DNA from: an uncultured Gammaproteobacteria bacterium
Lineage (GTDB): Bacteria > Patescibacteriota > Patescibacteriia > JACQRZ01
Direction: 5' to 3'
NCBI GenBank assembly: GCA_964621085.1
Contig: CAZUKY010000002.1
Location: forward strand, 22,637-86,636
DNA: 64,000 nucleotides
Part shown: positions 1 through 64,000 of the stretch, in pieces
Layout of the letters: every line of letters starts with the position of its first letter
Position numbering within the stretch: the first letter of the stretch is position 1
Position numbers and translations under genes: made by a program
The notes under the pieces: generated by a model
Database searches by the model: none
Told to the model about the DNA's origin: nothing
The model's input: only the letters and a program-made list of their open reading frames with translations

Positions 1-872
1 TGACGCTGTTCCGCAATGCGCAGGTGATCGAGGATCCGAAGGACTGGGACGCGTTCCAGCGCGTGGTCAAGCAACTCACGCTCATCGACAACCAGCGCAA
101 CGACACGTCAGACATCATTCAGTCGGGAGCGGCATTCGGCGGCGCGGACAATGTGGAGCGGTCACCGGATATCATCGCGACGCTCATGATGCAAAGCGGC
201 GCAGTCATGACCGACGGCAATCAGGTGGCCTTCGATCGTCCGTCGCGCCAGTCGCAGAACCGGAGCGTGGTGCCTGCCGTCGAGGCGCTGCGCTTCTATA
301 CCGACTTTGCCTCGTACGCGCCGCGCAAGGAGCCGTATGCGTGGAACGTGGACCAGCCGAACAGCTTTCAGGCGTTTTTGCAAGGCAAGACGGCGATGTT
401 TTTCGGCTACTCGTACCACCAGACCGCTCTCCGCGCGCAGGCGCCGCAGCTGAACTTCGCGACCCGCCCGATTCCGCAGATCAATCCGCAGCGTCCCGTA
501 ACGTTCGCAAACTACTGGGTGGAAACCGTCTCGAAAAAGAGCGCAAACACGGATTACGCCTGGGACTTTCTCATGTTTGCCGCGGCAAACCAGGATCTGA
601 TGCGCGACTACACGAAAACATCCGGCCGTCCGACTGCCTTGCGGTCGCTTGTTGCCGAGCAGACGGCAACCGAGGATATGAACGCGTTTGCCTCGCAGCT
701 GATCATGGCGCGGAGCTGGTACCGCGGCAAAAAGCCGCTTGTGGCCGAGGAGGCGCTGCGTCGGATGATTGCCGATGCGCTGGACGCCAAGGGCGGTACC
801 GAGTCCGAGGAACGCAGCAAGCTGATGGCGATCGTTCGCAAGGCCCAGCAGGCGATTCAAGCAACCTATTGA
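1..872 (+). CDS. ABC transporter substrate-binding protein, 5'-truncated (C-terminal part only)
   Basis: Open frame runs from the window edge to the stop at 872. The translation (..ALRFYTDFASYAP..TAMFFGYSYHQ..WYRGKKPL..) resembles family-1 extracellular solute-binding proteins. No start codon lies inside the window. Confidence 0.45.
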   Translation, partial: TLFRNAQVIEDPKDWDAFQRVVKQLTLIDNQRNDTSDIIQSGAAFGGADNVERSPDIIATLMMQSGAVMTDGNQVAFDRPSRQSQNRSVVPAVEALRFYTDFASYAPRKEPYAWNVDQPNSFQAFLQGKTAMFFGYSYHQTALRAQAPQLNFATRPIPQINPQRPVTFANYWVETVSKKSANTDYAWDFLMFAAANQDLMRDYTKTSGRPTALRSLVAEQTATEDMNAFASQLIMARSWYRGKKPLVAEEALRRMIADALDAKGGTESEERSKLMAIVRKAQQAIQATY

Positions 873-876
873 GTAT

Positions 877-904
877 GACTCAGGAATCAGGACTCAGGAA
901 TCAG
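877..904. repeat. Short tandem repeat, 14-nt unit gactcaggaatcag x2 plus a partial copy
   Basis: Direct tandem copies read in the sequence between the SBP gene stop and pilin-like gene 1. Confidence 0.6.
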
Positions 905-943
905 GAATTGCGGCCATCATTCCCGCGCCGCGGCTGGCGGCGG

Positions 944-2311
944 ATGGGTATCATGGCAGCAGGTGTCTTTTGCATCTTTGCGGTTTTTATTTTGACCACC
1001 GCTCTTCCTGTTGCGGCGTACAAGTCGACAGGCATCATTCCGAGCGAGTGCTACGGCAGTGGCAACTACGGATGGGGCGGGATCATGCTTCTGATCGGCA
1101 ACATCATCAAGTTCGCACTCGGCTTGTCCGGCACGATCGCGCTTCTGATGTTTTTTGTGGGCGGCTACTTCTGGATCTTCGGTGGCGCCTCGGAGAGCAA
1201 TATCAAAAAAGGCAAAGAGTTCATGACGAATGCCGTCATTGGACTTTTGATCGTGTACGGCAGCTGGGTCGGCGTGAACTACTTCGTCGCAACACTTACG
1301 ACGCCGGAGGGTCAGCGCATTCAGGCTCAGGGCCTGCTCTTCGGTCAGCCGTGGAACCAGTTCGCCCGAGAAACCGAGGTCTGTATCGAGATCGCCAGAA
1401 GCTCAAGAGGCGGCGCATCGATACCGGAGATGAAGGCACCGAAGCCAGCGGCACCAGCGGCGATTCCTGGCAATACTATTAATCACCAGATCACAACCTG
1501 TAAAAAAGAAGATATAAAGCCTGACGCAAAGCCGGCAGGGTCGAACTGCCGATCAAGTGCGTGCAATTGTAAGTCGGGTAGGTGCGACGCAACAGGCGTA
1601 TGTATGCCTGAAGAGATGTCTGAGCAAGTTGCGGAGAATTCGAGGGGTAACTGTTGCTATTTTACGGAAAACTCAGACGGTTCATTTAAGCGAGAGAGTC
1701 CCCGAGTCCACAACGCACAGGGATGTCGAGATCTCATAGCTAGAAGTAGCGATGCTTCATATAAGCGAGATGTCTACTTTTGTGCGACAGAGGCAGGAGC
1801 CGATCCAAAAAATGAAGCAATATGCTTTCAGTATCCGGCTCTCGGGGCATCAAAAACTGATTTTAATTCCGCTTACTTCAAGCAAGGACAGTGTCCGAAA
1901 AGGATAAATATCCGGGCCGCCGGCCTGCAACAACTGCCACCACCGGAGGCGACCGGAGTATGTTGTTATAACTTGAAGAAACGAGAGACTTCAGGAGTTA
2001 GTACAATAACAACCTATTCAGCAGAAGGTGTTAAAAGGACCAGAAATAATTGTTCTAAAGCACGCGTCCAGTCAGCGTACCCATCTGCCACCACTGTAAT
2101 CAACGGCACAAAAACAGACTTGAAAGTAGAAGATACAAGATACTGCTATAAGCATACGAATCCGGAAAGTATTGCCACATCTGCGTGCGGTTCTCAGGTC
2201 GACGCAGGGACGGGTAGTTTTATAGAAGGAGCTCTTGAAGGGGAAGTGAGAGGTAAAAAATGGTATCCTATAGACCAAGAGGCACAAGGAATCACCTGTG
2301 AGCCCCGATAG
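944..2311 (+). CDS. VirB2/TrbC-like pilin-family protein, paralog 1, with ~310-aa Cys-rich C-terminal extension
   Basis: First in-frame ATG after the upstream stop gives a signal-peptide-like N-terminus (MGIMAAGVFCIFAVFILTTALPVAA). The conserved two-helix core is IIKFALGLSGTIALLMFFVGGYFWIFGG..KKGKEFMTNAVIGLLIVYGSW. About 30 Cys lie in the C-terminal region. The ORF track's earlier start at 341 overlaps the upstream gene and is rejected. Confidence 0.5.
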   Translation: MGIMAAGVFCIFAVFILTTALPVAAYKSTGIIPSECYGSGNYGWGGIMLLIGNIIKFALGLSGTIALLMFFVGGYFWIFGGASESNIKKGKEFMTNAVIGLLIVYGSWVGVNYFVATLTTPEGQRIQAQGLLFGQPWNQFARETEVCIEIARSSRGGASIPEMKAPKPAAPAAIPGNTINHQITTCKKEDIKPDAKPAGSNCRSSACNCKSGRCDATGVCMPEEMSEQVAENSRGNCCYFTENSDGSFKRESPRVHNAQGCRDLIARSSDASYKRDVYFCATEAGADPKNEAICFQYPALGASKTDFNSAYFKQGQCPKRINIRAAGLQQLPPPEATGVCCYNLKKRETSGVSTITTYSAEGVKRTRNNCSKARVQSAYPSATTVINGTKTDLKVEDTRYCYKHTNPESIATSACGSQVDAGTGSFIEGALEGEVRGKKWYPIDQEAQGITCEPR

Positions 2312-2318
2312 GTATTAT

Positions 2319-2669
2319 ATGAGCACATGGAAAGTTCTTATTGCAGTGATTTTTTTCTTGACACTTCTTTTCGCAAGTGTCGACCCAATCCTCGCTGCAA
2401 AGCTCGACGATCCGCTGAATATCGGCGAGAACAACAAGGGTATCCAGATCGTCGTCGGGCGGTTTCTCAAAGGACTGCTGGGGATATCGGGTGTTGTGGT
2501 GCTGCTGATGTTTGTCCTCGGGGGCTTTCAACTCCTTACCTCGGCTGGCGACAAGAAAAAATACCAGCAAGGAACAACGACGCTCTGGTGGGCCGCCGTC
2601 GGCATCCTGACGGTATTCGGCAGCTACGCGATCGTCGAGTTCCTCCTACGATCGTTTATTTCAGGGTGA
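2319..2669 (+). CDS. VirB2/TrbC-like pilin-family protein, paralog 2
   Basis: Signal-peptide-like N-terminus (MSTWKVLIAVIFFLTLLFASV). Core is LLGISGVVVLLMFVLGGFQLLTSAGDKKKYQQGTTTLWWAAVGILTVFGSYAIVEFL. The ATG at 2298 is an alternative start. Confidence 0.5.
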   Translation: MSTWKVLIAVIFFLTLLFASVDPILAAKLDDPLNIGENNKGIQIVVGRFLKGLLGISGVVVLLMFVLGGFQLLTSAGDKKKYQQGTTTLWWAAVGILTVFGSYAIVEFLLRSFISG

Positions 2670-2670
2670 T

Positions 2671-3381
2671 ATGAGCACGAGTCTGAAAAAAGTTTCATTG
2701 ATCATTGCGACAGCATGGCTGATCGGAGGCTTTTCGTTTGTGTCTGCAGAGGAAAGTCCGTCGGGTAGTGGCACATTTTTTTCATCGGACGGCAATTTGG
2801 AACCTTCCAACCCTTATGAAAACGATTACCAATCAGGAGTTCCTTCGACTTTGCAAAGCGCTCCGCTTTCCAATCCTTCACAGGTAGGACAGCTGAACTT
2901 TTGTCCTGGCGCCGGTACCACGCGGGCCGATATCACGACCGAGCAGGCATGCAACGCGTACTGCACGCATGAGAACAACTTTGAAAGGATGGAGGGCTTC
3001 GGTCTGAACAAATCGAAGTATGCCGACGTCGACTGCTGCTGCTGGAAGGGAAGCGTCACATCGCAACCCAAAAAAGTCACCTGCAGCGAGCTGCCGGATG
3101 GCACGTGCGAGCTTGGCAATACATTGAAAGGAGACGTCGCCAAGACGCCGCAGGAGTTTGCGGGGCGGATCATCAAGAACTTCTTGGGGATCGTCGGCGT
3201 GCTTGCACTCGTTATGTTTATGTGGGGCGGCGCGCAGATCATGATGTCTCGCTTCGGCGGCGACGATAAGACAAAATACCAGCAAGGCATCCAGACGCTT
3301 GTCGGCGCAGGCGCGGGCCTCGTTGTGATCTTTGGCAGCTACGCGCTCGTCGAGTTTCTCTTCTCCCGCCTCTTGTCGTAA
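2671..3381 (+). CDS. VirB2/TrbC-like pilin-family protein, paralog 3, with N-proximal Cys-rich insert
   Basis: Signal peptide MSTSLKKVSLIIATAWLIGGFSFVSA. Cys-rich segment (CPGAG..CNAYCTHEN..DCCCWKG..CSELPDGTCELG) precedes the core IVGVLALVMFMWGGAQIMMSRFGGDDKTKYQQGIQTLVGAGAGLVVIFGSYALVEFL. The ATG sits 1 nt after the upstream stop, consistent with translational coupling. Confidence 0.55.
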   Translation: MSTSLKKVSLIIATAWLIGGFSFVSAEESPSGSGTFFSSDGNLEPSNPYENDYQSGVPSTLQSAPLSNPSQVGQLNFCPGAGTTRADITTEQACNAYCTHENNFERMEGFGLNKSKYADVDCCCWKGSVTSQPKKVTCSELPDGTCELGNTLKGDVAKTPQEFAGRIIKNFLGIVGVLALVMFMWGGAQIMMSRFGGDDKTKYQQGIQTLVGAGAGLVVIFGSYALVEFLFSRLLS

Positions 3382-3384
3382 AAG

Positions 3385-3417
3385 TATCCCCATTCCGTCC
3401 GGAAAATGTGGTATACT
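3385..3417 (+). promoter_or_regulatory. Putative promoter: TATCCCCA, 16-nt spacer, extended -10 TGGTATACT
   Basis: Read directly: tatcccca(3385-3392), 16 nt, tggtatact(3409-3417), upstream of paralog 4. The same bipartite motif recurs at 5884 and 13113. Confidence 0.45.
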
Positions 3418-3468
3418 AACCATTACGTGAATAACTTTTTAAGCAGAGCCTTTGGCTCAATCGATCGT

Positions 3469-3855
3469 ATGGCACTTCGCAGGCTTTTCGCAGCCCTCTC
3501 TCTGGCCGGCATTCTCCTCGTTCCCGCAGGCGTGTTGGCGCAGGATCTCGACCCGTCGGATCCTGAAACGTTCCGGAAATACAATCCGCCCGTTTCTTCG
3601 AACGTCGAGACGGATATCGGCATGATCGCGAAAAACATCATCGGCGTCGTTATGGGTTTCCTTGGACTGTTCGCCGTGGTCATCATTATCATTGCGGGTT
3701 TCAAGTGGATGACGGCGGGCGGTGATGAGAAAAAGGTTGAAGAGGCGAAAAACCAACTCATCCAAGGCGCGATCGGTCTTGTCATCATCATCGCCTCCTG
3801 GAGCATCGCCTTTTTCGTCATCGAGCAGATCGCAAAGGTTGTCGGTGGGCAGTAG
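3469..3855 (+). CDS. VirB2/TrbC-like pilin-family protein, paralog 4
   Basis: Start chosen at MALRRLFAALSLAGILLVPAGVLAQD (signal peptide), downstream of the predicted promoter. Core is IIGVVMGFLGLFAVVIIIIAGFKWMTAGGDEKKVEEAKNQLIQGAIGLVIIIASWSIAFFVIEQI. Confidence 0.5.
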   Translation: MALRRLFAALSLAGILLVPAGVLAQDLDPSDPETFRKYNPPVSSNVETDIGMIAKNIIGVVMGFLGLFAVVIIIIAGFKWMTAGGDEKKVEEAKNQLIQGAIGLVIIIASWSIAFFVIEQIAKVVGGQ

Positions 3856-3874
3856 GGCATAAAACAACCTCCCC

Positions 3875-4324
3875 ATGCTTTTTCAAAAGACAGCATTCCT
3901 CTTTTTCGCGTGGAGCGCTGTCTTTTTGTTTTTCTTCGCCCCCATCAGCGGCACATTTTCGTTTGTTGATGCAGCCGAGTCTTCATCCGGGCCCGTGAAT
4001 TTGAATGTCTCCGGCACGGGCCTGGAAGACACCGGCAAGGCGGCTGGATTCAAAGAGGGGCAAAACCAATTGCCAGGGTATATCGGCACCGTCCTCAAGG
4101 CATTTTTTGGCGTGTTGGGTATTATCTTCCTCGCCTTGACGATCTATGGCGGCCTGCGGTGGATGCTCTCGCAGGGAAACGACACCGAAATCAAAGGCGC
4201 CCGCGATACGATTATTAGCGCGGTTATCGGCATTGCCATCGTTGCAGCATCCTATGCGATTACAGACTTTGTCATCGACCAGCTTGTAAAAAGCGGGGTA
4301 AAACAGGAGATTATCGGCGAGTGA
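3875..4324 (+). CDS. VirB2/TrbC-like pilin-family protein, paralog 5
   Basis: Hydrophobic N-terminus. Core is FFGVLGIIFLALTIYGGLRWMLSQGNDTEIKGARDTIISAVIGIAIVAASYAITDFVIDQL. Confidence 0.5.
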   Translation: MLFQKTAFLFFAWSAVFLFFFAPISGTFSFVDAAESSSGPVNLNVSGTGLEDTGKAAGFKEGQNQLPGYIGTVLKAFFGVLGIIFLALTIYGGLRWMLSQGNDTEIKGARDTIISAVIGIAIVAASYAITDFVIDQLVKSGVKQEIIGE

Positions 4325-4325
4325 T

Positions 4326-4724
4326 ATGCAAATCCTTTCTTCCATCATTTCTCGTGGAGCCGTGTTTGTGGGCGTATTCTTGCCGGCAACGGCAGTTTTT
4401 GCGGACAATCCTCCTGCAAACACAATAAAAGGAAATCTGAAAGAGAGTGCTAGTAGCGTATTTTCGCAAAGCGAGATTGCTGTTGTCATCGGCTCGATCG
4501 TCACTGCGCTTCTTGGAGTTCTGGGTGTCGTTTTTTTGGCGCTGTTGATCTATGGCGGCTTTCTGTACATGACTGACCTGGGCGATGAGAAGCAGGCGGC
4601 AACAGCAAAGAAACTGATCACGAATGCAACCATCGGGTTGGTTATCGTTGCAGTCTCGTTCGCGGTGACGAAGTTCGTGCTGGATAGCATCGGCGGGGCT
4701 GCCGGAGTAAGTGGTAGTTTTTAA
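4326..4724 (+). CDS. VirB2/TrbC-like pilin-family protein, paralog 6
   Basis: Signal peptide MQILSSIISRGAVFVGVFLPATAVFA. Core is LLGVLGVVFLALLIYGGFLYMTDLGDEKQAATAKKLITNATIGLVIVAVSFAVTKFVL. Start lies 2 nt after the upstream stop. Confidence 0.55.
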   Translation: MQILSSIISRGAVFVGVFLPATAVFADNPPANTIKGNLKESASSVFSQSEIAVVIGSIVTALLGVLGVVFLALLIYGGFLYMTDLGDEKQAATAKKLITNATIGLVIVAVSFAVTKFVLDSIGGAAGVSGSF

Positions 4725-4732
4725 GACCGTAT

Positions 4733-5317
4733 ATGGCAGAAATAAAGAAAAGAACAGTAACGCGTGCTCGTACGGGCCGCAGCGGTCAGGCAACACGAAA
4801 GCCGCGCGTCGCGGCTCGTCCTGTGCGTCGGAAGCGGCCCGCGATCTCGGCGGAGAATATTCCACAACTCGAAGCGGTCATCATAGAAGAGGGGAGAAGT
4901 GCAGAGCCTGGCCACATCATCTTTATGCAGCGCACAGGCGTCGTTCTCAACCGTGCGTTTAGCGTCACGACGGCGACAGTCCTTTCCCTTTCCCTTATGC
5001 TGGGTGGCATGACAACGTTCGCCGAAGGACTCAAATTTAGTGACGTGCAAAACAATGTCGGCGCCGAACTTGATCTGGCGACAGTCATCGCGAATATCAT
5101 CAACGTATTACTTGGTTTACTGGGTGTCGTTTTTGTGTTATTTGTTATCTATGGCGGGTTTCTCTGGATGACAGACAAGGGCGATGAGAAGCAGGCAGAG
5201 CACGCGAAAGCCGTCCTGAAAAACTCCACCATCGGCGTTGTCATCGTTGCGCTTGCCATGGCGATTTCCAACTTTGTGATCAGCACTCTGGCAACCAAGG
5301 TCTTTACAGGCGAGTAA
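4733..5317 (+). CDS. VirB2/TrbC-like pilin-family protein, paralog 7 (possible internal start at 4925)
   Basis: Core is LLGLLGVVFVLFVIYGGFLWMTDKGDEKQAEHAKAVLKNSTIGVVIVALAMAISNFVISTL. The first 64 codons are strongly basic and atypical. The Met at 4925 (MQRTGVVLNRAFSVTTATVLSLSLML) would give a signal-peptide-like start. Confidence 0.45.
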   Translation: MAEIKKRTVTRARTGRSGQATRKPRVAARPVRRKRPAISAENIPQLEAVIIEEGRSAEPGHIIFMQRTGVVLNRAFSVTTATVLSLSLMLGGMTTFAEGLKFSDVQNNVGAELDLATVIANIINVLLGLLGVVFVLFVIYGGFLWMTDKGDEKQAEHAKAVLKNSTIGVVIVALAMAISNFVISTLATKVFTGE

Positions 5318-5370
5318 GACTTTCGTACGCTTTTTTTCAAAATAGCTATAATCTCAATAATTTTGATCAT

Positions 5371-5811
5371 ATGAAAAAAGCTATTGCACTTTTCGGCGCA
5401 ACTGCTGCGATCTGCTCGCTTCTTGTGCCGGTTGCCGTTTTCGGTGCCGAAACGACTGTTTCTGGTTCGCTCGGCGGATCGACCGCCCCAACTGGAATAG
5501 GACAGGCGCTCCAGGGCGGCGCAACCGCTGAACTGGAGAAAGAGGACCTGTTTAAGACAAAGACCGACTTCATCACGATTGTTGCCAATATTATCAGTGT
5601 TATTTTGGGCTTCCTCGGACTGATCCTGGTCGCCTTCATCATCTATGCCGGCTTCCTCTGGATGACGGACAACGGCGACGAGAAACGCACCGAAACAGCA
5701 AAGAATATTCTCCGCAACTCGATTATCGGCCTCATCATCATCGTGGTAGCGTATGCGATTTCAAACTTTGTCGTGAGTACGCTGGCAACTGACGTCTTGA
5801 AGCAGCAGTAA
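5371..5811 (+). CDS. VirB2/TrbC-like pilin-family protein, paralog 8
   Basis: Signal peptide MKKAIALFGATAAICSLLVPVAVFGA. Core is ILGFLGLILVAFIIYAGFLWMTDNGDEKRTETAKNILRNSIIGLIIIVVAYAISNFVVSTL. A TATAAT -10 lies at 5347-5352 upstream and a terminator follows downstream. Confidence 0.55.
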   Translation: MKKAIALFGATAAICSLLVPVAVFGAETTVSGSLGGSTAPTGIGQALQGGATAELEKEDLFKTKTDFITIVANIISVILGFLGLILVAFIIYAGFLWMTDNGDEKRTETAKNILRNSIIGLIIIVVAYAISNFVVSTLATDVLKQQ

Positions 5812-5832
5812 GGAAGGCAAAAAGAAAGTAAA

Positions 5833-5861
5833 AGAGCGTCTGCGTACAGACGCTCTTTTTC
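5833..5861 (+). terminator. Rho-independent terminator closing the pilin-like array
   Basis: agagcgtctg / cgta / cagacgctct 10-bp stem followed by a T-run (ttttc). Confidence 0.7.
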
Positions 5862-5883
5862 AGTTGCGCCTTTTGCGCAAGGT

Positions 5884-5919
5884 TATCCCCATGAATAGAT
5901 ACCGAAAGATTGGTATACT
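5884..5919 (+). promoter_or_regulatory. Putative promoter: TATCCCCA, 19-nt spacer, TGGTATACT
   Basis: tatcccca(5884-5891), 19 nt, tggtatact(5911-5919). Lies about 35 nt upstream of the tail-fibre-like gene start. Confidence 0.45.
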
Positions 5920-5954
5920 TGAGCATATAGTGAGCGGCATTCGCCTGAACGGCG

Positions 5955-8900
5955 ATGCGGCATTTTCTCACATACCCCATGCCATCTCAATTTTCCAAAA
6001 GAGGATGGGCGCTCCTTACTGCAGTCGGAGCGATTTTTGCGTTGCTGACTGCAACCGCCTCGTCTACCTTCGCCCAACCCAAAAGCACCGAGGGTCCCAG
6101 CGCGACGCTCAATGAGCTGCTCGAGGATGAGACGCTCAAGAAGGTTATCAATCGCGGCGCGACCGATCAAAGCCGCAACGATGCGAGCGAGTACACGGGC
6201 CCGATCATCTTTGGGGGAAGCCTGGAGGTGCGCGGCGGGTTAAAGGGTGTACCAGACTCAGCCGATCCGAGTGATCCGAAGAAAAACAAGCTTTTGCTGC
6301 AAAAAGACGGCGGGAACGTCGGAATTGGAACGGCAACGCCGATAAACGCAGCGTTGGAAGTGGTTAAGGCGGGGGGCGTACAGGGACGGTTTGCGTACGA
6401 CGCCGATCGCTATATTGATATTATTGGGAATGTCGGCGTTAAGCTTCGCTCGGCAGACAGTCAGAACAACCCCCTTGAGATCGTAAAGGAGGGAAAGGGC
6501 GAGTTGGTTTTCAAGACCGGCCTCAATGGTGCAACAGCAGCCCGACTGATAATTCTTCAGGATGGCAACATTGGCATCGGGACGGCCGATCCGAAAAACA
6601 AACTGACGATTGGCTCAAGCAACAAGATTCAAGAGACGAAAGGGCTGGGCTTAGGCGCGGATCAGAATGTTGTCGAGTTGGTGCATTCAACGTACGGAAA
6701 CGGCTACGGATCAAAGCTCTACGGCCGCGATTTCGGTAATGGAGGGACGGGTCTTGCCATCGCTACGCGCGGAAATACGGGAACATGGACAGACGCCGTT
6801 ACGATCCGCGCAGATGACGCGACCGGCGGAAAGAACGGTAACGTCGGCATCGGCACGATTTCGCCGAATGCCGCACTTGCTATTTTTCGGAACGGCGTGA
6901 ATGCTGCGATCGACCTTGGATCGAAAGGCGAGAACGGCAACTATTGGTCGTTACGGCATGATGGCAGTGATGACAGACTCGCATTTTGGTTCAAAGATGG
7001 CGGCGATAAGTTGTCGCTTGGCAAAGACGGCGTGTTGTCTGGCAATGCATTCTCATCCCTTGCGAAGCAGTACGACTGGGTATCTTTGGGCGCGCGCACG
7101 ATGACGAGTCCCCAGCTTGCCGGCATTCCGCTCTGCGGCGCAAGCAACTTCAACAACCCTCTCGAACCGATTTGCTATACCGGCAGCGGCTCGAACTACG
7201 AGTTCAAGGAGCGCCAGGGCGTCGCCCATCCGAATACAAAACAGAAGGATGGCACGATCGCAACTCACGCACTTACTGCCGAGCGAAAGATCGCGATCGG
7301 TCTTCCTGGCTCGCAACAGAACGCTCTGTTGAACCCATCGTTGGAAATCAATCAGCCCTTCTACAGTCGCATCTTCCTGGGCGCGACGCAGTACCAACCA
7401 GAAGCCCAGCACGTGAAGATGGTCGTGGACGCCCGCGGCGACGGCCGCCTGGGCGGTGCGAACATGGGCCAGATCGGCACGATCTCGGGTCATCCCCTGA
7501 GCCTTTTGACAAATGACAGGGAACGCCTGCGCATCAGCGAATATGGCGGCGCAGAGATTTTTGCCTCGGAAAACAACACCAACGCTCTGGTCGTGAACGG
7601 CACGGTTCGCATCAAGAAGGTCGGTAACGAGCACGGCGGCTTGTATGTTGACGGCCCCGCTCAATTCCGCAACGGCATCACCTTCCCGCAGCTCGATGCA
7701 AATGGCAATCCAACCGCAACGAACCTCGCGTATATCAATCAGGCCGGCGACGCGATGTTTAGGAACCTACAGGTTAACGGCACCCTCACTGACAAGAGCG
7801 GCAATGAGTTTAAGCCCATCTGGTCTGGTGACGCAGCAAAGGCGTATCTTGCGAGCGGATTCGAAAACGCATCGGTCGGTATCGGTACGAATGATCCGAA
7901 GGCGAAGTTGCATGTGGAAGGTGATAATGGTCTTATGCTATCTCGAGCTGGCAACCAGACCTTGGGTGGAGGCCGTATAGGGCTTTTAGTCGGCTCCATC
8001 CTGAATGTTATTCAAAGCGCGGGTACTGGAAATTTGCATATATCCGGCGGCCTTGTCCCTGGTTCAGATGATCCTGTTCGCACTTCAGTAATTCTTCAGC
8101 CTACGGATGGTTATGTCGGTATAGGAACTATGCAACCGGGAGAAATACTCGCCTTGGGGGGCTCAAAGCCAGCGATTGATCTTGGCGCGGGTACTGAAAA
8201 CAGAGAGTTGAATGCAGGAAAAATCGCCTATCAGCGTTGGAGTGACGGTCTTGATATTGTTGGGGCGGGTGGCCCTAATGTAGCTGATCGAAAGATATAC
8301 TTTTATAATGAAGGAGGCGCTTTTTTTAACGGAGATGTGCAATTGAGCGCCACTAAAACATTACGGAGCTCAGGGCGAATGCATATCACGGGTGAAGAAA
8401 ACTTATATCTACTTAATAAGGGGGGAGTTGTAGTCAGTAATGCTTGGGGAGGAAACGGCAGTTTGACTGTAGATGGCAAAACCACTATCGGAAATGCAAG
8501 CACGAGAGGACAGGTGATGCTCGAGGTGCTTGGGAAAGCAGAGATTCATGGAGACGTGAACCTCAAACTCAGTAGCGCGAACAATCCGCTTGCGAAAAAG
8601 GGCTCGTATCTTGCCTACGATCCAAAGGTACAAGGTTTCGATATTGCAGAAAAATTTTCAACGGACTCCGATGTTGAGCCGGGGGATGTACTTGTTGCTG
8701 GTAAGAAGTCAAACACATTGACTCTATCCTCGAGACAATATCAAAAAGGCGCGATTGGCGTTGTTTCCACATCACCCGCTATCGTTTTTGAAGGAGGTGA
8801 GATAAAACTTGCCGCAGAAGCGCGGTTTTCGAAAGGGAAAAATCCCCCAGTAGCACTTTCAGGGCGTGTTCCAGTAAAGGTTACACTCGAAAATGGCCCG

Positions 8901-9131
8901 ATTCATCCTGGTGACTACCTCACGGCTTCATCAAGAAAGGGGTATGCGATGAAGGCAACCGAACCCGGCCCCATAATCGGCATCGCGCTTGAGTCCTATA
9001 CTTCGAGAACGTCAACAGAAAAGATCATGATGTTCGTGAATACTTCGGAAGGAAATACAGAACTGGTCACCCAGGAGTTATTGAAGCTTCGCAAGGAACT
9101 GGACGAGGTGAAGAAAAAGCTTCGAAAATAA
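5955..9131 (+). CDS. Phage tail-fibre-like secreted protein with C-terminal intramolecular-chaperone-like domain
   Basis: Signal peptide (..MPSQFSKRGWALLTAVGAIFALLTATASSTFAQP). The alternative start at 5979 is in frame. Five copies of the x-V-G-I-G-T-x-x-P-x-x-K/A-L motif (GNVGIGTATP, GNIGIGTADP, GNVGIGTISP, ASVGIGTNDP, GYVGIGTMQP) typical of tail-fibre-domain proteins. The C-terminus (PVALSGRVPVKV..GPIHPGDYLTASSRKGYAMKATEPGPIIGIALESY) resembles peptidase G2 / S74-type auto-processing chaperone domains. Terminal coiled coil is ELLKLRKELDEVKKKLRK. Confidence 0.55.
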   Translation: MRHFLTYPMPSQFSKRGWALLTAVGAIFALLTATASSTFAQPKSTEGPSATLNELLEDETLKKVINRGATDQSRNDASEYTGPIIFGGSLEVRGGLKGVPDSADPSDPKKNKLLLQKDGGNVGIGTATPINAALEVVKAGGVQGRFAYDADRYIDIIGNVGVKLRSADSQNNPLEIVKEGKGELVFKTGLNGATAARLIILQDGNIGIGTADPKNKLTIGSSNKIQETKGLGLGADQNVVELVHSTYGNGYGSKLYGRDFGNGGTGLAIATRGNTGTWTDAVTIRADDATGGKNGNVGIGTISPNAALAIFRNGVNAAIDLGSKGENGNYWSLRHDGSDDRLAFWFKDGGDKLSLGKDGVLSGNAFSSLAKQYDWVSLGARTMTSPQLAGIPLCGASNFNNPLEPICYTGSGSNYEFKERQGVAHPNTKQKDGTIATHALTAERKIAIGLPGSQQNALLNPSLEINQPFYSRIFLGATQYQPEAQHVKMVVDARGDGRLGGANMGQIGTISGHPLSLLTNDRERLRISEYGGAEIFASENNTNALVVNGTVRIKKVGNEHGGLYVDGPAQFRNGITFPQLDANGNPTATNLAYINQAGDAMFRNLQVNGTLTDKSGNEFKPIWSGDAAKAYLASGFENASVGIGTNDPKAKLHVEGDNGLMLSRAGNQTLGGGRIGLLVGSILNVIQSAGTGNLHISGGLVPGSDDPVRTSVILQPTDGYVGIGTMQPGEILALGGSKPAIDLGAGTENRELNAGKIAYQRWSDGLDIVGAGGPNVADRKIYFYNEGGAFFNGDVQLSATKTLRSSGRMHITGEENLYLLNKGGVVVSNAWGGNGSLTVDGKTTIGNASTRGQVMLEVLGKAEIHGDVNLKLSSANNPLAKKGSYLAYDPKVQGFDIAEKFSTDSDVEPGDVLVAGKKSNTLTLSSRQYQKGAIGVVSTSPAIVFEGGEIKLAAEARFSKGKNPPVALSGRVPVKVTLENGPIHPGDYLTASSRKGYAMKATEPGPIIGIALESYTSRTSTEKIMMFVNTSEGNTELVTQELLKLRKELDEVKKKLRK

Positions 9132-9232
9132 CAACCACTCATCTAATCCGCAGCATAAGGCGAAGCGATGACGTGATCCGTATATGAGCAAACGGAATCA
9201 GCGCTCTCGCTTCGCCTCTTCAGTAGAAAGGC

Positions 9233-12200
9233 ATGAAACCGTCAGCGCAAAATAATATATTCGCCAAGGGATTCCTCGGAATCCTTTTTGGCGTTTTAGC
9301 TACTGGTATTATCGGTTTCTTTCTCAACGTGGACCCAATTCAGGCCGCTTGGTGTATTACAAAAGGGGAAAAAACGGACTGCATCCCGAACTTCAATTAT
9401 ACAAGCGGCACGCCCGTCAATCAAACCTATCAAATCGAAGGAAAGACAGCTGATCCGAATAAGAAGTGGACGATAACGAACCAGCGTTCCGGCTATTGCA
9501 ATAATAATGTCTGTGTCAACGATCTTGGTCTGCCGAAATTTGAGATGGTTTCCCGAGGAGATGATAACGATACGGATGATAAGATCCAAATACGCCTGAG
9601 GGTCCAGGGCAACACCGGAAGCTATTGGTATGTACGAAAAAATAGTGGATACAGTAACGATGACGGGTACCCGAATACCGGAGATCCCCAAGAAGATCGA
9701 GGTCTTTCAAGGATCCAATACGATGGTATTCAAGGATTAAGAGGCGGGAATTACGCGCAAAATCTTTGTCCCGGGGATAATGGCAGTAGCTGGGACGACA
9801 AATTCGATGTCACTCAGGCAGGCGGATATTTTACTGCGGAAGCACCAGGACCGCGTACGTGCTATGACTCAAAGCTCGTCACTGTAACACATAAGGCGCC
9901 GCAGCAAGTTACAGACCCGAAACATCAGGACACATGGCGAGTGTATGTGTATAGCCCCCAGGATGGGATGATGCACTATACAGATCACACAGACGCTGGT
10001 ACTTATCCGAATGGGTGGAATGCCTATTGGAATAACTGCTGGAAGGGATGGCCATTAAATTGTGAAGGTCGCTGGGAGCAGCCACGCTATCCGGAGTGCG
10101 GCTGCGGCAAAAATGACCCCACTGAAAAGCTCTGTATAAGTTACGGCGTGGCCGGCTTACAATCAAACAATAACTGCTACGACTTCTTTAAAAAGCACAT
10201 CGGCTTTGGGACGAAAACAGAAAATTCTAAAACAGTGACAGAGATGAGGTACCGCGAGGTTACCACGGTGCCCCGATTTAGTCTCGCTACGCTCAACAAT
10301 AAAACTGCATATGCTCCCCATAGAGAAGGTGCGGTATGGCCTGACAATACCTACTTACTCTACTATGATACAAAGAATTTAAATCGAACGGACGGGGCAA
10401 AAAATAAGGTAAAGGCCGTTCAGAACGAGCAGCCGGTTTTTTCCGATCTTAACAAGTGCATTTTTGACCGTAAATTTCTTGAAGTAACACATCATGGTTC
10501 GTACACTGATTATGTTGTTCAAGCGGAAGGACTTCTCGGCAACAGGTTCATCGGATGGCTTTTGTTAAGCCGCGATGAACAAAATGCTATAAAACAAAAG
10601 ATTCTTACGCATGATAAAAGGTTCTACGACAGATCTATAAAAGACGCGCAAAATGAGGAACAAGTAGGGCTGGTACTCATGAGTTTTAAAGCCACCGATG
10701 CATTCAAAAATGACGTCATCAATTCCAAGTTACTAAAAGAGAAGGAGTTTAACGTCATATTCAAGGGAGTATCGCAAACCGTCCAGGCGGCTACCGAAGT
10801 CCCCAAAGAAAAAGATGAGGGCATTGCATGTCGCGCACAACTGCCCTCAGAGTTCGGCATGACCAGTACATATACGTACTTTACTGGTCCAGCTTCAATA
10901 CCGCCTGTTGAGATTCGTTCGTTTCGGGCGACAGCGGTCGGTCCGGATAGTGACTTTGTCGGCGAGACAACACAAGAGCTTACAAGTATTGGAAGCGGCG
11001 CTAATGTTCTCCCCGACCCAACTAATCGATTTTCGTCTGCGCGTGCTGACCTGAGTGCTGGCGCGGGCGAAGTATTGGATCTGCAGGCATACCAGGATAC
11101 CGTCAATCTCAGACTGGAGTGGCAAACTCCCTTTGCCGGCCGGGTACGGATTTTTCAAAAAGATGAGCGGCATGCGACGGCGACGGATCTCAGTCAGTTG
11201 GCGTGTTTGGGTAGATGGGGGGACATCATTGACAGTAATGACCCATGCCCGGCAAGGGGAGAAGTAACATCTGTACGGGAGCTTACGGTTGAGGGACTTC
11301 AGAGCAATAAGAACTATACGTTTTATATCGTCGTCGAAAATAAGCGCGGCGACAGCACCGCGCTACAGCCGACTCAGTGGGCTACAGCCGCCAGACTCGA
11401 CGTTACTGTCCGGCCGGCACCGATTGTCGTCACGAGCGCAACCGCGAAATACGTGAAAGGAAAGGAGAACTGCAAGAGTAATGCATTACCGGGCCAGACC
11501 AATACTCCGACCGAGTGCGCGGAAATTACCTGGAAAGTCGATGGTAGACCGACAGAGATAGTTCTTAAAGCGCCGAAAGGATGGAATAGGACAGTATGGA
11601 CAGACCATACATTCGCTTCGCACTCCTACACGTCAAACGGTGATTTTGACAGATATTTTCCTATTCATACAAGCGAAATCAATCGTTATCGCTCAAATTT
11701 TATCCTCATTGCAAAACGCGGCGATATTACATCGGCCGAGTTTCCTTTTGAGCTTCGAGGCGTGCCGCGCGATCCTATGACAATCGCGGCAGAAGGATGG
11801 AAGGATGGCAACAATGTTCGTGACAAGTCTCTTTTTGAGGCGATTCTCAATACCGACTGCGATGAGTGGTGGCCAGGTTTAGATTTGATATGCAGAGGAA
11901 CGACATTTAGCAGTATTTTTAATATCGCTCGTGAGTCAATATCGTCATCGCTCGCCGGTGCACTGGCAGTAGTGACTGGAGGTGCCGGCGCACTCCTTAA
12001 GCCGATTGTCGATTTTGTTCTAAGGGTTGTTGAGCCGATTGCCTTTGGATTGGTTGGTATGATAGGAAATTTAGTGCAGGCGAACAACGAGAATCTTATT
12101 GACTGGAAGAAGGACATTAATTGGCAGCCATTTCTCGGTTCCTTCGGACTGAGTTTCGCAGTCAATTCATTTACCGGCGTGCTTCAGGCGATCTTTGGAA

Positions 12201-13069
12201 AATGTGCGGCAGCGCCCCTCGTTGGTGCAATTCACCAGGTTATTGATCTTGTCGGCACGCTCCTCAGAATCGCTGGAATTAATTTAGGCTGTCCGGATGG
12301 TGAAGAAAATAGCTGCGAAATGGGAGCAGATATGGGGAAGACAATGGGAATAATTGCCGGTGAAACAGTTTATTATGCAGTAACCGGCGATAACTCTTGG
12401 AAGCCAGAGGTCTGCCCTGGTGAAAAACCTCCGGAAGAGGAAGAAGATCCGTGTACTCCGAAGCCAGGCGAACCGTTCGATTACGCGAGATCGCAAGAGT
12501 GTTTTGGAGAGAAGTATCTGCCCCAACGCTATGGATGCAACGAAGAAAATAAGTGCGTGCCCGCTGAAGCCGGTACCTTTGCTGATCCGTTATGCAGTAA
12601 CACATGCGATGTGTCAAAAATTGTCGAGAAGAAGGTAACGGAAATAGTAAAAGAAGACACAAAATCAATATTTGACTGCTCGGGTACTGTGGATGGAACC
12701 GAAGTCGGTCAAGGTTATGGCGGTGAGCGATATGCTAACGAATACCAGTATAGAACGCGCTCAAAGAAAGCGGTTGCCGATGCGCTTATGTCAGCATATT
12801 ATGTTGCGACGTGTGGTAAATTTTGCCTGAGAAAGGACGCGGCTCTTAGTTGTTCTGAGGATCTCTACAACAATAATAAAAACAATTTCGATTCAATATT
12901 TAATACCGCAGATTCGTATATTGATGACAAAAATAGACGGAATCTAAGTACCAAGGTGCATGATAATCTGTTCCGTGATACGTTTGATGGTCTCATGAAA
13001 GAGGCAGCTTCATGCGGCATTAAAGATGTTACTAGGTTTATTCCCGTCCCCTGCGCATTCGCACAATAA
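9233..13069 (+). CDS. Large Cys-rich membrane-anchored hypothetical protein (1278 aa)
   Basis: N-terminal TM helix (FAKGFLGILFGVLATGIIGFFLNV). Many Cys throughout. Internal Gly/Ala-rich hydrophobic segment (AGALAVVTGGAGALLKPIVDFV..FGLVGMIGNL). Visibly AT-richer than flanking genes. No family recognised. Confidence 0.5.
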   Translation: MKPSAQNNIFAKGFLGILFGVLATGIIGFFLNVDPIQAAWCITKGEKTDCIPNFNYTSGTPVNQTYQIEGKTADPNKKWTITNQRSGYCNNNVCVNDLGLPKFEMVSRGDDNDTDDKIQIRLRVQGNTGSYWYVRKNSGYSNDDGYPNTGDPQEDRGLSRIQYDGIQGLRGGNYAQNLCPGDNGSSWDDKFDVTQAGGYFTAEAPGPRTCYDSKLVTVTHKAPQQVTDPKHQDTWRVYVYSPQDGMMHYTDHTDAGTYPNGWNAYWNNCWKGWPLNCEGRWEQPRYPECGCGKNDPTEKLCISYGVAGLQSNNNCYDFFKKHIGFGTKTENSKTVTEMRYREVTTVPRFSLATLNNKTAYAPHREGAVWPDNTYLLYYDTKNLNRTDGAKNKVKAVQNEQPVFSDLNKCIFDRKFLEVTHHGSYTDYVVQAEGLLGNRFIGWLLLSRDEQNAIKQKILTHDKRFYDRSIKDAQNEEQVGLVLMSFKATDAFKNDVINSKLLKEKEFNVIFKGVSQTVQAATEVPKEKDEGIACRAQLPSEFGMTSTYTYFTGPASIPPVEIRSFRATAVGPDSDFVGETTQELTSIGSGANVLPDPTNRFSSARADLSAGAGEVLDLQAYQDTVNLRLEWQTPFAGRVRIFQKDERHATATDLSQLACLGRWGDIIDSNDPCPARGEVTSVRELTVEGLQSNKNYTFYIVVENKRGDSTALQPTQWATAARLDVTVRPAPIVVTSATAKYVKGKENCKSNALPGQTNTPTECAEITWKVDGRPTEIVLKAPKGWNRTVWTDHTFASHSYTSNGDFDRYFPIHTSEINRYRSNFILIAKRGDITSAEFPFELRGVPRDPMTIAAEGWKDGNNVRDKSLFEAILNTDCDEWWPGLDLICRGTTFSSIFNIARESISSSLAGALAVVTGGAGALLKPIVDFVLRVVEPIAFGLVGMIGNLVQANNENLIDWKKDINWQPFLGSFGLSFAVNSFTGVLQAIFGKCAAAPLVGAIHQVIDLVGTLLRIAGINLGCPDGEENSCEMGADMGKTMGIIAGETVYYAVTGDNSWKPEVCPGEKPPEEEEDPCTPKPGEPFDYARSQECFGEKYLPQRYGCNEENKCVPAEAGTFADPLCSNTCDVSKIVEKKVTEIVKEDTKSIFDCSGTVDGTEVGQGYGGERYANEYQYRTRSKKAVADALMSAYYVATCGKFCLRKDAALSCSEDLYNNNKNNFDSIFNTADSYIDDKNRRNLSTKVHDNLFRDTFDGLMKEAASCGIKDVTRFIPVPCAFAQ

Positions 13070-13112
13070 AAAGAGGAGCTCTAGGGCGGAGCGCTGATGC
13101 GGTGAATGAACC

Positions 13113-13148
13113 TATCCCCACAACAAACAGAACAGGGAGTGGTATGAT
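13113..13148 (+). promoter_or_regulatory. Putative promoter: TATCCCCA, 19-nt spacer, TGGTATGAT
   Basis: tatcccca(13113-13120), 19 nt, tggtatgat(13140-13148). Lies about 70 nt upstream of the giant protein gene. Confidence 0.45.
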
Positions 13149-13217
13149 AGAAGTGCCGTTCTTATTTGAACGGCAGGGCGTTTACCGCCATTTTAGGCAA
13201 CGTATATCAAGAGGCGC

Positions 13218-16200
13218 GTGCCCGTATTTTTGAGACATCATCGGCTGGTTTTCGCTGCCGGGGTTTTGGCCCTTGGCGGGTTTTTTGGCGTTCCCGTACT
13301 TGCGAATGCTCTTAGCGTCATGGTGGCAACGCCATTTCGAATCAGTACGCCTATCAACGGAACGGTGGTCACACTGCCGGAAGCGAAAGTGACGGTTCCA
13401 ATTACTGTTGTGTCGCCAGGCGACCAATATGCTGGCGTTACGGTTACCGCAGAGATCCGTTCGGCAAGCGGTGATGTGCGGACGCTTCCGATGAGTGTTT
13501 CATCGACCGGTGCAGCCGGAACGACATTTTCTGCGCAGTGGACTGCCACGACCGTCGGGAGCTACCTGATCACTGCGCGCGCAACGCAGTCCGGGTATAA
13601 TGACCGGGTCAGTGCGCCGGTTCGCGTGAATATCATCTCTCCGTCCGGAAACGCATCAGGGCGCATTTCCGGCGCTTTTACGCAGAGTGCCGCCAAGCAA
13701 GCCGGAAAATTCGACGTCATTCCTGGAACAGATGCAGGTGCAATTCCTGGTGACTACCGCCGGCCGCGCATTGGGCCCGTTCTGCCGCCGATCTTTGAGT
13801 TCAGTATTTCGGAACCGCTTGAACAGAAAGTGATGATGGATGTCAGTCTTTACGGCGCCGAAGCGCGAAAAGCCGCGGCAGAGAACTCGCGATTCCTGCT
13901 TGATTGGAGTGCAAATACTATTGCTCGCGAGCTGTCTGCCGGTGCACAGGAACGCATTCCGATCTATCGGAATGGCGCTGCTATTGTGCTCTCTGTTGGG
14001 CAAGTCAACCAAAATGCATACATCGATCTCTACTCCGCGCCGTACTATGACGGAGTTGCCGATGATATCGAGGATCCGATAAAATCAGTTCCCGGTTTTC
14101 AGAAACTGAAGGCCTGTCCGAATGCAGTCTCGTGCATTTTTTCTTTGGGGACAGCCAAGAACGGCCGGCATATCGTAGTCGCTCGTGTCAGTGCGAATGG
14201 CATCTCGCGCTTCTCATATCGTCTTGTCGAGGTGCGCGGGCAGAATGCGGCGCCGATTGTTGCAATGAGTCTTCTGAGCGATCAGAAACCATTTCTCCTG
14301 CCGCAAAAATTGAACATCCGAGTAGATGTGGCAGATGCTGACTCGGATCGCAATGCCGCTGGCAGCCCCATCGAGCGAGTGATTATTTTTGCGGGAGACA
14401 AAAAGATTGCCGAACTCGAAAAGCCAACACAAAATATTAATACGCGCACGGAAAAATTCAATTCTCTTTTTAAAGATCTCGATTTTTCGACGTACGCCAC
14501 ACTGCAGACGTATGCGGCCGAGTGGAAGGTTGAAAGCGGCCGCCATGACCTACGCGCGGTCGCAATCGACACCGAAGGCATGCCGTCAGATCCCTTTGTT
14601 ATTAAGGATTTCATTGCAACCGAGCGGCCGAAAGTTTCTGATCTTATCGTCGTCGGAAAGGAGCGTCCGTCGGATAGCGGTCCGTGGATCGTGCAAGAAG
14701 GAGAGGAGTTCACGTTGCAAGCAAAAGCGACAGACGACGGACGCATCGTGTCGATGGCATTTACGAGCGAACAAAAGGCGGCAGGCGGCGGATCCGCCTC
14801 GCCAGTTTCCGGTGAAGACAATCTGTATCGTCTCACCGTAAAGGATCGCGCCGCCGGCGCTGAATACGTATACGCCGGCATTGCACAGGATAACGAGGGG
14901 GTTACCAACGATCCTCTGCCGCGGATGACCGTCAAGATGAATAAGAAGCCGGATATCCGAGATCTGTCCCGTGATGCCGAGGAGTATCAGCCGAATACAA
15001 AAGTAACGCTTGCCGCACTTGCAAAGGACATCGATAGCGCGCTTTCATCCGTCGAGCTCGTTGATGCAAAGACAGGAGCCCGCATCGATTTCAAAGAAAA
15101 TATCGGCGCTTCAAAAAATACCGATTACGCCTACCGCTTCGAGTGGGTGCCGCCATGGAATGAAGATGCGAAAAATGTCGATCAGAGCGCGATGCACTCG
15201 CTTAAGCTCATCGTCCGGGATGCGGACGGCGGCGTTCGCGAGGCGACCTTCCCGACGGTGACCGTTCGCAACCGTGCGCCGTCCGTCACCAAATTTTCCG
15301 CCACAAAGGCGGTGTATCAGGATACCGAGCCCGTCGTCGTATCACTTGAGGCAATCGATAACGACAGTGGCATGAACGGCGTCACATTTGTCTTGAAAAA
15401 CACCGCCGGAACACTCAGTAAAAATTTCATTCTCAATGCCCCGACGCGGCCGGTGTCAGGCATTGATGTACGACGAGGCGGGGTGTATGAGGCCGAGATA
15501 AAAAATCTTGCGCCGGACTCCTACATCATAACGGCGATCGCTTCGGATATCGCTTCGCCCGCAAAAGCATCACCCGAACAGGTGGTGAGTGTCCGTGTCA
15601 ACGCGCCGCCGACGGCAGAAGGCCTGACGGTTTCCACTCCGCTCGTCCAACCGAACGTGCCCGCGACTTTTTCGATTATCGCGCGGGACAGCGACAGCGA
15701 CGTGAAAAGCGACAGTCGGATCGGGTCGGTGATGCTGCTGCGCGATGGTGTGGAAATCGCCGTCATGCGTCTGCGCGCTGGCAGTGGCGACACCTATGAA
15801 GCGAGCTGGACGCCGACCCTGTGGTCGCCAGACATTCCCGATCAGGCACAGCAGTATATCTCGAAAGGTTTTTCCGTACGGATCGAGGATACGGATAGGC
15901 GGCGCATCGAAAAAAAGACAGACATAACAGTAACCGTCAAGAATGATCCGCCTGCGCTTGTGCCGGATGGCAAGCAGCTGACCGAGCGGAGCGTCTATCA
16001 GAAGGGCGAGACCGTGACACTCTCGGCCGCTGTCAGTGATGCGGATAGCGGCGTTGCGCGCCTTCAGTTTTTCGCGAATGGGACGGCGATTCATACCATC
16101 GACAATCCTTCCCAAAAAGTTTCGTTCCAGTGGAAGCCGACTCCCGGAAGTTATGCCCTGACGGCAACGGCGACCGATCGCGCGAAACCGGTCAAGACGG

Positions 16201-19200
16201 CACAGTATCCGTCCGGAACCAATACGGTCGCAATCAAGGTCAACAATCCGCCGACGATCGATCGCATCGAGGTTGCGCCGAGTGCGCGCAAAACGGCGGA
16301 GTACCAGCCGAACGAACCGGTGAGCGTGACGGTCTACGCGACAGATGCGGACGGAAGCATTTCTCAGTCGGAGGTGCGCCTCATTGATGAGAAGGGAGCA
16401 AATCTCCCTATTGCGCTCAAGAAGGCAACACAAGCCGCAACAAAAGACGGCAAGGGAAACACGTATGCCTTCCAGATCGAGTGGCGTCCGACGTGGGCAG
16501 AGGATGGGGCGAATACAAACCAGTCGATGGTCTTTCCGTTCCGCGCGAGCGTGAAAGATAGCGACGGCGCGCAGCCCGAGGTTCTCGAGCAGTCGCGCGT
16601 AATAGTGAAGAACAGCGCACCGACAATTTCGGCTGCGGTAGCAAAGAGCGCGGCGAGCGACGGAAGATATTACGAGGGTGTCGACATTGCGCTTTCCGCG
16701 ACCGTGAAGGACGCCGAAGGAGAGGTTGGCGGCGTTACCTTCTATCGCGAGGAAGATAAAACGGCAATCGGCACTGGCGCGCGCGGCACGGCAGATACCT
16801 TCTCATACCTTTGGAAAAACGCGGCCGCAGGCACGCACCAGCTTTCCGTAAAAGCGATCGATAAAGCCCAACCGCCAAAGACCGCGCGGTATCCGGCAGC
16901 GGCAGGGCAGTTTATTCCGATTAAGGTGCTGGCAAAGCCGTCGATCGTATCCTTTACGGGTCCGACTCCCACCGTCGTTCATCTGAGCGGCGGAAACACA
17001 GGAACGGCGTCAATTCCGTTGGAATTGAAGGTGTCGGATCCGGACGGCATTGTGGCAAAGGCCGAGATCATCGGCAAGGGTGCGATGGCATCCGTGGGCA
17101 GCGGCACATATCGGTTGACGGTGTCGGAAACCGAACAAAAGATCCACTCCTATCGGGCGCGCCTCACCGACGCGATCGGCAGGACGTATGACTCGACGGT
17201 TGTCGCGGTGCGCGTCAACAAGCTTCCGACCGCAGCGATCGTGTCGCCGGCGGAAGCGGCAGTGTATTATCCAGGAACATCAGTCACGGTTACGATTGAC
17301 GCAGCCGATCCTGACGGTTCTGCTGACGGTGCGTCTGCAGGACCGGCAGAGAGCGCTAGATTGCGCGTAACGCATGGCGGCGCGACACAGGAATATCCTG
17401 CGCAGGCAGCGGGCGTGAACCGCTATACTGCAACCTTCAAAGTCGAGACAGAGGGATCTTATTCGCTTACGGCGATTTCCCGCGATAGAGATGACAAAGA
17501 CTCCCCTCTGTCTGCATCGCGGACGATCGTCGCGCAAAATGCAACGCCCGCAGTCAGCGATCTGAAGAGCGTGAAGAGCGTCTATCAGACCGGCGAGAAT
17601 GTAACGGTGTCACTCGATGCGCTGGATGCGGACAGCGGCATGGCGCGCGTCGAGTTCCTGTTGAACGGGAAGCAGACCGGCGGCGGCGCAATTTCTGAGC
17701 GAAAGGTGTCGGTAACAGCTGCCTCTGCTGGAAATGGATGTGCGGATAAGAATAAGAAGTGCACATATACCGCGAATTTCAGCGGCATTCCGGCTGGCGA
17801 GTACTCGGTGCGTGCGGTTGCATTTGACAAGGAGACTCCCGAAAAATTCGCAGCGACCGGAACAGCGGTATCCATGAAAGTTCACCGCACGCCGATCATC
17901 AGCGCATTCTCGGCAGGGAAGCCTCTCTATCAGAAAGGAGAGCGAGTGACTGTTTCGGCTACTGTGCAGGCGGACAACGGCATTGCGGGGAGCGGGTCGG
18001 CTAGTTTTGTGGAGTTCACCGCGAATGGCGCAAGAAAAGCAGTGCGGTATCCATCATCAGGCAACTGTTCGGCGGCATCATGCACGTTCAGCAGTGTCGA
18101 TCTCGGCGTTCTTTCGGACGGTGCGACCTATACGCTTAGCATTCGCGCCGTCGATACGGCAGGGAAGGCGAGCGCGACCGGCCAGTCTGGACAGGCAGCG
18201 ACCGCATCCGTCAAGGTGAATACGCCGCCGGCCGTTTCGGTAGCCGCAGCAGCACAGGGAAGAGATGCGGCAAATCAAGAGATCCGTTCGGATATTCCCG
18301 TAACAATTACGATTGCGCCCCGCGACAGTGACGGACAGATCGCTTCTGTGACACTGACGCAAGAGTACACGCCCTCGGGCTCATCAGCAGCGACGCGAAC
18401 CGTCGAGACGGCAACGCCGGGAAGTCGCCCTTCCGGTTGGGGGTATGACGCGCAGAGCGGAAACTTCACCCGAACGATCACGCCTGCCGCGGGATCGTAC
18501 AGCCTAACAGCTGTCACGCATGACACCGATGGCGCGCCGAGCGCGGTATCGAATACGATCGCGTTTATCGGAAGAAATGAAAAGCCCTCGATTGCGAGTA
18601 TGAATGCCAGCAAGGGCGTCTATCAGCAGGGTGAGTCGATCGGCGTTGAGGTGAAGGCGAAAGATGTTGATAGTGGCATGAAAGAAGTGGCATTTGTTCT
18701 CGGCGGTGATACGCGTGCCGTTCCAGCGACACAAGCGGCTGGCGGCGGTTGCGGTACGCGGGATAAGGAGTGCGTCTACGCGACAAGCTTTTCGAGTCGC
18801 AGTCCCGGCACCTATACGATTACGGCAACTGCTCGCGATACCGTGAATCCGCCTGGAGAGGCGGGCAGGACGGCAAGTTTCCGCGTGAATGCTGCTCCGT
18901 CCGGACGCATCTCTGCTCCCCAAACCGTCCAGATGAATGCAGGATTTACACTGATCCTGGATGCGACCGACAGCGACAGCAAATCGTCCGGTCCGGCAAG
19001 CGCATCAAATGGCATCAAGAGTGTTTCCTTCTCCGGTCCCGGCGTTGACAACGCGAGAATTGCGGTGAGCAACGTGACGGCAGGCGGCGCGCGCTACTCG
19101 TTGGCAGTTTCCGGGCAAGAGGCAGGCGGCCCCAAGTCGTATTCGGCAACAATCACAGACTGGGACGACAATAGCTTTACGACACCCGTCGCCGTTGTCG

Positions 19201-21761
19201 GCGTGCAGCGTCCGCCGATCCTTACGAATATGAAGACAGACAAGCGGATCTACCAAAGAGGAGATGATGTTGTCGTTTCGATTTCCGCCCAGGCCGACAA
19301 TGGGATGGATACGCTTGAGTTTTCAACCGACAGCGGCGCGATTGTAGCGGCGGCGGTAAGTAGTGCGTGCGTATCGCGCGAGTGCTCGTACTCGGCAACG
19401 TTTACGGGGCTTGCTGATGGGCGGTCGTACACGATCACGGCGACGGCAAAGGACCGAGCAGGTAAAATCGCAAGCACGACTGCGCAGATTACAATCAACC
19501 GTCCGCCGATCCTTACGATCCCGACGAGTTACTACGCGTTCCAGCAGGGTGATGATGCGAATGTTTCAGTTACTGTGCAGGCAGACAACGGCATGGATTT
19601 TGTCGAGTTCAAAGCTGCTGGTGCAACCGTGAGAACGAATGCGCCGAGTAACGACTCATGCGTCCGTTCCAGTTGCGAGTTTAGGGGGACATTTAAGGGA
19701 CTGTCAGCAGGACAAACTCATCGAGTCAGCATCACGGCACAGGATAAGGAAAAGAAGACGGCCGCAGGTACGCTTGATATCCGCGTGATAGCGCCGCCTC
19801 AGATTACGAATTTCAAACCCGGCAAGAGCGTGTATCAGGTGAACGAGTCGGTAAGCGCATCATTGGAAGTGCAGGCGGAAAATGGCATGGCGAATGCCGG
19901 CGACTCGCCAGCGATAAAAAACAGCAGCTATGTTGACTTCCAGGTAGACGGCGCAAGTAGGCGAGACTATCCCAGCCGCGGCGACTGCCGATCGGCACCA
20001 TGTTCCGTATCAACAGCGTTCGGTGCGCTCCCCGCAGGTAAAACCTATACACTATCCGCCACGGCGCGCGACAAGGCAGGGAAAGAGGCGGGTGCAACAA
20101 CAAGCGTAAAGGTGAATGCGCCGCCGAGCGGTGGGTTTGTCCGCACGCCCGAGGTTGTCGCAATTGGTAATGCACTCACACTGACGCTCGAGGTTGAGGA
20201 TGGCGACAGCGCGGACGTATCCGCAACATTGTCGGGCCCGTACAACCCGCGGCAGGTCAGCGTCAGCGGCTCAGGGAGGAAAAAAACCTACGTCTTCACG
20301 ACCGACGGCTTGCCGCTGAACACCGCAACGCCGACGACATATTCATATAGCGCGACGATTACAGACAATGAAGGGGGAAGTGCGGCGATCAGCCATGCCG
20401 TGCGCGTCAATCGCGTTCCCACACTCTCGCTCTCTTCATCTCCGACAGGCCCTCGCCTCAGGCAGGGTACGAGCGTCACACTCACAATGACTCCGAGTGA
20501 CCCTGATGGCACTATTTCGAGCGTCGATCTCTCGATCAATGGTGCGACTGAGACAATCACGCGTGCCGGTGATGGTTCATACAAGAAGACGTTTACGCCC
20601 AATCCTGGAGGATACTCGGTATCGGCTTCTGTAAAGGATACCGATGGCGCGCGTGCGACATCGGAGATCAGTTTTAATGTAAATGCAGCGCCGTCGGCGA
20701 AAATTGTAAACACGTCACGCAATGTGTGGAATGGCCAGTCGTTCACGGCACGGCCGACAGAACCGGCCGTCAATCCGGGCGAGTGGATCAGTGTGGACGT
20801 GGAGGCGACAGACTCCGACCGGGGCATTCGGGAGATTACGGCGATATTTCAAGGAGTGACACAGACGCTGTACACGACGGGATACTCGGATTGCGTCGCT
20901 GGTGCCGCCTGCGCAAGACGGTTTGATTTTCATGCTCCCTCCGGCGGGTGGCGGCCCGGAACGCACGAGCTGATCATCGAGACATACGACCGCGAGCCGC
21001 CGGACGCGCGCATGAGCGCACGGGTGAGTAAATCGATCCGCGTGAATGCGCCGCCTGTCGTCTCGTGGTATACGGTCAATATGCCAGGCCGCGGATACGT
21101 CTGGTGGTCATGGTGGGGAGGAGGCGCTCCGCCGGCACAGAGTATGAAGCTGGGTGAGGGCACAGCGTATCTTTACATGACAGCATACGATGATGGCGAG
21201 CTTGATAACAACACGGCATTCTTCGTAATCAATGGGAGTACTATCAAAGCTACGCATTACAGTACAAGTGGACAAACGCGCTATTATTACGCGACATATA
21301 CGCCATCACGGAGCGGACAATACACAATTACCGGACAAGTTGGCGATACGCAAGGCGGACTTACAGTACTTGGTAGAGATAAGGCTTTTGTGCTGACGGT
21401 CATAAATGATCCTCCGGTCGTATCAAATTTCACCCGCAAACTTGTTAGTAATTACCCGTACTGCGTACTCAATCTTTCTATGGAAGCCGCCGATGCTGCA
21501 CCGGGTGTCAGTTGGATGGGATTTTTATCGCTTTATAATTACTGGTCATGGCGATGGCCGGCATGGAGATGGGGTGGAGGGAAGTATGAAGCAAATGTAA
21601 CCTTCACAGAACCAGGAACACATTTGATTTCTGCGCGTGCGGCAGATCATGAAGGGGGATATACTGCGACGAGCGATGCCTACGTGTACATTGGTGACCG
21701 AGGATGGATCTGGGACTGGTGGAGTGGATGGCGTAGAGGCACCTATTGCGCGTATTACTAG
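13218..21761 (+). CDS. Giant secreted surface protein (2847 aa) of tandem bacterial Ig-like (Big-type) domains with Trp-rich C-terminal modules
   Basis: Signal peptide MPVFLRHHRLVFAAGVLALGGFFGVPVLANA. More than 20 repeats of ~100 aa with the pattern VN-x-PP..YQxGExVxVsxxAxDxDSGxxxVxF..NG...G.Y.LTA.A.D, joined by VNAPP / VKNSAP / VNRPP linkers. The last three modules carry W-x-W-x-W motifs (VWWSWWGGG, WSWRWPAWRWGGG, WIWDWWSGWRRG). Confidence 0.6.
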   Translation: MPVFLRHHRLVFAAGVLALGGFFGVPVLANALSVMVATPFRISTPINGTVVTLPEAKVTVPITVVSPGDQYAGVTVTAEIRSASGDVRTLPMSVSSTGAAGTTFSAQWTATTVGSYLITARATQSGYNDRVSAPVRVNIISPSGNASGRISGAFTQSAAKQAGKFDVIPGTDAGAIPGDYRRPRIGPVLPPIFEFSISEPLEQKVMMDVSLYGAEARKAAAENSRFLLDWSANTIARELSAGAQERIPIYRNGAAIVLSVGQVNQNAYIDLYSAPYYDGVADDIEDPIKSVPGFQKLKACPNAVSCIFSLGTAKNGRHIVVARVSANGISRFSYRLVEVRGQNAAPIVAMSLLSDQKPFLLPQKLNIRVDVADADSDRNAAGSPIERVIIFAGDKKIAELEKPTQNINTRTEKFNSLFKDLDFSTYATLQTYAAEWKVESGRHDLRAVAIDTEGMPSDPFVIKDFIATERPKVSDLIVVGKERPSDSGPWIVQEGEEFTLQAKATDDGRIVSMAFTSEQKAAGGGSASPVSGEDNLYRLTVKDRAAGAEYVYAGIAQDNEGVTNDPLPRMTVKMNKKPDIRDLSRDAEEYQPNTKVTLAALAKDIDSALSSVELVDAKTGARIDFKENIGASKNTDYAYRFEWVPPWNEDAKNVDQSAMHSLKLIVRDADGGVREATFPTVTVRNRAPSVTKFSATKAVYQDTEPVVVSLEAIDNDSGMNGVTFVLKNTAGTLSKNFILNAPTRPVSGIDVRRGGVYEAEIKNLAPDSYIITAIASDIASPAKASPEQVVSVRVNAPPTAEGLTVSTPLVQPNVPATFSIIARDSDSDVKSDSRIGSVMLLRDGVEIAVMRLRAGSGDTYEASWTPTLWSPDIPDQAQQYISKGFSVRIEDTDRRRIEKKTDITVTVKNDPPALVPDGKQLTERSVYQKGETVTLSAAVSDADSGVARLQFFANGTAIHTIDNPSQKVSFQWKPTPGSYALTATATDRAKPVKTAQYPSGTNTVAIKVNNPPTIDRIEVAPSARKTAEYQPNEPVSVTVYATDADGSISQSEVRLIDEKGANLPIALKKATQAATKDGKGNTYAFQIEWRPTWAEDGANTNQSMVFPFRASVKDSDGAQPEVLEQSRVIVKNSAPTISAAVAKSAASDGRYYEGVDIALSATVKDAEGEVGGVTFYREEDKTAIGTGARGTADTFSYLWKNAAAGTHQLSVKAIDKAQPPKTARYPAAAGQFIPIKVLAKPSIVSFTGPTPTVVHLSGGNTGTASIPLELKVSDPDGIVAKAEIIGKGAMASVGSGTYRLTVSETEQKIHSYRARLTDAIGRTYDSTVVAVRVNKLPTAAIVSPAEAAVYYPGTSVTVTIDAADPDGSADGASAGPAESARLRVTHGGATQEYPAQAAGVNRYTATFKVETEGSYSLTAISRDRDDKDSPLSASRTIVAQNATPAVSDLKSVKSVYQTGENVTVSLDALDADSGMARVEFLLNGKQTGGGAISERKVSVTAASAGNGCADKNKKCTYTANFSGIPAGEYSVRAVAFDKETPEKFAATGTAVSMKVHRTPIISAFSAGKPLYQKGERVTVSATVQADNGIAGSGSASFVEFTANGARKAVRYPSSGNCSAASCTFSSVDLGVLSDGATYTLSIRAVDTAGKASATGQSGQAATASVKVNTPPAVSVAAAAQGRDAANQEIRSDIPVTITIAPRDSDGQIASVTLTQEYTPSGSSAATRTVETATPGSRPSGWGYDAQSGNFTRTITPAAGSYSLTAVTHDTDGAPSAVSNTIAFIGRNEKPSIASMNASKGVYQQGESIGVEVKAKDVDSGMKEVAFVLGGDTRAVPATQAAGGGCGTRDKECVYATSFSSRSPGTYTITATARDTVNPPGEAGRTASFRVNAAPSGRISAPQTVQMNAGFTLILDATDSDSKSSGPASASNGIKSVSFSGPGVDNARIAVSNVTAGGARYSLAVSGQEAGGPKSYSATITDWDDNSFTTPVAVVGVQRPPILTNMKTDKRIYQRGDDVVVSISAQADNGMDTLEFSTDSGAIVAAAVSSACVSRECSYSATFTGLADGRSYTITATAKDRAGKIASTTAQITINRPPILTIPTSYYAFQQGDDANVSVTVQADNGMDFVEFKAAGATVRTNAPSNDSCVRSSCEFRGTFKGLSAGQTHRVSITAQDKEKKTAAGTLDIRVIAPPQITNFKPGKSVYQVNESVSASLEVQAENGMANAGDSPAIKNSSYVDFQVDGASRRDYPSRGDCRSAPCSVSTAFGALPAGKTYTLSATARDKAGKEAGATTSVKVNAPPSGGFVRTPEVVAIGNALTLTLEVEDGDSADVSATLSGPYNPRQVSVSGSGRKKTYVFTTDGLPLNTATPTTYSYSATITDNEGGSAAISHAVRVNRVPTLSLSSSPTGPRLRQGTSVTLTMTPSDPDGTISSVDLSINGATETITRAGDGSYKKTFTPNPGGYSVSASVKDTDGARATSEISFNVNAAPSAKIVNTSRNVWNGQSFTARPTEPAVNPGEWISVDVEATDSDRGIREITAIFQGVTQTLYTTGYSDCVAGAACARRFDFHAPSGGWRPGTHELIIETYDREPPDARMSARVSKSIRVNAPPVVSWYTVNMPGRGYVWWSWWGGGAPPAQSMKLGEGTAYLYMTAYDDGELDNNTAFFVINGSTIKATHYSTSGQTRYYYATYTPSRSGQYTITGQVGDTQGGLTVLGRDKAFVLTVINDPPVVSNFTRKLVSNYPYCVLNLSMEAADAAPGVSWMGFLSLYNYWSWRWPAWRWGGGKYEANVTFTEPGTHLISARAADHEGGYTATSDAYVYIGDRGWIWDWWSGWRRGTYCAYY

Positions 21762-21772
21762 GGAGTGAATAT

Positions 21773-24016
21773 ATGCAGAGCGGATTACAATGGATTCAAA
21801 AGAATAGCCGTGCTGCCTTTCTTGCACTTTTTGTCGTTGGTGTGCTTGGGGGTACATACCTACTTGTATCGTATCGCGGTACCGGTCCGGAGCAGGGCGG
21901 CCGGGACGGTTTTGTTTTTTTTGATGGTGCCTGGCACCCTGCCTTGAAAGAAGGGGATAGTGCATCTCTGAAACGTCTCTTACCGGTGCGTTTTTCATCA
22001 GCAGGCGGAGATGAGGTTGTCTCGCTATCGGCAGGCGAGGTTCTCAAGGGCAGCATATCCGTCGATTGGCTCTCGCCTGCTGCTCAGAGCATCACTGCCT
22101 CTGTTTTTGACCGGGAAACGTATGCAAAAATCGGTCAGGGAGTTTTTTCTCTCAAGCGAAATGAGATCTCTTCCGAGGGTTTTGTCCCATTTGAGGGGAC
22201 GGTCACGTACAGCGCCGCATCAAGCACGGACGGCTTTCTCCTTTTTGATGCAGGAGCTTCTCTTGCTGGAGAAACGCCAGATGCGCACGAAAAAGCTGAC
22301 GAAAGGGAAATAACAGCATACAGCATTTCGGTACTCCTCATTCCATCCGGGACTAATAAAAAACTTGTTGAGGGATTGAAGCAGTCGAAACAGTATGCAG
22401 CCCAAAATGCGTCAATTCGGATTATTGCATCGGGTGCGGAGGGAGTGGCGTTAGGTGAAGGGGGTGTTGGTGATGAAGCGGATGTCGTGAAGATAGAAAA
22501 AGTCATTGGAACTCAGACAGGAGCGGCAGGAGAACAAATGGTGATCAATTCTGGCGAAATGCTGAGGGGCTTGCTGCGCACTGATATTCTCGCCGCACAA
22601 TCAGTCACCACAGTCGCCGCTACTGTCGTTGACTCAAAAAAATTGAAGACGATCGGAAGTGGGACACTCTCCCTCAAGCGAGGCGAGACCTCTTCTGATG
22701 GCTTTGTCCCCTTTGAAGGCACGGTCACGTATAGCGGCGCATCAAGCACGGACGGATTTCTCCTGTTTGAGGCGGATGGGACTTCTGTCGGATCCAGTAT
22801 TCCGGTGATCCTCATTCCATCCGGCACAGATAGAAAGCTTGTCGAGGGGCTAAAAATGTCAAAGCAATACAACGCCTCTGAGGCGGTGATCCGCATCCTT
22901 CCGGGCAATGAGACGGAGCAGATGCCCGCCGGCCTGAAGCAGTCTTTTTCCGGTTCACTTCGCACTGATATTCTCGCCTCACAATCAGTCACCACAGTCG
23001 CCGCTACTGTCGTTGACTCAAAAAAATTGAAGACGATCGGAAGTGGGACACTCTCCCTCAAGCGAGGCGAGACCTCTTCTGATGGCTTTGTCCCCTTTGA
23101 AGGCACGGTCACGTATAGCGGCGCATCAAGCACGGACGGATTTCTCCTGTTTGAGGCAGGAAAGTTCCGAACACCGCAAGGATCGGAAGCAACTGCGGGG
23201 GGTGCAAGTGTTCCTTTTCCACTTGTCGCTCTTCCCGTGTTGGGTAATCAGCAAAAGCAAGAGCAGTCATCGATCCAGCCGAGTCGCTTTGACACGGCAG
23301 ATGCATCAATCCGCCTCTTCCCCTCAGGGGCAGGCACTGGTGATGGGTCGCAGACTTCTCTTCGGGGAGCTATTCATAAGGATGTGCTTGGTGCGCAACC
23401 CACCCCATCTATTTCTGCGCATATCATAGATCCAAAGACGACCTCCGTGATCGGCAGCGGCTCGTTTTCACTTAAACATGATGAAATCGGGAATGACGGG
23501 TTTGTCCCGTTCGATGGACAGATCACACAGAACGGCTCGCTCGGCTCGGAAGGAATCATGCTTTTCCAGATGGGTGCGGAAAAAGACGCGTTCTATGCCG
23601 CACTCGTTTCATTAGACTCTAAGGGACGAATAGCTGTTGTGCAGACTCGTCTTGAAGAGAAGCCGCCGGAAGCAGCGACTCCTCCGCCTTCCTCATCTTC
23701 ATCATCAGCGAACGCGGCATCTCAACAGGATGCAATAAAACTGGAACGAATTTCTGTCGTGCCGCGTGTCGGGCAAGGACCGCTTACACCGCCGCTTGCG
23801 AAGGATGGGGAGTGCCGTATTACCGGATGCAATAGGGAAGTTTGCGCTGATCGGGATTCACACTCTTCATGCGAACAGTACCTGCCCGAGTATGCATGCT
23901 ACGCAGGCGCCGTCTGCGAGCGCCAAAGCAACGGGGCGTGCGGATGGACACAGACAAAGGAACTCGCGCAATGCATTGAGGGTGTTCAGCGTGCAGGAAC
24001 CCAATCTTCACAGTAG
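21773..24016 (+). CDS. Membrane-anchored protein with four Gmad2-like Ig-fold repeats and a C-terminal Cys-rich module
   Basis: GGAG Shine-Dalgarno sits 8 nt upstream of the ATG at 21773. N-terminal TM (AAFLALFVVGVLGGTYLLV). Four repeats end in GFVPFEGTVTYS/GFVPFDGQITQN...GFLLFEA, a pattern reminiscent of GerM-associated Gmad2 domains. C-terminus is CRITGCNREVCADRD..CEQYLPEYACYAGAVCERQSNGACGW. Confidence 0.5.
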   Translation: MQSGLQWIQKNSRAAFLALFVVGVLGGTYLLVSYRGTGPEQGGRDGFVFFDGAWHPALKEGDSASLKRLLPVRFSSAGGDEVVSLSAGEVLKGSISVDWLSPAAQSITASVFDRETYAKIGQGVFSLKRNEISSEGFVPFEGTVTYSAASSTDGFLLFDAGASLAGETPDAHEKADEREITAYSISVLLIPSGTNKKLVEGLKQSKQYAAQNASIRIIASGAEGVALGEGGVGDEADVVKIEKVIGTQTGAAGEQMVINSGEMLRGLLRTDILAAQSVTTVAATVVDSKKLKTIGSGTLSLKRGETSSDGFVPFEGTVTYSGASSTDGFLLFEADGTSVGSSIPVILIPSGTDRKLVEGLKMSKQYNASEAVIRILPGNETEQMPAGLKQSFSGSLRTDILASQSVTTVAATVVDSKKLKTIGSGTLSLKRGETSSDGFVPFEGTVTYSGASSTDGFLLFEAGKFRTPQGSEATAGGASVPFPLVALPVLGNQQKQEQSSIQPSRFDTADASIRLFPSGAGTGDGSQTSLRGAIHKDVLGAQPTPSISAHIIDPKTTSVIGSGSFSLKHDEIGNDGFVPFDGQITQNGSLGSEGIMLFQMGAEKDAFYAALVSLDSKGRIAVVQTRLEEKPPEAATPPPSSSSSSANAASQQDAIKLERISVVPRVGQGPLTPPLAKDGECRITGCNREVCADRDSHSSCEQYLPEYACYAGAVCERQSNGACGWTQTKELAQCIEGVQRAGTQSSQ
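22571..22770 (+). repeat. Intragenic direct repeat, copy 1 (~200 bp)
   Basis: Matches 22961-23160 with a single mismatch across ~198 nt (gccgcacaa vs gcctcacaa). Confidence 0.85.
22961..23160 (+). repeat. Intragenic direct repeat, copy 2 (~200 bp)
   Basis: Near-identical to 22571-22770 and in the same reading frame. Both copies encode a Gmad2-like repeat. Confidence 0.85.
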
Positions 24017-24099
24017 GTATCATCGTCACAAGGGAGACAGGGTGCCGATCTTGTCATTTATGTGAATTTGGGTAGAGTGGGAGAATAAGCAGTTTTGCT

Positions 24100-27048
24100 A
24101 TGACGGCATCAGAACGGGAGAAAAAAATCCTTGAGTTTTGGGATCAAAACGCCATTTTTGAAAAATCGGTGCAGGAGCGGCCTGTAGAACGGCCGTATGT
24201 TTTTTATGACGGTCCGCCGTTTGCGACCGGGTTGCCGCACTATGGCCACATCGTCGCCTCACTCATGAAGGATATTGTTCCGCGCTATCGGACTATGAAG
24301 GGCGACCGTGTGGAGCGCGTGTGGGGATGGGACTGCCATGGCCTGCCGATCGAAAATATTATCGAGGAGAAGCTTTCTCTCTCGAGTAAAAAGGATATCG
24401 AAGACTACGGCGTTGCGCGGTTCAACGAGGCGTGCCGTGCGACGGTTTTGCAGTACGCTGAGGAGTGGAAGAAGACGATCCGGCGCATGGGCCGCTGGGT
24501 TGATATGGAGCACTCGTACATGACCATGGACCCCTCGTACATGGAGAGCGTGTGGTGGGTCTTCCGACAGTTGTGGGATCGCGGCTTGATCTATGAAGGG
24601 AAAAAAGCGATGCACATCTGTCCTCGCTGCGTAACGCCGCTTTCCAACTTCGAGGTTACGTTGAACTATAAGGACGCGAAAGACATCTCGGCAACGGTCG
24701 CGTTCCGCGTGACAAATGCCCACGCGATCGCCGAAACCGACCTCGCTATTCTCGCATGGACGACAACGCCCTGGACGCTGCCGGGAAATGTGCTGTTGGC
24801 CGTCGGAGAAGACATCGAGTACGCGGTCGCGACGGCGGGAGAGAATACTACGCAAAAAATCATTCTCGCCAAAGACCGCGTCGATGCGTACCGGGAAAAA
24901 ATGAAGGATACTCCGATTTCGATCGAACGGACGGTGAGGGGTATGGATCTGGTCGGTCTGACGTACGAACCGCTGTTTCCGTATTACGCCGATACGCCAA
25001 ACGCTTTCAGAGTCGTTGCCGCGGATTTCGTCACGACCGAAGACGGAACGGGCGTTGTTCATATCGCCCCGGCGTTCGGCGAAGACGACTATCGTCTCGG
25101 CGAAAAGGAGGGCGTCGGATTCGTCCAACACGTGACGATGGCAGGCACGTTTGCGAGCGAGGTGAGTGACTTTGCCGGACAGGAGGTTAAACCGAAAGAG
25201 GACCCGACACGCGCCGATATTGAGATCATCAAGTATTTGTCGCGCACCGATGCGCTGTTTTTCAAAGAAAAATACGAGCACACCTATCCTTTTTGCTGGC
25301 GCTGCGAAACCCCGCTCCTTAATTACGCAACAAGCAGCTGGTTTGTCCGCGTGACCGAGTTGAAAGAGCAGATGCGCGAGAATAATCAAAAAATTTCGTG
25401 GGTGCCAGAGCACATGAAAGAGGGGCGTTTCGGAAAATGGCTGGAGAATGCGCGCGACTGGGCGATATCGCGAAGCCGATTTTGGGGAACGCCGCTGCCG
25501 ATTTGGAAGAGCGAGTCGGGAGACACGATCTGCGTCGGAAGTATTGCAGAACTGAAGCAGCTTTCCGGCGCAGAGGTGTCTGATCTGCACAAGCACATCA
25601 TCGACGAGGTGCCGATCGTGAAGGATGGGGTAATCTATCGTCGGATTCCCGAGGTGCTGGACTGTTGGTTTGAGTCGGGTTCGATGCCGTACGCTCAGAT
25701 GCACTATCCGTTTGAGAACAAAGAGAAGTTCGAGGCGGGGTTTCCTGCCGAGTTTATTGCCGAGGGCCAAGACCAGACGCGCGGATGGTTCTATACGCTC
25801 CACGTGCTTGCAACCGCGCTGACGCGACCGCCCGCACCAGCGATTCCGGTTCGCCAAAGCGAGCCGGCATTCCGCAATGTGGTCGTCAATGGCATCGTCT
25901 TGGCCGAGGATGGGAAAAAGATGAGCAAGCGGCTGAAGAACTACCCGGATCCGTTGGACGTGATCGAGACCTATGGCGCCGACGCGTTGCGGCTCTACTT
26001 TGCGGCCTCGCCGGCAATGCATGCGGAAAACTTGAACTTTTCTGAAAGTGGCGTTCGCGAGGTGTACAACAAGGTGATCAATACGCTCTTTAATGTGGTT
26101 TCGTTTTACGAGTTGTTCGCTTCCGAGGCGAGGAGTGGAGAAGAAGGATCAGTTCAACGAACCGTTCTTGACCACTGGATCTTCTCGCGGGTTGGGGCGT
26201 TGCGCGAAGAGGTATCCCGGCACCTGCAGGCGTACCGCCTTGCAGAAGCCGCCCGTCCGTTTGTCGCGTTTTCGGCAGACCTGTCCCAGTGGTATGTGCG
26301 TCGGTCGCGCGACCGGTTCAAGAGTGACGATCTCCCTGAGCGCGCGGCAGCGATTTCGACGCTCGCACGCGTCTTGTTCGAGGTCTCGCGGCTGCTCGCG
26401 CCATTCGCTCCGTTTCTTGCGGAAGAAATTCATCAAACGCTGCGCCGTTGCGGCGGATTACCGCCCGATGCGGCCGAGTCCGTGCATCTTGAGGAGTGGC
26501 CGGCAGCCGACCTGGTGCGCGACGAAGCGCTGGAACAGGAGATGGAGGCAGCACGAAGTGTTGTGGAAATGGCCCATGGCCTGCGCGCGGAGGCGAAAAT
26601 TCGCGTGCGCCAGCCGCTTGGTATGCTGTTGTGTTCGCGGGCATTTTCTTCAGAGATAGCCCGAATTATTGCCGACGAGGTCAATGTGGAGCAGGTTGCG
26701 TATGGAGGCGACAGGGCGGCTGACGATCAGTGGCGCGTGCGCGAGGCCGGCGGAATCCGCGCCGCGCTTTCCATTGAAATAACACCCGAACTGCGCGATG
26801 CCGGAATTGTCCGCGAGATCGTCCGCCGTGTGAATGATTTGCGGAAAGAGGCCGGCCTGACGCCGAAAGATCGCATCGAGGTGGCGTATGAGACCGATGA
26901 TGAGAAGCTCGCCGCACTGCTCGCCGCGCGGGCAGAAGACATACAGCGCAGCATCGGTGCGGATGGGATTACTCGCAAGCGACTCGAGGCAATGGAGCGG
27001 ATTGAGGTTGATGCTTCGTCGCTTTCAATCGCAGTCATACGCACATGA
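24100..27048 (+). CDS. ileS: Isoleucine--tRNA ligase, type 2 (eukaryote/archaea-like)
   Basis: N-terminus FYDGPPFATGLPHYGHIVASLMKD (HYGH class-I motif). KMSKR motif at ..GKKMSKRLKNYPDP. Length 982 aa. The overall arrangement matches type-2 IleRS. Confidence 0.85.
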   Translation: MTASEREKKILEFWDQNAIFEKSVQERPVERPYVFYDGPPFATGLPHYGHIVASLMKDIVPRYRTMKGDRVERVWGWDCHGLPIENIIEEKLSLSSKKDIEDYGVARFNEACRATVLQYAEEWKKTIRRMGRWVDMEHSYMTMDPSYMESVWWVFRQLWDRGLIYEGKKAMHICPRCVTPLSNFEVTLNYKDAKDISATVAFRVTNAHAIAETDLAILAWTTTPWTLPGNVLLAVGEDIEYAVATAGENTTQKIILAKDRVDAYREKMKDTPISIERTVRGMDLVGLTYEPLFPYYADTPNAFRVVAADFVTTEDGTGVVHIAPAFGEDDYRLGEKEGVGFVQHVTMAGTFASEVSDFAGQEVKPKEDPTRADIEIIKYLSRTDALFFKEKYEHTYPFCWRCETPLLNYATSSWFVRVTELKEQMRENNQKISWVPEHMKEGRFGKWLENARDWAISRSRFWGTPLPIWKSESGDTICVGSIAELKQLSGAEVSDLHKHIIDEVPIVKDGVIYRRIPEVLDCWFESGSMPYAQMHYPFENKEKFEAGFPAEFIAEGQDQTRGWFYTLHVLATALTRPPAPAIPVRQSEPAFRNVVVNGIVLAEDGKKMSKRLKNYPDPLDVIETYGADALRLYFAASPAMHAENLNFSESGVREVYNKVINTLFNVVSFYELFASEARSGEEGSVQRTVLDHWIFSRVGALREEVSRHLQAYRLAEAARPFVAFSADLSQWYVRRSRDRFKSDDLPERAAAISTLARVLFEVSRLLAPFAPFLAEEIHQTLRRCGGLPPDAAESVHLEEWPAADLVRDEALEQEMEAARSVVEMAHGLRAEAKIRVRQPLGMLLCSRAFSSEIARIIADEVNVEQVAYGGDRAADDQWRVREAGGIRAALSIEITPELRDAGIVREIVRRVNDLRKEAGLTPKDRIEVAYETDDEKLAALLAARAEDIQRSIGADGITRKRLEAMERIEVDASSLSIAVIRT

Positions 27049-27094
27049 CATCTCGCCCTCCGGATTTTGATTCCTTATTCATACATTCTTCCCC

Positions 27095-27673
27095 ATGATC
27101 GGGTATTTGCGCGGAACCATTGCAGCAAAGCGGGAACAGACAGTTCTTCTTGATGTGTCGGGTGTCGGCTATGTCGTGCATCTGTCGGTAGCGGCCCTCC
27201 AGCGCTTTTCTGTCGGTGATACTGCCGCGTACTCCATTTATCACTATGTGCGCGAGGATGCGTCTGAGCTATTCGGTTTTGAGAAGGAAGACGAACTTCG
27301 TTTTTTTGAGCGCCTCCTTTCTGTTTCTGGTGTCGGCCCCAAGACCGCTCTTTCGATTATCGGAGTAGCATCACTTGAGCGCTTGATCGAGGCGATCGGT
27401 CGGGGAGATGCAGCGCTGTTCAAAACGGTCTCGGGCGTCGGGAGTAAGACAGCCGAGCGGATCGTTGTTGAGCTAAAAAATTCTTCCGCACTCTTCCATA
27501 TCCCGAGCGGCCACGCGGAGCGGAGCGCTCCCGGCGATGCGGACATTATTGAGGCACTCATCGGGCTCGGCTATTCTGCGTCCCAGGCGCGCGATGCCGT
27601 TCGCTCCATTCCGGCCGAGCTCGTATCTGCAGAGGATCGTTTGAAGTGCGCCTTGAAAATACTCGCGCGATAA
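27095..27673 (+). CDS. ruvA: Holliday junction branch-migration protein RuvA
   Basis: MIGYLRGTIAAK...VLLDVSGVGYVVHLS..FGF..ERLLSVSGVGPKTALSII is canonical RuvA domain I/II sequence. Confidence 0.85.
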   Translation: MIGYLRGTIAAKREQTVLLDVSGVGYVVHLSVAALQRFSVGDTAAYSIYHYVREDASELFGFEKEDELRFFERLLSVSGVGPKTALSIIGVASLERLIEAIGRGDAALFKTVSGVGSKTAERIVVELKNSSALFHIPSGHAERSAPGDADIIEALIGLGYSASQARDAVRSIPAELVSAEDRLKCALKILAR

Positions 27674-27682
27674 TCCATCGAA

Positions 27683-28669
27683 GTGATGACATCACAAGAG
27701 ATTCCAGCAAGGTGGGATCAGCGACTCATCGGTGATCCGTTTCCGCAATTTTTGCAATCTTCGGCGTGGGCGGCATTCCAGTCGTCGCTTTCCCGGGAGC
27801 TCTTTTTCATTCATGATGAAGAGTTTTCGTACCAGGGCATGGGTGTTCGCCTGCCGTTGGGTCGTGCAGGATCCTATCTCTTCTTTCCGCGGGGCCCGTA
27901 CGTGCGAGATGGGGAGGCATTCGCACGGTTTTGCGACGAGGCAACCGCACTTTGCCGGAAAAAAAATTTTCTTTTTTTCCGCTGTGAGCCGATCGGGACG
28001 TCGGATGTCCAGATCCCCAAAACCCTCAAAAAAACCACCGCCATCCATCCTGCCGATACGTTGTGTGTCGACCTCTCGAAAAGCGAAGAAGAGCTGTTTT
28101 ACTCACTACATCAAAAGACACGCTATAATATTCGGTTGGCGCAAAAAAAAGGCGTACGCGTGAGCGATGAATTGTCTGAAGGAAGGATCGAGGATTTTTT
28201 GCGGCTGCTGAGGAAAACATCCGAGCGCCAACCGTTCTCGACACATCCAGCAGAATACTATCGCGCGCTCATCCGTTTTTTCTCCACACCGGCACCCCAA
28301 AGGCCGATCGGTATCCGTTTGTATTCCGCTATCCATCATGATATATGTATAGCGAACATATGCGTTCTGGAATTCGGTCCGATCGCCGTGTATCTCCACG
28401 GGGCGAGCGATTATGCGGCGCGCGACCTCATGGCGCCGGCTCTTCTTCAGTGGGAGGCGATGCTGAGCGCTAAACGGCGCGGATGTCAGACTTATGACTT
28501 TTGGGGAATAACACCATCGGCTGATCCGCATCATCCCTGGGCAGGCATTACTCGATTTAAAAAAGGATTCGGCGGCACGGTTGTCTCGTATCCGGGCACT
28601 TTTGACTCCGCCTGCAGCCCCCTGTACCAAGTGTATGCATTCGCCCGGCGGGTACTGAAAGGGCGGTGA
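27683..28669 (+). CDS. FemAB-family peptidoglycan interpeptide-bridge aminoacyltransferase (FemX-like)
   Basis: C-terminal region ..MAPALLQWEAMLSAKRRGCQTYDFWGI..WAGITRFKKGFGG matches the FemAB family pattern. 328 aa. Confidence 0.6.
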   Translation: MMTSQEIPARWDQRLIGDPFPQFLQSSAWAAFQSSLSRELFFIHDEEFSYQGMGVRLPLGRAGSYLFFPRGPYVRDGEAFARFCDEATALCRKKNFLFFRCEPIGTSDVQIPKTLKKTTAIHPADTLCVDLSKSEEELFYSLHQKTRYNIRLAQKKGVRVSDELSEGRIEDFLRLLRKTSERQPFSTHPAEYYRALIRFFSTPAPQRPIGIRLYSAIHHDICIANICVLEFGPIAVYLHGASDYAARDLMAPALLQWEAMLSAKRRGCQTYDFWGITPSADPHHPWAGITRFKKGFGGTVVSYPGTFDSACSPLYQVYAFARRVLKGR

Positions 28670-28848
28670 GAGTTATGTCCTCCTCGGGAGCGTTCCTTCA
28701 GGCGCCGCCCGCAGCCGGCAAGCATGGCTTTTCGAGAGAAACGAGAAAATTGCCGGCGAGGACAGAGGCGGATTCTCGCAGGGAATCCGCCGTGCGGCTG
28801 AAGGAATGCCCCCGAGTGATGCAGTGCAAAGTTCGCACTCATTTCCCC

Positions 28849-28920
28849 GCTCTCGTATTTTAATGGATAAAATACCTCCCTCCGAAGGAGGTGATAGGGG
28901 TTCGATTCCCTTCGAGAGCA
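28849..28920 (+). tRNA. tRNA-Arg (anticodon CCG)
   Basis: Manual fold: acceptor GCTCTCG/CGAGAGC, anticodon stem CCTCC/GGAGG with loop CTCCGAA, T-arm AGGGG-TTCGATT-CCCTT, discriminator A. The D-arm is AU-rich with an AATGGATA loop, shared with the Arg-TCG tRNA at 49820. No encoded CCA. Confidence 0.6.
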
Positions 28921-28944
28921 GAGAAATGAGAGTGAAAGCTGACT

Positions 28945-29496
28945 ATGGAACTAACTTTCCTTCTGATACTTCTGGCCGTCCTCGGCACCTTTTCGTACGC
29001 GAGCGTAAGCGCTGCTCCATGGGTGCCGATTCGGTCGCGTGACGTGAGACGCGCTCTTGATTTGGCCCAGATACAGCCCGGCGAGCGGCTGTACGATCTC
29101 GGATGCGGCGATGGCCGCATCGTGTTCGGGGCAGGCGCGCGGGGCGCGAAAGGCGTTGGTTTTGAGATCTCTCTTTTGCCCTACAGTATCGGAAAGATCC
29201 GCCAACTCATTTCCGGATCGAAACGCGGCAGGATTCTCTATCGGGATCTGTGGCGGGTCTCATTGGCCGATGCGGATATTGTCTACGTGTTTCTCATGCC
29301 GAAAATGTACCCGCGGCTGCAGGAAAAATTCCTGCGCGAGCTCTCACCTCAAACACGCATCATCGCGCATGCATGGCCCTTCCCTGGATGGGTGCCGGAA
29401 AAGATCGATGACGAGGCCGGACGCCTGAAACTCTACCGATATCGCCTTAAAACCGCCTTGAACACAATAAGTGAACAGAAAAATTCATTTAAATAA
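28945..29496 (+). CDS. Class I SAM-dependent methyltransferase with N-terminal TM segment
   Basis: Motif I LYDLGCGDGRIVFGAGARGAKGVGFEIS. Hydrophobic N-terminus. Confidence 0.6.
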   Translation: MELTFLLILLAVLGTFSYASVSAAPWVPIRSRDVRRALDLAQIQPGERLYDLGCGDGRIVFGAGARGAKGVGFEISLLPYSIGKIRQLISGSKRGRILYRDLWRVSLADADIVYVFLMPKMYPRLQEKFLRELSPQTRIIAHAWPFPGWVPEKIDDEAGRLKLYRYRLKTALNTISEQKNSFK

Positions 29497-29772
29497 AAAG
29501 GAAAATAGGCACTCCAAGTCAAAAGGTCTAAAAACACTGAGTAGGGAAGTGACTCAAGAAAATATAACGAATGCATGCCGACAGATCGGGATATATTTGG
29601 GGAAAAGAGAAAATTTTATTATAAATTAAGGAATTTTTTGTGGATAAGTTGGGGATGAACCGGACGTTCCTGTTGATACCATTGGTTGTTCGCTTGAAAA
29701 TATAAGGGAAAATGGCATTTTCCGGATCATTATTTGCAAAATAAAAGCTATTTTAAATAGTCAAAATACATC

Positions 29773-29801
29773 TTGACATGTATGAAGGCACGCGGTATCA
29801 T
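29773..29801 (+). promoter_or_regulatory. Sigma70-type promoter for the rpoBC operon (TTGACA-17-TATCAT)
   Basis: ttgaca(29773-29778), 17 nt, tatcat(29796-29801). Lies at the end of an AT-rich tract, about 265 nt upstream of rpoB. Confidence 0.5.
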
Positions 29802-29936
29802 TCCACATACCCTGCTTTTATCAGATATTCACGGGTAAACATGTTTTTGGGCCACATGTTGAAGTGAGTCGTTCGACTTCACCGGCATTTAATTATTGCC
29901 TGGTGATCGTTTTTTTATCTCTACGACTTTCACAGC

Positions 29937-30045
29937 TGGCGCATTTCCTCGCGTGTTAGGTTGATTCGGGGGTTCCAGCTCCGGTGCTCGACGCTGTATT
30001 CTCAAATACAGCTTACTCCGCTCATCGCTGGCACCTTGAACTGCA
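29937..30045 (+). other. Conserved non-coding element, copy A, within the rpoB leader, enclosed by a 14-bp long-range stem
   Basis: Shares the blocks tggcgcatttcCtcg, ctccggtgctcgacgctgtat, atacagcttactccgctc and ccttgaactgca with 42569-42660. The internal hairpin gctgtat/atacagc has a variable loop. Flanking stem gactttcacagctg (29925-29938) pairs with cagctgtgaaagtc (30048-30061). Confidence 0.6.
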
Positions 30046-30065
30046 CTCAGCTGTGAAAGTCGTGT

Positions 30066-33000
30066 TTGGCAAAAAATTTCCTTCTTAAATTTTTTTCGTC
30101 ACCTATGGGAGCACCGCGCACGTTTTTTACCAAGGAGCATAACGTCATTCCTCTTCCTGATCTGATCGAGGTTCAGAAGAACTCGTACAAGTGGTTTCTG
30201 GACTCGGGACTTCGCCAGCTGCTTGACGAAGTTTCGCCGGTGAAGGATTTCACCGGTCGCGATCTTGAGTTGTCCTTCCTGGATTACTATCTCGACGAGC
30301 CGAAGTTCGACGAGAAGACGAGTTTGTCAAAAAACCTAACGTTTGAGAGCGCGCTGTGGATCCGGACGCGCCTCATGAATCGCCGCACGAACGAGACCAA
30401 GGACCAGGACATCTATCTCGGCGACTTTCCGCTCATGACCGATCGAGGCACGTTTATCATCAACGGTGTCGAACGCGTGGTCGTCTCGCAGCTGATCCGC
30501 TCGGCGGGCGTTTTTTTCACCTCTCAGGTTATGCGCGGATCTGACCGGCGCGCCTACGGTGCCAAGTTGATCCCGAACCGCGGGGCATGGCTCGAGTTCG
30601 AGACGGATGACAACGGCGTCATCTCGGTAAAGATCGATCGCAAGAGAAAGATCGCGGCAACCGCCCTGCTGCGCGCATTCGGATACTCGTCTGACGAGGA
30701 GATCCTCAAGCTTTTTGAAACCGTTGATGTCCATCCCGACATCCGGTACATAGAATCGACCCTTGCAAAAGACGCCTCGACCGATGAAACCACCGGTCTT
30801 GTTGAGGTGTACAAGCGCATTCGTCCCGGCGACTTGGCAACGCCCGATAACGCCCGCTCCCTTATCCATGACATGTTTTTCCGTTTTGATCGGTACGACC
30901 TCAGTCCGGTCGGACGCCATAAGATGAACCAGCGGTTTTCCCTCGGGTTCGACCCCAAAACGAAAGAGGGGCGCGTGCTTCATCGCGAAGACATCGTCTC
31001 GATCATCGCCGAGATTATCTCCTACAACATCTCGCAGCGCGAACCTGATGATATTGACCACCTCGGCAACCGCCGCATCCGCGCAGTTGGCGAGCTGATC
31101 CAGAACAAGTTCAGGGTCGGCTTGGTCCGCATGGAGCGCATCATCAAGGATCGCATGAGTACTCTGGACATCGATACCATCACGCCGACAAAGCTGATTA
31201 ACGCGCGTCCGGTCATCATTGCCGTGAAGGAGTTTTTCATGTCGTCCCAGCTCTCGCAGTTCATGGATCAGACCAATCCGCTGTCGGAGTTGGAGCACAA
31301 GCGGCGCATCTCGGCGCTCGGCCCCGGAGGCCTTTCCCGCGAACGCGCCGGATTCGAGGTGCGCGACGTGCATCCTACCCACTACGGACGCATCTGTCCG
31401 ATCGCCACGCCCGAAGGTCCGAACATCGGACTGGTCGGCCATCTGTCCTCGCACGCCCGCCTGAACGAGTTCGGGTTTATCGAGACGCCGTTCCGAAAGG
31501 TTGTGAAAGAGACCGGAGCGAACGGAGAGACGCGCGCACGGGTGACGAATGATGTCGAATACTTGGACGCCTTCATAGAAGAAAAGCATGTCACGACCGC
31601 CGCGACGACGCCCATCGACGACAAGGGATACTTCGCAACGGAGCGCGCCGAGGTTCGCAAATACGGACAGCCGGCACTAGACGCGTCGGATGCGGTTGAG
31701 TATATGGACGTCGCATCCAATCAGATCGTCTCCGTTTCCACCTCACTGATTCCATTTCTCGAGCATGACGACGCGGCGCGCGCATTGATGGGAACGAATA
31801 TGCAGCGCCAGGCGGTTCCGCTCGTGCGCCCGCAGCGTCCGATCGTCGGCACCGGCGTGGAACACCGCGCGGCCTACGACTCGGGGCGCATGCTGATCAA
31901 TGAAGAAGATGGCACGGTCATCGGGGTAGAGGCGGATCAGATCACCATCCAGTCAGATTCAGAGGAAATCAAGGCATACCCGCTTACGAAATTTTTGCGT
32001 TCAAACGCCTCTACCTGCATTAACCAAAAGCCGATCGTGGCAAAAGGGGATCGCGTAAAGGCGGGGGACGTGCTTGCCGACGGGCCGGCGACGAACGACG
32101 GCGAACTCGCACTCGGACAAAACGTGCTTGTCGGTTTCATGTCGTGGGAACTGGGAAACTACGAAGACGCCATTCTGATTTCCGAGCGCATGGTTCAGGG
32201 AGATCGGTTTACCTCCATTCACATCGAAAACTACATGCTCTCGGTTCGCGATACGAAACTCGGCCCCGAGGTCATCACGCGCGACATCCCCAACATCAGC
32301 GAGGAAAAGCTGAAGGATCTGGATGAGGATGGCATTGTCCGCATTGGCGCAGAGGTGTCATCCGGAGACATTCTTGTCGGCAAAATCACGCCGAAGGGCG
32401 AAACCGAACTCTCGCCCGAGGAAAAGCTGTTGCGCGCAATTTTTGGCGAGAAGGCAAAAGATATCCGCGACTCCTCGCTGTATCTTGAGCATGGCGAACA
32501 CGGCAAGGTGATCGACGTGAAGATCTTCTCGCGCAAAAACGGCGACAAGCTCCCGTCCGGTGTTATCAAGAACGTCCAGGTGACCGTCGCCCATCTTCGA
32601 AAAATCCAAGTCGGCGACAAGATGGCAGGACGCCACGGAAACAAGGGCGTCATCTCCCGCGTCGTGCCGGTCGAGGATATGCCGCTGCTTCCGGACGGCC
32701 GGCCGTTGGACATCGTGCTCTCTCCGTTGGGCGTCATCTCTCGTATGAACTTGGGGCAGATTCTTGAGACGCATCTTGGACTCGCGGCGCGCAAGCTGCA
32801 TATCACGGTCGCGACGCCCGCGCTGGACGGAATCACCGAAGAGACGATCAAAGACCTTCTCGTTCAGGCTGGCTACGAGCCGGACGGAAAGCGACAGCTC
32901 TACGATGGGCGCACAGGCGAGCCGTTCCAGGAAAAGACCGTCGTCGGCAAGATGTATATGATGAAACTGATCCACATGGTCGAGGACAAGATCCACCAGC

Positions 33001-33341
33001 GCTCGATCGGTCCGTACTCGCTTATCACGCAGCAGCCGCTCGGCGGTAAGGCGCAGTCCGGCGGCCAGCGCTTCGGTGAGATGGAAGTCTGGGCGCTTGA
33101 AGCCTATGGCGCCGCGCACACGCTTCAGGAAATTTTGACGATCAAATCCGATGACGTGACCGGCCGGTCGAAGGCATATGAGGCGATCATCAAGGGAGAG
33201 CCGATCCAAAAGGTGAACGTACCGGAGGCATTCAATGTTCTCGTACGCGAGTTGAAGGGACTGTGCCTTGATGTCGAACTAATAAAGGAGACGGGCGACG
33301 ATGATGCACTCGAGGATGAAGAAGAGCGTGCATCCGAGTAG
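30066..33341 (+). CDS. rpoB: DNA-directed RNA polymerase subunit beta
   Basis: Conserved RpoB blocks (..[11 protein letters not shown].., ..[10 protein letters not shown].., ..NMQRQAVPL.., ..[57 protein letters not shown]). 1091 aa. Confidence 0.95.
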
Positions 33342-33408
33342 GGGTACGTCGCATACTTTGTATCACCCAACCACTTAGGAAACACTAACAATCATTCGCC
33401 TGTAGCCT

Positions 33409-36400
33409 ATGCCGTACGACGACAAAAAGGACTCCATCTCCACATTCGATTTTGATGCTATCCGTCTCAAGCTGGCATCCCCGGCTGACATACACCGCTG
33501 GTCCTACGGCGAGGTGACGCGGCCCGAGACGATCAACTACCGCACACAGCGTCCCGAAAAAGACGGCCTGTTTTCCGAACGCATCTTCGGGCCAACGAAG
33601 GACTGGGAGTGTTACTGCGGCAAGTACAAAAAGATCCGGTATAAAGGGATCATCTGCGATAAGTGCGGAGTGGAGGTGACGCGCTCGATCGTCCGCCGCG
33701 AACGGATGGGACACATCGATCTGGCGTCGCCGGTTTCGCATATCTGGTTTTTGCGCGGCGTGCCGTCAAAGATCGGCCTTATTCTCGATATCTCGGTGCA
33801 GAATCTCGAGAAGGTTATTTATTTTGCAAGTTTTATCATTACCAAGGTCGATGAGCAGTTAAAGGCGGCAGAGCTCGAACGACTTTCTCAAGAGTACAAG
33901 CAGGCGAAAAAGCAGATCGAGAACGAGTGGAATCAAAAAGCGAACGAGGCGCGCAGCCGCGCAGAAAAAGAAGGTGGCAGCGAGAAACAACTTGGGGATG
34001 CCCTCGCGCACGTCGAGGAAGGAAAGCGCGCTGCACTCGAGGCGCTTGATGTTCGCGCCACAGCAGCAGAGGAGGAGTTGAAAGGACTGAAAGTTCTCAA
34101 GATCATCAGCGACAGCAGCTACCGAGAGCTTTCTGAAAAATACGGCCACATCTTCGAAGCGGGCATCGGCGCCGAGGCAATCCGCGCACTGCTCGAACGT
34201 TTGGATTTGAAAAAAGCGGAAAAAGAGCTTGAGGAAGAAATCGCGGATTCCCAAGGCTTGAAAAAGGAAAAGCTGATTCGGCGATCAAAACTGATCAAGA
34301 GCTTTTTGGCAAACGGGCTTCGCCCCGAGTGGATGATCCTGACGACCGTTCCCATTATCCCTCCTGACTTGCGACCCATGGTCGCGCTGGATGGCGGCCG
34401 TTTCGCAACGTCCGATCTGAACGATCTGTATCGCCGTGTCATCAATCGGAACAACCGTCTCAAGCAGCTTATCGAGCTTCGTGCGCCGGAAGTGATCTGC
34501 CGCAACGAGAAGCGCATGCTTCAGGAGGCTGTTGATGCGCTTATCGACAACTCGGCGCGGCATGGCAAGACGGTCATGGCATCGACGGGGCAGAAGCGTC
34601 AGCTCAAGTCCCTCGCCGACATGCTCAAGGGAAAGCGCGGCCGTTTCCGGCAGAACCTGCTCGGAAAACGCATCGACTATTCCGGCCGCAGCGTCATCGT
34701 GGTCGGTCCCTCGCTCAAGATTCATCAGTGCGGGCTTCCCAAGCGCATGGCGTTGGACCTCTTCAAGCCGTTCATCATGTCGCAGCTCATTAAGCGCGGA
34801 TATGTGTTTAATGTGCGCAGCGCATCACGGTTCATCGAGACGGGCCGTGACGAGGTCTGGGATATCCTCGAGGAGATCGTGCGCGACTCGTATGTGCTTC
34901 TTAACCGCGCTCCAACCCTCCACCGCCTCGGCATTCAGGCATTCAAACCGATTCTTATCGAGGGAAAGGCGATTCAGATCCATCCGCTCGTCTGTTCGGC
35001 GTTCAACGCCGACTTCGATGGCGACCAGATGGCAGTCCACGTTCCGCTCTCAGACGAAGCCCGTGCGGAAGCCGCACAGCTCATGCTCGCAAGTCGGAAC
35101 TTGCTCAAGCCGGCGACGGGCGACCCGATCGCAATGCCGAACCAGGACATCGTCTGGGGCGCGTTTTTTATGACCTTCATGTCCGAAGAAGAAGAGGCGC
35201 GAGACGAGAAGGAGGTGCGCCGGTTTGCCGACGAGTCCGACGCGCTCTGCGCCTACTCGCTCGGAACAATCGGTCTGCAGGAAAAAATCGCCGTCCGTCC
35301 GTCCCCCGAACTTGCCGCACGGCTGGGCGAAGAGAAGCCTGGAACCATTCTCACGACCGCGGGTCGCATTCTTTTGAACGGCCATCTGCCGCCCGAGCTT
35401 CCGTTTTACAACCAGCGGCTCAACAAAAAGGCGACACAGGCTGTTATTGCCTTGTGCCTCGAGCGTTGCGGGATGGACCGCACAGCGGTTTTACTCGACG
35501 AAATCAAGGAGCTCTGCGGCCGCTATCTGACCCGCTCCGGCCTTTCGTTTGGTATGGACGACATTCCGACGCTCGGCGCCAAAGAGGAACTCATCGCAGA
35601 GGCGGAGAAGAAAATCGACGAGGTGCAGTCCCAGTATGAGATGGGTCTTTTGACCTATAATGAACGCAAAAACAGAATCATCACCATTTGGACGGAGGCG
35701 CGGGAAAAGATCTCGAAATTGTCGAGCGGATCGATCAATAAGAACGGATCAGTGTTTTCGATCATCGAATCCGGTGCACGTGGCACCTGGGCGCAGCTGA
35801 ACCAGATTATCGGCATGAAGGGCCTTGTGTCTTCTCCGTCAGGCGAGACGATCGAGCTGGCGGTTAAGAGCAGTTTCAAGGAAGGACTGGGCGTTTTGGA
35901 GTACTTCATTTCAACGCACGGCGCGCGCAAAGGACTTGCCGATACGGCATTGCGCACTTCGAGCGCGGGATATCTGACGCGCCGCCTCGTCGATGTTGCG
36001 CAGGATGTCGTTATCAACGAGGCCGATTGCGGCGATACGGAAGGATTTTCCATCGACAAGAAAGAGTCCGAACGCAGAGACCTTGATTTTTACGAGCGCG
36101 TGCTTGGACGCATGAGCATTGCCGACGTTAAAGACGGCGCCAAAACCATCGTCAAGCGCAATGAGGTGTTTCGAAAGGATGCCGTCGATGCGCTTCGGGC
36201 AGCGGGAATCGAACGCGTTGCCGTCCGTTCTCTCTTGACATGCAAGAGCGTCAGGGGCGTCTGCCAGCTGTGTTACGGTGTTGACCTTGCTATCAACGAT
36301 ACGGTCCGTCTCGGCACGGCAGTCGGGATCATCGCCGCCCAGAGTCTTGGCGAGCCCGGTACCCAGCTGACGATGCGTACGTTCCATACCGGAGGTGTGG

Positions 36401-37419
36401 CTGGCATCGGCGACATCACGCAAGGTATCCCACGCGTTGAGGAGCTCTTCGAGGCGCGTCCTCCGAAAAACAAGGCGCTCATCGCAGAGGTTTCCGGTCG
36501 CGCAACAGTCTCGTCGAAGCAAAAGAGTGTTGTCAGTGAGAGCGGCAAAGAGATCGCCGCAAGCAGTCATGGACAGAAGGTGATCGGCATCACGTATCAG
36601 GATGCCGAAGAAGATCTGTACCGCTTTGCGCCAAAAAAGAAGAAAGAGGCAAGCGCAATCATTAACGGGGAGGAGGCGCAAAGAGCGAAGAAGGCAAAGA
36701 AAGGCGTTCTCGATGTGAAGGTATCCGACGGACAGGCGGTTGGCGAGAAAGAACTTCTCTTCATTACCGAGGACGGCGTCGAGGTGCGCGCAAAACGGGC
36801 GGGAACGGCAAAAGTTGAAAAGAGCGGTATTCGCGTATTCGTCCCGCTTGAGATGGTCAAGGAATATGTCATCCCAGCGAGCATGTACACGACCGTTGCC
36901 GACGGCGATCTGGTGTCTGCCGGCGATCCGCTGACCGAGGGAAATCTGGATCTTCAGACGGTTTTCCGGTACAAGGGTCGCGAGGCGGCACAGCGCTATA
37001 TCATTGATGAGATTCAGCACATCTACTCGTCGCAAGGCCAAAAGCTCAATGATAAGCACATCGAAGTCATTGTTCGCCAGATGTTCTCTCGGGTGTATAT
37101 TACGGATGCGGGAGAGACCGATCTTTTGTCGGGAGAGACCGTCGAGCGATCCGAATTTCTGGAGGCCAATATGGCAGCTGAGCACGAGGGGAAGCGCGCG
37201 GCGAGCGGTGAGGACCTCTTGATGGGCATCACCAAGGCCTCGCTCTCGACGCGCAGCTGGCTGTCAGCAGCATCATTCCAAGAGACGGCCCGCGTCCTTA
37301 TCAATGCGGCAATCAGCGGCAAGACCGATCGCCTGGAAGGCTTGAAAGAGAATGTTATTATTGGTCGGCTTATTCCGGTTGGAACAGGATATCGCGGAAA
37401 GGAAGAAGAAGAGGAATAA
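33409..37419 (+). CDS. rpoC: DNA-directed RNA polymerase subunit beta'
   Basis: Zn-finger CYCGKYKKIRYKGIICDKCGVEV, catalytic NADFDGDQMAVH, and trigger-loop region. 1336 aa. Confidence 0.95.
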   Translation: MPYDDKKDSISTFDFDAIRLKLASPADIHRWSYGEVTRPETINYRTQRPEKDGLFSERIFGPTKDWECYCGKYKKIRYKGIICDKCGVEVTRSIVRRERMGHIDLASPVSHIWFLRGVPSKIGLILDISVQNLEKVIYFASFIITKVDEQLKAAELERLSQEYKQAKKQIENEWNQKANEARSRAEKEGGSEKQLGDALAHVEEGKRAALEALDVRATAAEEELKGLKVLKIISDSSYRELSEKYGHIFEAGIGAEAIRALLERLDLKKAEKELEEEIADSQGLKKEKLIRRSKLIKSFLANGLRPEWMILTTVPIIPPDLRPMVALDGGRFATSDLNDLYRRVINRNNRLKQLIELRAPEVICRNEKRMLQEAVDALIDNSARHGKTVMASTGQKRQLKSLADMLKGKRGRFRQNLLGKRIDYSGRSVIVVGPSLKIHQCGLPKRMALDLFKPFIMSQLIKRGYVFNVRSASRFIETGRDEVWDILEEIVRDSYVLLNRAPTLHRLGIQAFKPILIEGKAIQIHPLVCSAFNADFDGDQMAVHVPLSDEARAEAAQLMLASRNLLKPATGDPIAMPNQDIVWGAFFMTFMSEEEEARDEKEVRRFADESDALCAYSLGTIGLQEKIAVRPSPELAARLGEEKPGTILTTAGRILLNGHLPPELPFYNQRLNKKATQAVIALCLERCGMDRTAVLLDEIKELCGRYLTRSGLSFGMDDIPTLGAKEELIAEAEKKIDEVQSQYEMGLLTYNERKNRIITIWTEAREKISKLSSGSINKNGSVFSIIESGARGTWAQLNQIIGMKGLVSSPSGETIELAVKSSFKEGLGVLEYFISTHGARKGLADTALRTSSAGYLTRRLVDVAQDVVINEADCGDTEGFSIDKKESERRDLDFYERVLGRMSIADVKDGAKTIVKRNEVFRKDAVDALRAAGIERVAVRSLLTCKSVRGVCQLCYGVDLAINDTVRLGTAVGIIAAQSLGEPGTQLTMRTFHTGGVAGIGDITQGIPRVEELFEARPPKNKALIAEVSGRATVSSKQKSVVSESGKEIAASSHGQKVIGITYQDAEEDLYRFAPKKKKEASAIINGEEAQRAKKAKKGVLDVKVSDGQAVGEKELLFITEDGVEVRAKRAGTAKVEKSGIRVFVPLEMVKEYVIPASMYTTVADGDLVSAGDPLTEGNLDLQTVFRYKGREAAQRYIIDEIQHIYSSQGQKLNDKHIEVIVRQMFSRVYITDAGETDLLSGETVERSEFLEANMAAEHEGKRAASGEDLLMGITKASLSTRSWLSAASFQETARVLINAAISGKTDRLEGLKENVIIGRLIPVGTGYRGKEEEEE

Positions 37420-37442
37420 ACGGAGTCAATTTTCCCGGAAAA

Positions 37443-37471
37443 ACGGACGCGCACTGTCGCGTCCGTTTTTC
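37443..37471 (+). terminator. Rho-independent terminator after rpoC
   Basis: acggacgcg / cactgt / cgcgtccgt stem-loop followed by ttttt. Confidence 0.7.
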
Positions 37472-37632
37472 ATCTCGGTATTATCCACGGATCTAAGTAC
37501 TCCATTAAACTCATTCTTCACCCGCCACCCTTCGTCGATGAATAGCACGTATTCACCTCCTTAGGCTTTATTGTTTTCGCTCGAAATTCCAGAGTCATAC
37601 GGGATGAAAATTAATGTAATGGAGTACTAGTA

Positions 37633-37660
37633 TTGAATAGTCCGTAAAAAAAACTATACT
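37633..37660 (+). promoter_or_regulatory. Putative promoter for ftsK (TTGAAT-16-TATACT)
   Basis: ttgaat(37633-38), 16 nt, tatact(37655-60), 16 nt upstream of the ATG. Confidence 0.4.
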
Positions 37661-37675
37661 GAAAGGGTATGGGAT

Positions 37676-39967
37676 ATGAAATCATCCCATTTCTTCATTA
37701 TGCGAAGGAAAGCTTACACGCGGACGCCCGATCCATTTACTGCAGCGGTCCGAAAGGTGGCGGAATCACTCCATGCAATTTCACCACAAACGCGGCACGC
37801 GATCGGCGTCGTTATTCTTTGGGTCGGCGGCATTCTTTTTTTGTTGAGTATTTTTGACCTGGGGGGTGGGTTTGGCGCATGGATTTCAGTCCAACTTGGC
37901 GTTCTCTTCGGAGAAGCCAAGATTTTCTTTCCACTCTTGGTGCTCTCACTCGCGTTTGCCTACACCCGTGACAGCACAATGCGGTTTCAAGCTGCACGCC
38001 TTATCGGCAGTGCCCTGTTCCTGCTTGCGTTTTTCGGTTTTTGGCATCTCCAGTTTGGACCCGATATCGCGCTTGATGCCGCACGTGCCGCGCGGGGCGG
38101 GGGCTTTGCGGGTTTTCTGCTTGCAGACCCGCTACAGCGGACCGTCGGATTTTGGGGATCGCTTGTCGTGCTCGCCGGGATTGCGTTAAGCTCGCTTTTG
38201 ATCGTATTCAATACGAGCATCTACGCATTTTTGGACTGGGTACGACGCATTCTCGGATCGGTATACTCGGTTTTTGCCGAATTTTTCGGAAAGCTTTTCG
38301 AGCGGCGACCGGCTGTCCGCAGCGTTTCTTCACAGGAAGAGGATGAGAGCGAGGACGAAGACGAGACGACAGCTCCTGGTTTTCAGCGCCGCGTCCGCGA
38401 AGAGGCGGCTGTCGATGAGCACGCGGTGTCTGAGCAGGGCAACTCCCTGCACGATACTCCCGATCCTGCGATGGCGCCCGCAACCCCTGCGGCAATGGAA
38501 GTGCTCCAACCTCCACGGCAGCGGCAAAAGGTGCGCCTCTCAACGAACCTCCTGAACAGCAAATCGTCTCAGCCGACAAGCGGCGATATAAAAACGAACA
38601 AAATCATTATTCAGAAGGCGTTTGAAAACTTTAATATTCCCGTTGAGATGGGGGATGTGAATGTCGGTCCGACGGTGACGCAGTATACCATCAAGCCTGC
38701 AGACGGCATCAAAGTGGCATCAATCACCGGCCTTCACAACGACCTTGCGCTCGCGCTGGCCGCGCATCCTATCCGAATTGAGGCGCCAATTCCCGGCAAG
38801 TCGCTTGTCGGTATCGAGGTCCCGAATCAGAAGGTCGCGCTTGTCACGCTTCGGGAGCTCCTTGAGTCAGACACCTTCAAAAAACGAAAGAGCAATCTCT
38901 GCGTTACGCTTGGAAAAGACGTGTCTGGCGCGGTGCGTCTTGCCGATATTGCCGCAATGCCGCACCTCCTCATTGCCGGATCGACCGGATCGGGAAAGAC
39001 CGTCTGCGTCAACACCTTGATCATGAGTCTTCTGTTCCAGAATACCCCCGAAGAACTGCGACTTATTCTCGTCGATCCGAAACGCGTAGAGCTGACGTGC
39101 TACAACGAGATTCCGCATCTTTTGACCCCGGTGATTACGGACGTGAAAAAGACGATCAACTCGCTCAAGTGGGCTGAGGGAGAGATGGAGCGCCGCTTTA
39201 CCGTGCTTTCGGGCGCGCTGAAGCGCGATATCGCATCGTATAATGCATCTCGGCAAGAGAAGATGCCATATATTATCATCATTATCGATGAACTTGCCGA
39301 TGTGATGATGACCGCCGGCCAGGAAGTCGAGACGCTGATCATCCGTCTTGCCCAAAAGGCGCGCGCTGTCGGCATTCATCTTATCTTGGCGACGCAGCGC
39401 CCTTCCACGGACGTCATTACCGGCCTGATCAAGGCGAATATCACAGCGCGCATCGCGTTTGCCGTTGCCTCGCAAATCGACTCACGCACAATTCTGGATA
39501 CGGGAGGCGCGGAGCGGCTTGTTGGGCGTGGCGACATGCTCTTCCTCTCCGCAGAACTTTCGAAGCCGGTCCGTATCCAGGGAGCATACGTCTCGGATGG
39601 AGAGATCGATCGCGTTACCGGTGCGCTCAAAGAGAGCGGCGCACCGGAGTACCAAGAGGGGATTACTGAGAAACAGTCGGGAAGCGGTAGTGCGGGCGGG
39701 TTTGCCGATGACGACGATGACGAGCTTTTATCGGACGCGCGCGACGTGATTTTGCAGGCGCAAAAGGCATCCGCATCGCTGCTCCAGCGCCGTCTCCGAA
39801 TCGGCTATGCGCGGGCGGCGCGATTGCTGGATCTCTTGGAAGCACAGGGCTTTATTGGACCCGGCGACGGGGCGCGTCCGCGGGAACTGCTGGTCCGTTC
39901 GCCAGAGGAAATGGACATGCTGCCCTCCGATGGATTCGAGTCGGAAGACGACGAACGAACCACTTGA
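37676..39967 (+). CDS. ftsK: DNA translocase FtsK/SpoIIIE
   Basis: N-terminal TM helices. Walker A LLIAGSTGSGKTVCVNTLIMSLL. C-terminal gamma-like winged helix (..LLQRRLRIGYARAARLLDLLEAQGFIGP). Confidence 0.9.
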   Translation: MKSSHFFIMRRKAYTRTPDPFTAAVRKVAESLHAISPQTRHAIGVVILWVGGILFLLSIFDLGGGFGAWISVQLGVLFGEAKIFFPLLVLSLAFAYTRDSTMRFQAARLIGSALFLLAFFGFWHLQFGPDIALDAARAARGGGFAGFLLADPLQRTVGFWGSLVVLAGIALSSLLIVFNTSIYAFLDWVRRILGSVYSVFAEFFGKLFERRPAVRSVSSQEEDESEDEDETTAPGFQRRVREEAAVDEHAVSEQGNSLHDTPDPAMAPATPAAMEVLQPPRQRQKVRLSTNLLNSKSSQPTSGDIKTNKIIIQKAFENFNIPVEMGDVNVGPTVTQYTIKPADGIKVASITGLHNDLALALAAHPIRIEAPIPGKSLVGIEVPNQKVALVTLRELLESDTFKKRKSNLCVTLGKDVSGAVRLADIAAMPHLLIAGSTGSGKTVCVNTLIMSLLFQNTPEELRLILVDPKRVELTCYNEIPHLLTPVITDVKKTINSLKWAEGEMERRFTVLSGALKRDIASYNASRQEKMPYIIIIIDELADVMMTAGQEVETLIIRLAQKARAVGIHLILATQRPSTDVITGLIKANITARIAFAVASQIDSRTILDTGGAERLVGRGDMLFLSAELSKPVRIQGAYVSDGEIDRVTGALKESGAPEYQEGITEKQSGSGSAGGFADDDDDELLSDARDVILQAQKASASLLQRRLRIGYARAARLLDLLEAQGFIGPGDGARPRELLVRSPEEMDMLPSDGFESEDDERTT

Positions 39968-40046
39968 AAGCACGGCCGTTTTTCGCTACGATAAGAGCAT
40001 TGAATTCCGTCTGAAAAGAAGCGGATTTTTGAGCTTTACCTGGATT

Positions 40047-40754
40047 ATGTCTCATACTGGCGTACACGAATCACAGACTGTCGGCGATATATTGCGCGCG
40101 CGGCGCGATGCGTGCGGACTCACGATCGATGACATCGCGGATGCGACGCTGATCAGAAAGGCCCACATCGAATCGCTCGAGCGTAATATGTGCGACGCGA
40201 CGCTTGAGTCGGTGTATCGGGAAAACTATCTTAAGAATTACAGTACATATCTCGGATTGCCGTGGGAGGATGTCAAGCGGCGCTACGATCGCGAGCAGGA
40301 GCGATTTTGCACGCAACTCCGCGAACACAATGAGCAGCAGCCGCGCCAGACGATTGAGCGCAAGAATTTTTGGGTGACGGCACGCATCCTTCGCAATGCT
40401 TTTTTCGGAACCTTGCTTGGCGGGGTGTTTGCGTATCTCGGTTTCTTGGGATTCGTAACGCTCCACCCCCCAGAGCTGATCGTCTACTCGCCGCCGGATA
40501 ATCTCTCAAGTACCACCGACAAAATTATCGTCTCCGGCAAGGCCAATTACGAATCCGGAGTGCTGATCAATGGGCGTACGATTTCAAAGCAAAAAGACGG
40601 CACATTTTACCAAGAGATCGCCCTGAAAGATGGTCTGAACGTCATTGAGGTTTCGGCGATGAAAAAGTACGGCCAAGAGGCGAAGGTTCGCCGCACCGTT
40701 ATCGTCAATCGCGGAGAGACTGTCCGCCTGGAACGACTGGAACCCCTTAATTGA
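40047..40754 (+). CDS. RodZ-like helix-turn-helix membrane protein
   Basis: N-terminal XRE-type HTH (TVGDILRARRDACGLTIDDIADATLIRKAHIESLE), single TM (AFFGTLLGGVFAYLGFLGFV), and a C-terminal beta-rich domain. The ORF-track start at 39807 overlaps ftsK and is rejected. Confidence 0.55.
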   Translation: MSHTGVHESQTVGDILRARRDACGLTIDDIADATLIRKAHIESLERNMCDATLESVYRENYLKNYSTYLGLPWEDVKRRYDREQERFCTQLREHNEQQPRQTIERKNFWVTARILRNAFFGTLLGGVFAYLGFLGFVTLHPPELIVYSPPDNLSSTTDKIIVSGKANYESGVLINGRTISKQKDGTFYQEIALKDGLNVIEVSAMKKYGQEAKVRRTVIVNRGETVRLERLEPLN

Positions 40755-40801
40755 GCAAGAGTACTCCGTCAGTACATGAGTAATTTTGAGATGAATCTAA
40801 T

Positions 40802-41911
40802 GTGACAAGACATATGGCAAAGGACCAGGACACGTCTGTAATGAGCGACAAGGATCGGTTGCGCGTCATGAAGGAGGCGATTGACCAGATCAAGGATCGT
40901 TTCGGAGACGGATCGATCATGCGCCTTGGGGAGGCGAAAAAACTGAACGTCGAGGCGGTGACGACGGGATCCTTGAGTCTGGATATTGCTCTGGGCGTTG
41001 GTGGTATGCCGCGCGGGCGCATCATCGAAGTATACGGTCCCGAGTCGTCGGGAAAGACGACACTCGCGCAGCATGTGATTGCCGAAGTGCAAAAACAGGG
41101 CGGTGTCGCTGCCTTTATCGACGCCGAGCACGCGCTTGATCCGGAATACGCAAAAAAAATCGGCATCAATATCAACGAGATGTTCATCTCTCAGCCGGAC
41201 AATGGCGAGCAGGCGCTTGAGATTGTGGAGACGCTTGTCCGGTCAAACGCATTCGATGTCATCGTGATCGACTCGGTTGCCGCGTTGACGCCCAAAGCAG
41301 AGGTTGAGGGAGATATGGGCGACAGTCACATGGGCTTGCAGGCGCGCCTCATGAGTCAGGCCTTGCGCAAACTGACGGCGATTGCGAGCAAGTCAAAGAC
41401 AATCATTATTTTCATCAACCAGATCCGTCTCAAGATCGGCGTCTTTTTCGGCAACCCCGAGACGACGCCCGGCGGCACCGCGCTGAAATTTTACAGCTCG
41501 GTCCGTATTGAGGTTCGCAAGACGGCGCAAATCAAACAGGGGGACCGCATCGTCGGCAACCGGGTCAAGGTAAAAATCGTGAAAAACAAAGTTGCGCCCC
41601 CCTTCACGACCTGCGAATTCGACATCATGTACAATGAAGGAATTTCTCTGGCAGGAGATGTGCTGGATACCGGCCTTGAGTACAAGGTCATCCAAAAAGC
41701 CGGGAACTCATACTCCTACCGCGACACGAAACTGGGTGTCGGACGGGAGAATGCCCGCGTCTTCCTCGGTCAAAACAAGGAGCTTATGAGTGCGATTCGC
41801 CAAGAGGTGATGGCAGCACTCGCGCCGCGGGAGCAGGCCGGACCAGAGGTTACAGACATTCCGCCGGTCGGCGCTGACGAAGAGTATCCTGCTGAGGAGG
41901 AAACCTATTAA
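40802..41911 (+). CDS. recA: Recombinase RecA
   Basis: [18 protein letters not shown] Walker A and the rest of the canonical RecA core. The ATG at 40814 (MAKDQD) is an alternative start. Confidence 0.95.
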
Positions 41912-41934
41912 ATAGAAAATTTCGGTATACGAAA

Positions 41935-41960
41935 AGAGCCCGAATCATCGGGCTCTTTTG
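41935..41960. terminator. Bidirectional rho-independent terminator between recA (+) and efp (-)
   Basis: agagcccga / atca / tcgggctct stem with an A-run before and a T-run after. Confidence 0.7.
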
Positions 41961-41977
41961 TATCGAGAGAGAGGAGA

Positions 41978-42544
41978 CTACACGCGCTCCACGTACTCCA
42001 TCGTGTCGGTGTTGATGCGGATGGTGTCGCCTTCTTTAATGAAGAGCGGCGCGGAAACGACGAGGCCGGTTTCCAGTGTCACTGCCTGCGTGACGCCGCC
42101 GGACGAGTCACCCTTGATGCCGGGCGGTGCAGAGACGACTTTTAAGTCAACCTTTGGCGGGAGGCCGACCGTGATGGGACTGCCGTTGAAGGTGAGAATG
42201 TCGGCTGACATGCCCTCCGTAAGAAGCTTCTGTTTTTCGCCGAGCACCTCTTGCTCGATCGCGATCTGCTCGAACGACTCGGTATCCATGAAGTGTATGC
42301 CGGATGCATCGGAGTAGAGATAGTCGGCCTTGCGTCGCTCAAGTTCCGCCTCCTCCACTTTTTCGCCGGCCTTAAAGCTGTACTCAAGGACCTTGCCATT
42401 GATGAGGTTGCGGAGTTTGGTTTGCATGACCGGCTTTCGCTGCTGCATGCGGACGAAGTTTGCCGTGAGAACCTGGTAGGGCTCGCCGTCAAAGAGGATG
42501 GTGAGGCCTACCTTGATGGAGTTAAGAGAGGGAAGAACAGCCAT
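41978..42544 (-). CDS. efp: Elongation factor P
   Basis: MAVLPSLNSIKVGLTILFDGEPYQVL..KPVMQTKLRNL.. is typical EF-P. 188 aa. Confidence 0.9.
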   Translation of the reverse strand: MAVLPSLNSIKVGLTILFDGEPYQVLTANFVRMQQRKPVMQTKLRNLINGKVLEYSFKAGEKVEEAELERRKADYLYSDASGIHFMDTESFEQIAIEQEVLGEKQKLLTEGMSADILTFNGSPITVGLPPKVDLKVVSAPPGIKGDSSGGVTQAVTLETGLVVSAPLFIKEGDTIRINTDTMEYVERV

Positions 42545-42568
42545 AGTTACTTTTTCGGCTTTTCATAT

Positions 42569-42660
42569 TGGCGCATTTCTTCGTTGACGTCTCCGGTGCT
42601 CGACGCTGTATGAGGAATACAGCTTACTCCGCTCCTCCTCGTCGTCGCCTTGAACTGCAT
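42569..42660 (+). other. Conserved non-coding element, copy B (rpsR-efp intergenic)
   Basis: Same four conserved blocks as 29937-30045 and the same gctgtat/atacagc hairpin with a different loop (gagga vs ttctca). Plus-strand orientation matches copy A although the flanking genes are on the minus strand. Confidence 0.6.
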
Positions 42661-42675
42661 CCAATCTGAGAAGCC

Positions 42676-42900
42676 TTATTGAATTACAAATGGGAGGAGC
42701 GCCATGGTACGCGCGCGGCGGATGGCAAGCGATAGTTTTCGCTGATGCTGCGCGCAGCAGCCGTTTCGGCGCCGTGGCGCGATTTTTCCGTACGAGGAGA
42801 TGAAGCGACGAAGGAGAGTTGCGTCCTTGTAGTCTATTTCGACAGAGGTATGCGTGCAGAAGTAGCACTCTTTCGGCACGATTTTCTTAGGTTTTTGCAT
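42676..42900 (-). CDS. rpsR: 30S ribosomal protein S18
   Basis: ..[60 protein letters not shown]. Confidence 0.9.
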
Positions 42901-42912
42901 ATATGATATGAA

Positions 42913-43359
42913 CTAGAAAGGGATAGTCTCGAGTGTGCGCTCGTCATCATCCGGCGCGGCGTCTGGCGCGACACTGCTTCCTGTCGCCGCACCTGCGGCG
43001 CCATATTCAGCGGATCGCCCGCCACCGCCTTGCGCCGAGTCAAGGATAATCATATTCTCGGCGATGACTTCTGTTGTGTAGCGACGCGTGCCGTCCTGGG
43101 CGACCCAGTCGCGCGTCTGCATCCGTCCTTCAATATAGGCGCGGCGACCTTTCGCCAGATACTGGTTGCAGATCTCTGCCAATTTCCCCCAGGCGACGAT
43201 CGTATGAAACTCGCTTCGTTCTTGCTTCGCACCCGCGCCATCCGTGAAGTAGCGGTTTGTCGCAAGACTGAAGGTCGTGACGCTTTGCCCATTTGGGGTT
43301 GTTCTGAGCTCCGGATTTTTGGTCAGGCGCCCGATGAGCATCACTTTATTGAGGTCCAT
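42913..43359 (-). CDS. ssb: Single-stranded DNA-binding protein
   Basis: MDLNKVMLIGRLTKNPELRTTPNGQSVTTFSLATNR..EFHTIVAWGKLAE OB-fold region. Acidic C-terminal tail ..DDDERTLETIPF. Confidence 0.9.
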   Translation of the reverse strand: MDLNKVMLIGRLTKNPELRTTPNGQSVTTFSLATNRYFTDGAGAKQERSEFHTIVAWGKLAEICNQYLAKGRRAYIEGRMQTRDWVAQDGTRRYTTEVIAENMIILDSAQGGGGRSAEYGAAGAATGSSVAPDAAPDDDERTLETIPF

Positions 43360-43363
43360 ATTT

Positions 43364-43400
43364 TTGGCTTATTAGCTTATTAGCTTCTTGGCTTATTAGC
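43364..43400. repeat. Short tandem repeat (ttattagc / ggcttattagc units)
   Basis: Read in the 44-nt spacer between ssb and rpsF. Confidence 0.5.
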
Positions 43401-43403
43401 TTT

Positions 43404-44186
43404 TTACAATATATCATCTTTCAGGATCTCATCGAGCTTTTTGTCCAGGTCTTCGTAACTGACCCGTTCATCTTTTTTCTTTTTTGGGGCCGTGTCGGTC
43501 GCTGACTCGTCTGACGCCTCTGCTTCTTTGGTCGCAACGGCCACTCCTGACTCTTCCGGCGCTGCCACTGCGGCAGCAGGTGTTTGCGCCTCTGCCGTTT
43601 CAAGTCGCTCTTCGTCAACAGTAGTCGATGGTGCAGCTGCAGTAATGGGCTGATCCGTCGATGCATCATCGTGCGTCGGCGCTGCCGGGACGCTCATCGC
43701 GGGTGCCGCGTCGCTTTCTTCAGTTGCAACTGGAGACGTCTCCTCGCGTGTCACTGCGGCAGCGTCTGATGCCTGCTCGGCGGTCGCTGGGGTTGCCGCA
43801 TCGGGTTCGCTCGCGAACACGTCGCGAAGCTCAGCCGGAATCTCGGACTTCGTGCGCGCTTCGGCCTCGGGTCGTGCGTGGAACTGCTTCGGCGCGCCAA
43901 CCTCGTCCCGCTTGGTGATCAGGTGTCGCAGCAGATCTGCCGAGAGGCCAAGCTCGCGATCGATTTTTTTGACGATCTCCGGACTTCCGTCGAACTCATG
44001 CACGACATAATAACCGTAATGCAGGTGCTTGATCGGATAGGCGAGCTTCCGTCGCCCCATGTGCTGCGTGTAATGGATAGCGCAGCCGTTTTTTTTCAAG
44101 AGGTCATCGATTTTTCCCGTGACGCTCTCGAGCTCGCCCTCAGCGAATTTGCCGCTGACAATCGTGAGAAGTTCGTAGTGGTTCAT
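43404..44186 (-). CDS. rpsF: 30S ribosomal protein S6 with long acidic, low-complexity C-terminal extension
   Basis: MNHYELLTIVSGKF..RRKLAYPIKHLHYGYYVVHEFDG.. S6 core (~100 aa) followed by ~160 aa of Ala/Glu/Thr/Pro-rich extension. Confidence 0.85.
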   Translation of the reverse strand: MNHYELLTIVSGKFAEGELESVTGKIDDLLKKNGCAIHYTQHMGRRKLAYPIKHLHYGYYVVHEFDGSPEIVKKIDRELGLSADLLRHLITKRDEVGAPKQFHARPEAEARTKSEIPAELRDVFASEPDAATPATAEQASDAAAVTREETSPVATEESDAAPAMSVPAAPTHDDASTDQPITAAAPSTTVDEERLETAEAQTPAAAVAAPEESGVAVATKEAEASDESATDTAPKKKKDERVSYEDLDKKLDEILKDDIL

Positions 44187-44403
44187 AGATGCTCGATCTT
44201 TAAGAATGAAAAAATCACGCCTCGGCTTCGAGTTTTAAGACTGAGGGATCTTCGTCGGGCGAAGATCCGGGCCACCGAAAGGCAACCCGCGGACAAAGCC
44301 AAAAAATGCGTGATTTTTGAGCTTTGATCAATTGTGCGTACATTATATCAAAAATGAAAAAAAGTGCAAGAGGAGAGGGGGCAAATGATAGGTCGTGCAG
44401 CGC

Positions 44404-46257
44404 TTAGCACGCACTCGTTTGTTGCAGATATGCTTCGCTCAGGCAGTGTGAGAGCCGGTCATTTCCGAGCACATACAGTTCGTCCATGGCACGGGTGAGG
44501 GCGATATAGAGAAGATCTGCACGGATGCGTCGCTGCTCGGCGCAAAAGCGAGGCGGGAGTGTGGAATCGACTGGAGCGGTAAATCGATGTGCGCCGACAA
44601 GGCAGACGATATCAAACTCGACGCCTTGCGCCTCACGGACGGTTTTGATGAAGACATGCGCGTTCCCAGAAAAACGGCGCTTATATATATCCAGAAGCGA
44701 CTCCTCGAGTGCGAGCACGCCGATGACAGTATTTAGATTGTTGCAGACGAGGTTCTCCACGAACGCGACTTCTTCTTTTTCGCTTGCGCATGCGATCTCG
44801 TGTACGTCTTTTCCTTCGCGCATTCCATCCGGAATCGTAACGGGATATCCCAGCGCGGCGATGTAGGAAAGAATTTTTTTCGTGTTCCGGTAGACTTTTG
44901 CAAGTACAATGCTTCGCTCATCTTTCATCTCTTCTCCGACATCCGAGAAGGATCGAATTGAGCCGAAACGCACCTGTTGCGAGAAGTCCCCGACAAGCAA
45001 GAGTCCGGTATCTGCCCGTTTTCGGCAGGACATGAGGACCTTCAGCTGCTCGGGAAGATAGTTTTGAAACTCGTCGATCATGATAAGCGAATAAGTCACC
45101 GGCAAGCGCCCTTCTCGTTTGACGAGGCGGCCGTTTTTCTGCTGAACAAAGTACTCGTCATGACGCATGATCGCGCCATGGCGAGCCAACTGCGCAGCGA
45201 GCAACAGCGTGAGGTCGATCGTGTCCAGGATGCGCTCTTTCTTTTGGCGTGCAAAGAGCCGTGCACTGTGCGGCGAAAGGCCGGCGTACGCGCGAGTCAG
45301 GAGTGCGAACGACGTCGCGGTTTGTGCGGCGGCAGGATCGAAGGCGTGCAACGCAGCGACTTTCTCGTACTCATAAAAATCACGATCATCTTCGGTTGGT
45401 CCATAGCGGTGCGTTGTCTCGATATCGTGCAGGCGCAAGACCGAAAGCGCCCATTCCGAAAATGTGGTAATGGCAACGTCGCGGATGCCCAGGTCCGGGA
45501 GTAATTGCGAAAAATACGCCTTGCTGCCGGCATCTTGGACGAATACGATCATATGCGAACTTGGAAAGAGCGGGGCCGTGTCGGGAGAGAGGGAGAGGTA
45601 GGCGATACGGTGGAGGGCGAGTGTCGTTTTTCCGGAGCCCGCCGGACCCGAGATGGCGAAAGATCCGCGATGATCAGCGCGGATAACCTGATCTTGCGCT
45701 TTCTCCATCTGTTCGACAATTTCGGGCAACACAAAGCCGTGTTTACGAGTCGTGAAGTCCTTTTGGTAAACCAGTGCGCGCGGTTGCCCGAGCGACTCCG
45801 TCGAGAGGAAGGTAACGTCGCAGTCGACGACCATCAGACTGTCTTTACGCAGGAGCGTTCCGGTTAGAGGTGTCCCGTGCGGCACACGAATCTCGATCGG
45901 ACCGCAGGCCTCAAAACGCAAGCGCGCCGCTGGGGCAACCCACGAGTAGATCGATTCTTCTGCGAACTGGTGCTTGGAGAAGTAATACGTGCATTCACCC
46001 TTCTCGCGCGTTTCGAGATCGCAGCGCGCGAAGTACGGTGATAAGCGCATCTGCAGCCATTCATCGGTTTGCCGACTGAGGTTTTTCATAACCCCCTCGG
46101 CGGAAATCTGGTCGCCGCGACTCAAGGAGCGCGATTCGGCGGACAAGCGCGCGATTGACCGCGTCGTTCTTTCGATCGCCGCGCCGATTCTTTCGATGAC
46201 CTGCGTCACATGCGCCCGCGTCCTGGCCAAAAGGCGGTCTTTTTCTTGCTGGGTCAT
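44404..46257 (-). CDS. UvrD/REP-family ATP-dependent DNA helicase (HelD-like)
   Basis: Walker A FAISGPAGSGKTTLALHRIAYL. Helicase motifs (..IMIDEFQNY.., ..VYRNT.., ..VGAHRFTAPVD..ADLLYIALTRAMDELYVLG). Confidence 0.7.
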   Translation of the reverse strand: MTQQEKDRLLARTRAHVTQVIERIGAAIERTTRSIARLSAESRSLSRGDQISAEGVMKNLSRQTDEWLQMRLSPYFARCDLETREKGECTYYFSKHQFAEESIYSWVAPAARLRFEACGPIEIRVPHGTPLTGTLLRKDSLMVVDCDVTFLSTESLGQPRALVYQKDFTTRKHGFVLPEIVEQMEKAQDQVIRADHRGSFAISGPAGSGKTTLALHRIAYLSLSPDTAPLFPSSHMIVFVQDAGSKAYFSQLLPDLGIRDVAITTFSEWALSVLRLHDIETTHRYGPTEDDRDFYEYEKVAALHAFDPAAAQTATSFALLTRAYAGLSPHSARLFARQKKERILDTIDLTLLLAAQLARHGAIMRHDEYFVQQKNGRLVKREGRLPVTYSLIMIDEFQNYLPEQLKVLMSCRKRADTGLLLVGDFSQQVRFGSIRSFSDVGEEMKDERSIVLAKVYRNTKKILSYIAALGYPVTIPDGMREGKDVHEIACASEKEEVAFVENLVCNNLNTVIGVLALEESLLDIYKRRFSGNAHVFIKTVREAQGVEFDIVCLVGAHRFTAPVDSTLPPRFCAEQRRIRADLLYIALTRAMDELYVLGNDRLSHCLSEAYLQQTSAC

Positions 46258-46273
46258 ATGTGTAGGAAAAATA

Positions 46274-46303
46274 GAAAAATGAAAAAACTGCCCTTCAGGC
46301 AGT
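46274..46303 (-). terminator. Rho-independent terminator (minus strand) after the hypothetical membrane protein gene
   Basis: aactgcc / cttca / ggcagtt stem. The minus-strand reading is followed by a T-run (plus strand aaaaatgaaaaa upstream). Confidence 0.55.
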
Positions 46304-46416
46304 TTCCTGGCGATTGTATCGTTTGATTATTGGTATATACCGTATCCTCATGTGTAAACGGTAGCACGCACGCAAGGACATGTCAACCGTCGTGTTGGGA
46401 TAAATCTGTATTGTAA

Positions 46417-46953
46417 TCAGTAATCAAATAACATTGGAGAGAAAATACTCTTCTCTTCGATGGCTAGGGGGAATTCTTTTCCTAGGAAAGAGGATATCTC
46501 TGAAATATGTTTTTGAATATGTTTTTCACGCGTATCAATATCCAAAAGCATTTTTTTCTCCCCACGGTTTTTTAAAAGAAGTATAAGCGTCGGCAGATAA
46601 GAGGGGCCAGGCTCAAAACTTGGATTGCGACGCCTCTCTATAATAAAACCCTCGATATCATTAAACGACACATGGACACTTCTTTTTTTGAAGCCGAGAA
46701 GTGTTTTTTCAAGAACGCACTCTTGTGTTGTTGCATCGAACGTAATATTTTTTCTATCCTGTGAGAGGAGACCAACAGCAAGTGTAAGGATTACGAACAA
46801 TGATACTCCAACTCCGCGGATGAAAAATCCTGATCCATATATTCCCATGACCACTCCAATAGTAAGAAGGCATACCGCTAAAATAAGACTAAGGAATCTT
46901 TTGTTGTGCTCGAGCGTAAGAACAAGCTGATTATTGCGTAGCACTGTTTTCAT
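46417..46953 (-). CDS. Hypothetical membrane protein (178 aa), low-GC
   Basis: Two predicted N-terminal TM helices (FLSLILAVCLLTIGVVMGIYGSGFFIRGVGVSLFVILTLAVGLL). No recognisable family. Markedly AT-richer than neighbours. Confidence 0.5.
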   Translation of the reverse strand: MKTVLRNNQLVLTLEHNKRFLSLILAVCLLTIGVVMGIYGSGFFIRGVGVSLFVILTLAVGLLSQDRKNITFDATTQECVLEKTLLGFKKRSVHVSFNDIEGFIIERRRNPSFEPGPSYLPTLILLLKNRGEKKMLLDIDTREKHIQKHISEISSFLGKEFPLAIEEKSIFSPMLFDY

Positions 46954-46969
46954 AGGGATTCAGTCAACC

Positions 46970-47854
46970 TCATTCAAGAACACAGCAAGCCTTTACTGAA
47001 AGAACAAACATTCCGATTGTGTAGAGCGCCATGATAAGAATGAGCGCTAACAACGAAAAAAGAGCAATGTTCCGATACCGGGAGCGATGATCTTTTTTCT
47101 TTGTGTACATCACGGCAGACCAAATTAGAAGAACTGTTGCGATTACCCCAAGTATAAGACAGATGGTCCTGAGAAGATTAATAATAACATCCTCTAAAGT
47201 TCCCACTGCACTTGGTTCGAGGGGGACAACCGGAAGCGTTTCCTCGGATTTTAATGGCGGCGTATACACATATTCATACCCTGGCGCAATCGGGTCTGCC
47301 ATTCCTTCTTTCATTGTTGCATACGCATGTTCTTGAACGCTTCCGTCATTTTTTTCAATAATGCGTTTAGCAAGCCGAAGTGAAAAATGCTGATCATCGA
47401 GCACGTCAATCGTGAACACGTCTTCTATTTTCTTCCGCGGATCTTCGAGATCATACACCTTGATTGGCGAAACGGGCACCTCCACTTCGGAATGAAGAAC
47501 ATCTTTGCTGGTATTGAAATAATCGATTTCTTTCCATAATTCGGTGGGATCCAGTGCCCGGATACCGGATTGCAGAAACTGCTTGCTTTGTACGGCAACT
47601 ATTTCATCGCGGTTGCTCCGCGCAAAGCACTCATTCGCGATGAGGGGAACAAACGGATCCCGAAAATCATCTTTATCTGCTGTTGGGTATCGGGCAATGA
47701 GTCGGTATTTCAGATGATAGTCTTCAAGGTTCTCAATGCGATAGCAATACTCAATTTCCTTGAGCGGCGGCTCGATTGCGCCATGAACCGGAAATACAGG
47801 AAACAATAAAATAAACATCAGAACTGCACCACACCGCTGATTATTTACTGACAT
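46970..47854 (-). CDS. Hypothetical secreted / C-terminally anchored protein (294 aa), low-GC
   Basis: Signal peptide (..GAVLMFILLFPVFPVHGA). Two C-terminal TM helices (..ICLILGVIATVLLIWSAVMY.. and ..IALFSLLALILIMALYTIGMFVL). AT-rich. Confidence 0.5.
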   Translation of the reverse strand: MSVNNQRCGAVLMFILLFPVFPVHGAIEPPLKEIEYCYRIENLEDYHLKYRLIARYPTADKDDFRDPFVPLIANECFARSNRDEIVAVQSKQFLQSGIRALDPTELWKEIDYFNTSKDVLHSEVEVPVSPIKVYDLEDPRKKIEDVFTIDVLDDQHFSLRLAKRIIEKNDGSVQEHAYATMKEGMADPIAPGYEYVYTPPLKSEETLPVVPLEPSAVGTLEDVIINLLRTICLILGVIATVLLIWSAVMYTKKKDHRSRYRNIALFSLLALILIMALYTIGMFVLSVKACCVLE

Positions 47855-47931
47855 GTATTTTCTCTGCTAGTGCTGATTAATTGCTCTCATTCAAAAAGTA
47901 TACCGAGTTTATCGAGCTGGCGCGAGCTGTG

Positions 47932-49368
47932 CTATTGGGTCGAGGCTTTTTTGTCGGTGAGAATACTTCCGATCAGGTCTTTCGGCAGGCCGCCCGCGCA
48001 CCAGAGAGACGCGCCATAGATAAGGATGGAAAGGGAAATGAGAACAAAGAGCGGCAAGGACTGCCCGGCAAGCAGAAAGAAGGACATGACTCCCGTTGCC
48101 GCGAGCGCGCGCACAATAATTGTTGCAGACGGCCAGATGCGCGTTTTTCGGAAAAAGACATATGCGCCTACAGCCAGGACGGTCAGTTCGGAAATGACGG
48201 TTCCCCAGGCAGCGCCCCATGAGGAGTAGGGAGGAATAAGTGCAAGATACGCAGCAATGCCTGCGAGAGCGCCAAAGAGATACCCAGCTATCATGCGCCG
48301 CTGTTCGCCAATCACATTGATAAGGTATCCGAAAAAAGAGCTGAAGTATACGATGCCGACACCGAGCGCGAGTATAGCTAGTATCTCGCCCGCCGCGGCA
48401 AACTCCTCGCCCGCGACAAGTCGCATGATCGGACTGCCAAGGAAATAGGCGCCGGCGACGAGCGGCAGGGCAAGAATCGTGAAAACCTCGAACGACCGCT
48501 GAGTGTAACGGCGGAATGACGCCATGTCGTCTCCTGACCACGCGCGCGCAAAGCTCGCCAACATCAGCCCCATAAACATGGGCGGGAAGGTGACCAGAAC
48601 GTCCACAACGCGATATGCAGCGCCGTACAGGCCGACGTCCGCCTCGCCTTTCAGCAGCGAGAGGATGATGACGTCGCCCCGCAGATAGACAAGGTTGAGG
48701 ATAATGGAAAGGGCGATCGGCCAGCTGCGCGAAAGTGTCTCACGCACGATCGCGCGGTTCCATGCCAGACGGATAGAAAAAAACCGCGCGCGGGCATACG
48801 CAAAGAGGATTCCGGCAGGAATGATATTGTTGAGCGTAATCGCGAAAAGAATGGCGTATAATCCGAGTTCCCATGCGTGAATGCCGATCAGGAGGCCGAT
48901 AAGCGCAACGCGCCCAGCCACATCGGCAGCGAAGGGGATATGCATGGAATAGCGGATTTGGAAAAGTGCGCGGAGGAGCTGGATAGCTGAGTTCAGGAAT
49001 ACAGAGAAGAGGAAGAGAACAATACCGATTTTTATTGGCAGGGAGTAGGGGAGGAGAAAGGCGATCGGAACGGCTGCCGCAAGGACGATGGCAAGCGTCA
49101 CGATGCGAAGCGTAAGGATGGTGTTGTAGTTTTCCCGCTCATCGCGCCCGACCTCAGACATCATCTGGATGGAAACAAGGTAGAGGCCGAAGTCCGCAAT
49201 CACGCCAAAAAATCCGGCGAACGAACTGATCACGGTAAACTGCCCATACCCCTCCTGGCCGAGATAGCGCGTCATCATGCCAAGCGCTATCATCGCAAGC
49301 CCGGTATCGACGATCTTGGCGATAACTTGGATTATCGTATTGTGTGCAATTTGCCTCGTCAGGGACAT
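47932..49368 (-). CDS. MOP-superfamily polysaccharide / lipid-II flippase (Wzx/MurJ-like)
   Basis: 478 aa with about 12-14 TM segments. The N-terminal region (..IAKIVDTGLAMIALGMMTRYLGQEGYGQFTVISSFAGFFGVIADFGL..) matches the Polysacc_synt family. Confidence 0.65.
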   Translation of the reverse strand: MSLTRQIAHNTIIQVIAKIVDTGLAMIALGMMTRYLGQEGYGQFTVISSFAGFFGVIADFGLYLVSIQMMSEVGRDERENYNTILTLRIVTLAIVLAAAVPIAFLLPYSLPIKIGIVLFLFSVFLNSAIQLLRALFQIRYSMHIPFAADVAGRVALIGLLIGIHAWELGLYAILFAITLNNIIPAGILFAYARARFFSIRLAWNRAIVRETLSRSWPIALSIILNLVYLRGDVIILSLLKGEADVGLYGAAYRVVDVLVTFPPMFMGLMLASFARAWSGDDMASFRRYTQRSFEVFTILALPLVAGAYFLGSPIMRLVAGEEFAAAGEILAILALGVGIVYFSSFFGYLINVIGEQRRMIAGYLFGALAGIAAYLALIPPYSSWGAAWGTVISELTVLAVGAYVFFRKTRIWPSATIIVRALAATGVMSFFLLAGQSLPLFVLISLSILIYGASLWCAGGLPKDLIGSILTDKKASTQ

Positions 49369-49436
49369 GGAAGTGCTTTAATCAGGGGGAAAATACGCTA
49401 TTGAGTCAAATCTTTATTCATTATAAAGACGTCACC

Positions 49437-49465
49437 TTGACTCATGAGTAAAAAAGTGGTATACT
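49437..49465 (+). promoter_or_regulatory. Promoter (TTGACT-17-TATACT with TGG extension)
   Basis: ttgact(49437-42), 17 nt, tggtatact(49457-65), upstream of the small ORF at 49499. Confidence 0.5.
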
Positions 49466-49498
49466 AAATTATGTTAAAAACAAAAATAAAAAAATTGT

Positions 49499-49738
49499 AT
49501 GTATTCGGTTGAATCAAAAATGAGTTCACGTCAGGTAAAAGATTTTGCGATACTGCTTGCGTTTTCATTCGCGATTGTTGCCGCAACAGCGTTTTCCTTC
49601 CGCACTTTGGACGAACATATCACAAAAGAAAATCAGCTGCGCCATGCAGCTGCATTGAGCGAATCACTGACTCATGCCAGTGAAACTATAGCAGACGTGA
49701 GGGGCGGACGCAACGCCGCTTCACCGGATGCTCGGTAA
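49499..49738 (+). CDS. Small hypothetical membrane protein (79 aa)
   Basis: One TM helix (FAILLAFSFAIVAATAFSF). Framed by a strong promoter and an intrinsic terminator. Confidence 0.45.
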   Translation: MYSVESKMSSRQVKDFAILLAFSFAIVAATAFSFRTLDEHITKENQLRHAAALSESLTHASETIADVRGGRNAASPDAR

Positions 49739-49766
49739 CCTCAAAGAAGAGTTTTAGAAAAATTAC

Positions 49767-49790
49767 ACCGCCTTCGGGCGGTTGATTTTT
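49767..49790 (+). terminator. Rho-independent terminator
   Basis: acaccgcc / ttcg / ggcggt stem followed by tgattttta. Confidence 0.6.
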
Positions 49791-49819
49791 ATTCAAGACT
49801 CTCGTATACTCTCCCACAT

Positions 49820-49891
49820 GCGCCCGTCGTTTAATGGATAGGACACGTGGCTTCGAACCACGCAATGGGAGTTCGATTCTCTCCGGGCGCA
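49820..49891 (+). tRNA. tRNA-Arg (anticodon TCG)
   Basis: Acceptor GCGCCCG/CGGGCGC, anticodon stem CGTGG/CCACG with loop CTTCGAA, T-arm GGGAG-TTCGATT-CTCTC, discriminator A. No encoded CCA. Confidence 0.75.
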
Positions 49892-49904
49892 AGGGCAAGT
49901 TAGT

Positions 49905-49950
49905 AAACGAACAACCGCCTCTCTCCTGAGAGGCGGTTGTTCGTTTTGGG
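49905..49950. terminator. Bidirectional terminator between tRNA-Arg (+) and the MgtE-like gene (-)
   Basis: 19-bp stem aaacgaacaaccgcctctc / gagaggcggttgttcgttt with a TCCT loop and a T-run. Confidence 0.7.
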
Positions 49951-49969
49951 ATACGCTCGCCGATTTTTA

Positions 49970-50611
49970 TCAGAGCATGATGGTACTCGCGATCAGGCCA
50001 TATATCAGCACGCTCGCGGTATCCTGGATGACCGTAGCGATGGGGCCTGCGCCGACGGCAGGATCCTTGTGCTCCAACTGAAGGGCTTCCGTGACGGCCA
50101 ATGCGATCAGTGGCGCTGATGCGATGGCGCCGAACAGCGAGAGCGAGACGGTCGCTGCTAACTCCCAGTCTTTAAACCAGATGAGAATGATTGGTATGAC
50201 CAGTACGGCAAATAAGAATCCAAAGAAGAGCCCTAATGCGCTTTCTTTGAGAAGATATTTTTTGAAATCCGCCTTTCCACTCTTCAGGTCGCGAGCGTAT
50301 ATGCTTTGTGTTTGCGTGCCGACTGCCGCAGCGAGATACACGACCAGAGGAATAAAAAATGCAACAGCGATATTTTTTGAAAGCACCTCCTCAAATCGAG
50401 CGACGACCGATGAAAGGACGATGCCAAGGATAAGTCCCATGAGCAGCGACGGGATCCTGAGTCGAAAAAGAGAGCCTATGGATCCGGTGTCATCATCCGC
50501 CAGTATGATTTTTTCTTTTCGCATATCGTATGTGACCTCTTTAGCATACCAGAAAAACATCCACGCGTGAGGTCGTATGCTCCATTCCGTATTCTTGAAC
50601 GAACGCAACAT
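49970..50611 (-). CDS. MgtE/SLC41-type divalent-cation transporter, membrane domain only
   Basis: Five TM helices. ..PLIALAVTEALQLEHKDPAVGAGPIATVIQDTASVLIYGLIAS.. matches the MgtE C-terminal pore domain. No CBS or N-domain is encoded. Confidence 0.6.
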   Translation of the reverse strand: MLRSFKNTEWSIRPHAWMFFWYAKEVTYDMRKEKIILADDDTGSIGSLFRLRIPSLLMGLILGIVLSSVVARFEEVLSKNIAVAFFIPLVVYLAAAVGTQTQSIYARDLKSGKADFKKYLLKESALGLFFGFLFAVLVIPIILIWFKDWELAATVSLSLFGAIASAPLIALAVTEALQLEHKDPAVGAGPIATVIQDTASVLIYGLIASTIML

Positions 50612-50718
50612 CTTGATTCGCTAGATGCCGACTTTAGTCTCGGCTTTGAAGTTGTCTTTGCCCCCTTCATAAAATTCGGTAAAATAAGTGCACCGTTTGC
50701 TGAATTATTGGAAACGGA

Positions 50719-51135
50719 TTGAACGATGGTGAGCGTATGCTTCTCGTAAAAACGAAGATCGGTCAGAGTGCTATTCATGGCATCGGCTTGTTTGCAGATC
50801 AGTTCATTCCTGAAGGGACGCCGATATGGAAATTTCAGCTCGGCTTTGACCTCAAGGTTGATACAGATGAACTTTCTCGATTGTCTGAGCCGGCAAGGGA
50901 GCAGTTTCTCAAATATGCGTATTTGAATCCGCAAACCAACACATACGTTTTGTGTTTTGATGACGCGCGGTATTTCAACCATTCCGATGACCCGAACTGT
51001 GCGGATGTCGAGTCGCCCGATGGGGAAGAAGAGGGAATCACCGTTGCGATCAAAGATGTTCCTGCGGGCGAAGAGCTGACATGGAACTATCGGGAATCCG
51101 ATGCCGATTTTGAGTCGAAAATGAAAGCGCGATAA
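50719..51135 (+). CDS. SET-domain protein (putative protein-lysine methyltransferase)
   Basis: GIGLFADQFIPEGTPIW.. and the NHS-x-x-PN motif (YFNHSDDPNCA) with E..L.WNY at the C-terminus. 138 aa. Confidence 0.65.
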   Translation: MNDGERMLLVKTKIGQSAIHGIGLFADQFIPEGTPIWKFQLGFDLKVDTDELSRLSEPAREQFLKYAYLNPQTNTYVLCFDDARYFNHSDDPNCADVESPDGEEEGITVAIKDVPAGEELTWNYRESDADFESKMKAR

Positions 51136-51139
51136 GGGT

Positions 51140-51967
51140 ATGCCAGTAGCACGAATTCTCCACTCCGCATTTCTTGATGAGAAATCGCGAGTGTATCACA
51201 TTTTTCACGACGTTCTTTCTGTCATTATTCTTGTTTCGATTGTTGCTGTCATTCTTGAGTCGGTCGACTCCCTGGCCGTGCGCTATGCGCAGTTATTCTT
51301 TTGGGCTGAGGTGGTATTTATCAGTATTTTTCTCTGCGAATATATCATTCGTCTTTGCGTGACGCCCAAACCCCTTGCGTATGCCGTGAGCCCGATGGGC
51401 ATTATTGATCTCATCGCGATTGTGCCCGGCCTTATCGTATTGGGGTATCCGTTAGCGCAAGAATACCTTTCGCTTCGAGTGCTGCGTATCTTGCGTATTC
51501 TTCGCTTGTTGCGTCTTTTTCGGGTGCTCAAGCTTATTAGCTACGCGCAGCGGCGTTGGAATGGGAATACGATGTGGGACAACCTTCAGTGGCAAAATAT
51601 TCAAATCTACGTTTTTTCCGTATTTTCTCTCGTCGTTATTTCCGGTACTCTTATCTATCTTGCCGAGTTGCGGGCCGTCGATCCTGTATTTAAAAATATC
51701 CCCGAGGCGCTGTGGTGGTCGGTGGTAACGGTGAGTACCGTCGGATACGGCGATTTTGTTCCTGCAACACCGTTGGGCAAGGTGATCGCTGCGCTAACGA
51801 TGCTCTCGGGACTTGCGCTTTTTGCAATGCTTGTGAGTGTCATGGGAAAGAGCTTGCAGAGGACTATTTTCGGGTCCACTCTTGAGGAGACCGAGTTGCT
51901 CGGGGGCGGGGTGCAAAGCGCGCCAAAGCGAAAGGTGCGATCGTATCAGCGGTCTGCAAGCAAATAG
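51140..51967 (+). CDS. Voltage-gated-type potassium channel (6TM, Kv-like)
   Basis: S4-like segment with regularly spaced Arg (LRVLRILRILRLLRLFRVLKL). Pore helix and selectivity filter WWSVVTVSTVGYGDF. Start lies 4 nt after the SET gene stop. Confidence 0.75.
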   Translation: MPVARILHSAFLDEKSRVYHIFHDVLSVIILVSIVAVILESVDSLAVRYAQLFFWAEVVFISIFLCEYIIRLCVTPKPLAYAVSPMGIIDLIAIVPGLIVLGYPLAQEYLSLRVLRILRILRLLRLFRVLKLISYAQRRWNGNTMWDNLQWQNIQIYVFSVFSLVVISGTLIYLAELRAVDPVFKNIPEALWWSVVTVSTVGYGDFVPATPLGKVIAALTMLSGLALFAMLVSVMGKSLQRTIFGSTLEETELLGGGVQSAPKRKVRSYQRSASK

Positions 51968-52002
51968 CACCTCGCGTGCGCGCGTTCGGAGCTAGTGCCA
52001 CA

Positions 52003-52692
52003 TCACGCCTGTTCCCATGCCGAGCGGGGATCGGGCATTTCATTGTACTGCTTTCTGAATGTCGCATACTGTTCGGCGCTTAAGTGCCGCGTGTTGAGGC
52101 CGTCAGGGCCGAGATACGTATAGTTCCCATCAGGTTGGAGTTCTGCTGTTTCGATGATCCGTTTCAGCGGCTCGCGTCGTTCCCGATATCCCGATGCATA
52201 ATGGGCCTTATCATCCAACTGATACCCATGGTAGTCCAGCGAGCGATCGGCACTCAATGCTTGATACCGTTGATCTTGCTGGAGCGCCGAGTACAGCAGC
52301 TTCGCATCCGCAACACTTGCGAAATTCGCCACGAACCGAGTTTCTCTTCCGTCCATATGCGACGGGAAGCTTTTTGTCGTATCGATGAATTTGAATGCGA
52401 GCGGTATTTTGAGTTGATGTGCTTTTTCCAAAAGAAGCTCCTTGAGCGCATCAAGTGAAGATATCGGCACATCGAAATACATGCGCTCTTTGCCCCACTC
52501 AGCCGTGCCGGCTGCCTTGCGCTCATTCCATTCATTGTTTGAGTATGAGTGCCAGAACATTCCCTGGTCGGTTTCCCCGTGGGCGTACGTGAAGTTTTCA
52601 AAACGGTCTTTTTCGTTGTGTTCTGGGCTCTGTGTCGAGATATTAAGTTGCTCCCGTATTTTATTGATTCTTTGGTTGGCCTGTGTGCCCAC
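52003..52692 (-). CDS. Hypothetical protein (229 aa)
   Basis: ORF only. No recognisable motif. Overlaps the upstream hypothetical gene by 32 nt. Confidence 0.35.
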   Translation of the reverse strand: MGTQANQRINKIREQLNISTQSPEHNEKDRFENFTYAHGETDQGMFWHSYSNNEWNERKAAGTAEWGKERMYFDVPISSLDALKELLLEKAHQLKIPLAFKFIDTTKSFPSHMDGRETRFVANFASVADAKLLYSALQQDQRYQALSADRSLDYHGYQLDDKAHYASGYRERREPLKRIIETAELQPDGNYTYLGPDGLNTRHLSAEQYATFRKQYNEMPDPRSAWEQA

Positions 52693-53221
52693 TCTGAAAG
52701 ACCATTGCCAGCGCGATTTTTTTCAAAAGCGCGCCATATGCATACGAATCGGCCGATCGTGAAAATTGAAAGGATATGGGTGAGTGCGGATCCCGCTCTT
52801 TTGCTAAACGGTAGTGCGTACGCATTTTATCGAGAAGATGCTTCTCATGCGGTGCAAGAGAAATCGGCAGTGCCTCTTCGCCGCGAAAGAAGGCTCCGAT
52901 ACGAGATGGCGCGTTGTTCAACTCCTCTTCAAATATGATTCGATCGTGTGATGAAAGTTTTGCGGCTACCGCATCCTGGTTATGATAATTGGTCAGAGCG
53001 CGCTGTTCTTCAAAAGAGCGTAATGCACAAATCGCGTTTTCCCGCCGCTGCTGTTCGGCGGTCGTCTTATCGGGATCGACGAATATCTGCTGCTGCCACA
53101 ACTCCTCGACAATGTCGCTTGGCAGATTCCGGTACTGCGCCGGAACGCTATCCAGTGCGGAGGAAGCCGCATCCTGATGCTTGGATTGGGGGGACGCTTC
53201 AATGGGTTCTTGATCTGTCAT
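52661..53221 (-). CDS. Hypothetical protein (186 aa)
   Basis: ORF only. Acidic N-terminus. No recognisable motif. Confidence 0.35.
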   Translation of the reverse strand: MTDQEPIEASPQSKHQDAASSALDSVPAQYRNLPSDIVEELWQQQIFVDPDKTTAEQQRRENAICALRSFEEQRALTNYHNQDAVAAKLSSHDRIIFEEELNNAPSRIGAFFRGEEALPISLAPHEKHLLDKMRTHYRLAKERDPHSPISFQFSRSADSYAYGALLKKIALAMVFQSGHTGQPKNQ

Positions 53222-53328
53222 AGTTCATTCAAACTAGCATGTTCTTTCACAACATCAACTCTCCTGTGTTGTGGGGAGAGGCCTCTTGATTTTTCCAGAA
53301 GGAATCGTATACTATAAAAACTGCACAT

Positions 53329-53404
53329 GCGCTCATAGCTCAGTCGGTAGAGCAGCTCGCTCTTAACGAGATGGTCGGGGGTTCGAATCCCTCTGGGCGC
53401 ACCA
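53329..53404 (+). tRNA. tRNA-Lys (anticodon CTT), CCA encoded
   Basis: GCGCTCA-TA-GCTC-AGTCGGTA-GAGC.., anticodon loop CTCTTAA, T-arm GGGGG-TTCGAAT-CCCTC, acceptor TGGGCGC, then ACCA. Confidence 0.8.
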
Positions 53405-53431
53405 AAAAACCGGTCGAAAGACCGGTTTTTT
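53405..53431. terminator. Bidirectional terminator between tRNA-Lys (+) and hup (-)
   Basis: aaaaaaccggtc / gaaa / gaccggtttttt. Confidence 0.75.
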
Positions 53432-53450
53432 GTTTTTGGTGAGAAATCGC

Positions 53451-53741
53451 TTAGTTCAGGGCGTCCTTGAGCGCCTTGCCTGCCTTGAAGCGGGGGACGG
53501 TGCTTGCCGGGATCTGAACTTTTTCGGATGGGTTCTTTGGGTTGATACCGACGCGGCCCTTGCGCTGTTTTGCAAGGAAGGTGCCAAAGCCGGTGAGCGT
53601 CAGTTCGTCGCCTTTCTTCAGAAGACCAGTGATGTAGCTAAGCATCGCTTCGACCGTATCTTCTGCCTGCTTTTTGCTGAGGCCGGCAGCGTTTGCCAGG
53701 TGCTCGACGAGGTCCGACTTTTTGTACTTTGTCATACGCAC
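53451..53741 (-). CDS. hup: DNA-binding protein HU
   Basis: ..LSKKQAEDTVEAM..GFGTF..RKGRVGINPKNPSEKVQIPASTVPRFKAGKALKDAL. 96 aa. Confidence 0.85.
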   Translation of the reverse strand: MRMTKYKKSDLVEHLANAAGLSKKQAEDTVEAMLSYITGLLKKGDELTLTGFGTFLAKQRKGRVGINPKNPSEKVQIPASTVPRFKAGKALKDALN

Positions 53742-53864
53742 AAAAGGGAAATTTCCCTATAATTATAATTCTTTTTAACGATCGCGCGGGTTTTGAGGTG
53801 TGGCGGACGCGTAGGTTTGCGCCAAATCATCCACAATCTCTGCCTCAAGTATAGCAAAAGTGTT

Positions 53865-54659
53865 TTAAATATCAATATCTTTTTGAATTCGGCTGATGGA
53901 AGCGCACCGTCGTGTCTCCGGATCGATCTCGATGAGTACTGAGTTGAAGACAACTGTGCCGTTCTCGGCGATGTCTTTTCGTGCCGGCGCGCCGGTCAGA
54001 AAGGTATTGATGACGCTCTCAAAATTGATGCCGATGGACGAGTGCTTGAGTCCGACCATGCCAATGTCTGTGATATAGCCCGTACCGCCCGGAAGGATGC
54101 GCTCGTCGGCAGTCGGGACGTGGGTGTGGGTGCCGACAACTGCGGATACGCGTCCGTCCGCGTAATAGCCGAACGTATTTTTTTCCGATGTCGTCTCGGC
54201 ATGAAAGTCGACGATGATGCCGGCGTATTCGTGCGCATTGTGTGTCGAGAGAATGCTGTCCAGCGCGAGAAACGGATTGTCGACGGCATCATACATGAAG
54301 ACCGTGCCGATGAGGTTGATGATGAGAAGTTTCGCATCTCCGACCGAAACCGAAGCGATGCCGATTCCTGAGTTGTTTTCTGGGTAGTTGGCGGGGCGCA
54401 AAACGCGCGGCGGCGTCTCGTTCAGAATATCCGCGCCTTGGGGTTTGGACCAGATGTGGTTTCCCGAGGTGCAGAAGTCGACGCCGGCATTTGTAATGTC
54501 TGCAAGGGTGTCTGGCGTGATGCCTTTGCCGTGCGCAAGATTCTCGGCATTTCCGATAACGAAATCAACGCCGTGTTCTGCGCGAATGGCGGGCAGAAGT
54601 CGCTGCACCGCCTTGCGCCCGGGTTTTCCGACAATATCTCCGATGAAGAGGATTTTCAT
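53865..54659 (-). CDS. ymdB: YmdB-like TIGR00282-family metallophosphoesterase (2',3'-cyclic-nucleotide phosphodiesterase)
   Basis: MKILFIGDIVGKPGRKAV..DFVIGNAENLAHGKGIT.. Conserved immediately downstream of rny. Confidence 0.75.
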   Translation of the reverse strand: MKILFIGDIVGKPGRKAVQRLLPAIRAEHGVDFVIGNAENLAHGKGITPDTLADITNAGVDFCTSGNHIWSKPQGADILNETPPRVLRPANYPENNSGIGIASVSVGDAKLLIINLIGTVFMYDAVDNPFLALDSILSTHNAHEYAGIIVDFHAETTSEKNTFGYYADGRVSAVVGTHTHVPTADERILPGGTGYITDIGMVGLKHSSIGINFESVINTFLTGAPARKDIAENGTVVFNSVLIEIDPETRRCASISRIQKDIDI

Positions 54660-54671
54660 GGAGTTGGTGAT

Positions 54672-56195
54672 TTACCGCGCGAACTCGATAATTCGCTTTT
54701 CGCGGATGAGCGTTACTTTCAACTCGCCCGGATACTGAAGCTCGTCCTCGATGCGTTTGGCGATGGTTTTGGCAAGCTTGTGCGCGCCGACGTCGTCGAC
54801 GTTTTCCGGCGTGACAAAGACGCGGATCTCGCGGCCGGCCTGGATGGCATACGCCTTCTCGACGCCGTCAAACGAGGTTGCCAGGCCCTCAAGTTCAGTA
54901 ATGCGTTGGAGATACTTTTCTGCCGTGTCGCGGCGGGCGCCCGGACGGCTCGCAGAAAGCGCGTCGGCCACCTTGACGATGACGCCCTCGAGCGTGCGCG
55001 GGCTGTCTTCGTGGTGCGCGATTGCCATGTAGGCGATCTCCTCGGGAAGGTTGAACTTCTTCATGATCTCATATCCGATCTGCGGGTGGCCGCCCTGCAC
55101 CTCGTGGTCGACTGCTTTACCGATATCGTGCAAGAGCCCGCCCTTTTTGCAGACGGCGACGTTTGCGCCCAATTCTTCGGCAAGGAAGGTTGCAAGATAT
55201 CCGACCTCCAGCGAGTGCAAGAGCGCGTTCTGGCCATAGCTAGTGCGATACTTGAGCCGTCCCAAAATCTGGACGAGCCGCGGATCCAGTCCCGTGATGC
55301 CGAGCTGGAAGACCGACTCGTCACCGGCTTTTTTGATGTCTTGCGCCAACTCCTGTTTTGCCGCTTCGACGTATTCTTCGATGCGCCCTGGATGGATACG
55401 TCCGTCTTTGAGGAGTTTTTCGATAGCGATTTTTGCAACGTGGCGGCGGATCAGGCTGAAGCTGGAGAGCGTGATCGCCTGCGGCGTGTCGTCGATGATG
55501 ATCTCGACGCCGGTAAGGTTTTCAATCGCGCGAATGTTGCGGCCCTCTTTGCCGATGATGCGGCCCTTCATCTCGTCTGACGGCAAGTTCACCGATGTGG
55601 TTGTCGTCTCGGATACGACCGACATGGCGTAGCGCTGCATGGCGTCTGCGATGATTGAGCGGGACTTCATCTGCAGCTCGTCAACCCCTTCCTGCTCGAT
55701 CTTCTTGATGCGCGCGACAACATCCTCGCGCGCCTCGCGCTCGACGTGGTCAAGAAGGATCTGTTTCGCTTCTTCGCGACTCAGGGCGGCGACGCGTTCC
55801 AGTTTGGCAAGCTGTTCTTCCTTGATTTTTGCGATCTCGCCCTTGATCTGGTCGATCTGCGCTGCTTTTTCGTGGATTTTTTGCTGCTTCTCCTGCAGTT
55901 CGAGGAGTTTTTGGTCAAACAGCGCTTCGCGGCGCTCAAGACGCTGTTGGATATGCGCGGTCTCTTTGCGGCGCTGTTCCGTTTCTTTTTTCGCCTCGTC
56001 GATAATTGCCAGCGCCTTGTCCTTTGCGCGGAGCAGGATGTCGCTTTCTTTTGTCTTTGCCTCGGTCAAAATCTTCTCGGCCTTGTTTTCCGCCGAGTTG
56101 ATCTGGTTTGCGCCGAGCTGTTTGCGGATAAGATATCCCAGCGCGCCGCCCAAGAGCAACGAAACGATCGTTACAATAAAAATAATCGCTTCCAT
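54672..56195 (-). CDS. rny: Ribonuclease Y
   Basis: N-terminal TM (IIFIVTIVSLLLGGALGYLI), coiled-coil, KH domain (..IGKEGRNIRAIENLTGVEIIID..), HD domain (..HSLEVGYLATFLAEELGA..LLHDIGKA..). Confidence 0.9.
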   Translation of the reverse strand: MEAIIFIVTIVSLLLGGALGYLIRKQLGANQINSAENKAEKILTEAKTKESDILLRAKDKALAIIDEAKKETEQRRKETAHIQQRLERREALFDQKLLELQEKQQKIHEKAAQIDQIKGEIAKIKEEQLAKLERVAALSREEAKQILLDHVEREAREDVVARIKKIEQEGVDELQMKSRSIIADAMQRYAMSVVSETTTTSVNLPSDEMKGRIIGKEGRNIRAIENLTGVEIIIDDTPQAITLSSFSLIRRHVAKIAIEKLLKDGRIHPGRIEEYVEAAKQELAQDIKKAGDESVFQLGITGLDPRLVQILGRLKYRTSYGQNALLHSLEVGYLATFLAEELGANVAVCKKGGLLHDIGKAVDHEVQGGHPQIGYEIMKKFNLPEEIAYMAIAHHEDSPRTLEGVIVKVADALSASRPGARRDTAEKYLQRITELEGLATSFDGVEKAYAIQAGREIRVFVTPENVDDVGAHKLAKTIAKRIEDELQYPGELKVTLIREKRIIEFAR

Positions 56196-56472
56196 ACAGA
56201 TGGGTCAAAACCAAAAGGAAGCGAGCGCTTCTTGTTTACGCCATGAATTCTCGTCCGGATACGGAATCCGGCGAGTGAGATGAAAAAACTCCGAAATGAA
56301 AGCTTTTTTTCTGTGCGAGAGTCATGGGAGTGGTGTCTATCGCGACTGATATGTGCCGCAGTCCGCGAAAGAAGAAATACGCTCGTTTTTTGGTTTATTT
56401 TAAGAGTATATGGGTATCATACCATCGATTCGGCGAGACTGCAACCCTCCAGTTTTTCGTCACAATACAAGA

Positions 56473-56499
56473 AAAGCGCCCTGGGGATGGGCGCTTTTT
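56473..56499. terminator. Terminator (minus strand) after the S8 protease gene
   Basis: gcgccc / tggggat / gggcgc stem flanked by an A-run before and a T-run after. Confidence 0.55.
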
Positions 56500-56519
56500 G
56501 CCATGTCTCAAGAGCTGAA

Positions 56520-58070
56520 TTAGAGCTTTCCTGCTTGCAATACGGGCTCCTGATGGCGTCCGGTCGGGTCGGTATGGCCGCTGTTCAGAAGCTCGCCTGA
56601 GCGGATAAGCGCATTGCGGACCTCCTCGAGTTTTGCGTTGGGGTGCGACTTCAGGTAGAGGGCCGCAGCGCCCGCGACGTGCGGAGCTGCCATACTGGTG
56701 CCGTTCATTGCGCGGGTGCCGCCGCCTTTAACGGTGGATACCACATCAACGCCCGGCGCAGCGATATCGACAATGGATCCGTAGTTGCTGAAGAGCGCAA
56801 AGGTGTCATCTGCGCCTTGCCGCGACGAGGGACCGCGGCCGCCAGGAGCGCCATCGGTGTCGGTAAGTGCGGACACGGTGATAACGGCATCTTTGTAGTT
56901 TGCGGGCGATTCGGAGTCGGCGTTCTTGCTGCTGTTGCCGGCGGCAACCACGAAGGTGATGCCCTTGTCGCGCGCGCGGCAGATCGCCTGGTGAAGCGCG
57001 TCGTTGTTGGAGTATCCGCAGTTGTTGTCAGATCCCATGCCGGATCCGCCCAAACTCATGTTCGCGACTTTGATATTGTATTTCGCAGCATTTTCGGTCA
57101 TCCACTCGATGCCGCAGAGGATCGATGACCAGTCGCCCGAGCCGTCGGATTTGAGGACCTTGATTGGGATGATTTTTGCTTCCGGTGCGACGCCGACGAC
57201 CCCGGTGCTGTTGTTCAGCGCAGCGATCGTTCCGGCGACATGCGTGCCGTGGCCGTTGTCATCGGAGGGCGCGCCGCTGCCGACGCAGTTCTTGCCCGGA
57301 CCGAGGATATTGCCGGCAAGGTCGGGATGGGACATGTCAACGCCGCTATCTAAGACGGCAACACCGATAGTCGTACCTTTATTGGCGATTCCATTTGCGC
57401 CGACGCGCTTGATTCCGTATGGAATTTGCTGCCCACCGGGCTGGCTTGGCGGTTGGGGGGTGGGAAGTGGCGCTGGCGTCGGTGCGGGAGCAGGCGGCGT
57501 CGGGCGCGGTGTCGGCTGCGGTGCGGGAGTCGGCTGAGGCTTGGGAGCGGGTGCTGGGGTTGGCGTCGGCCGCGTTGGTGTGCCCGGCCACGGATAGTAC
57601 GGGTATCCAGGATAGTACGGATATCTCGGATATCCGGGGTAGAGATAGTACGGGGGTTGCCACCACCACCAGGACGCGCGGACGGACTCCTCGCGGACTG
57701 CAGGTGTTGCCGGGGATGGGAGGTTGTTTTCCGTCAGGTCGTACGCCTGCACCGTGTAATCGCGCGTCAGGAAGGCCACGTTCGGATCGTGGCGAAGAGA
57801 CGTGATATCCGAGACGTTCGTGAGGTCGGCCGCAAAGCCCTTGAAGGCAGAACGGTACGACTCGTACGGCGTAATGCCGCGGCGTTTTTCAGTCAGTTCT
57901 TTTGTATAGGTGTCCGGCGAGGAGACAGAGTCCTTGTAGACGACAATATAACGGCCGGTCTGCAGATCTTCGGGCAGTGTCAATGCTGAAGAGGGGAGAG
58001 GAAGGAGTGAGGAAAGGAAAATTCCCAGCACAAAAGCAACCAATGGCCGCAAGATTCGGTCATGATCCAT
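56520..58070 (-). CDS. Secreted subtilisin-like (S8) serine protease with I9 propeptide and Pro-rich linker
   Basis: Signal peptide. Pro/Thr-rich linker (PTPAPAPKPQPTPAPQPTPRPTPPAPAPTP). Catalytic motifs ..VAVLDSGVD.., ..GHGTHVAGTIAAL.., ..GTSMAAPHVAGAAAL... Confidence 0.85.
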   Translation of the reverse strand: MDHDRILRPLVAFVLGIFLSSLLPLPSSALTLPEDLQTGRYIVVYKDSVSSPDTYTKELTEKRRGITPYESYRSAFKGFAADLTNVSDITSLRHDPNVAFLTRDYTVQAYDLTENNLPSPATPAVREESVRASWWWWQPPYYLYPGYPRYPYYPGYPYYPWPGTPTRPTPTPAPAPKPQPTPAPQPTPRPTPPAPAPTPAPLPTPQPPSQPGGQQIPYGIKRVGANGIANKGTTIGVAVLDSGVDMSHPDLAGNILGPGKNCVGSGAPSDDNGHGTHVAGTIAALNNSTGVVGVAPEAKIIPIKVLKSDGSGDWSSILCGIEWMTENAAKYNIKVANMSLGGSGMGSDNNCGYSNNDALHQAICRARDKGITFVVAAGNSSKNADSESPANYKDAVITVSALTDTDGAPGGRGPSSRQGADDTFALFSNYGSIVDIAAPGVDVVSTVKGGGTRAMNGTSMAAPHVAGAAALYLKSHPNAKLEEVRNALIRSGELLNSGHTDPTGRHQEPVLQAGKL

Positions 58071-58450
58071 ATGAGATTTTATGGTTTAGTCGCGCGCATT
58101 TCCTGTTGGGAAAGGCGCTGCGGTCGGGCCAGTTTTGCGCGAAAGCTTTGGGATCGGGCCGCGTGAGAATGGATAATGAATAGAGAAACAAAATGCAGGC
58201 GTATTTCCTCTGAGACGTCCGAGGGCGAGGAAGGTGCGAGGGACAAAGCGACAAGCTCTTTATTTCCCTGTTCCTTATTCATTTTTTTGCGCATGCTCGG
58301 TCGGGATCCTATGCTTTTTGGGCAAGAGTTTTTCAACTCTCAGCCGTATCAGGCACAACCGCACGTCTGTATATACGCACTCAAGCCGTCGGCAAGTTTC
58401 TAGCGACGAGCTATTTCTTTCATGCCTTAAGGCGGGGAATGCGAGAAACC

Positions 58451-58479
58451 TTGACAATTTCGAGAAAATCGAGTATGAT
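58451..58479 (+). promoter_or_regulatory. Sigma70-type promoter (TTGACA-17-TATGAT)
   Basis: ttgaca(58451-56), 17 nt, tatgat(58474-79). An AAGGAGG RBS follows, then the ATG at 58500. Confidence 0.55.
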
Positions 58480-58499
58480 TTATGCTTGAAAAGGAGGTC

Positions 58500-58961
58500 A
58501 TGGTGGACGTGATTCTGCTGAGAGTGGACGACCTCGGAAGAGGACGCGGAAAGCCCTACCTGCATATTGCCGATCCCTGTGCGGTTCCCAGCGCCGAAGT
58601 GGTATGGGAGACTGCCGAACGCCACAATGCGATCGGCATGAAGGCCGATTCGCGCGTTGCGCTCGGCTTCGTGCTTGTGTGCCGTGTCCGTTTCGGCCAC
58701 TCGGGCGATGTACTGAGGCGCGTGGAGGAGTTGACGAGTGACGAACTCGCCGTCCGTCTCTCCGAGGAGCGGACAAGGGCTGTGCAAGCGGCCGAAGAAG
58801 CTCGTCGCGTGCGCGAACAAGAGGCCCAGAAAAGGGAAGCCGCCCACCAGGAAGCGCGCGAAATCGATGCGACGCTCCAGCAGTGGGAAGCGGGCGGCGC
58901 AGTGCGGGTCGTCCGACGGAACTCCAAATCCCCCAATAGTGGCGACCTTAAAAGGGGCTGA
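58500..58961 (+). CDS. Hypothetical protein with C-terminal coiled-coil (about 153 aa)
   Basis: Start chosen at the ATG preceded by AAGGAGG. The 58482 ATG overlaps the -10 element. C-terminus ..RAVQAAEEARRVREQEAQKREAAHQEAREIDATLQQWEAGG. Confidence 0.45.
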   Translation: MVDVILLRVDDLGRGRGKPYLHIADPCAVPSAEVVWETAERHNAIGMKADSRVALGFVLVCRVRFGHSGDVLRRVEELTSDELAVRLSEERTRAVQAAEEARRVREQEAQKREAAHQEAREIDATLQQWEAGGAVRVVRRNSKSPNSGDLKRG

Positions 58962-58990
58962 GACGTTCGTTCTCAGCCCCTTTCTCTATT
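58953..58990. terminator. Bidirectional terminator between the hypothetical gene (+) and clpP (-)
   Basis: 10-bp stem ggggctgaga / tctcagcccc with a 7-nt loop, followed by tttctctattttt. Confidence 0.7.
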
Positions 58991-59011
58991 TTTGTCGATT
59001 GTGTGCGAGAG

Positions 59012-59659
59012 TTATTCTGGTGCCACTGTCGGCGTGATGACTTTGTCAACGATGCCGTATTTGATCGCCTCGTCGGCGCCCATGAAGTAGTCGCGATCCG
59101 TATCCTTATGAATCCGTTCGATGTCCTGGCCGGTATGAAATGAGAGGATCTTGTCGAGCCGCTCCTTAGTCTTCCAGATGTGCTCAGTTCGGATCTTGAT
59201 GTCTGCGGCTTGCCCTTCGACGCCGCTCATGACTTGGTGAATCATCACCTCGGCATTCGGCAGGACGTATCGCTTGCCCTTTGCGCCGCTTGCCAAGAGG
59301 ATAGCGGCCATGGATGCGCAGATGCCGATGCCGATCGTCGCGACATCCGGCTTGATGTATTGCATGGTGTCATACATGGCAAGGCCCGCCGTCACCGAGC
59401 CGCCCGGAGAGTTGATGTAGAGCTTGATGTCGCGATCCTTGTCCTCGTTTTCCAGAAAAAGAAGCTGGGCAATGACGGTGTTTGCGACATTATCGTCGAT
59501 AGCGTCGCCCAAAAAAATGATTCGTTCCTTCAGGAGGCGGGAGTAGATGTCGTACGCGCGCTCGCCGCCCGCCGCTTTTTCGATGACTGTCGGAATCAGT
59601 TGATAGTTTTTCATATATGAATGCTCGAAATGTTTCTTTGATCGTGTATTTTCCATCAT
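59012..59659 (-). CDS. clpP: ATP-dependent Clp protease proteolytic subunit
   Basis: ..[68 protein letters not shown]. Confidence 0.9.
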
Positions 59660-60009
59660 CCTCCTGCGCCCCGTTCCTTGTCAAGTTCTTGGAAAATGTC
59701 ATCGATCTCATCCCGTTCGTCCGGATTGGGATCGATCGCAAAGGCAAGACGCGGAACATGTTGCATCGCGAGCGTGCGATTGAGAACGCGTTGGAGATGG
59801 CCGGCTTTTTTTCGAATAAGGCGGAGAACTTCGCCGGTTTTGTTCGTTGGCTGAACGACAAGAAGGATGTCGGTAGTGCGTCCGTCCGGTTGGGTACGGA
59901 CCTTTGTAATTGTGGCGATGCTGCCGATAGGAAACTCGAGTTCGCGGGAAAAAATCCCCCCGAGCTCCTGCCTGATCAGCTCGTTGATCTGTTCGACGCG
60001 CTTGCTCAT
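59656..60009 (-). CDS. rbfA: Ribosome-binding factor A
   Basis: [49 protein letters not shown].. 117 aa. Confidence 0.8.
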
Positions 60010-60032
60010 AGGTGGAGAGGACTCGGAATCAG

Positions 60033-62021
60033 CTAGCTTTCAAGTGTCCGCTTGATCTTCTCTTCCTTGAACGTCTCCATGACATCTCCGACGGCCAAGG
60101 GTACTTTTCCCTCAAAACTCATGCCGAACTCCTGGCCTGACTTGACCGACGGAATCTCCTGCTTGCCGGATTGAAGCTTGATGATCTTGCCCTCCCCGAC
60201 CGACTGGCCATTGCGGAGAATGCGGGCGCGCATGCCGGGCTCTAATACCCCCTCAAGCGCGGAGCCGCCAACGATCATCGTAGATCCGTCGCTCCGGAAA
60301 AGAGCGAGGATTTTTGCGGAGCCGACGGTCGTGCGGGAGATCTCGGGCGAGAGAAGCGATTCCATTCGTTCTTTAACATCGTCAAGGAGCTCGTAAATGA
60401 TGCGGTAGGATTTTATTTCGACGCTTTTTTCGCCAGCCAGCTGTTCGGCTGACGGCGAGACATCGACATGGAAGCCGGCGATATACGAGCCGGTCGCCTC
60501 GGCCTTGAGAACATCCGCTGTCGTTACGGCGCCGAGATCTTTTGCGACGATTGTTACCTTGACCTCTTTTTGCTCAAGTTTGAGCAGCGCGTTTGCGATC
60601 GCTTCCAGCGATCCGAGGGTATCCGTTTTGAGGAGGAGATTCACCGATTTTGCCCCGTTTTTTTCGTGTTTCGGCGTGACAACGACCGACTGGGACGCCG
60701 TCCGTTTCGCTTTTTCGATGTCGCGGTCAAGGGTTTTTTCTGCCCGTACGATATACCCGACGACGGGCGCAGACTTGAATCCGATGATTTTGACGGGTTG
60801 GCTGGGCAGCGCGTGTTTTACCAGCTGCCCCCGGTAGTCGCGCATGGCGCGCACGCGGCCGTAATAGGTGTTGTCGATGATCAGATAGTCATTTTGTGCG
60901 AGCGTTCCGTTCTGGACGAGCACGGTCGCGAGCGGCCCTTCGTTTTTGTCTATGTGCGACTCAATGACCGTTGCCACCGTCGCACCATTGGGATTTGCAA
61001 CAATCTTATCCTGCTCCATTTCAGCAACAATCAAAATCACCTCTAAGAGATCGTCGAGCCCCGTTTTCGCCTTTGCCGATATGGGGACACATGTTGTTTT
61101 TCCACCCCAATCTTCCGGTATGAGGCCGTGGTCGGAGAGTTCACGCTTGACGCGGTCGATATTCGCATCAGGTTTGTCCATTTTGTTGATGGCGACGACC
61201 ATCGGCGTGCCGGCCGCCTGGATGATCTTGATTGCTTCGATGGTTTGCGGCTTGACGCCGTCGTCGGCGGCAACAACAAGAATGGCGATATCTGCAACCC
61301 GCGCTCCTCGGCTGCGCATTGTGGTGAACGCCTCGTGCCCCGGGGTGTCGAGAAAGGTGATGAGGTGCTGTTCGCCGGTTTTTTTCATGGTCGCACTGAC
61401 TTGGTATGCGCCGATATGCTGCGTAATGCCGCCAGACTCGCCCGCAACGACATTGGTCTGCCGCAGGGCATCCAGAAGCGTCGTCTTGCCGTGATCCACG
61501 TGCCCCATAACCACGATAATGGGCGGTCGGGGTGCGAGCGCTTCGCGGTCTTCATGTTCGATGATCTCGCGGATCGGGTCGGTGACGGCCGGTGTGGGAA
61601 GAGACTGGTCATCCGCGGATTTTTTTTGCGGCACAAAGCCCAAGTCCTCGGCAATGATGGCAGCGGTGTCGTAATCGATCTTTTCATTCAGTGCCGCGAG
61701 AATACCGTTATTCATGAGGGTTTGAATGAGCTTGGTGACCGGAATATTGAGAGCAACGGCAAAATCCCGCACCGTGATGACGGCGGGGAGGGTGACGACG
61801 GTCTTTTCTTTTGGAGCGACCTCTACCGCCTCTTCTGCGGAAGTTTCCGCCTTCGACGCGAGGAGATGCTGGTACCGCGGCCACTCGCGCAGCACCTTGA
61901 ACGCCGTCCGGTCATCGATCTTGATCGCCCGACGGCCGATATCGATGCCAATCTGCGGCAATACCTCGTGCAGCTGGTCTGTGGTGATCTTTAATTTTCG
62001 TGCAAGTTCTGAAACATTCAT
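60033..62021 (-). CDS. infB: Translation initiation factor IF-2 (short form)
   Basis: G-domain GHVDHGKTTLLDALR, ..FLDTPGHEAF.., ..NKMDK... Beta-barrel domains follow. 662 aa. Confidence 0.9.
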   Translation of the reverse strand: MNVSELARKLKITTDQLHEVLPQIGIDIGRRAIKIDDRTAFKVLREWPRYQHLLASKAETSAEEAVEVAPKEKTVVTLPAVITVRDFAVALNIPVTKLIQTLMNNGILAALNEKIDYDTAAIIAEDLGFVPQKKSADDQSLPTPAVTDPIREIIEHEDREALAPRPPIIVVMGHVDHGKTTLLDALRQTNVVAGESGGITQHIGAYQVSATMKKTGEQHLITFLDTPGHEAFTTMRSRGARVADIAILVVAADDGVKPQTIEAIKIIQAAGTPMVVAINKMDKPDANIDRVKRELSDHGLIPEDWGGKTTCVPISAKAKTGLDDLLEVILIVAEMEQDKIVANPNGATVATVIESHIDKNEGPLATVLVQNGTLAQNDYLIIDNTYYGRVRAMRDYRGQLVKHALPSQPVKIIGFKSAPVVGYIVRAEKTLDRDIEKAKRTASQSVVVTPKHEKNGAKSVNLLLKTDTLGSLEAIANALLKLEQKEVKVTIVAKDLGAVTTADVLKAEATGSYIAGFHVDVSPSAEQLAGEKSVEIKSYRIIYELLDDVKERMESLLSPEISRTTVGSAKILALFRSDGSTMIVGGSALEGVLEPGMRARILRNGQSVGEGKIIKLQSGKQEIPSVKSGQEFGMSFEGKVPLAVGDVMETFKEEKIKRTLES

Positions 62022-62121
62022 ACGGCGTAGTATTTATGAAAAATTCGAAAATGTCAATTATTTAAAGAAAAACTGTCGGTTGCCGTCGGGGCGCTTGCCT
62101 CATTTTGACAAAAACGGTAGC

Positions 62122-62466
62122 ATGAACGGTATTACAGATACGTACACTATGACTGACCAGGAAATTCTTGATTTGGATATCATTGCCGCGTTGGGGCTGG
62201 AGTACCTGACCGACCAGGAAAAAAAGGAAATCAAAGAGCGACTCGGATCCCTTGTTGAAAAAACGGTCGAGCTGCGGCTCTTGAACATGCTTTCCTCAGA
62301 TGCCATCTCTCAGGCACGAGAGATTATTGCGGAGAAGGGCGGGGAGTCGGAGGACTTGCTCCGATTTCTCCAATCTGTTATTCCGAATGCGGGGGACATC
62401 TACCAACAGGAGCTGATCTCAACAAAGCGAAATTTATTAGTCACCGTAATGCCGCAGGCGGCGTAG
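62122..62466 (+). CDS. Small acidic hypothetical protein
   Basis: ORF only (MNGITDTYTMTDQEILDLDIIAALGLEYLTDQEKKEIKERLGSL..). Alternative start at 62149. Confidence 0.35.
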   Translation: MNGITDTYTMTDQEILDLDIIAALGLEYLTDQEKKEIKERLGSLVEKTVELRLLNMLSSDAISQAREIIAEKGGESEDLLRFLQSVIPNAGDIYQQELISTKRNLLVTVMPQAA

Positions 62467-62470
62467 ATAT

Positions 62471-62653
62471 ATGGCTGTGGAGTCCAGAGAAATTCATCCG
62501 GTAAGCGTCGAGGATCTGCTCGATGTCTTCACGAGCAGGGAAGCAGAGCTCGAGCAAGGGTTGGAGAATTGGATGAAGAATGCCCAGGTGTCTGGCAGTG
62601 AGCGAGATGCGATGCGGGGCAGTCTGCGACGGCTGTGCGCCATGGAAAAATAG
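62471..62653 (+). CDS. Small hypothetical protein (60 aa)
   Basis: ORF lies 5 nt after the previous stop and is followed by a terminator. No motif recognised. Confidence 0.3.
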   Translation: MAVESREIHPVSVEDLLDVFTSREAELEQGLENWMKNAQVSGSERDAMRGSLRRLCAMEK

Positions 62654-62706
62654 TCCGCCCGCATCAAGGCACAGCACACGAACTGCCATTTTAGCTCAAA
62701 TATTGA

Positions 62707-62733
62707 AAAAACCTCCGAAATCGGAGGTTTTTT
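62707..62733. terminator. Bidirectional terminator between the small ORFs (+) and rplT (-)
   Basis: aaaacctccg / aaat / cggaggtttttt. Confidence 0.75.
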
Positions 62734-62745
62734 CGTCTTTGACTT

Positions 62746-63093
62746 TTATGCCTTCACTTTTTCGACGATCTTTGCGAACGCTGCGGGCTGTTCGCGGGCG
62801 ATTTCGGCAAGAATCTTGCGGTCAACGCCAACGTTCGCCTTTTTGAGTTTATCGATAAACGTGCTGTAGGTCATGCCCAGCTCCCGGACGGCAGCATTGA
62901 TCTGCATCTGCCAGAGAGAGCGGAAGGAGCGCTTTTTCGTCCGCCGGTCGCGATAGGCGTACACCCCTGCCTTGAGCATTGCCGGGCGGGCAAGTTTGAT
63001 CTTGTTTTTGCGGCCCCACTTGTAGCCTTTGACGGCGGCCATCAGTTTGCGGCGCTTCTTCAGGTGAATGACGCCCCTCTTTACGCGTGGCAT
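62746..63093 (-). CDS. rplT: 50S ribosomal protein L20
   Basis: MPRVKRGVIHLKKRRKLMAAVKGYKWGRKNK..AGVYAYRDRR..KR.FRSLWQMQINAAVR. Confidence 0.9.
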   Translation of the reverse strand: MPRVKRGVIHLKKRRKLMAAVKGYKWGRKNKIKLARPAMLKAGVYAYRDRRTKKRSFRSLWQMQINAAVRELGMTYSTFIDKLKKANVGVDRKILAEIAREQPAAFAKIVEKVKA

Positions 63094-63118
63094 ACGGTAG
63101 TATCAGTTTTTATTTAAA

Positions 63119-63316
63119 TTACAGAGTATTCGTCAAAACTTTCACGGTTTTTTGCAGCGACTTGGAAAGCGTCACATCGCGGCGCTTTTTGCGGGTGATC
63201 TTGCCGGAGCTGCGGGCGTTGAAGTGGTCTTGGCCGCAGTAGCGTTTTAGGACCTTTTTCGCCTTGGTTACCTTGAAGCGCTTTGCGCTCGCCTTGTGAG
63301 TCTTGTTTTTTGGCAT
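63119..63316 (-). CDS. rpmI: 50S ribosomal protein L35
   Basis: MPKNKTHKASAKRFKVTKAKKVLKR... 65 aa. Confidence 0.85.
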   Translation of the reverse strand: MPKNKTHKASAKRFKVTKAKKVLKRYCGQDHFNARSSGKITRKKRRDVTLSKSLQKTVKVLTNTL

Positions 63317-63335
63317 ATCAGATACATTAATGGAC

Positions 63336-63890
63336 CTATTTTTTCGTTCCGATGATGGTGCTCAACCGCCCTCCCTGGACGCTGATCGGCCCTTCCATGG
63401 CGGCCGGGACGTTCCGTTCGGCGAGCGTGGCGACGAAGTTTCCGATAATTTCCTTTGCAAGTTCCGTATGTTGGCGTTCGCGTCCGCGAAGAATCATCTC
63501 AAGCTTCACCTTGTCGTCTTCCTCCAAAAAGCGTTGCGCCTGCTTGAGGCGAACCTCCAAGTCATGCTGGCCGATCCGCAGTGAAAGGCGGATGCCTTTG
63601 ACCTCGGTCTTTTTCTGTCGCGCTTTTTGCTTGCGAAGCTCCTTTTCGAGGTTATATTTGAGCCGGCCGTAGTCCATGATCTTGCAGACCGGGGGTTGTG
63701 CCGTGGGCTCGATCTCGATCAGGTCGCACTCGAGCTCTTGAGCCCGGGCGAGCGCTTCTTCAAGCGGAACGACGCCGATATGGCCTTCTGTCTCGTCAAT
63801 AAGCCGGACCTCGGGAGCGGTAATGGCCCCATTGGTCCGATACTGCTTTTTCTGCTCGGTTGGTTTTGCTTTTCGGTAGTTTTTTCGCAT
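63336..63890 (-). CDS. infC: Translation initiation factor IF-3
   Basis: ..INGAITAPEVRLIDETEGHIGVVPLEEALARAQELECDLIEI..PPVCKIMDYGRLKY.. and the C-domain. True start is uncertain because infC often uses a non-ATG start. Coordinates begin at the MRKNYRK Met, and the ORF extends to 63947. Confidence 0.8.
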   Translation of the reverse strand: MRKNYRKAKPTEQKKQYRTNGAITAPEVRLIDETEGHIGVVPLEEALARAQELECDLIEIEPTAQPPVCKIMDYGRLKYNLEKELRKQKARQKKTEVKGIRLSLRIGQHDLEVRLKQAQRFLEEDDKVKLEMILRGRERQHTELAKEIIGNFVATLAERNVPAAMEGPISVQGGRLSTIIGTKK

Positions 63891-64000
63891 TGGATAGGTA
63901 AGGGTCAGAGGGTAAAGGGCGAAAGGGTCACAGGATTGCTGTTTCAAACCCTTTAACCCTTTGCCCCTTTACCGCTTTAATTTTGGTGGAGATGGCGGGA

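Follow-up and report, generated by a model that had tools for sequence, protein, structure and literature searches.

A giant Ig-like domain protein with tryptophan-rich terminal hairpins, encoded beside a VirB2-like pilin array in a Patescibacteria genome, is a candidate cell-contact fibre

Introduction

Giant bacterial adhesins such as SiiE of Salmonella are built from long series of Ig domains, each of which accounts for about 3.3 nm in SiiE. In monoderm bacteria, as in the classical Gram-positive adhesins, the ligand-binding head usually lies at the N-terminus and the anchor at the C-terminus. Trp-rich elements that act at the membrane interface are known from the CDC undecapeptide, the class II fusion loop, indolicidin and the puroindoline motif, and designed Trp zippers show an alternating pattern of cross-strand Trp pairs.

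Proteins with Big domains can also be tied to pili: RSP and RSP2 are directed at conjugative pili and promote conjugation (PMC11268884). In Patescibacteria, VirB2 arrays occur widely, but their function is unknown and a PrgB-type adhesin has not been detected (PMC12102498). Epibiotic growth cannot proceed without adhesins (PMC10633639). Outside Saccharibacteria, the ways in which CPR/Patescibacteria attach to and exploit their hosts are largely unknown, and the locus described here provides a concrete, testable candidate, in which the gene for a giant Ig fibre occupies a variable slot beside a pilin array and is preceded by a copy of the conserved promoter motif of that array.

Results

Gene and assembly

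The window, the whole stretch of DNA analysed here, is 64,000 nucleotides long. The host is an ultra-small, Uhrbacteria/Magasanikbacteria-like CPR bacterium, and its IleRS places the taxon in Patescibacteria. The giant gene occupies positions 13218-21761 of the plus strand and runs from a GTG start through 2847 codons to a TAG stop, with an AAGAGG Shine-Dalgarno sequence 3 nt 5' of the start. Its coordinates, strand and length match exactly those given for the 2847-aa open reading frame in the preliminary description of this DNA.

That description had raised the possibility of repeat collapse in the assembly, of which there was no sign. A Logan contig from SRR5011273 agrees with the window at 12,408 of 12,408 nt and spans the entire gene, and the protein in this independent assembly is identical, at the DNA level too. 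Tandem repeat searching with TRF returned only two trivial micro-repeats in the gene (15-19 nt, periods 6 and 9) and no tandem DNA array of domain length. The longest direct DNA repeats are at most 53 nt, the non-reference copies being 61-90% identical to the reference copy, so the repeats are too diverged for a collapse to be possible.

Gene neighbourhood

Seven small VirB2-like paralogues with a T4SS_pilin domain (PF18895) form an array at 2298..5811 (plus strand), with orthologous arrays in the related loci L003, L004 and L012, and an eighth pilin-domain protein is encoded within 341-2311. The gene order in these three relatives is SBP, pilin array, one gene and ileS; in place of the one gene, the window has four large secreted genes, an 18-kb block of giants inserted between the array and ileS. 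The block opens with orf1058 (5955-9131, plus strand), which has a signal peptide and weak tail-fibre-like similarity to PHROG families (E about 1e-8), and continues with the Cys/Trp-rich orf1278 (9233-13069, plus strand), also with a signal peptide. Both have hydrophobic N-termini and neither has a homologue in 80 related loci.

The giant gene follows, 7.4 kb from the pilin array. Downstream of it, beyond an 11-nt gap that contains a GGGAG ribosome-binding site, lies orf756 (21773..24016, plus strand; 747 aa from the ATG at 21773), whose product combines an N-terminal TM anchor, four ~100-aa repeats and a Cys-rich C-terminal domain and has no Pfam or PHROG match. Within orf756 there is a 200-nt repeat with 99% identity, at which the assembled copy number could be wrong. 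One may speculate that orf756 is a partner or anchor of the giant protein. Genes for T4SS machinery (VirB4, VirB6, coupling protein) were not found in the window. A phage origin of the giant gene was considered and rejected, as it has no PHROG match and the weak tail-fibre similarity is confined to its neighbour orf1058.

Promoter motif and leader

The preliminary description had noted a promoter motif peculiar to the locus, with a copy in front of the giant gene. This copy is confirmed and the motif can be extended to the pilin arrays of the relatives. The putative promoter P3 (13113..13148, plus strand) comprises TATCCCCA at 13113-13120, a spacer of 19 nt and the extended -10 element TGGTATGAT at 13140-13148, and was recognised by exact motif matches; it aligns with copies P1 and P2 as well as the pilin-array promoters of L003, L004 and L012. 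The putative copy P2 (5884..5919, plus strand) stands in front of orf1058. P1 (3385..3417, plus strand), likewise putative, lies within the pilin array and is the ancestral copy, orthologous to the motif in the three relatives; the motif is duplicated in front of the giant gene.

The relatives retain the consensus TATCCCCA-N16-19-TGGTATRMT in their pilin arrays. There are nine occurrences of TGGTATRMT where 0.53 would be expected, and TATCCCCA-N14-21-TGGTAT is present in four related loci (~0.09-0.13 expected), in three of them at the orthologous pilin-array position; a match in L009, with different spacing and context, was taken as chance. The motif has been kept across genomes whose IleRS sequences are only ~60% identical, and its copies probably function as promoters. 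Matches to sigma-70 and terminator consensus sequences did not rise above background (16 sites where 14.1 were expected, and 26 where 21.3 were expected) and carry no weight here.

At the predicted 5' end of the transcript, RNA folding places a leader hairpin, GCCGTTC-TTATTT-GAACGGC (13155..13174, plus strand). The fold of 13155-13235 has an MFE of -26.2 kcal/mol (z = -2.3), and the 7-bp hairpin alone survives in the centroid structure. The 8-mer TGAACGGC of this leader recurs in the leader that follows P2. The hairpin may play a role in mRNA stabilisation or regulation.

Export and anchoring

The earlier interpretation of the giant protein as an attachment fibre is supported in part: the protein has an N-terminal Sec signal and paired cysteines. 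The Sec-type signal peptide (aa 1-31; 13218..13310, plus strand) has the n-region RHHR, the h-region LVFAAGVLALGGFFGVPVL and the cleavage motif A-N-A↓L, which by the AXA rule looks cleavable. The h-region is the sole hydrophobic segment in the protein, which has no other TM. The eight C-x4-7-C pairs of the protein fit with an extracytoplasmic location.

A search for known means of retention or sorting led to a series of rejections. A sortase-anchored surface protein was rejected, as the LPXTG-like motif [LIVN]P.[TAS]G is absent from the giant protein and the maximum Kyte-Doolittle(19) value in its last 100 aa is 0.76, leaving it with no C-terminal TM. T9SS cargo was rejected because Por_Secre_tail (PF18962 / TIGR04183) is missing from its Pfam and NCBIfam matches, and the sorting tags of exosortases, archaeosortases and rhombosortases (PEP-CTERM, GlyGly-CTERM and others) because it has no PEP motif, C-terminal TM or NCBIfam match. 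The same outcome was reached for the wall-binding modules CW_binding_1/choline-binding, GW, WxL, SLH and LysM (none at E<=0.01 in Pfam or NCBIfam), for a lipoprotein (no lipobox) and for an RTX/T1SS adhesin (the GG.G.D regex is unmatched in the protein, and T1SS genes for an ABC transporter, MFP or TolC are absent from the window).

Ig-like domains and the N-terminal region

More than 20 tandem Ig-like domains had been claimed, and an HMM iterated on the protein itself resolved 24 between aa 70 and 2814. The Pfam model Big_7 (PF17957) matches the protein at E=6.9e-42 (142.4 bits, cut-off 24.1), with four stretches that pass individually. Pairwise identity among the repeats has a mean of 21.5% and a maximum of 46.5%, which indicates that they are old and diverged and not homogenised; concerted evolution was rejected. 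The VNAPP-type linkers described before were recovered as 13 strict matches to [VI]-N-x(1,2)-P, mostly at domain boundaries, and looser variants bring the total to 28, some of them away from boundaries. The signature Y-x-x-x-W-x-P, by contrast, holds for some repeats of the N-terminal half but fails in many of the C-terminal half (D12, D13, D15, D17-D19), which have F at its position together with a C-x4-6-C hairpin.

The first Ig-like domain, D01 (aa 54-140; 13377..13637, plus strand; self-HMM match aa 70-124, E=4.6e-9), is followed by a region that is not confidently Ig (aa 141-344; 13638..14249, plus strand). This is the only non-repeat region of the protein. Judging by sequence pattern, its second part (aa ~236-344, which includes C300-x5-C306) may be a 25th Ig-like domain in degenerate form. 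There is no Pfam match to aa 141-344, no homologue of aa 125-365 in the word-indexed search and nothing significant for the N-terminal region in a search of PDB sequences, and its AF2 model in single-sequence mode is uninformative (pLDDT 40). Domains D02-D22 (aa 345-2613; 14250..21056, plus strand), of 90-133 aa each and delimited with the self-HMM and Big_7, form the stalk. Most of them carry an acidic loop, D-x-D-[GS] or A-[DE]-N-G, and seven (D12, D13, D15, D17, D18, D19 and D22) have the C-x4-6-C hairpin.

Tryptophan clusters

The last 260 aa, 9% of the length of the protein, contain 16 of its 33 Trp residues. There are three windows with at least 4 W per 12 aa; in 20,000 shuffles of the protein three or more such clusters never arose, and at least one arose in 142, so the clustering reported in the preliminary description is highly non-random. 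The protein contains, letter for letter, the three Trp strings quoted there, namely YVWWSWWGGGAPP (aa 2627-2639), YNYWSWRWPAWRWGGGKYE (aa 2773-2791) and DRGWIWDWWSGWRRGTYCAYY (aa 2827-2847). All three clusters combine 5 W with 4-5 G and bear a net positive charge, a composition compatible with that of interfacial membrane binders.

Contrary to the view that these strings mark three distinct Trp modules, the last ~250 aa consist of two Ig-like domains, D23 (aa 2630-2726; 21105..21395, plus strand; self-HMM E=2.6e-12; AF2 pLDDT ~70-83) and D24 (aa 2727-2823; 21396..21686, plus strand; E=1.7e-7; pLDDT ~75-85). Instead of specialised heads we find two ordinary Ig sandwiches with Trp-rich hairpins and no recognisable lectin or CBM fold: the clusters are Trp/Gly/Arg-rich hairpin insertions in, plus a tail on, the last two Ig domains. 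Cluster 1 (aa 2617-2633, SWYTVNMPGRGYVWWSWW; 21066..21116, plus strand) is a ~20-aa insertion at the start of D23, set apart from all sister repeats in the repeat alignment and modelled by AF2 at pLDDT <50. Cluster 2 (aa 2776-2785, WSWRWPAWRW; 21543..21572, plus strand) is modelled as a beta-hairpin, with AF2 strands at model residues 181-186 and 188-190 (block-mean pLDDT ~75-85), and aligns at the position of the Cys-Cys hairpin loop of the sister repeats. The C-terminal tail with cluster 3 (aa 2824-2847, YIGDRGWIWDWWSGWRRGTYCAYY; 21687..21758, plus strand) is modelled as a hairpin that prolongs the last strand (strands 221-238 and 242-251, pLDDT ~62). C2749 and C2844 are the only cysteines of the protein outside the C-x4-7-C pairs, and C2844 may form a disulfide with C2749. 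Neither Pfam nor Foldseek, where SiiE was the top match, detected a lectin, CBM or lipid-binding fold at the Trp end, and D24 with the tail gave only chance matches against PDB sequences (E>=0.24).

Searches for relatives

The full-length protein gave just three domain-level matches in the word-indexed search, at 23-25% identity over the repeats, and its C-terminal 344 aa had no orthologue among the 5.8 billion clusters covered. With the last 260 aa as query, an exhaustive phmmer search against 1.84 billion representatives returned the protein itself and 14 generic Ig-repeat matches, again with no orthologue; the Trp clusters were absent from all six of these 14 that were retrieved and inspected. 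Scans of genome contigs and metagenome contigs revealed no orthologue of the protein or its Trp end, and the gene is absent from 80 related CPR loci, which did yield IleRS, RuvA and FemAB as positive controls. A DNA-pattern scan of metagenomes for WxWRWPxWRW hit at least 120 loci, nearly all of them out-of-frame R/P/W/C-rich pseudo-translations of GC-rich DNA; those at L092 and L168 may be real C-terminal peptides, yet are unrelated in context. With no orthologue found, there is no sign of selection on the Trp elements, which counts against the explanation that we prefer below.

Discussion

The giant protein belongs to a common kind of protein, of which it is an unusual variant, and its place in a lineage-specific block of surface genes, together with the copy of the pilin-array promoter, makes it most likely a cell-contact fibre. 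Our best explanation, to which we assign a probability of about 0.5, is that it is a contact or adhesion fibre co-regulated with the pilins, with the Trp end as a binding patch. The protein would be exported through Sec as a rod-like surface fibre of 24 (perhaps 25) divergent Big_7-type Ig-like domains in series, roughly 80-100 nm long on the precedent of SiiE, with the stalk D02-D22 serving as a spacer. Its last two domains would be modified by the three Trp/Gly/Arg-rich beta-hairpin elements, one replacing a disulfide hairpin and one extending the C-terminal strand, and together these would most likely form an aromatic, weakly cationic interfacial patch for binding the membrane surface or a glycan lattice of a partner cell. 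The gene and the downstream orf756 would be transcribed from the duplicated pilin-array promoter, so that the fibre would be made together with the pilins, in a cell-contact apparatus.

The open reading frame, its domain architecture, the Trp clusters, the lack of orthologues, the insertion of the block and the shared, conserved motif are established by the analysis; secretion, cleavage of the signal peptide, promoter activity, rod length, the binding role and the outward position of the Trp end are what we infer. Also counting against the preferred explanation, no lectin, CBM or lipid-binding fold turned up, clusters 1 and 3 are modelled at low pLDDT, and T4SS machinery is missing from the window. 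Attachment to a host cell, the role first suggested for the protein, would fit the episymbiotic lifestyle of CPR bacteria and the co-regulation with pilins. That earlier interpretation is supported by the Sec signal and paired cysteines, the non-random Trp clustering and the gene's own promoter-motif copy, but its three specialised head modules are not borne out.

The fibre may also be read in reverse, which we consider less likely. Once cleaved, it would be kept on the producer by its C-terminal Trp/Arg-rich hairpins, acting as a non-covalent anchor in the interfacial zone of the producer's own membrane or on its own wall polymers, and D01 with aa 141-344 would make up the distal, ligand-binding head. 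With its 31 aa the signal peptide has the canonical length; it carries a helix-breaking P at position -6, and A-N-A fills positions -3 to -1. Its cleavage would leave the N-terminus with no other anchor, which favours this orientation. As LPXTG, a lipobox, a C-terminal TM and known wall-binding domains are all missing, the protein requires some other retention device, and the Trp end could equally keep the fibre attached to the producer. Non-Ig sequence is confined to the N-terminal side, where the head of monoderm adhesins is usually found, and the C-terminus would be last out of the Sec channel, beside the membrane. Against this, the three clusters are spread across two domains (~8 nm) and not gathered in one compact terminal anchor, and neither a recognisable binding fold nor a homologue was found for the N-terminal region. 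Retention could, moreover, be provided by the co-transcribed, membrane-anchored orf756, or by an uncleaved signal anchor, the h-region being 19 aa long.

A purely structural function of the Trp clusters, with no ligand binding and the protein perhaps serving as a sheath or S-layer-like scaffold and not as an adhesin, seems to us quite improbable. The hairpins would then act like Trp zippers, taking over from the disulfide hairpin in stabilising the terminal domains, or would mediate lateral or end-to-end self-association of fibres. Cluster 2 does lie exactly at the C-x4-6-C position of the sister repeats, its WSWRW-PA-WRW alternation resembles cross-strand Trp pairs, and no binding fold was found; but clusters 1 and 3 do not stand in for disulfide hairpins, flanks of Gly and Arg are a typical feature of loop or interfacial elements, and stabilisation would give no reason for the clusters (16/33 W in 9% of the length) to be confined to one end. 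That the gene is an artefact, whether through mis-assembly or collapse of a repeat array or as a non-functional open reading frame, is barely credible. Its contig is MAG-derived and the protein is a singleton across all databases, yet the 100% identity over 12.4 kb in a second assembly, the shortness and divergence of the direct repeats (<=53 nt, copies 61-90% identical) with no domain-length tandem array, and an 8.5-kb open frame with signal peptide, ribosome-binding site, promoter and domain signatures conserved throughout bring this reading close to refuted.

Carried further, the contact-fibre explanation would make the giant protein the missing contact adhesin of the VirB2-pilin/T4SS-like apparatus of Patescibacteria, a functional analogue of PrgB or RSP that was acquired as a lineage-specific island and wired to the ancestral pilin promoter. 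Its Trp-tipped hairpins would insert into the host cell surface or lock onto it, keeping the episymbiont at a fixed distance of ~80-100 nm while the pilin system operates. We regard this fuller scenario as a long shot. If true, the Trp hairpins would be a binding tip of a new type, one for which the collections searched hold no homologue. The motif TATCCCCA-N16-19-TGGTATRMT could define a pilin or surface regulon in the clade. The Trp-hairpin decorations offer a compact, apparently unique way to turn a generic Ig domain into what may be an interfacial binder, and protein engineers may take an interest in the hairpin that, like a Trp zipper, takes the place of a disulfide hairpin. Were the protein just a structural stalk, it would be an ordinary giant adhesin-like protein.

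Comparison with known systems

Among giant adhesins, SiiE of Salmonella, LapA/Lap, MpIBP and Bap-type proteins share with the giant protein (24 domains) a long tandem array of BIg extender domains. They differ from it in several respects: the giant protein has no RTX nonapeptides, T1SS signal or adjacent T1SS genes, and comes from a monoderm-type CPR bacterium with export by an N-terminal Sec signal. Its repeats are highly diverged (21.5% mean identity), whereas theirs are near-identical, and its terminal elements are Trp hairpins in place of lectin, vWFA or RTX modules. At the domain level, the repeat is a bona fide Big_7-type one, including the optional Cys-Cys hairpin, and has 23-25% identity to Big_7 (PF17957) proteins such as the T9SS-secreted multi-Ig proteins of Bacteroidota (P0007, P0009). 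The likeness to these ends at the domain, as the giant protein has no enzymatic or discoidin modules and none of the PF18962 present in both, and belongs to a different phylum.

The Trp elements recall two groups of binders. Short Trp/Gly/Arg-rich loops at the end of a beta-module are shared with the CDC undecapeptide ECTGLAWEWWR, the flavivirus class II fusion loop DRGWGNGCGLFGKG, indolicidin and the puroindoline motif WRWWKWWK, and cluster 3 starts with DRGW; the likeness is compositional, with no homology, a different domain context and no pore-forming or fusion machinery. Exposed aromatic arrays on beta structure also bind glycan lattices or wall polymers in type A CBMs, choline-binding repeats, GW and WxL modules. 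The giant protein, however, has no Pfam or NCBIfam match to CW_binding, Choline_bind, GW, WxL, SLH, LysM or any CBM, and its clusters are insertions of 12-20 aa and not domains.

With RSP/RSP2 of IncHI plasmids and PrgB of Enterococcus, there is no homology to their domains by Pfam, in which the giant protein matched only Ig-type families and through which alone RSP was compared. Like RSP/RSP2 it is a large surface protein with Big domains, and its gene may be coupled to those of VirB2-type pilins, near which it lies and whose promoter motif it shares; the likeness to PrgB would be one of function.

Architecture of the giant protein

The giant gene occupies 13218-21761 on the + strand, as the preliminary description had it, and reads without interruption from a GTG start for 2847 aa, with an AAGAGG Shine-Dalgarno sequence 3 nt 5' of that start. 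Its product begins MPVFLRHHR-LVFAAGVLALGGFFGVPVL-ANA/LS, in which residues 1-31 form a predicted Sec-type signal (basic n-region, hydrophobic core, helix breaker at -6 and AXA site); this is the sole hydrophobic segment of the protein.

The claim of more than 20 tandem Ig-like domains was borne out. Pfam returned Big_7 (PF17957) at E=6.9e-42, other Ig-like families matching below threshold, and an HMM built iteratively from the protein's own sequence until convergence delineated 24 domains, D01 to D24, over aa 70-2814. The domains, 90-133 aa in length, are connected through linkers of the (V/I)-x-V-N-x-P-P type. An acidic loop, D-x-D-[GS] or A-[DE]-N-G (25 matches), is present in most, and eight have a C-x4-7-C hairpin immediately ahead of the Y-x-x-x-F/W strand. 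Residues 141-344 gave no Pfam match, homologue or PDB match, and a single-sequence AlphaFold2 model of them reached a pLDDT of 40; judged solely by pattern, a 25th, degenerate Ig domain may occupy aa ~236-344.

The repeats are old and diverged: at the protein level the 24 domains share a mean identity of 21.5% (maximum 46.5%, D13 vs D19), and best partners are mostly non-adjacent. There is thus neither concerted evolution nor a substrate for repeat collapse, both of which had been raised as points to check. In the DNA of the gene, TRF reported no tandem array of domain length, just two trivial micro-repeats (15-19 nt), and the longest direct repeats are at most 53 nt, their non-reference copies being 61-90% identical to the reference copy. 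An independently assembled Logan contig (SRR5011273) covers the whole gene and is identical at 12,408/12,408 nt, which, with the divergence of the repeats, effectively excludes an artefact or misassembly.

The Trp-rich C-terminal end

All three tryptophan strings quoted previously are present, and their clustering is real: 16 of the 33 Trp of the protein fall within the last 260 residues, and three windows contain at least 4 W per 12 aa. Among 20,000 shuffles of the protein none produced three such clusters, and even one appeared in just 0.7%. Each cluster has exactly 5 W, 2-5 Y, 4-5 G and a small net positive charge. The proposal that they are separate modules did not survive, since the repeat HMM still picks out both D23 (E=2.6e-12) and D24 (1.7e-7); the last ~250 aa are not another kind of module.

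Aligning the 252 C-terminal residues to two-domain segments of the same protein placed cluster 1 (SWYTVNMPGRGYVWWSWW) as a ~20-aa insertion at the start of D23, cluster 2 (WSWRWPAWRW) exactly where sister repeats have the Cys-Cys hairpin loop, and cluster 3 (GDRGWIWDWWSGWRRGTYCAYY) as a tail beyond the last strand. Fed with this pseudo-alignment, AlphaFold2 (mean pLDDT 72) modelled two beta-sandwiches. Cluster 2 was modelled as a beta-hairpin (block-mean pLDDT of the region about 75-85) and cluster 3 as a hairpin extending the G strand (about 62); the model of cluster 1 is unconfident (below 50). The only cysteines outside any C-x4-7-C pair are C2749 in D24 and C2844 in the tail, and a disulfide between them, tying the tail to D24, is plausible.

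The protein is a singleton at 90% identity, as are RpoC and IleRS of the same contig. A word-indexed search of 5.8 billion clusters found no orthologue of the full protein, its N-terminal region or its Trp end, and genome and metagenome contig scans found none of the protein. When 1.84 billion representatives were searched exhaustively by phmmer with the last 260 aa, no orthologue emerged, and the weak matches that were retrieved lack Trp clusters. A codon-level scan for WxWRWPxWRW yielded essentially only out-of-frame junk.

Elsewhere in the window, just one further + strand ORF reaches 4 W within 12 aa: orf1278, in a Trp/Cys-rich cluster, WNAYWNNCWKGWPLNCEGRW, at aa 262-281 (10016-10075). 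In the stop-to-stop ORF of a secreted-type subtilase (Peptidase_S8; 56520-58070, - strand), the string WWWW (…RASWWWWQPPYYLYP…) falls at about aa 130-150, N-terminal to the catalytic domain.

A lineage-specific island beside a pilin array

The window is chromosomal, carrying IleRS, RuvA, FemAB, rpoB/rpoC, FtsK, RecA, EF-P, IF-2, IF-3, ClpP and RNase Y; the closest IleRS relatives (at most 63% identity) belong to Uhrbacteria, Magasanikbacteria and other Patescibacteria MAGs. A Patescibacteria-like IleRS is found in many MAGs whose title reads 'uncultured Gammaproteobacteria bacterium' (L004, L008, L013, L016 and others; binchicken, SRP co-assemblies), and L004 also has a CPR-type pilin array; these titles look like taxonomic mislabels.

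Seven small VirB2-like T4SS_pilin paralogues (PF18895/TrbC-like; 2298-5811, +) lie 5' of the giant gene and, with a 656-aa ORF that joins a pilin domain to a long Cys-rich extension, make up an eight-member array (341-5811, +) of a type described for Patescibacteria (PMC12102498). In the three closest syntenic relatives (L003, L012 and L004), a solute-binding protein is followed by an orthologous array of 6-7 pilin genes, one minus-strand gene (about 340-517 aa, no Pfam match) and ileS. Between the same flanks the window has 18.2 kb (5955-24016) with four large secreted protein genes. Across 80 related ileS loci, in which IleRS, RuvA and FemAB were recovered, we found no Ig-repeat gene and no homologue of the four proteins. 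This stretch is a lineage-specific island that fills a conserved slot; its genes have a GC3 of 0.47-0.60, below the 0.62-0.72 of housekeeping neighbours.

The first island gene, orf1058 (5955-9131, +), encodes a signal peptide and a repeated G-N-[VI]-G-I-G-T motif, matched phage tail-fibre PHROGs weakly (E about 1e-8) and had no match in Pfam, NCBIfam or PDB; its product is apparently secreted and fibrous. The gene is followed by orf1278 (9233-13069), with a signal peptide and a Cys/Trp-rich composition, and then by the giant gene. Only 11 nt past the giant gene stop, behind a GGGAG RBS, begins orf756 (21773-24016), whose product combines a TM anchor at the N-terminus, four repeats of ~100 aa and an end rich in Cys. 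A 200-nt direct repeat in orf756 (22574-22773 and 22958-23157, spacing 384 nt) is 99% identical, a third copy 62%; a mis-assembled repeat copy number is conceivable there, not in the giant gene.

A shared promoter-like motif

The giant gene has its own copy of the locus promoter motif, as suggested earlier. The window has three copies of the composite motif, TATCCCCA-N16-19-TGGTATRMT (extended -10), all of them on the + strand: inside the pilin array (P1, 3385-3417), before orf1058 (P2, 5884-5919) and before the giant gene (P3, 13113-13148). P2 lies directly past a strong hairpin with a perfect 13-bp stem and A-/T-runs on both sides (5830-5859); this hairpin comes after the final pilin gene and probably works as an intrinsic terminator in both directions, closing the pilin operon. 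By itself TGGTATRMT occurs 9 times in the window against 0.53 expected, and looks like this genome's general -10, with TATCCCCA as the specific part. As its distance to the -10 varies (16 vs 19 nt), TATCCCCA may be the site of a regulator instead of a -35 element.

Related loci contain four matches to the composite motif against about 0.1 expected. The one in L009 is probably chance; those in L003 (6270-6300), L004 (3883-3914) and L012 (6139-6170) precede the pilin gene next after the large pilin-domain proteins at the array head, which is the position of P1. The motif would thus be an ancestral predicted pilin-array promoter, conserved between genomes whose IleRS are only about 60% identical, and in this lineage it appears to have been duplicated twice, driving the two operons of the island. 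An 8-mer, TGAACGGC, is common to the leaders after P2 (5943-5950) and P3, suggesting that the duplication took in part of the leader; the giant gene's 5' leader opens with a stable 7-bp hairpin (13155-13174; leader z = -2.3). Promoter activity, transcription starts and co-expression we infer.

Proposed function and orientation

In our judgement the giant protein is, with a probability of roughly 0.8, an adhesin-extender type of secreted surface fibre. Architecture, Trp clustering, insertion and motif sharing are observed; the mechanism we propose adds export by Sec, an Ig array forming a semi-rigid rod and Trp/Gly/Arg hairpins making an aromatic interfacial patch. The 53 BIg domains of SiiE reportedly extend about 175 nm, and by that scaling the rod would measure roughly 80-100 nm; the acidic loops might bind Ca2+, as in SiiE. 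Between lipid and glycan as ligand of the hairpins the analysis does not discriminate.

The function with the best support is that of a contact fibre made alongside the pilins, given the episymbiotic lifestyle of CPR bacteria, the essential adhesins of Southlakia (PMC10633639), the VirB2 arrays of Patescibacteria that no known adhesins accompany (PMC12102498) and the precedent of Big-domain proteins working with conjugative pili (PMC11268884).

Which way the fibre points is less certain. That the Trp end is the distal binding tip is a tentative preference, held at even odds or a little under, and could follow if the 19-aa h-region served as a signal anchor or if orf756 tethered the fibre. The AXA site suggests cleavage, which would leave the protein with no N-terminal anchor and no known C-terminal one, so the Trp end could instead anchor the fibre proximally and the non-repeat region at the N-terminus be its head. 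This is the usual monoderm layout; we regard a proximal Trp end as the less likely reading. A purely structural or oligomerising role for the Trp end seems less likely still.

Comparison with known systems

At the domain level the giant protein is a member of Big_7, and its C-x4-7-C hairpin recurs in P0013 and other unrelated Big_7 proteins. It would work like the giant BIg adhesins, yet lacks their defining secretion and anchoring features: searches of it for RTX/T1SS elements, LPXTG, a T9SS CTD, sorting tags or wall-binding modules turned up none. Together with Big_7 membership, this points to a Sec-exported variant of giant Ig fibres.

In composition the Trp hairpins resemble the CDC undecapeptide (ECTGLAWEWWR), the flavivirus fusion loop (DRGWGNGCGLFGKG) and the Trp/Arg motifs of indolicidin and puroindoline, which are membrane-interface elements at beta-tips; a further likeness is to the planar aromatic strips of type A CBMs. 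Giant Ig proteins that look like adhesins are common, and what is offered here as a mechanism is a proposal. What is new is a CPR Ig fibre with predicted Sec export and orphan Trp-hairpin terminal decorations, tied to a predicted pilin promoter. Through the island and promoter result, VirB2 arrays and a candidate adhesin can be linked in a testable way, in a phylum that is poorly understood.

Follow-up and report, generated by a model that had tools for sequence, protein, structure and literature searches.

A near-identical in-frame block in two neighbouring Ig-like domains of a putative Patescibacteria surface protein, a probable tract of gene conversion

We analysed a 64-kb window (the whole stretch of DNA under study) of a metagenome-assembled contig from an uncultured groundwater-type Patescibacteria (CPR) bacterium, in which one gene carries two copies of a 197-nt block differing at a single position. 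The second copy is best explained, and in our judgement with good probability, as a segmental gene-conversion tract, i.e., a non-reciprocal copy of the core of domain 2 over the core of domain 3, acquired recently or renewed by recurring events. We interpret the product of the gene as an extracellular stalk anchored in the membrane and made of four Gmad2-like Ig domains and an eight-cysteine end domain. Homogenisation of repeated domains within a single gene is a familiar phenomenon in bacterial surface proteins, and the repeat is real but ordinary for proteins of this kind.

Extent and borders of the shared block

Both copies (Table 1) are read in the same frame and lie 384 nt, or 128 codons, apart. 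The sole mismatch within them corresponds to Ala284 in copy A and Ser412 in copy B (numbering of the 756-aa ORF). At the first position past the block the copies differ by a synonymous change (22774 G and 23158 A, in codons GCG and GCA), and identity collapses beyond. The first-pass annotation had described a near-perfect, in-frame direct repeat of 200 bp with one or two differences. The repeat is indeed there, in frame and with one mismatch in 197 nt, but it measures 197 nt (199 nt with one further matching base), and the first copy had been set 6 nt too far to the left (22571-22770); so placed, the pair would be 390 nt apart instead of the true 384 nt.

Table 1. Features of the window discussed in the text (positions in the window; percentages are nucleotide identities)
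Feature	Position	Strand	Remarks
Giant Big_7/Ig-repeat protein gene	13218-21761	+	2847 aa; Pfam Big_7 6.9e-42; directly upstream of the repeat-protein gene
Repeat-protein gene	21773-24016	+	747 aa from ATG 21773; from the ORF list
Domain 1 core (R1)	22055-22252	+	older paralogue; 65% identity to copy A
Copy A, domain 2 core (R2)	22577-22773	+	aa 278-343, strands 3-6; probable donor
Sole mismatch within the block	22595	+	G, versus T at 22979; Ala versus Ser
Spacer between copies	22774-22960	+	187 nt, unique; last strand of domain 2, inter-domain linker, first strands of domain 3
Copy B, domain 3 core (R3)	22961-23157	+	aa 406-471; 196/197 nt as in copy A; probable recipient
Domain 4 core (R4)	23375-23572	+	most diverged paralogue; 53% identity to R2
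C-terminal eight-cysteine domain	23798-23995	+	aa 685-750; exactly eight cysteines
RuvA	27095-27673		encoded in the window
RecA	40802-41911		encoded in the window

Within the 64-kb window, no exact direct repeat is longer than the 178 nt of positions 22596-22773. When copy B is removed, the next-longest repeat measures 21 nt, compared to 14-16 nt in shuffled sequence, and copies A and B are the only long near-identical repeat of the window. Had their cores diverged as much as those of domains 1 and 2 (65% identity), 178 consecutive matches would be expected with a probability of about 5e-34.

Of the roughly 95 residues that make up a domain, the identical block covers only the central 66. It spans strands 3-6 of the seven-strand Ig-like domain, with strands 1, 2, and 7 lying outside, so that the earlier claim of an entire-domain duplication does not hold. 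The same annotation had noted that the other two repeats of the protein are far more divergent, as is the case for both the domain 1 and domain 4 cores (Table 1). Among codons specifying the same amino acid in two cores, synonymous differences are found in 1 of 65 between domains 2 and 3, in 14 of 38 between domains 1 and 2, and in 20 of 27 between domains 2 and 4.

Outside the block, domains 2 and 3 are 31% (N-flank) and 49% (C-flank) identical in a codon alignment, and local nucleotide alignments of the copy A and copy B flanks, compared with shuffles, yield z = 1.2 and 0.6, i.e., no detectable similarity. Copy B flanks show no nucleotide similarity to the flanks of domain 1 either, whereas the DNA located 3' of the domain 1 core and that located 3' of the domain 2 core are clearly related (z = 22). 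Positions 22792-22869 are 74% identical to positions 22318-22395, the linker following domain 1. Given this relationship between the DNA downstream of domains 1 and 2, the copy A block sits in a unit which is paralogous to unit 1 over its full length.

Origin of the identity

Since the window derives from a metagenome, the second copy, or the identity between copies, might have been created by a chimeric join, a collapsed strain bubble, or gap filling. The repeat exceeds typical k-mer lengths, the junction of the spacer with copy B is seen in the window sequence only, and the corresponding protein entry P0001 (NCBI-derived, 747 aa, 100% identical to the window protein) is represented by a single member, located on one contig of 103 kb. 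We compared the window with an independent assembly (Logan, k = 31, sample SRR5011273, the one Logan sample in which the locus was found). Two Logan contigs match the flanks without any mismatch: L084 corresponds to window positions 3218-22625 and L083 to positions 23128-30314. The end of the former and the start of the latter are precisely the last and the first 31-mers holding a copy-specific base (22595 and 23158, respectively), and L084 carries the G of position 22595 joined to the upstream unique sequence. Each 31-mer occurs only once across Logan contigs (PMC12424806), and breaks at 22625 and 23128 are what is predicted if, in the reads, the 178-nt segment has two different contexts on its left and two on its right, which makes an artefact of the assembler used for the metagenome-assembled genome unlikely. 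Moreover, the 3' end of the block leads into the spacer, and the spacer in turn leads into the 5' end of the block, an arrangement that requires two copies in one molecule; the frame is intact, the spacer codes for the expected parts of the domains, and the copy-specific base is kept. We thus consider an assembly artefact very unlikely. The de Bruijn graph gives no copy number, however, and at least three copies or a mixture of variants would be compatible with it. The assembly risk pointed out in the first-pass annotation is a genuine one, as contigs assembled at k = 31 are interrupted precisely there.

Gene conversion and concerted evolution of paralogues leave islands of identity with sharp borders. 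The block is such an island: it includes synonymous sites and is sharply bounded by diverged homologous sequence. Because it covers only part of a domain and has dissimilar flanks, it fits segmental gene conversion between domains 2 and 3. It departs from other conversion tracts in that the exchange would have taken place within a single gene, between domains adjacent in the protein, and in that the probable donor and recipient are proposed from paralogues rather than from an outgroup.

A plain duplication accounts less well for the same observations. The copies are direct, in frame, 128 codons apart, and differ at one or two positions, as would follow from a recent head-to-tail duplication of the whole 384-nt domain unit that has barely diverged. 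Such an event would however leave 384 nt of identity at this offset, of which only 197 nt are found: identity collapses at 22576/22577 and again at 22774, no nucleotide similarity can be detected between the flanks, and Tandem Repeats Finder reports nothing (0 rows, no head-to-tail array). Neutral divergence cannot have erased the flanks and yet spared 65 synonymously identical core codons, and a whole-unit duplication is therefore highly improbable. Of the two origins put forward by the earlier annotation, a very recent duplication or ongoing gene conversion, the latter is thus the one to be favoured. Still less credit can be given to an ancient duplication whose core would have been held identical by selection at the nucleotide level, through an embedded RNA or an antisense gene, instead of by recombination. 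A 206-aa antisense ORF (22513-23133) does span the region. This ORF is nevertheless a shadow of the GC-rich repeat, devoid of any supporting homologue, no Rfam family matches the region, the matches in the window being three tRNAs only, and protein-level selection alone cannot keep synonymous sites identical; we regard this explanation as extremely unlikely. Finally, diversity-generating retroelements (DGRs) are common in CPR bacteria, and a pair of near-identical blocks, each some 200 nt long and one of the two within a surface-protein gene of a CPR genome, could evoke their template and variable repeats. The lone difference is a G/T on the coding strand rather than an adenine-specific change (0 of the 46 adenines of the block are altered), both copies code for parts of the middle of one protein and are read in a single frame, and a Pfam scan of 18 large ORFs of the window detected no reverse-transcriptase family. 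The block has hardly any chance of being a DGR repeat pair.

Under the favoured gene-conversion hypothesis, the four-strand core of Ig-like domain 2 would have overwritten the homologous core of a pre-existing, otherwise diverged domain 3, presumably through homologous recombination; genes for both RecA and RuvA are present in the window (Table 1). This may have happened in one very recent event, or in repeated events amounting to concerted evolution limited to the core. The direction was probably from domain 2 to domain 3. Domain 2 is favoured as the donor because its flank is related to that of domain 1 and domain 3 flanks are related to neither, in a comparison that used paralogues only and in which the shared core is 65% identical to the domain 1 core. 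That domain 3 already possessed first and last strands of its own is tentatively suggested by weak amino-acid similarity and by a low-confidence part of the first structural model (pLDDT of 43-47).

The domain 3 core may have been too diverged before conversion for RecA-dependent pairing (other cores are 53-65% identical). If so, a single recent event would require either template switching or a recipient that was still similar. The difficulty would not arise if the cores had been homogenised continuously ever since an old duplication, a scenario indistinguishable here from a single event.

Potential for size variation

A stretch of 178 nt of perfect identity would be a substrate for unequal recombination, by which exactly 128 codons could be lost or gained, producing three- or five-domain variants. 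Because the copies are spaced by an integral number of codons, a deletion or duplication between the copies keeps the frame; the computed deletion is in frame and leaves 628 aa from the TTG start. Size-changing in-frame direct repeats are known in other bacterial surface proteins, such as streptococcal alpha C and Rib or staphylococcal SasG/Aap. In Helicobacter pylori cagY, in-frame direct DNA repeats recombine and change protein size, and deletions or duplications between them are likewise reported to preserve the frame (PMC2194252). The gene described here resembles all of these in having direct DNA repeats, spaced by whole codons, within a surface-exposed domain-repeat protein. In contrast, their repeats are many head-to-tail whole units with demonstrated size variation among strains, whereas ours are two part-domain copies separated by unique DNA and known from one population.

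The identity island might be maintained, rather than accidental, as a recombination switch, in a population where three-, four-, and five-domain forms of the 128-residue module coexist. We consider this unlikely. If it were true, the switch would alter the reach of the eight-cysteine domain from the membrane in an episymbiotic CPR bacterium, and an uncultured lineage would possess a surface stalk whose length varies in a way comparable to CagY rearrangement. By itself the finding matters little. The repeat marks a spot at which assemblies of this genome from short reads are interrupted or could get the number of copies wrong, and it offers a PCR-testable candidate for surface-protein size variation in a Patescibacteria lineage. 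To our knowledge, such variation has hardly been looked at in Patescibacteria.

The repeat-protein gene, its domains, and its neighbourhood

The longest ORF of the gene starts at TTG 21746 and encodes 756 aa, and a GGAG motif is located 7-8 nt 5' of ATG 21773. The encoded protein consists of an N-terminal membrane anchor (its single hydrophobic helix, aa 13-35), four divergent Gmad2-like Ig domains, a Ser/Pro-rich linker, and the C-terminal eight-cysteine domain. Close relatives of the whole gene were not encountered in the collections searched. The only match in a whole-protein search was the protein itself, neither the 756-aa nor the 747-aa product was on record when looked up exactly, and no close relative of the gene was found among metagenome contigs. 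Scanning genome contigs with a repeat profile identified no relative, in a collection devoid of the source genome, and a search with the four-unit alignment returned 0 matches, missing even the protein of the window, a negative that carries no information. None of 80 related Patescibacteria loci anchored on IleRS has a homologue of the repeat gene beside IleRS.

The domains had been called Gmad2-like, which is fair as a statement of distant homology. The Gmad2 domain is Pfam PF10648 (Rigden & Galperin 2008, PMC2732212). This model scores 14.3 bits (E = 0.051) against the whole protein, below its gathering threshold of 25.7, and the four units scanned singly against Pfam Gmad2 gave no match. 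More sensitive comparisons nevertheless reveal a relationship. The ORFs of contigs L081 and L082 are true Gmad2 proteins (47 and 55 bits), and hhalign aligns the four-unit profile with the L081 protein at 95.3% probability (E = 2e-8) and with a 68-member Gmad2 alignment at 94.5% (E = 8e-8, 66 columns), the latter over the central and C-terminal part only. A local HMM built from the 68-member alignment scores 58 bits against the window protein. The Gmad2 consensus motifs SPL..G.ARG.W.FEG.FP (N-terminal half) and KDNPSG (near the end) are absent from all units of the window. Gmad2 proteins and the window protein share an all-beta, Ig/FnIII-like sandwich fold and the core motif DGFVPFEG...G.L.F. 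They differ in domain number, as the window protein has four domains and its relatives have one, or two in P0145. A PDB sequence search with the unit profile gave chance-level matches only, and Foldseek found no significant match in the PDB.

The end domain scores under the cut-offs of both TIGR04292 (20.8 bits, cut-off 200) and TIGR04289 (12.3 bits, cut-off 50). An exhaustive whole-protein search yielded 2215 representative proteins matching at E <= 1e-3. In the best 150 of these 2215, every best-scoring stretch lies in the C-terminal eight-cysteine region (30-64% identity), and 20 of the same 150 also carry a strong Gmad2 domain. Small proteins combining an anchor, Gmad2, and eight cysteines have the same end-domain architecture as the window protein. 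The gene is an expanded, unusual four-domain form of a recurrent architecture comprising a membrane anchor, Gmad2, and an eight-cysteine domain.

ATG 21773 begins 12 nt past the end of the TAG stop of the giant gene, with which the repeat-protein gene is probably co-transcribed. The giant gene and a pilin cluster both directly precede the repeat-protein gene, and this cluster of pilins and a giant adhesin may be a more interesting object.

A near-identical block within the repeat gene

A self-comparison of the window, shifted by 384 nt, showed that copy A (22577-22773) and copy B (22961-23157), which form the cores of the second and third domains of the repeat protein, differ at a single position (G at 22595, T at 22979). 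Immediately past the block, positions 22774/23158 show a synonymous GCG/GCA difference, and the match at this offset drops to background before 22577 and after 22774/23158. The near-identical repeat is real and statistically overwhelming: its longest exact run is 178 nt, whereas the next longest repeat in the 64-kb window (without copy B) is 21 nt, and shuffled sequence yields 14-16 nt. A repeat search found no other long near-identical repeats in the window, and Tandem Repeats Finder reported no tandem array. In the first-pass annotation, the second copy was placed correctly and the first one 6 nt too far left, so that the spacing, 390 nt by those coordinates, is in fact 384 nt (128 codons). 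An antisense ORF of 206 aa runs across both copies and hence is itself internally repeated; as a gene it was rejected, being judged a mere shadow of the GC-rich coding sequence opposite.

Two Logan contigs of run SRR5011273, recovered via exact-protein look-ups of neighbouring genes, match the window with 0 mismatches. One (L084, window 3218-22625) ends with the last 31-mer holding the copy-A-specific base 22595, and the other (L083, window 23128-30314) starts with the first 31-mer holding the copy-B-specific base 23158. Logan contigs derive from a graph with k=31, where every 31-mer is present once (PMC12424806), and these breaks are therefore precisely as expected for a 178-nt segment with two left and two right contexts. 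The repeat is thereby supported by reads through a different assembler, although the breaks do not give its copy number. The earlier warning about assembly was well founded, as contigs break at the site and collapse is possible in short-read assemblies. The other end of L083 (30314) lies inside the conserved rpoB gene, where the graph presumably branches because a further strain or species of the sample has some of the same k-mers.

Gene conversion versus domain duplication

The block had initially been read as a recent duplication of an entire domain. In a codon alignment of the four units, the R2 and R3 cores are identical at 196 of 198 positions, versus 31% of the N-flank and 49% of the C-flank. 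Similarly, codons for the same amino acid differ in 1/65 cases between R2 and R3, 14/38 between R1 and R2, and 20/27 between R2 and R4. Local nucleotide alignment of the R2/R3 flanks gave nothing above shuffles (z = 1.2 for the upstream pair and 0.6 for the downstream pair), while DNA downstream of R1 and R2 is clearly related (z = 22; 74% identity over 78 nt). On the structural model, the block (aa 278-343) covers strands 3-6, with strands 1, 2, and 7 outside. Tandem duplication of the unit is excluded, since 384 nt of identity would remain. With unrelated flanks and strands 3-6 only, the duplication gives way to a gene-conversion patch over part of the domain, in which the core would have been copied non-reciprocally between two older, diverged units. 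Domain 2 is more likely to be the donor, to judge from the sequences, because the relationship between units 1 and 2 extends over the full length of unit 2, and the flanks of unit 3 are related to neither. The conversion may be either one recent event or continuing homogenisation; RecA and RuvA are both encoded in the window. Events of this kind are well known, and the block adds another example.

Perfect homology between the direct repeats now extends over 178 nt, at a spacing of 384 nt. Computed deletion between the copies is in frame and leaves a three-domain protein, and a reciprocal event would yield five domains. For CagY, a surface-exposed protein of H. pylori, in-frame rearrangements between direct repeats have been documented (PMC2194252). 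It is plausible that the block acts as a recombination hotspot. No other member or relative of the repeat protein was found in the protein collection, nor any related locus in the genome or metagenome collections, and Logan look-ups place the locus in one sample only.

The repeat protein and its relation to Gmad2

In its database entry, the protein (P0001, NCBI, 747 aa; one member, on one 103-kb contig) starts at ATG 21773, which follows a GGAG motif and lies 12 nt past the end of the TAG stop of the preceding 2847-aa gene. A single hydrophobic helix at the N-terminus precedes an all-beta unit that is present four times; then come a Ser/Pro-rich linker and, at the C-terminus, an eight-cysteine domain. 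The latter resembles eight-cysteine-cluster models, with scores below threshold, and no Pfam family covering it was found. An exhaustive search with the whole protein as query returned 2215 matches at E <= 1e-3, and the best-scoring stretches of the best 150 listed all fall in the eight-cysteine domain. It is multi-copy in four matching proteins (P0022, P0042, P0024, and P0106) that are Asn-rich, low-complexity, and eukaryotic-looking rather than bacterial, and the distribution of the domain may therefore be very wide.

The Pfam Gmad2 model scores 14.3 bits against the repeat protein (cut-off 25.7), and a Pfam scan of single units gave no Gmad2 match. A metagenome scan yielded two proteins with the DGFVPFEG motif, both bona fide Gmad2 (47 and 55 bits). 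In profile-profile comparisons, the four units matched one of these with 95.3% probability and an alignment of 68 Gmad2 proteins with 94.5%. The units align to Gmad2 in its central and C-terminal part only, the family's N-terminal and KDNPSG motifs being absent from them. AlphaFold returned a confident seven-strand sandwich with the Gmad2 family alignment (pLDDT 87.4), versus pLDDT 62 with the window units alone. According to the prediction of Rigden and Galperin, Gmad2 has an FnIII/Ig-like fold; they also pointed out that it associates with cell-wall-related domains (PMC2732212).

A local HMM search detected a strong Gmad2 domain in 20 of the 150 best-listed eight-cysteine relatives (P0043, P0053, P0059-P0061, P0065, P0067, P0079, P0091, P0093, P0099, P0100, P0105, P0107, P0112, P0120, P0122, P0139, P0143, and P0145); with this HMM, the repeat protein reaches 58 bits. 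Such relatives typically have a length of about 240 aa and combine a single Gmad2 domain with an anchor and the Cys domain. The anchor is mostly N-terminal and the Cys domain last, the order being reversed in a few (e.g. P0091), and the two Gmad2 domains of P0145 are interspersed with other Cys-rich modules. These profile matches, together with the architecture shared by the eight-cysteine relatives, identify the repeat gene as a divergent variant, with four domains, of a recurrent Gmad2 plus eight-cysteine architecture.

Genomic neighbourhood

Features in and around the repeat gene (window coordinates)
Feature	Position	Strand	Remark
Six small genes matching Pfam T4SS_pilin (PF18895)	2671-5811	+	
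T4SS_pilin genes 1-3	2671-3381, 3406-3855, 3875-4324	+	
T4SS_pilin genes 4-6	4326-4724, 4733-5317, 5371-5811	+	
Paralogous stretches	2549-2645 / 3264-3360 and 4485-4597 / 5084-5196		72-73% identical
Large ORFs, 1058 and 1278 aa	5955-9131 and 9233-13069	+	between pilins and Big_7 giant
Tryptophan-rich motifs of 2847-aa protein	21102-21116, 21543-21566, 21705-21731		
ORF containing the block	21746-24016	+	from ORF listing
Antisense ORF	22513-23133	-	
rpoB	30066-33341		
ORF with HTH_25 and Glucodextran_B-like domain	39807-40754	+	

Downstream of the repeat gene lie IleRS, RuvA, FemAB, rpoB, and rpoC. The best IleRS matches are Uhrbacteria and Magasanikbacteria MAGs (up to 63% identity), and the organism is therefore a Patescibacteria (CPR) bacterium. 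None of 80 related loci carries a homologue of the repeat gene beside IleRS. Upstream are found, in order, the six T4SS_pilin genes, two large proteins (without Pfam or NCBIfam match), and the 2847-aa Big_7 protein. On the + strand throughout, the pilin run directly precedes three very large secreted/surface proteins and then the repeat gene, and together they look like one surface-appendage cluster.

Near its C-terminus, the 2847-aa Ig-repeat giant carries three tryptophan-rich motifs (WWSWWGGG, WSWRWPAWRWGGG, and GWIWDWWSGWRRG); about 9 residues separate the end of the last motif from the stop codon. Further downstream, the ORF with HTH_25 and a Glucodextran_B-like domain is located just after FtsK and before RecA.

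Follow-up and report, generated by a model that had tools for sequence, protein, structure and literature searches.

A previously undescribed family of interspersed imperfect palindromes of about 120 bp in Parcubacteria

Two non-coding elements in a 64-kb window—the whole stretch of DNA that was analysed—belong to a previously undescribed family of interspersed imperfect palindromes, approximately 120 bp in length, in Parcubacteria (Patescibacteria/CPR). The family is tentatively read as a new ERIC/REPIN-like palindromic DNA repeat, the hairpin and core of which would serve its own propagation or a partner acting at the level of DNA. CPR bacteria have genomes of around 1 Mb with almost no spare DNA, and their non-coding elements are little known. 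As a 120-bp element survives here in rRNA spacers, tRNA clusters, and the leaders of rpoB, ftsA, and efp, with a core that is invariant across genera, it is either a new persistent genomic parasite of minimal genomes or a common functional signal. The element accounts for puzzling long leaders and spacers, and a covariance model of the type used here (R1) is ready for annotating Parcubacteria genomes.

Two copies in one window

RpoC encoded in the window is 70%–73% identical to proteins of Candidatus Uhrbacteria, and the window is thus taken to come from an Uhrbacteria-like member of Parcubacteria. Its GC skew is positive over the whole length, and all three of its tRNAs lie on the plus strand. 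The two copies, A and B, are built as follows.

29922–30064, plus strand: copy A, full element, 143 nt (R1, 108.8 bits, E 7e-25)
29923–29938, plus strand: copy A, outer stem, 5′ arm; 16 bp, perfect with 30048–30063 (sequence reading and folds)
29937–29951, plus strand: copy A, P1 5′ strand, block TGGCGCATTTCCTCG; partner 30034–30047, with conserved mismatches
29975–29979, plus strand: copy A, P2 5′ arm CCAGC; partner GCTGG at 30027–30031 (alignment A4)
29980–29992, plus strand: copy A, core strand X, TCCGGTGCTCGAC (alignment A4)
29993–30012, plus strand: copy A, apical hairpin P3 (GCTGTAT, loop TCTCAA, ATACAGC)
30013–30026, plus strand: copy A, core strand Y, TTACTCCGCTCATC; family consensus TTACTNCGCTCCTC
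30034–30045, plus strand: copy A, P1 3′ strand, block CCTTGAACTGCA
30048–30063, plus strand: copy A, outer stem, 3′ arm (sequence reading and RNA/DNA folds)
42557–42675, plus strand: copy B, full element, 119 nt (R1, 106.3 bits, E 3e-24)
42557–42568 with 42664–42675, plus strand: copy B, outer stem (GGCTTTTCATAT... with ...CTGAGAAGCC)
42592–42604, plus strand: copy B, core strand X
42605–42623, plus strand: copy B, apical hairpin P3 (GCTGTAT, loop GAGGA, ATACAGC)
42624–42637, plus strand: copy B, core strand Y, TTACTCCGCTCCTC

A sequence-only reading had described four blocks common to both copies. Three of these lie exactly where it had placed them: TGGCGCATTTCYTCG at 29937–29951 and 42569–42583, the 21-mer CTCCGGTGCTCGACGCTGTAT at 29979–29999 and 42591–42611 (0 matches in 100 shuffles), and the 18-mer ATACAGCTTACTCCGCTC at 30006–30023 and 42617–42634. 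The fourth, CCTTGAACTGCA, is likewise present at 30034–30045 and 42648–42659, except that its end in copy B is 42659 and not 42660. In the window, the 21-mer and the 18-mer each have only two sites, those of A and B. The same reading was right that the hairpin GCTGTAT/ATACAGC is shared while its loops differ (TCTCAA versus GAGGA), that the spacer between the first two blocks measures 27 nt in A and 7 nt in B, and that both copies lie on the plus strand, with rpoB running on the plus strand and rpsR and efp on the minus strand. The 14-bp stem it had drawn around copy A is exact and extends to 16 bp (29923–29938 with 30048–30063). Copy B has an outer stem in the corresponding position, made of different bases, which the earlier reader had missed.

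One claim fell away: a supposed echo of the first block, gcgcatttcct at 58097, is a chance match, since three mismatches are needed to obtain it and 28 such matches are found where 28.6 are expected. With filters off, the covariance model has no match at 58097 and recognises only A and B in the 64 kb. An exact CCTCGAACTGCA at 55894 lies within a 507-aa open reading frame (ORF) resembling RNase Y and was set aside.

Copies A and B are each predicted to form one long imperfect hairpin, whichever strand folds. As RNA, the plus strand of copy A folds at −64.2 kcal/mol (z −6.3), the values for its two strands being −64 and −62 kcal/mol, and copy B folds at −42.8 kcal/mol on the plus strand and −41.4 kcal/mol on the minus strand; over both copies and both strands, the z-scores of the RNA folds run from −3.7 to −6.5. 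As DNA, copy A folds at −32.3 kcal/mol (z −5.8; range −32 to −36) and copy B at −18 to −21 kcal/mol. The genes and the promoter-like site around the two copies are these.

29773–29801, plus strand: promoter-like site upstream of copy A, TTGACA-17-TATCAT (11/12 matches)
30106–33341, plus strand: rpoB; start taken as ATG at 30106 on the basis of the N-terminal sequence, whereas the ORF called mechanically begins with TTG at 30066
41978–42544, minus strand: efp; an ORF, the orthologues of which carry EF-P Pfam domains
42676–42900, minus strand: rpsR; an ORF

Copy A stands sense to rpoB, 42 nt upstream of the probable ATG at 30106, and the promoter-like site upstream of it places it inside the rpoB 5′ leader. 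Similar promoter-like sequences are seen by eye upstream of rpoB in two related loci, L010 and L011. The rpsR-efp spacer, which runs from the rpsR stop (42676) to the efp start (42544), is filled by copy B, which is antisense to its two neighbours. Copy B touches the rpsR stop codon at its 3′ end, and at its 5′ end 12 nt separate it from the efp start codon. No promoter-like site is present upstream of copy B on the plus strand, and the preceding plus-strand gene, recA, has a hairpin and T-run at its end, read as a putative terminator of its own. On these two grounds, the plus strand of copy B is unlikely to be transcribed, and a plus-strand small RNA (sRNA) is unsupported there; judged from the gene arrangement, the reverse complement would certainly be transcribed. 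Neither copy has a terminator-like site (a G+C-rich hairpin followed by a T/U run), and in the related locus L031 the terminator is separate from the element; an intrinsic terminator was therefore rejected.

Members of the family and their hosts

Among 185,579 species representatives, the exact 21-mer occurs in one other genome, a Parcubacteria metagenome-assembled genome (MAG; L001). A degenerate pattern for metagenome contigs, in which the apical stem was free to change by transitions and the loop was free altogether, returned 17 loci; 16 of these are clearly homologous and represent 13 distinct sequences, while L020 is a chance match. The covariance model R1, built from 16 sequences, alone found four more, diverged, copies.

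L001, 6461–6604: R1-only copy
L027, 7486–7607: R1-only copy
L024, 7694–7812: R1-only copy
L031, 18324–18447: R1-only copy

The search for further copies has thus yielded 18 distinct ones besides A and B, and the resulting sample of 20 was found for the most part via a pattern that demands an intact core. R1 is strongly strand-specific, with about 100–126 bits in the forward direction and about 15 in reverse, and has no match in 786 kb of unrelated viral contigs; matches of the pattern in viral contigs are chance ones in G+C-rich coding DNA. A loose pattern for variant cores gave, among the matches listed, chance ones, none of them confirmed by R1.

The hosts have a G+C content of 41%–54% and include Uhrbacteria-like and Moranbacteria-like organisms as well as other Parcubacteria-like contigs. 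Two copies each are present in the window, L001, L024, and L027, and where the element occurs, its density is typically one to two copies per 10–60 kb. Positive contigs are estimated to hold about one extra copy per 35–40 kb, and approximately 210 kb of relatives' loci hold none.

No Rfam family matches the element. At the gathering threshold, only tRNA and rRNA are reported in the window and the 17 loci, and at E values up to 10, the two copies give two noise matches of 11–12 bits against thresholds of 50–60. Full-text literature searches on RNA motifs of CPR/Patescibacteria, on hairpin repeats between genes, and on the core sequence yielded no description of the element.

Anatomy and covariation

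All copies are rods of about 120 nt, with an outer stem of 10–20 bp that is free in sequence and ends roughly in NNCTT/AAGNN. Helix P1 is semi-conserved: GGCRCATTTCTTCG pairs with CCTCGAACTGCA, with conserved mismatches, and compensatory variants replace TTC/GAA by TCC/GGA and GCA/TGC by ATA/TAT. Helix P2, of 5–6 bp, differs in sequence in almost every copy, and all of its columns covary. The core is near-invariant and asymmetric, consisting of strand X (TCCGGTGCTCGAC), a 7-bp apical hairpin with a free loop of 4–8 nt, and strand Y (TTACTNCGCTCCTC). X is intact in 16 of the 19 copies in alignment A4, a count that has to be read against the facts that most copies were found by patterns that include strand X and that none of the four R1-only copies has X intact. 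Within the core, GGTGC (X) and GCTCC (Y) form a short X:Y helix around a U·U, the pairs of which have undergone compensatory changes in L001b, L027b, and L031. In P3, U-A has given way to C-G in half of the family, with an 8:8 split at two pairs; the pattern had let the P3 arms change independently, and hence the split is genuine covariation.

Over 19 sequences, 92.4% of pair cells are standard-paired compared with 67% in shuffles, 32 of the 38 pairs have changes on both sides, and the covariation score is 0.683 against 0.211. When partners were slid by one to three columns as a control, pairing fell to 28%–45%. The alignment thus supports a common secondary structure. The sequence-only reading had taken the pair for a structured element and argued against recent duplication, a view strongly borne out by 18 further homologues with massive compensatory change.

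Mean scaffold identity between copies is 53%, and only the weak NNCTT/AAGNN pattern marks their ends. In the flanks of 16 copies inspected by eye, no direct repeats, and hence no target-site duplication, are found at the element borders. Size variants are also present: copy A carries 20 additional nucleotides 5′ of P2, and in L001b strand Y is interrupted by an additional hairpin of 34 nt. In L024b and L027b, the core strands look exchanged. An inversion of the module ('type 2') was considered for these two copies and rejected: X (CCGGTGCTCG) resembles Y (CCGCTCCTCG) so closely that two base-pair flips suffice, and the idea is further weakened by the orthologue of L027b in L154, which is of the ordinary type.

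Several other interpretations of the core were discarded. A mini-ORF, GTG-CTC-GAC-GCT-GTA, reads MLDAV-stop in copy B as opposed to a 34-aa ORF in copy A and is not conserved; a LexA-type operator (CTGT...ACAG) would have its spacing vary from N9 to N12 between copies, with no fixed duplex geometry; and for a guide RNA pairing through X or Y with rRNA, there is no convincing target in the 23S of L025. The 5S of the L025 organism starts with the same 8 nt as X, which is most likely a coincidence.

Sites, orientation, and strand bias

The family has been found beside rpoB, efp, ddl, obg, two pilin genes, ftsW/rodA, yebC, ruvC, iscU-ferredoxin, dusB, ftsA (on both sides), and rpmB. At stable RNA genes, one copy occupies a 23S-5S rRNA spacer, one lies inside a tRNA cluster, and two lie by tRNAs; all four are sense, and two of them are upstream of tRNAs. 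Sites overall thus comprise mRNA leaders, operon spacers, 3′ UTRs, the 23S-5S spacer, and tRNA clusters. Copies nearly fill the spacers in which they lie and often abut or overlap start or stop codons. Recurrent association with one gene or pathway at orthologous positions, the criterion for a cis-leader or riboswitch, is absent, and the neighbours are unrelated. No promoter or terminator is common to the element ends; sporadic hexamer matches were seen by eye, none of them common to copies, and a promoter carried by the element was rejected.

With respect to the transcription unit that flanks them, 13 copies read in sense, five read in antisense, and two are ambiguous. In integrity, the antisense copies match the sense ones, scoring 113–120 bits, with copy B at 106. 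The strand that reads from X to Y is the G-rich strand of its contig in 15 of the 18 scorable copies, antisense ones included, the exceptions being L001b, L024b, and L031. This GC-skew strand bias offers a testable link to replication.

Presence and loss in relatives

With R1, no element is detected in the rpoB leader or the rpsR-efp spacer of eight related rpoBC-efp loci, which include L010, L011, and L029–L033. The closest relative, L029, has an rpsR-efp spacer of 10 nt and L031 one of 19 nt; that of L010 measures 75 nt and holds an unrelated hairpin. Compared with the rpoB leaders of L010 and L011, that of the window has about 160 additional nucleotides, roughly the size of the element. L031 does possess a copy, on the other side of efp and in the opposite orientation, located in the efp 3′ UTR before a separate canonical terminator.

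A second comparison is provided by L027, a Moranbacteria-like contig in which two full copies flank ftsA: the first belongs to the ftsA 5′ UTR and follows a conserved TGTGGTATA-type promoter, and the second lies between ftsA and the next gene. In L154 and L155, which have an FtsA 91% identical to that of L027, the 3′ half of the first copy is kept and the second copy is absent. The remnant has lost its 5′ arm by deletion and has a degenerate X, with Y, the P1 3′ strand, and the outer 3′ arm intact; it follows that the element was ancestral there and is being lost by deletion, and that it is dispensable. Relatives of L027 at 88% identity or less have neither copy. A second remnant, proposed for the spacer downstream of ftsA in L154, proved too dissimilar to L027a. 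The element is thus not syntenic between genera, and close relatives lose copies by deletion.

Copies of the same genome do not stand out as close kin: the scaffolds of A and B are 65% identical, and each is closer to copies in other genomes. L012 and L027b, which come from one metagenome, have arms that are 98% identical and centres that differ, a mosaic that suggests exchange between repeat copies.

Absence from the same spacers in eight related loci, unrelated neighbouring genes, and the occurrence of both orientations leave without support two of the options raised by the sequence-only reading, a regulatory RNA of the rpoB leader and rpsR-efp spacer and an sRNA. Another of its options, a small non-autonomous repeat family, is the one favoured here, and in its behaviour the element is closer to an interspersed repeat that the host can do without than to a regulator of rpoB.

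DNA repeat or functional RNA

As a repeat, the family would spread, or would once have spread, as a non-autonomous DNA element. The hairpin would form in single-stranded DNA, most likely in the lagging-strand template, which is favoured by the bias towards the G-rich strand, and the conserved asymmetric core may be the recognition site of a trans-acting enzyme or host factor. Selection on propagation, template correction from arm to arm, and gene conversion would together keep the arms complementary. Wherever the repeat is transcribed, the host RNA would acquire a very stable hairpin as a by-product: in rpoB mRNA, one of about −64 kcal/mol, 42 nt upstream of the ATG, and in efp mRNA, one of about −41 kcal/mol, ending 12 nt upstream of the ATG. 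Such a hairpin probably alters processing, stability, or translation initiation, effects known for ERIC and Correia elements in other bacteria, and the analysis flags these strong hairpins as probable influences on the expression of essential genes.

A repeat is supported by the lack of gene linkage, the insertion-like distribution, the empty sites, the remnant in L154/L155, and the size variants produced by internal insertion. Other observations weigh against it. No transposase or other candidate mobilising gene is seen in the window or the annotated loci, the window has no parent insertion sequence, there is no target-site duplication, and the outermost ends—the conserved part in MITEs—are weakly conserved. 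Same-genome copies are not especially alike, and nothing points to recent bursts. Hosts that range from 41% to 54% in G+C and have RpoC proteins only approximately 60%–70% identical carry an essentially invariant core, which is more typical of a site for a conserved host factor than of selfish DNA. In addition, several sense copies lie in rRNA or tRNA transcription units, as would fit a role in RNA, and RNA genes transcribed co-directionally would show an equal strand bias.

The strongest rival, a serious though less likely one, is a strand-specific functional RNA module carried in many transcripts, in which the X/Y loop binds a conserved protein or RNA partner or is cleaved, or which is excised from precursors as a stable RNA of approximately 120 nt; it could act as a processing or stability signal, with the helices as mere scaffolding. 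Such a module would have the classical pattern seen here, with an invariant unpaired core, covarying helices, and free loops, and would agree with the compensatory changes in the X:Y helix of L001b, L027b, and L031, with the excess of sense copies (13 of 18 oriented ones and 4/4 at stable RNA genes), with the strand specificity of R1 (about 100–126 versus 15 bits), and with an orientation that is co-directional with GC skew, like that of rRNA and tRNA genes. Five intact copies, however, stand antisense inside operons, copy B has no upstream promoter-like site and follows the terminator-like hairpin and T-run of recA, and no promoter or terminator is common to the element ends. Truncation or absence in close relatives, which marks the element as dispensable, and the empty Rfam result at E values up to 10 likewise count against an RNA function.

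Covariation would seem to favour RNA, but template switching at quasi-palindromes can also transfer a change between the arms. Compensatory changes are common in mobile REPIN hairpins (PMC3116915), and covariation alone therefore cannot tell RNA from DNA. Two P1 columns, with 14 G·U pairs on the X-to-Y strand, speak for RNA, whereas at other conserved P1 positions pairing would be better on the opposite strand. In RNA helices, selection is known to admit G·U much more readily than A·C; in the stems, G·U outnumbers A·C by 31 to 20 overall, but by only 17 to 15 outside three P1 pair columns, and the spectrum is the same in sense and antisense copies. With A·C nearly as frequent as G·U, the mismatches speak for a DNA palindrome that accumulates random transitions.

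A further possibility, on the whole unlikely, is a new Parcubacteria-specific class of functional folded nucleic acid, with an invariant X/Y internal loop that a conserved cellular partner would recognise or that would itself be catalytic. It may be a processing or quality-control signal in rRNA, tRNA, and housekeeping transcripts, or a hairpin for single-stranded DNA mobilisation coupled to replication.

Binding of the element, as duplex DNA or in the form of an extruded cruciform, to a chromosomal protein that has a polar role in replication or chromosome organisation (Ter-, KOPS-, or parS-like) would explain why orientation tracks GC skew in 15 of 18 copies independently of gene orientation and would suit an invariant core at low to moderate copy number. 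It is nevertheless quite improbable: a central loop of 4–8 nt and tolerated insertions of 20–34 nt are hard to reconcile with recognition of a fixed geometry, helices that are free in sequence as long as they pair point to a folded single strand, and close relatives lack the sites.

Similarly little credit can be given to a family of trans-acting sRNA genes with their own promoters, such as a CPR counterpart of 6S. 6S RNA is a rod of about 180 nt with a central bubble and long flanking stems, and the element is likewise a rod-like hairpin with a conserved central bubble; it is mostly co-directional with replication and widespread in Parcubacteria. An apical stem of 7 bp is too short for a 6S-like promoter mimic, though, and the Rfam models for 6S, SRP, and others do not match; copies share no promoter or terminator and abut start and stop codons inside operons, and about one extra copy per 35–40 kb combined with none in approximately 210 kb of relatives is not housekeeping-like. 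By inspection, 6S, SRP, 5S, Y RNA, T-loop, K-turn, and sarcin-ricin-like motifs were likewise rejected, with no model in support and an apical loop that is variable and not GNRA.

Least probable of all is a more specialised version of the RNA module, namely a new class of ribozyme that cleaves itself or of aptamer that binds a ligand. In its favour are the small, highly conserved core between two helices, the intercistronic positions, and a second arrangement of core strands in L024b and L027b, which recalls the permuted forms of hammerhead and twister; yet the 'permuted' form can be reached by two base-pair flips and is ordinary in the L154 orthologue of L027b, the antisense copies and mismatch spectrum oppose it, and the consistent gene association that an aptamer needs is missing.

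Comparison with known repeat and RNA systems

Copy A resembles Rfam leaders, such as Lacto-rpoB and the ribosomal-protein leaders, in its place in an rpoB leader and in its covarying helices and conserved loops. The element differs from the Rfam families (Lacto-rpoB, 6S, ribosomal-protein leaders) in that no model matches and there is no fixed gene association or orientation.

ERIC sequences are imperfect palindromes of approximately 120–127 bp, which are intergenic but transcribed, occur in either orientation at low to moderate copy number, and have longer variants produced by internal insertions; they are conserved across genera at differing positions. The likeness of the Parcubacteria element to ERIC is one of size, location, and behaviour only. 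ERIC is conserved over its whole length, whereas conservation in the Parcubacteria element is confined to the asymmetric centre and part of P1, the arms covary, and the phylum is a different one.

Elements of the IS200/IS605 group are recognised through small single-stranded DNA hairpins and flanking bases, make no target duplication, and have a replication-biased orientation. The strand bias (15 of 18 copies on the G-rich strand) and the lack of target duplication recall this group and its miniature derivatives; IS200/IS605 elements, however, have two separate subterminal hairpins, at the left and right ends, in place of one long rod, and no TnpA or TnpB gene is seen near any copy.

REPINs are hairpins of about 100 nt, predicted in single-stranded DNA or mRNA and dispersed in extragenic space (PMC3116915), and a later study describes their persistence with decay of single copies (bioRxiv 10.1101/2022.05.22.493013). 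The present family shares with them the hairpin, the compensatory changes, the extragenic dispersal, and persistence with decay. REPINs differ in having conserved mirror-image 16-mers at their ends and hundreds of copies, whereas here the conserved part is central and asymmetric and copy number is low; no GTAG-type REP is present in the element, and no RAYT gene is seen in the loci examined.

Correia elements of Neisseria (NEMIS, or CREE) are described as 100–155 bp long, with inverted-repeat arms and a conserved core, and as co-transcribed with neighbouring genes, with hairpins that bind RNase III and can alter adjacent expression (PMC2649163). The Parcubacteria element is similar in size, inverted-repeat arms, conserved core, and transcribed location. 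Conserved terminal repeats of 26 bp and a TA duplication characterise Correia elements, and neither these nor the IHF site of the Correia core is seen in the Parcubacteria element. None of the defining sequence features of ERIC, REPIN, or Correia elements is present; what the family does display is the generic mark of an interspersed repeat, namely dispersed copies at non-orthologous sites that are gained and lost between relatives.

Element copies upstream of ftsA and between rRNA genes

Every Moranbacteria-like locus compared carries the conserved motif TGTGGTATA(A/C)T upstream of ftsA, the sequence of which resembles that of an extended -10 promoter. In the Moranbacteria-like contig L027 the element separates this motif from the ftsA start codon, and in its relative L154 an element remnant does so.

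Positions of the TGTGGTATA(A/C)T motif upstream of ftsA
L027 7431-7441
L154 8181-8192
L156 about 2960-2970
L157 about 5790-5800
L158 about 9960-9970

In one organism, represented by metagenome contig L024 (1-642) and also by L015 and L025, the element is found 14 nt past the 3′ end of the 23S rRNA, with the 5S rRNA starting 119 nt beyond the element; the 23S-5S spacer is thus 252 nt long, and the element and rRNAs are co-stranded. The 5S rRNA of this organism starts with UCCGGUGC, and core strand X of the element opens with the identical 8 nt.

Mosaic copies

Two copies from metagenome Ga0268298, L012 2363-2484 and L027 7486-7607, share 98% identity across about 66 nt of arm sequence; the flanks differ, and P2 and the core are wholly unlike. 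No simple mutational route linking these two copies was found, and the natural guess for such a mosaic is that copies have undergone exchange or conversion with one another.

Other hairpins in the rpoB leader and rpsR-efp spacer

In the rpoB leaders of the related, element-less loci L010 and L011, a hairpin with a T-run after it lies around 40 nt upstream of the start codon (L010 about 6640-6690, L011 about 6580-6625), an arrangement resembling an attenuator. The window has a T-run (29911-29917) directly adjoining the 5′ side of copy A, the rpoB leader copy, and thus, the element may have landed next to an attenuator-like signal of that leader. The rpsR-efp spacers of the same two loci also hold hairpin-forming sequences unrelated to the element (L010 18831-18905, made up of repeated AGCTTGTAG/AGCTAC units, and L011 21736-21825); some hairpin may be generally favoured at this position.

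Repeats and further hairpins in the window

In the ssb-rpsF spacer, an 8-nt unit (TTATTAGC and variants) occurs five times in overlapping copies (43361-43406). Ribosomal protein S6 (gene at 43404-44186) is 260 aa long, compared with 204-228 aa in relatives, and has a long C-terminal extension that is acidic and rich in alanine and threonine. A 756-aa ORF (21746-24016) harbours 200-nt direct repeats, two of which (22574-22773 and 22958-23157) are 99% identical, with a third copy at 22052-22251 (62% identity); this ORF adjoins very large ORFs (1058-2847 aa) that likewise have internal repeats.

The rpoC-ftsK gap holds a further intergenic hairpin bearing no relation to the element, a 29-nt inverted repeat (37496-37628), 76% complementary, with its arms 75 nt apart. 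The genes recA and efp converge on a AAAAGAGCCCGA...TCGGGCTCTTTT hairpin (41928-41958) with A and T runs at its sides, which reads as a bidirectional terminator; its equivalent in the related locus L031 lies at about 18280-18310.

Follow-up and report, generated by a model that had tools for sequence, protein, structure and literature searches.

A SET-domain gene and a voltage-gated-type K+ channel gene as adjacent, lineage-specific cargo of an inter-tRNA segment in an Uhrbacteria-like bacterium

In this study, we found that a SET-domain methyltransferase gene and a voltage-gated-type K+ channel gene, which lie 4 nt apart in the window (the whole stretch of 64,000 nt of DNA that was analysed), are a lineage-specific cargo of a hypervariable inter-tRNA segment, since related genomes keep the backbone and the tRNA genes of this site but swap all of its cargo. 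The adjacency of the two genes is coincidental or lineage-specific. In the reading that we consider probable, the two genes belong to known families, are intact and independent of each other, and stand side by side in this lineage alone, the SET protein acting on a soluble basic protein and the channel functioning independently of it. The SET protein would then be a stand-alone lysine methyltransferase whose family, to which the Methanosarcina SET proteins also belong, is mobile and occurs in prokaryotes and viruses, and the channel would work alone in K+ and membrane-potential homeostasis. Both genes, together with an MgtE-like gene and two further cargo ORFs, would share a 3.4-kb segment whose content is replaced wholesale in related Uhrbacteria, and the 4-nt spacing would reflect compact packing of accessory cargo rather than a methyltransferase-channel system. 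The initial annotation had proposed lysine methylation of the channel or of a partner, or a shared regulatory response. Neither proposal found support at the locus, and the pair was absent from 329 other loci. Taken singly, the SET and channel genes are ordinary representatives of familiar families, and nothing beyond their proximity argues for methylation of the channel.

The SET-domain gene is located at 50737-51135 on the forward strand and encodes a predicted stand-alone minimal lysine methyltransferase of 132 aa from an ATG start (Pfam SET, 2.1e-15). It is followed on the same strand at 51140-51967 by the channel gene, which encodes a KvAP-like 6TM voltage-gated-type K+ channel of 275 aa (Pfam Ion_trans, 6.1e-28; Ion_trans_2, 6.3e-19). 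Read directly from the DNA, the SET gene closes with a TAA at 51133-51135 and the channel gene opens with its ATG at 51140, and the spacer between them is the four nucleotides GGGT (51136-51139, forward strand). The MgtE-like gene (49970-50611, reverse strand; 213 aa, membrane domain only; Pfam MgtE, 5.7e-17) is divergent from the SET gene, from which it is separated by an intergenic region of 125 nt (50612-50736). The initial annotation had placed these ORFs correctly on the DNA, and it was also right about the 4-nt spacing and the divergent MgtE-like gene. The longest SET ORF runs from a TTG at 50719 to 51135 (138 aa), six codons upstream of the likely ATG. All 25 aligned SET homologues begin with MLLVKTK or a near variant, and the gene call in the public assembly is the 132-aa form from ATG 50737. 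Because the homologue N-termini and the public gene call agree, the start was taken as ATG 50737, directly before which stands an SD-like GGTGAG.

The junction between the two genes was then read for signs of coupled expression. Two overlapping sigma-70-like matches were present on the forward strand at 50646-50685 in the divergent intergenic region, a weak signal in that the count of promoter-like matches equals the shuffle expectation. A promoter and terminator scan, with counts at the shuffled expectation, found no terminator-like site between the SET and channel genes. Gaps of 10 nt or less occur in 6 of 32 same-strand gene pairs in the window, where the median gap is 74 nt, and the SET-channel gap is among the tightest. 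Given the 4-nt gap and the lack of a terminator between them, the two genes are very probably one transcription unit, which would be transcribed from the 125-nt divergent intergenic region. The channel ATG has no well-spaced SD, as AAGGG ends 1 nt before it and GAAAG lies 13 nt upstream. For this reason, it is plausible that the channel is translated by reinitiation of ribosomes terminating on the SET gene. In a compact CPR genome, however, a 4-nt junction is not evidence of functional coupling.

The SET protein consists of a SET domain and nothing else. It matched Pfam PF00856 with 57.4 bits against a gathering cut-off of 22.4, covering profile positions 1-104 of 105. The GxG SAM-binding motif was found as GIGLFA (50779-50796), the NHS..PN SAM-binding and pseudoknot motif as RYFNHSDDPN (50968-50997), and the ELxxxY motif, with the catalytic Tyr Y118, as GEELTWNY (51067-51090), all on the forward strand; they aligned to GLGLYA, ARYINHSCAPN and KGEELTYDY of MLL4, respectively. 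The NHS..PN motif of the initial annotation stood, while its E..L.WNY pattern was one residue off, the sequence being E-E-L-T-W-N-Y. In an alignment of 26 sequences, G17 of the GxG motif was invariant and G15 nearly so; R78, N81, H82 and N87 were invariant, as were G111, E112, E113 and T115, and Y118 was conserved in at least 90%. The AlphaFold model had a pLDDT of 86.3 and a pTM of 0.73. The best 50 Foldseek matches of this model were all SET enzymes with a probability of 1.00, including MLL4, MLL1, SET8 and vSET. A profile search of PDB sequences with the SET family gave MLL4, MLL3 and MLL1 at E values of about 1e-12, with all motifs aligned. These results suggest that the SET protein looks catalytically competent, as judged from its residues. 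The initial annotation had allowed for the loss of the catalytic Tyr or of the SAM-binding residues, but all of them were present on alignment.

We also considered whether the SET gene has decayed or codes for a remnant without enzymatic function, which would make the pairing meaningless on that ground. The protein has only 132 aa and no post-SET zinc cluster, and at the second residue before the catalytic Tyr it carries a Trp instead of the Cys seen in most of the family. However, its defining motifs are intact and invariant in a family with 1239 detected members, and its fold was modelled with confidence. A post-SET region is not needed for activity in minimal SET enzymes such as vSET, and vSET is itself among the Foldseek matches. 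The chance that the gene is such a remnant is very small.

The earlier description of the second gene as that of a 6TM channel with a regular-Arg S4 segment and a TVGYGD filter was borne out. The channel matched Ion_trans with 98.1 bits (residues 21-241) and Ion_trans_2 with 68.1 bits (residues 161-240), and its hydropathy peaks were consistent with S1-S3, S5 and S6. F64 and E67, which lie in the S2 segment FLCEY (51329-51343), and D90 of S3 (within 51398-51412), all on the forward strand, were invariant in 26 channel homologues. We take F64, E67 and D90 to be the gating charge-transfer centre, in line with established knowledge of Kv channels. The S4 voltage-sensor helix, LRVLRILRILRLLRLFRVLK (51473-51532, forward strand; residues 112-131), has a basic residue at every third position (six Arg and one Lys), and R116, R119, R122, R125 and R128 were invariant in an alignment with the 25 closest homologues. 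The K+ selectivity filter TVGYGD was located at 51737-51754 on the forward strand (residues 200-205), with G202, Y203, G204 and D205 invariant. The channel family profile matched Kv4.3, Kv4.2, Kv2.1 and Kv1.2 at about 1e-41 to 5e-45 (Kv4.3 at 5e-45). It also matched KvAP and prokaryotic 6TM Kv channels (PDB 1orq, 2a0l, 6uwm) at 1.5e-35 to 7e-34. The KvAP-type channels and the window channel share a 6TM architecture without cytoplasmic domains, an S4 Arg ladder and the TVGYGD filter, whereas the window channel belongs to a separate subfamily, known chiefly from uncultivated bacteria. Its closest database protein was 57% identical. By these features, the protein is a bona fide 6TM member of the Kv family without cytoplasmic domains, with a predicted voltage-gated K+ conductance.

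Since both genes are intact, we considered whether they form a functional unit, in which the SET protein would methylate a lysine of the channel itself (one in its basic C-terminal tail, for instance) or of a channel partner, with translational coupling setting the ratio of the two proteins. The 4-nt gap and the lack of a good SD before the channel ATG fit termination-reinitiation, the SET protein is catalytically complete by its motifs, and the cytoplasmic tail of the channel is Lys/Arg-rich (APKRKVRSYQRSASK) and could in principle be a substrate. Moreover, in about 11 other CPR genomes, genes of the SET family are linked to one for an uncharacterised multi-pass membrane protein, and membrane-associated SET targets are for this reason not implausible. 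Methylation of the channel by the SET protein would, if true, be the first regulation of a prokaryotic ion channel by lysine methylation. Against this, the C-terminal tail was not conserved even among the closest channel homologues, the pair did not recur in any of the 329 loci of other organisms and viruses, and the related genomes described below have neither gene at the site. We therefore regard a functional unit of the two proteins as highly unlikely.

Partner genes were sought by tblastn and profile HMM around 80 loci from genomes, 80 from metagenomes and 160 from viruses, and on 12 individual contigs; outside the window's own organism, none was found. Within 5 kb on either side of the SET gene in the best 80 of 236 genome SET loci (47-73% identity), neither a channel homologue (tblastn and profile HMM) nor an MgtE homologue (tblastn) was found. 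No SET gene lay within 4 kb of the channel relatives in 80 metagenome channel loci, and the two did not co-occur in 80 SET-anchored or 80 channel-anchored viral loci. Among 82 SET-anchored and 87 channel-anchored non-viral loci, both genes were present only in one, L081, which comes from another assembly of the organism of the window; the Logan assembly of run SRR5011273 likewise contains this locus. At least 850 nt of sequence was available downstream of the gene in 79 of the 82 SET-anchored loci, and at least 450 nt upstream in 66 of the 87 channel-anchored loci. Outside the window's organism, the pair was found in 0 of 162 SET-anchored and 0 of 167 channel-anchored loci from genomes, metagenomes and viral contigs. 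The conservation of the SET-Kv pair, which the initial annotation had put forward as a test by gene neighbourhood, was thus not borne out.

The closest relatives gave the same picture. Near the two closest relatives of the SET protein (P0002 and P0004; 71-73% identical) no partner was found, and the neighbours were RibD_C, or a periplasmic-binding protein with an unknown protein. Near six channel relatives (P0123, P0125, P0127, P0128, P0129 and P0134; 45-56% identical) no SET gene was found; the neighbours were DUF389, CorA, NUDIX, RecJ/PGK, Na_Ca_ex/glutaredoxin and redoxin/G6PD. A seventh channel relative, P0130, lay at a contig edge and was uninformative upstream. The best relatives in the databases were 73% (SET) and 57% (channel) identical, and none was close enough to report on conservation within the genus. 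A fusion of SET with Ion_trans was also absent from the best 120 matches of either protein, which counts against a functional unit; the best 120 channel matches had PF00520 with PF07885, some with a zinc ribbon (PF13248, PF13240), PF24460 or PF08016. Full-text searches of the literature gave no description of an operon of SET with a K+ channel, nor any work on the SET proteins of CPR bacteria.

We then examined what stands directly behind SET homologues elsewhere. Genes starting 30 nt or less downstream of a SET homologue were found in 19 other genomes and belonged to unrelated families, including RuvB, ATP synthase alpha/beta, exonuclease VII, CN hydrolase, arginase, peptidase C26, SDR, NUDIX and others. 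The sole recurring tight follower in these 19 genomes was a second SET paralogue. The tight partners elsewhere are random in kind, which also argues against a functional unit, and these results indicate that genes of this family commonly abut whatever gene happens to follow. Neither HU, YmdB, the MgtE-like protein nor the two cargo ORFs recurred near the SET or channel homologues in other genomes. Because HU does not recur near SET homologues, its proximity in the window gives no hint to the SET substrate. It may be that the SET and channel genes were acquired jointly, as a block from an unsampled donor. A horizontally acquired SET protein could also have been recruited in this Uhrbacteria lineage to methylate the co-transcribed channel or the neighbouring MgtE-like protein, which we consider very improbable.

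The genomic site of the two genes was compared with those of related organisms. The RNase Y of the window (54672-56195, reverse strand) was 81% identical to proteins named Candidatus Uhrbacteria, and on this ground the organism was taken to be Uhrbacteria-like (Patescibacteria). Synteny was examined in L171 and L173, the nearest two relatives for which contigs of more than 100 kb are available and whose RNase Y is 76-77% identical. Both keep IF-2, RbfA, ClpP, RNase Y, YmdB and HU in the order of the window and, beyond HU, tRNA-Lys(ctt) followed by tRNA-Arg(tcg). In the window, tRNA-Arg(tcg) at 49819-49892 and tRNA-Lys(ctt) at 53329-53404, both on the forward strand and both also present in the relatives, bound the segment. 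The cargo between the tRNA genes differed in all three genomes. In the window, it comprised 3.4 kb with two ORFs without a match, the channel, the SET protein and the MgtE-like protein; in L171, 4.8 kb with three unknown ORFs, a serpin and an unknown protein of 582 aa; and in L173, 3.4 kb with deoxyhypusine synthase, PIN, MazE and two unknowns. No SET or channel gene was found in the 21.5 kb examined in L171 and L173. The GC content of the segment genes was 0.48-0.51 against 0.55-0.57 in the flanking housekeeping genes. In this lineage, the stretch from tRNA-Lys to tRNA-Arg thus evidently serves as a site of hypervariable cargo.

Such a site could hold a single mobile cassette, acquired as a whole and inserted by a tRNA gene, in which the MgtE-like, SET and Kv genes and the two cargo ORFs would make up a stress or ion-homeostasis islet without direct interaction of their products. 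The two bounding tRNA genes, the GC content below that of the flanks and the replacement of the segment content in relatives are consistent with this, and viral contigs carry relatives of the SET protein as well as of the channel. PHROG matches in the segment were limited to two proteins: the channel, with more than one family and phrog_7872 as the best (1.4e-39), and the SET protein, whose match was weak. On the other hand, neither an integrase nor att-like direct repeats were found in the inter-tRNA segment, which also contained no PADLOC match and no phage hallmark gene, and none of the five genes co-occurred with another in any locus examined. One mobile cassette is therefore unlikely, although we give it some weight, and the preferred reading remains that of two independent genes within replaceable cargo.

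The other members of the cargo were also characterised. The MgtE-like protein matched Pfam MgtE with 62.6 bits and TIGR00400 at positions 277-447 of 450, with 84.1 bits against a cut-off of 232.75. The membrane domain of the MgtE Mg2+ channel described by TIGR00400 is homologous to the window protein, which however lacks the N-terminal and CBS regulatory domains of MgtE. The protein is not an MgtE equivalog. Its earlier description as a truncated MgtE-like channel was fair, as the membrane domain alone was matched. Two overlapping ORFs of 229 and 186 aa at 52003-53221 on the reverse strand are called as genes in the public assembly, and neither had a match in Pfam, NCBIfam, PHROG or PADLOC.

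A total of 1239 SET relatives were detected among 5.8 billion proteins, with a best database identity of 73%; the best 120 of these 1239 were nearly all 126-146 aa long with PF00856 only. A scan of one genome per GTDB species gave 236 SET relatives. They included proteins from Patescibacteria (Yanofskybacteria, Falkowbacteria, Magasanikbacteria, Saccharibacteria and WWE3), from archaea (Methanosarcina, with 65-66% identity, and Methanoperedens) and from other bacteria (Myxococcota, Pyrinomonadaceae, Ignavibacteriales and others), and at least 271 viral contigs carried SET relatives. The family is clearly patchy, horizontally mobile and both prokaryotic and viral.

Among characterised systems, the stand-alone SET of Methanosarcina (Go1-SET of M. 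mazei) is similar to the window protein in having about 131 aa and the SET domain alone. The Methanosarcina homologues recovered here (L007-L009, L040 and cluster P0042) were 65-66% identical to the window SET over the full length and had all motifs in common with it; no K+ channel is adjacent in their loci, unlike in the window. According to the summary in PMC3980110 of the work of Manzur and Zhou (2005), in vitro methylation by the M. mazei SET enzyme has been reported for histone H4 and for MC1-alpha, a chromatin protein. P0042 is a Methanosarcina-wide SET protein cluster, and its 15 listed members do not include M. mazei. As the cluster is labelled 'MULTISPECIES' and spans the genus, we infer that the assayed M. 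mazei protein (AAM32541) probably belongs to the same family. MC1 is an archaeal protein, and the substrate of the bacterial SET protein must therefore differ from that of M. mazei. By analogy with the M. mazei enzyme, the substrate of the window SET is most likely a soluble basic protein.

The best sequence match to the window SET (E 1e-12) was with MLL/KMT2-type SET domains (PDB 4z4p, 2w5y/2w5z, 5f59), which were also the best structural match to its model (Foldseek E 2e-7, TM about 0.65). The GxG, NHSxxPN and ELxxDY motifs align between them. In contrast to MLL/KMT2, the window protein has no post-SET zinc cluster, flanking domains or WRAD-type partners, and the identity is 24-27%. vSET of Paramecium bursaria chlorella virus 1 (PDB 3kma) is a minimal SET-only protein similar in size to the window SET, and it matched the model with a TM of 0.61 (query) and 0.75 (target) at 21% identity. 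Viral contigs often carry relatives of the window SET family, and vSET is likewise viral. The target of vSET is host histone H3K27; whereas vSET acts on a histone, the organism of the window has no histones.

A different gene context of the SET family was observed in about 10-12 other CPR genomes. There, the SET gene stands in a four-gene cluster with a divergent SET paralogue of 160-180 aa, an uncharacterised multi-pass membrane protein of about 195-228 aa without a Pfam match, and a HisKA/HATPase_c histidine kinase. The cluster membrane protein (alignment A4) and the second SET paralogue were absent from the window. The cluster membrane protein was compared with the window MgtE-like protein as a possible relative and was rejected, with an hhalign probability of 0.4%. 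The cluster persists despite altered gene order and strand, and it was the only recurrent context found for the SET family. If the SET protein of the window did methylate its channel or the MgtE-like protein, the link of SET to the multi-pass membrane protein and the histidine kinase in CPR genomes would point to a general membrane-protein-directed role. The four-gene cluster is a better lead to the function of the SET family than the pairing with the channel.

The genes lying between tRNA-Lys(ctt) and tRNA-Arg(tcg) were compared in the window and in two Uhrbacteria-like relatives, L171 and L173. This interval (49819-53404 in the window, L171:13938-18869, L173:15561-19111) adjoins a conserved RNase Y-YmdB-HU block, and its gene cargo was wholly unlike in the three related genomes. 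A serpin gene was found in L171, and a deoxyhypusine synthase gene with PIN/MazE in L173. We searched the window's inter-tRNA segment for an integrase and for att repeats, and neither was seen. The tRNA-Lys(ctt)-tRNA-Arg(tcg) interval is a hypervariable site. The stretch that separates tRNA-Arg from the MgtE-like gene's stop codon holds a perfect inverted repeat (49905-49946; 19-bp arms, 4-nt loop), which is probably a bidirectional terminator.

Relatives of the minimal SET family, 30-52% identical, were detected on at least 271 viral contigs in IMG/VR, some of them 200-640 kb in length. Kv-like channels with 6TM were found on at least 298 viral contigs in the same database, and the window's channel matched phrog_7872 at 1.4e-39. 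A SET relative and a Kv-like channel never occurred together within ±5 kb on the viral contigs of the 160 loci inspected (L175-L334). Among close channel homologues, a CorA gene was directly downstream of the channel in L165 (246-1948), and an Na_Ca_ex gene was directly upstream of it in L083 (2899-4849). In this very small sample of two loci, the adjacency of channel and transporter loosely resembles the arrangement in the window, where an MgtE-like gene is close to the channel.

In about 10-12 genomes labelled CPR/Saccharibacteria, the window's SET family (SET1) was clustered with three further genes (L012:4160-7689 and L021:1964-5387; also L013, L022, L025, L029, L032, L053, L061, L074 and L080). 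The partners are a divergent SET paralogue of 160-180 aa (SET2), a histidine kinase of ~545 aa (HK), and an uncharacterised multi-pass membrane protein of ~195-228 aa (TM), which had no Pfam match. The motifs PNATSWxIW and, further along, ExPxxWxxW suggest an internal repeat in the TM protein. Since gene order and strand vary among loci, from TM->SET1->SET2->HK to HK<-SET2<-TM | SET1->, the linkage looks to be under selection. The cluster was absent from the window. In Pyrinomonadaceae (L056:2063-5369; L062, L065, L068), an ATP-grasp/Orn-Arg-decarboxylase fusion and an uncharacterised 222-aa protein precede the SET homologue, and in four Patescibacteria (L023, L033, L057, L079) a saccharopine-dehydrogenase-like gene is directly upstream of it. 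These contexts may be polyamine-related and confined to small clades.

Within the window's SET protein, Trp116 (51082-51084) stands two residues ahead of the catalytic Tyr, in ELTWNY. Cys occupied the equivalent position in 18 of 25 aligned SET homologues (ELTCNY/ELTCDY), and judged from this alignment an altered substrate-lysine pocket is possible.

Elsewhere in the window, two minus-strand ORFs of 178 and 294 aa (46417-47854) had markedly low GC (0.39 and 0.44 vs about 0.55) and no match in Pfam or NCBIfam. The 294-aa product has a signal-like N-terminal segment and hydrophobic C-terminal segments. This pair may be another foreign insertion. Three giant ORFs of 1058, 1278 and 2847 aa follow in succession at 5955-21761; the first two had no Pfam match, and the third carries Big_7 and other Ig-like repeats, which are typical of large CPR surface proteins.
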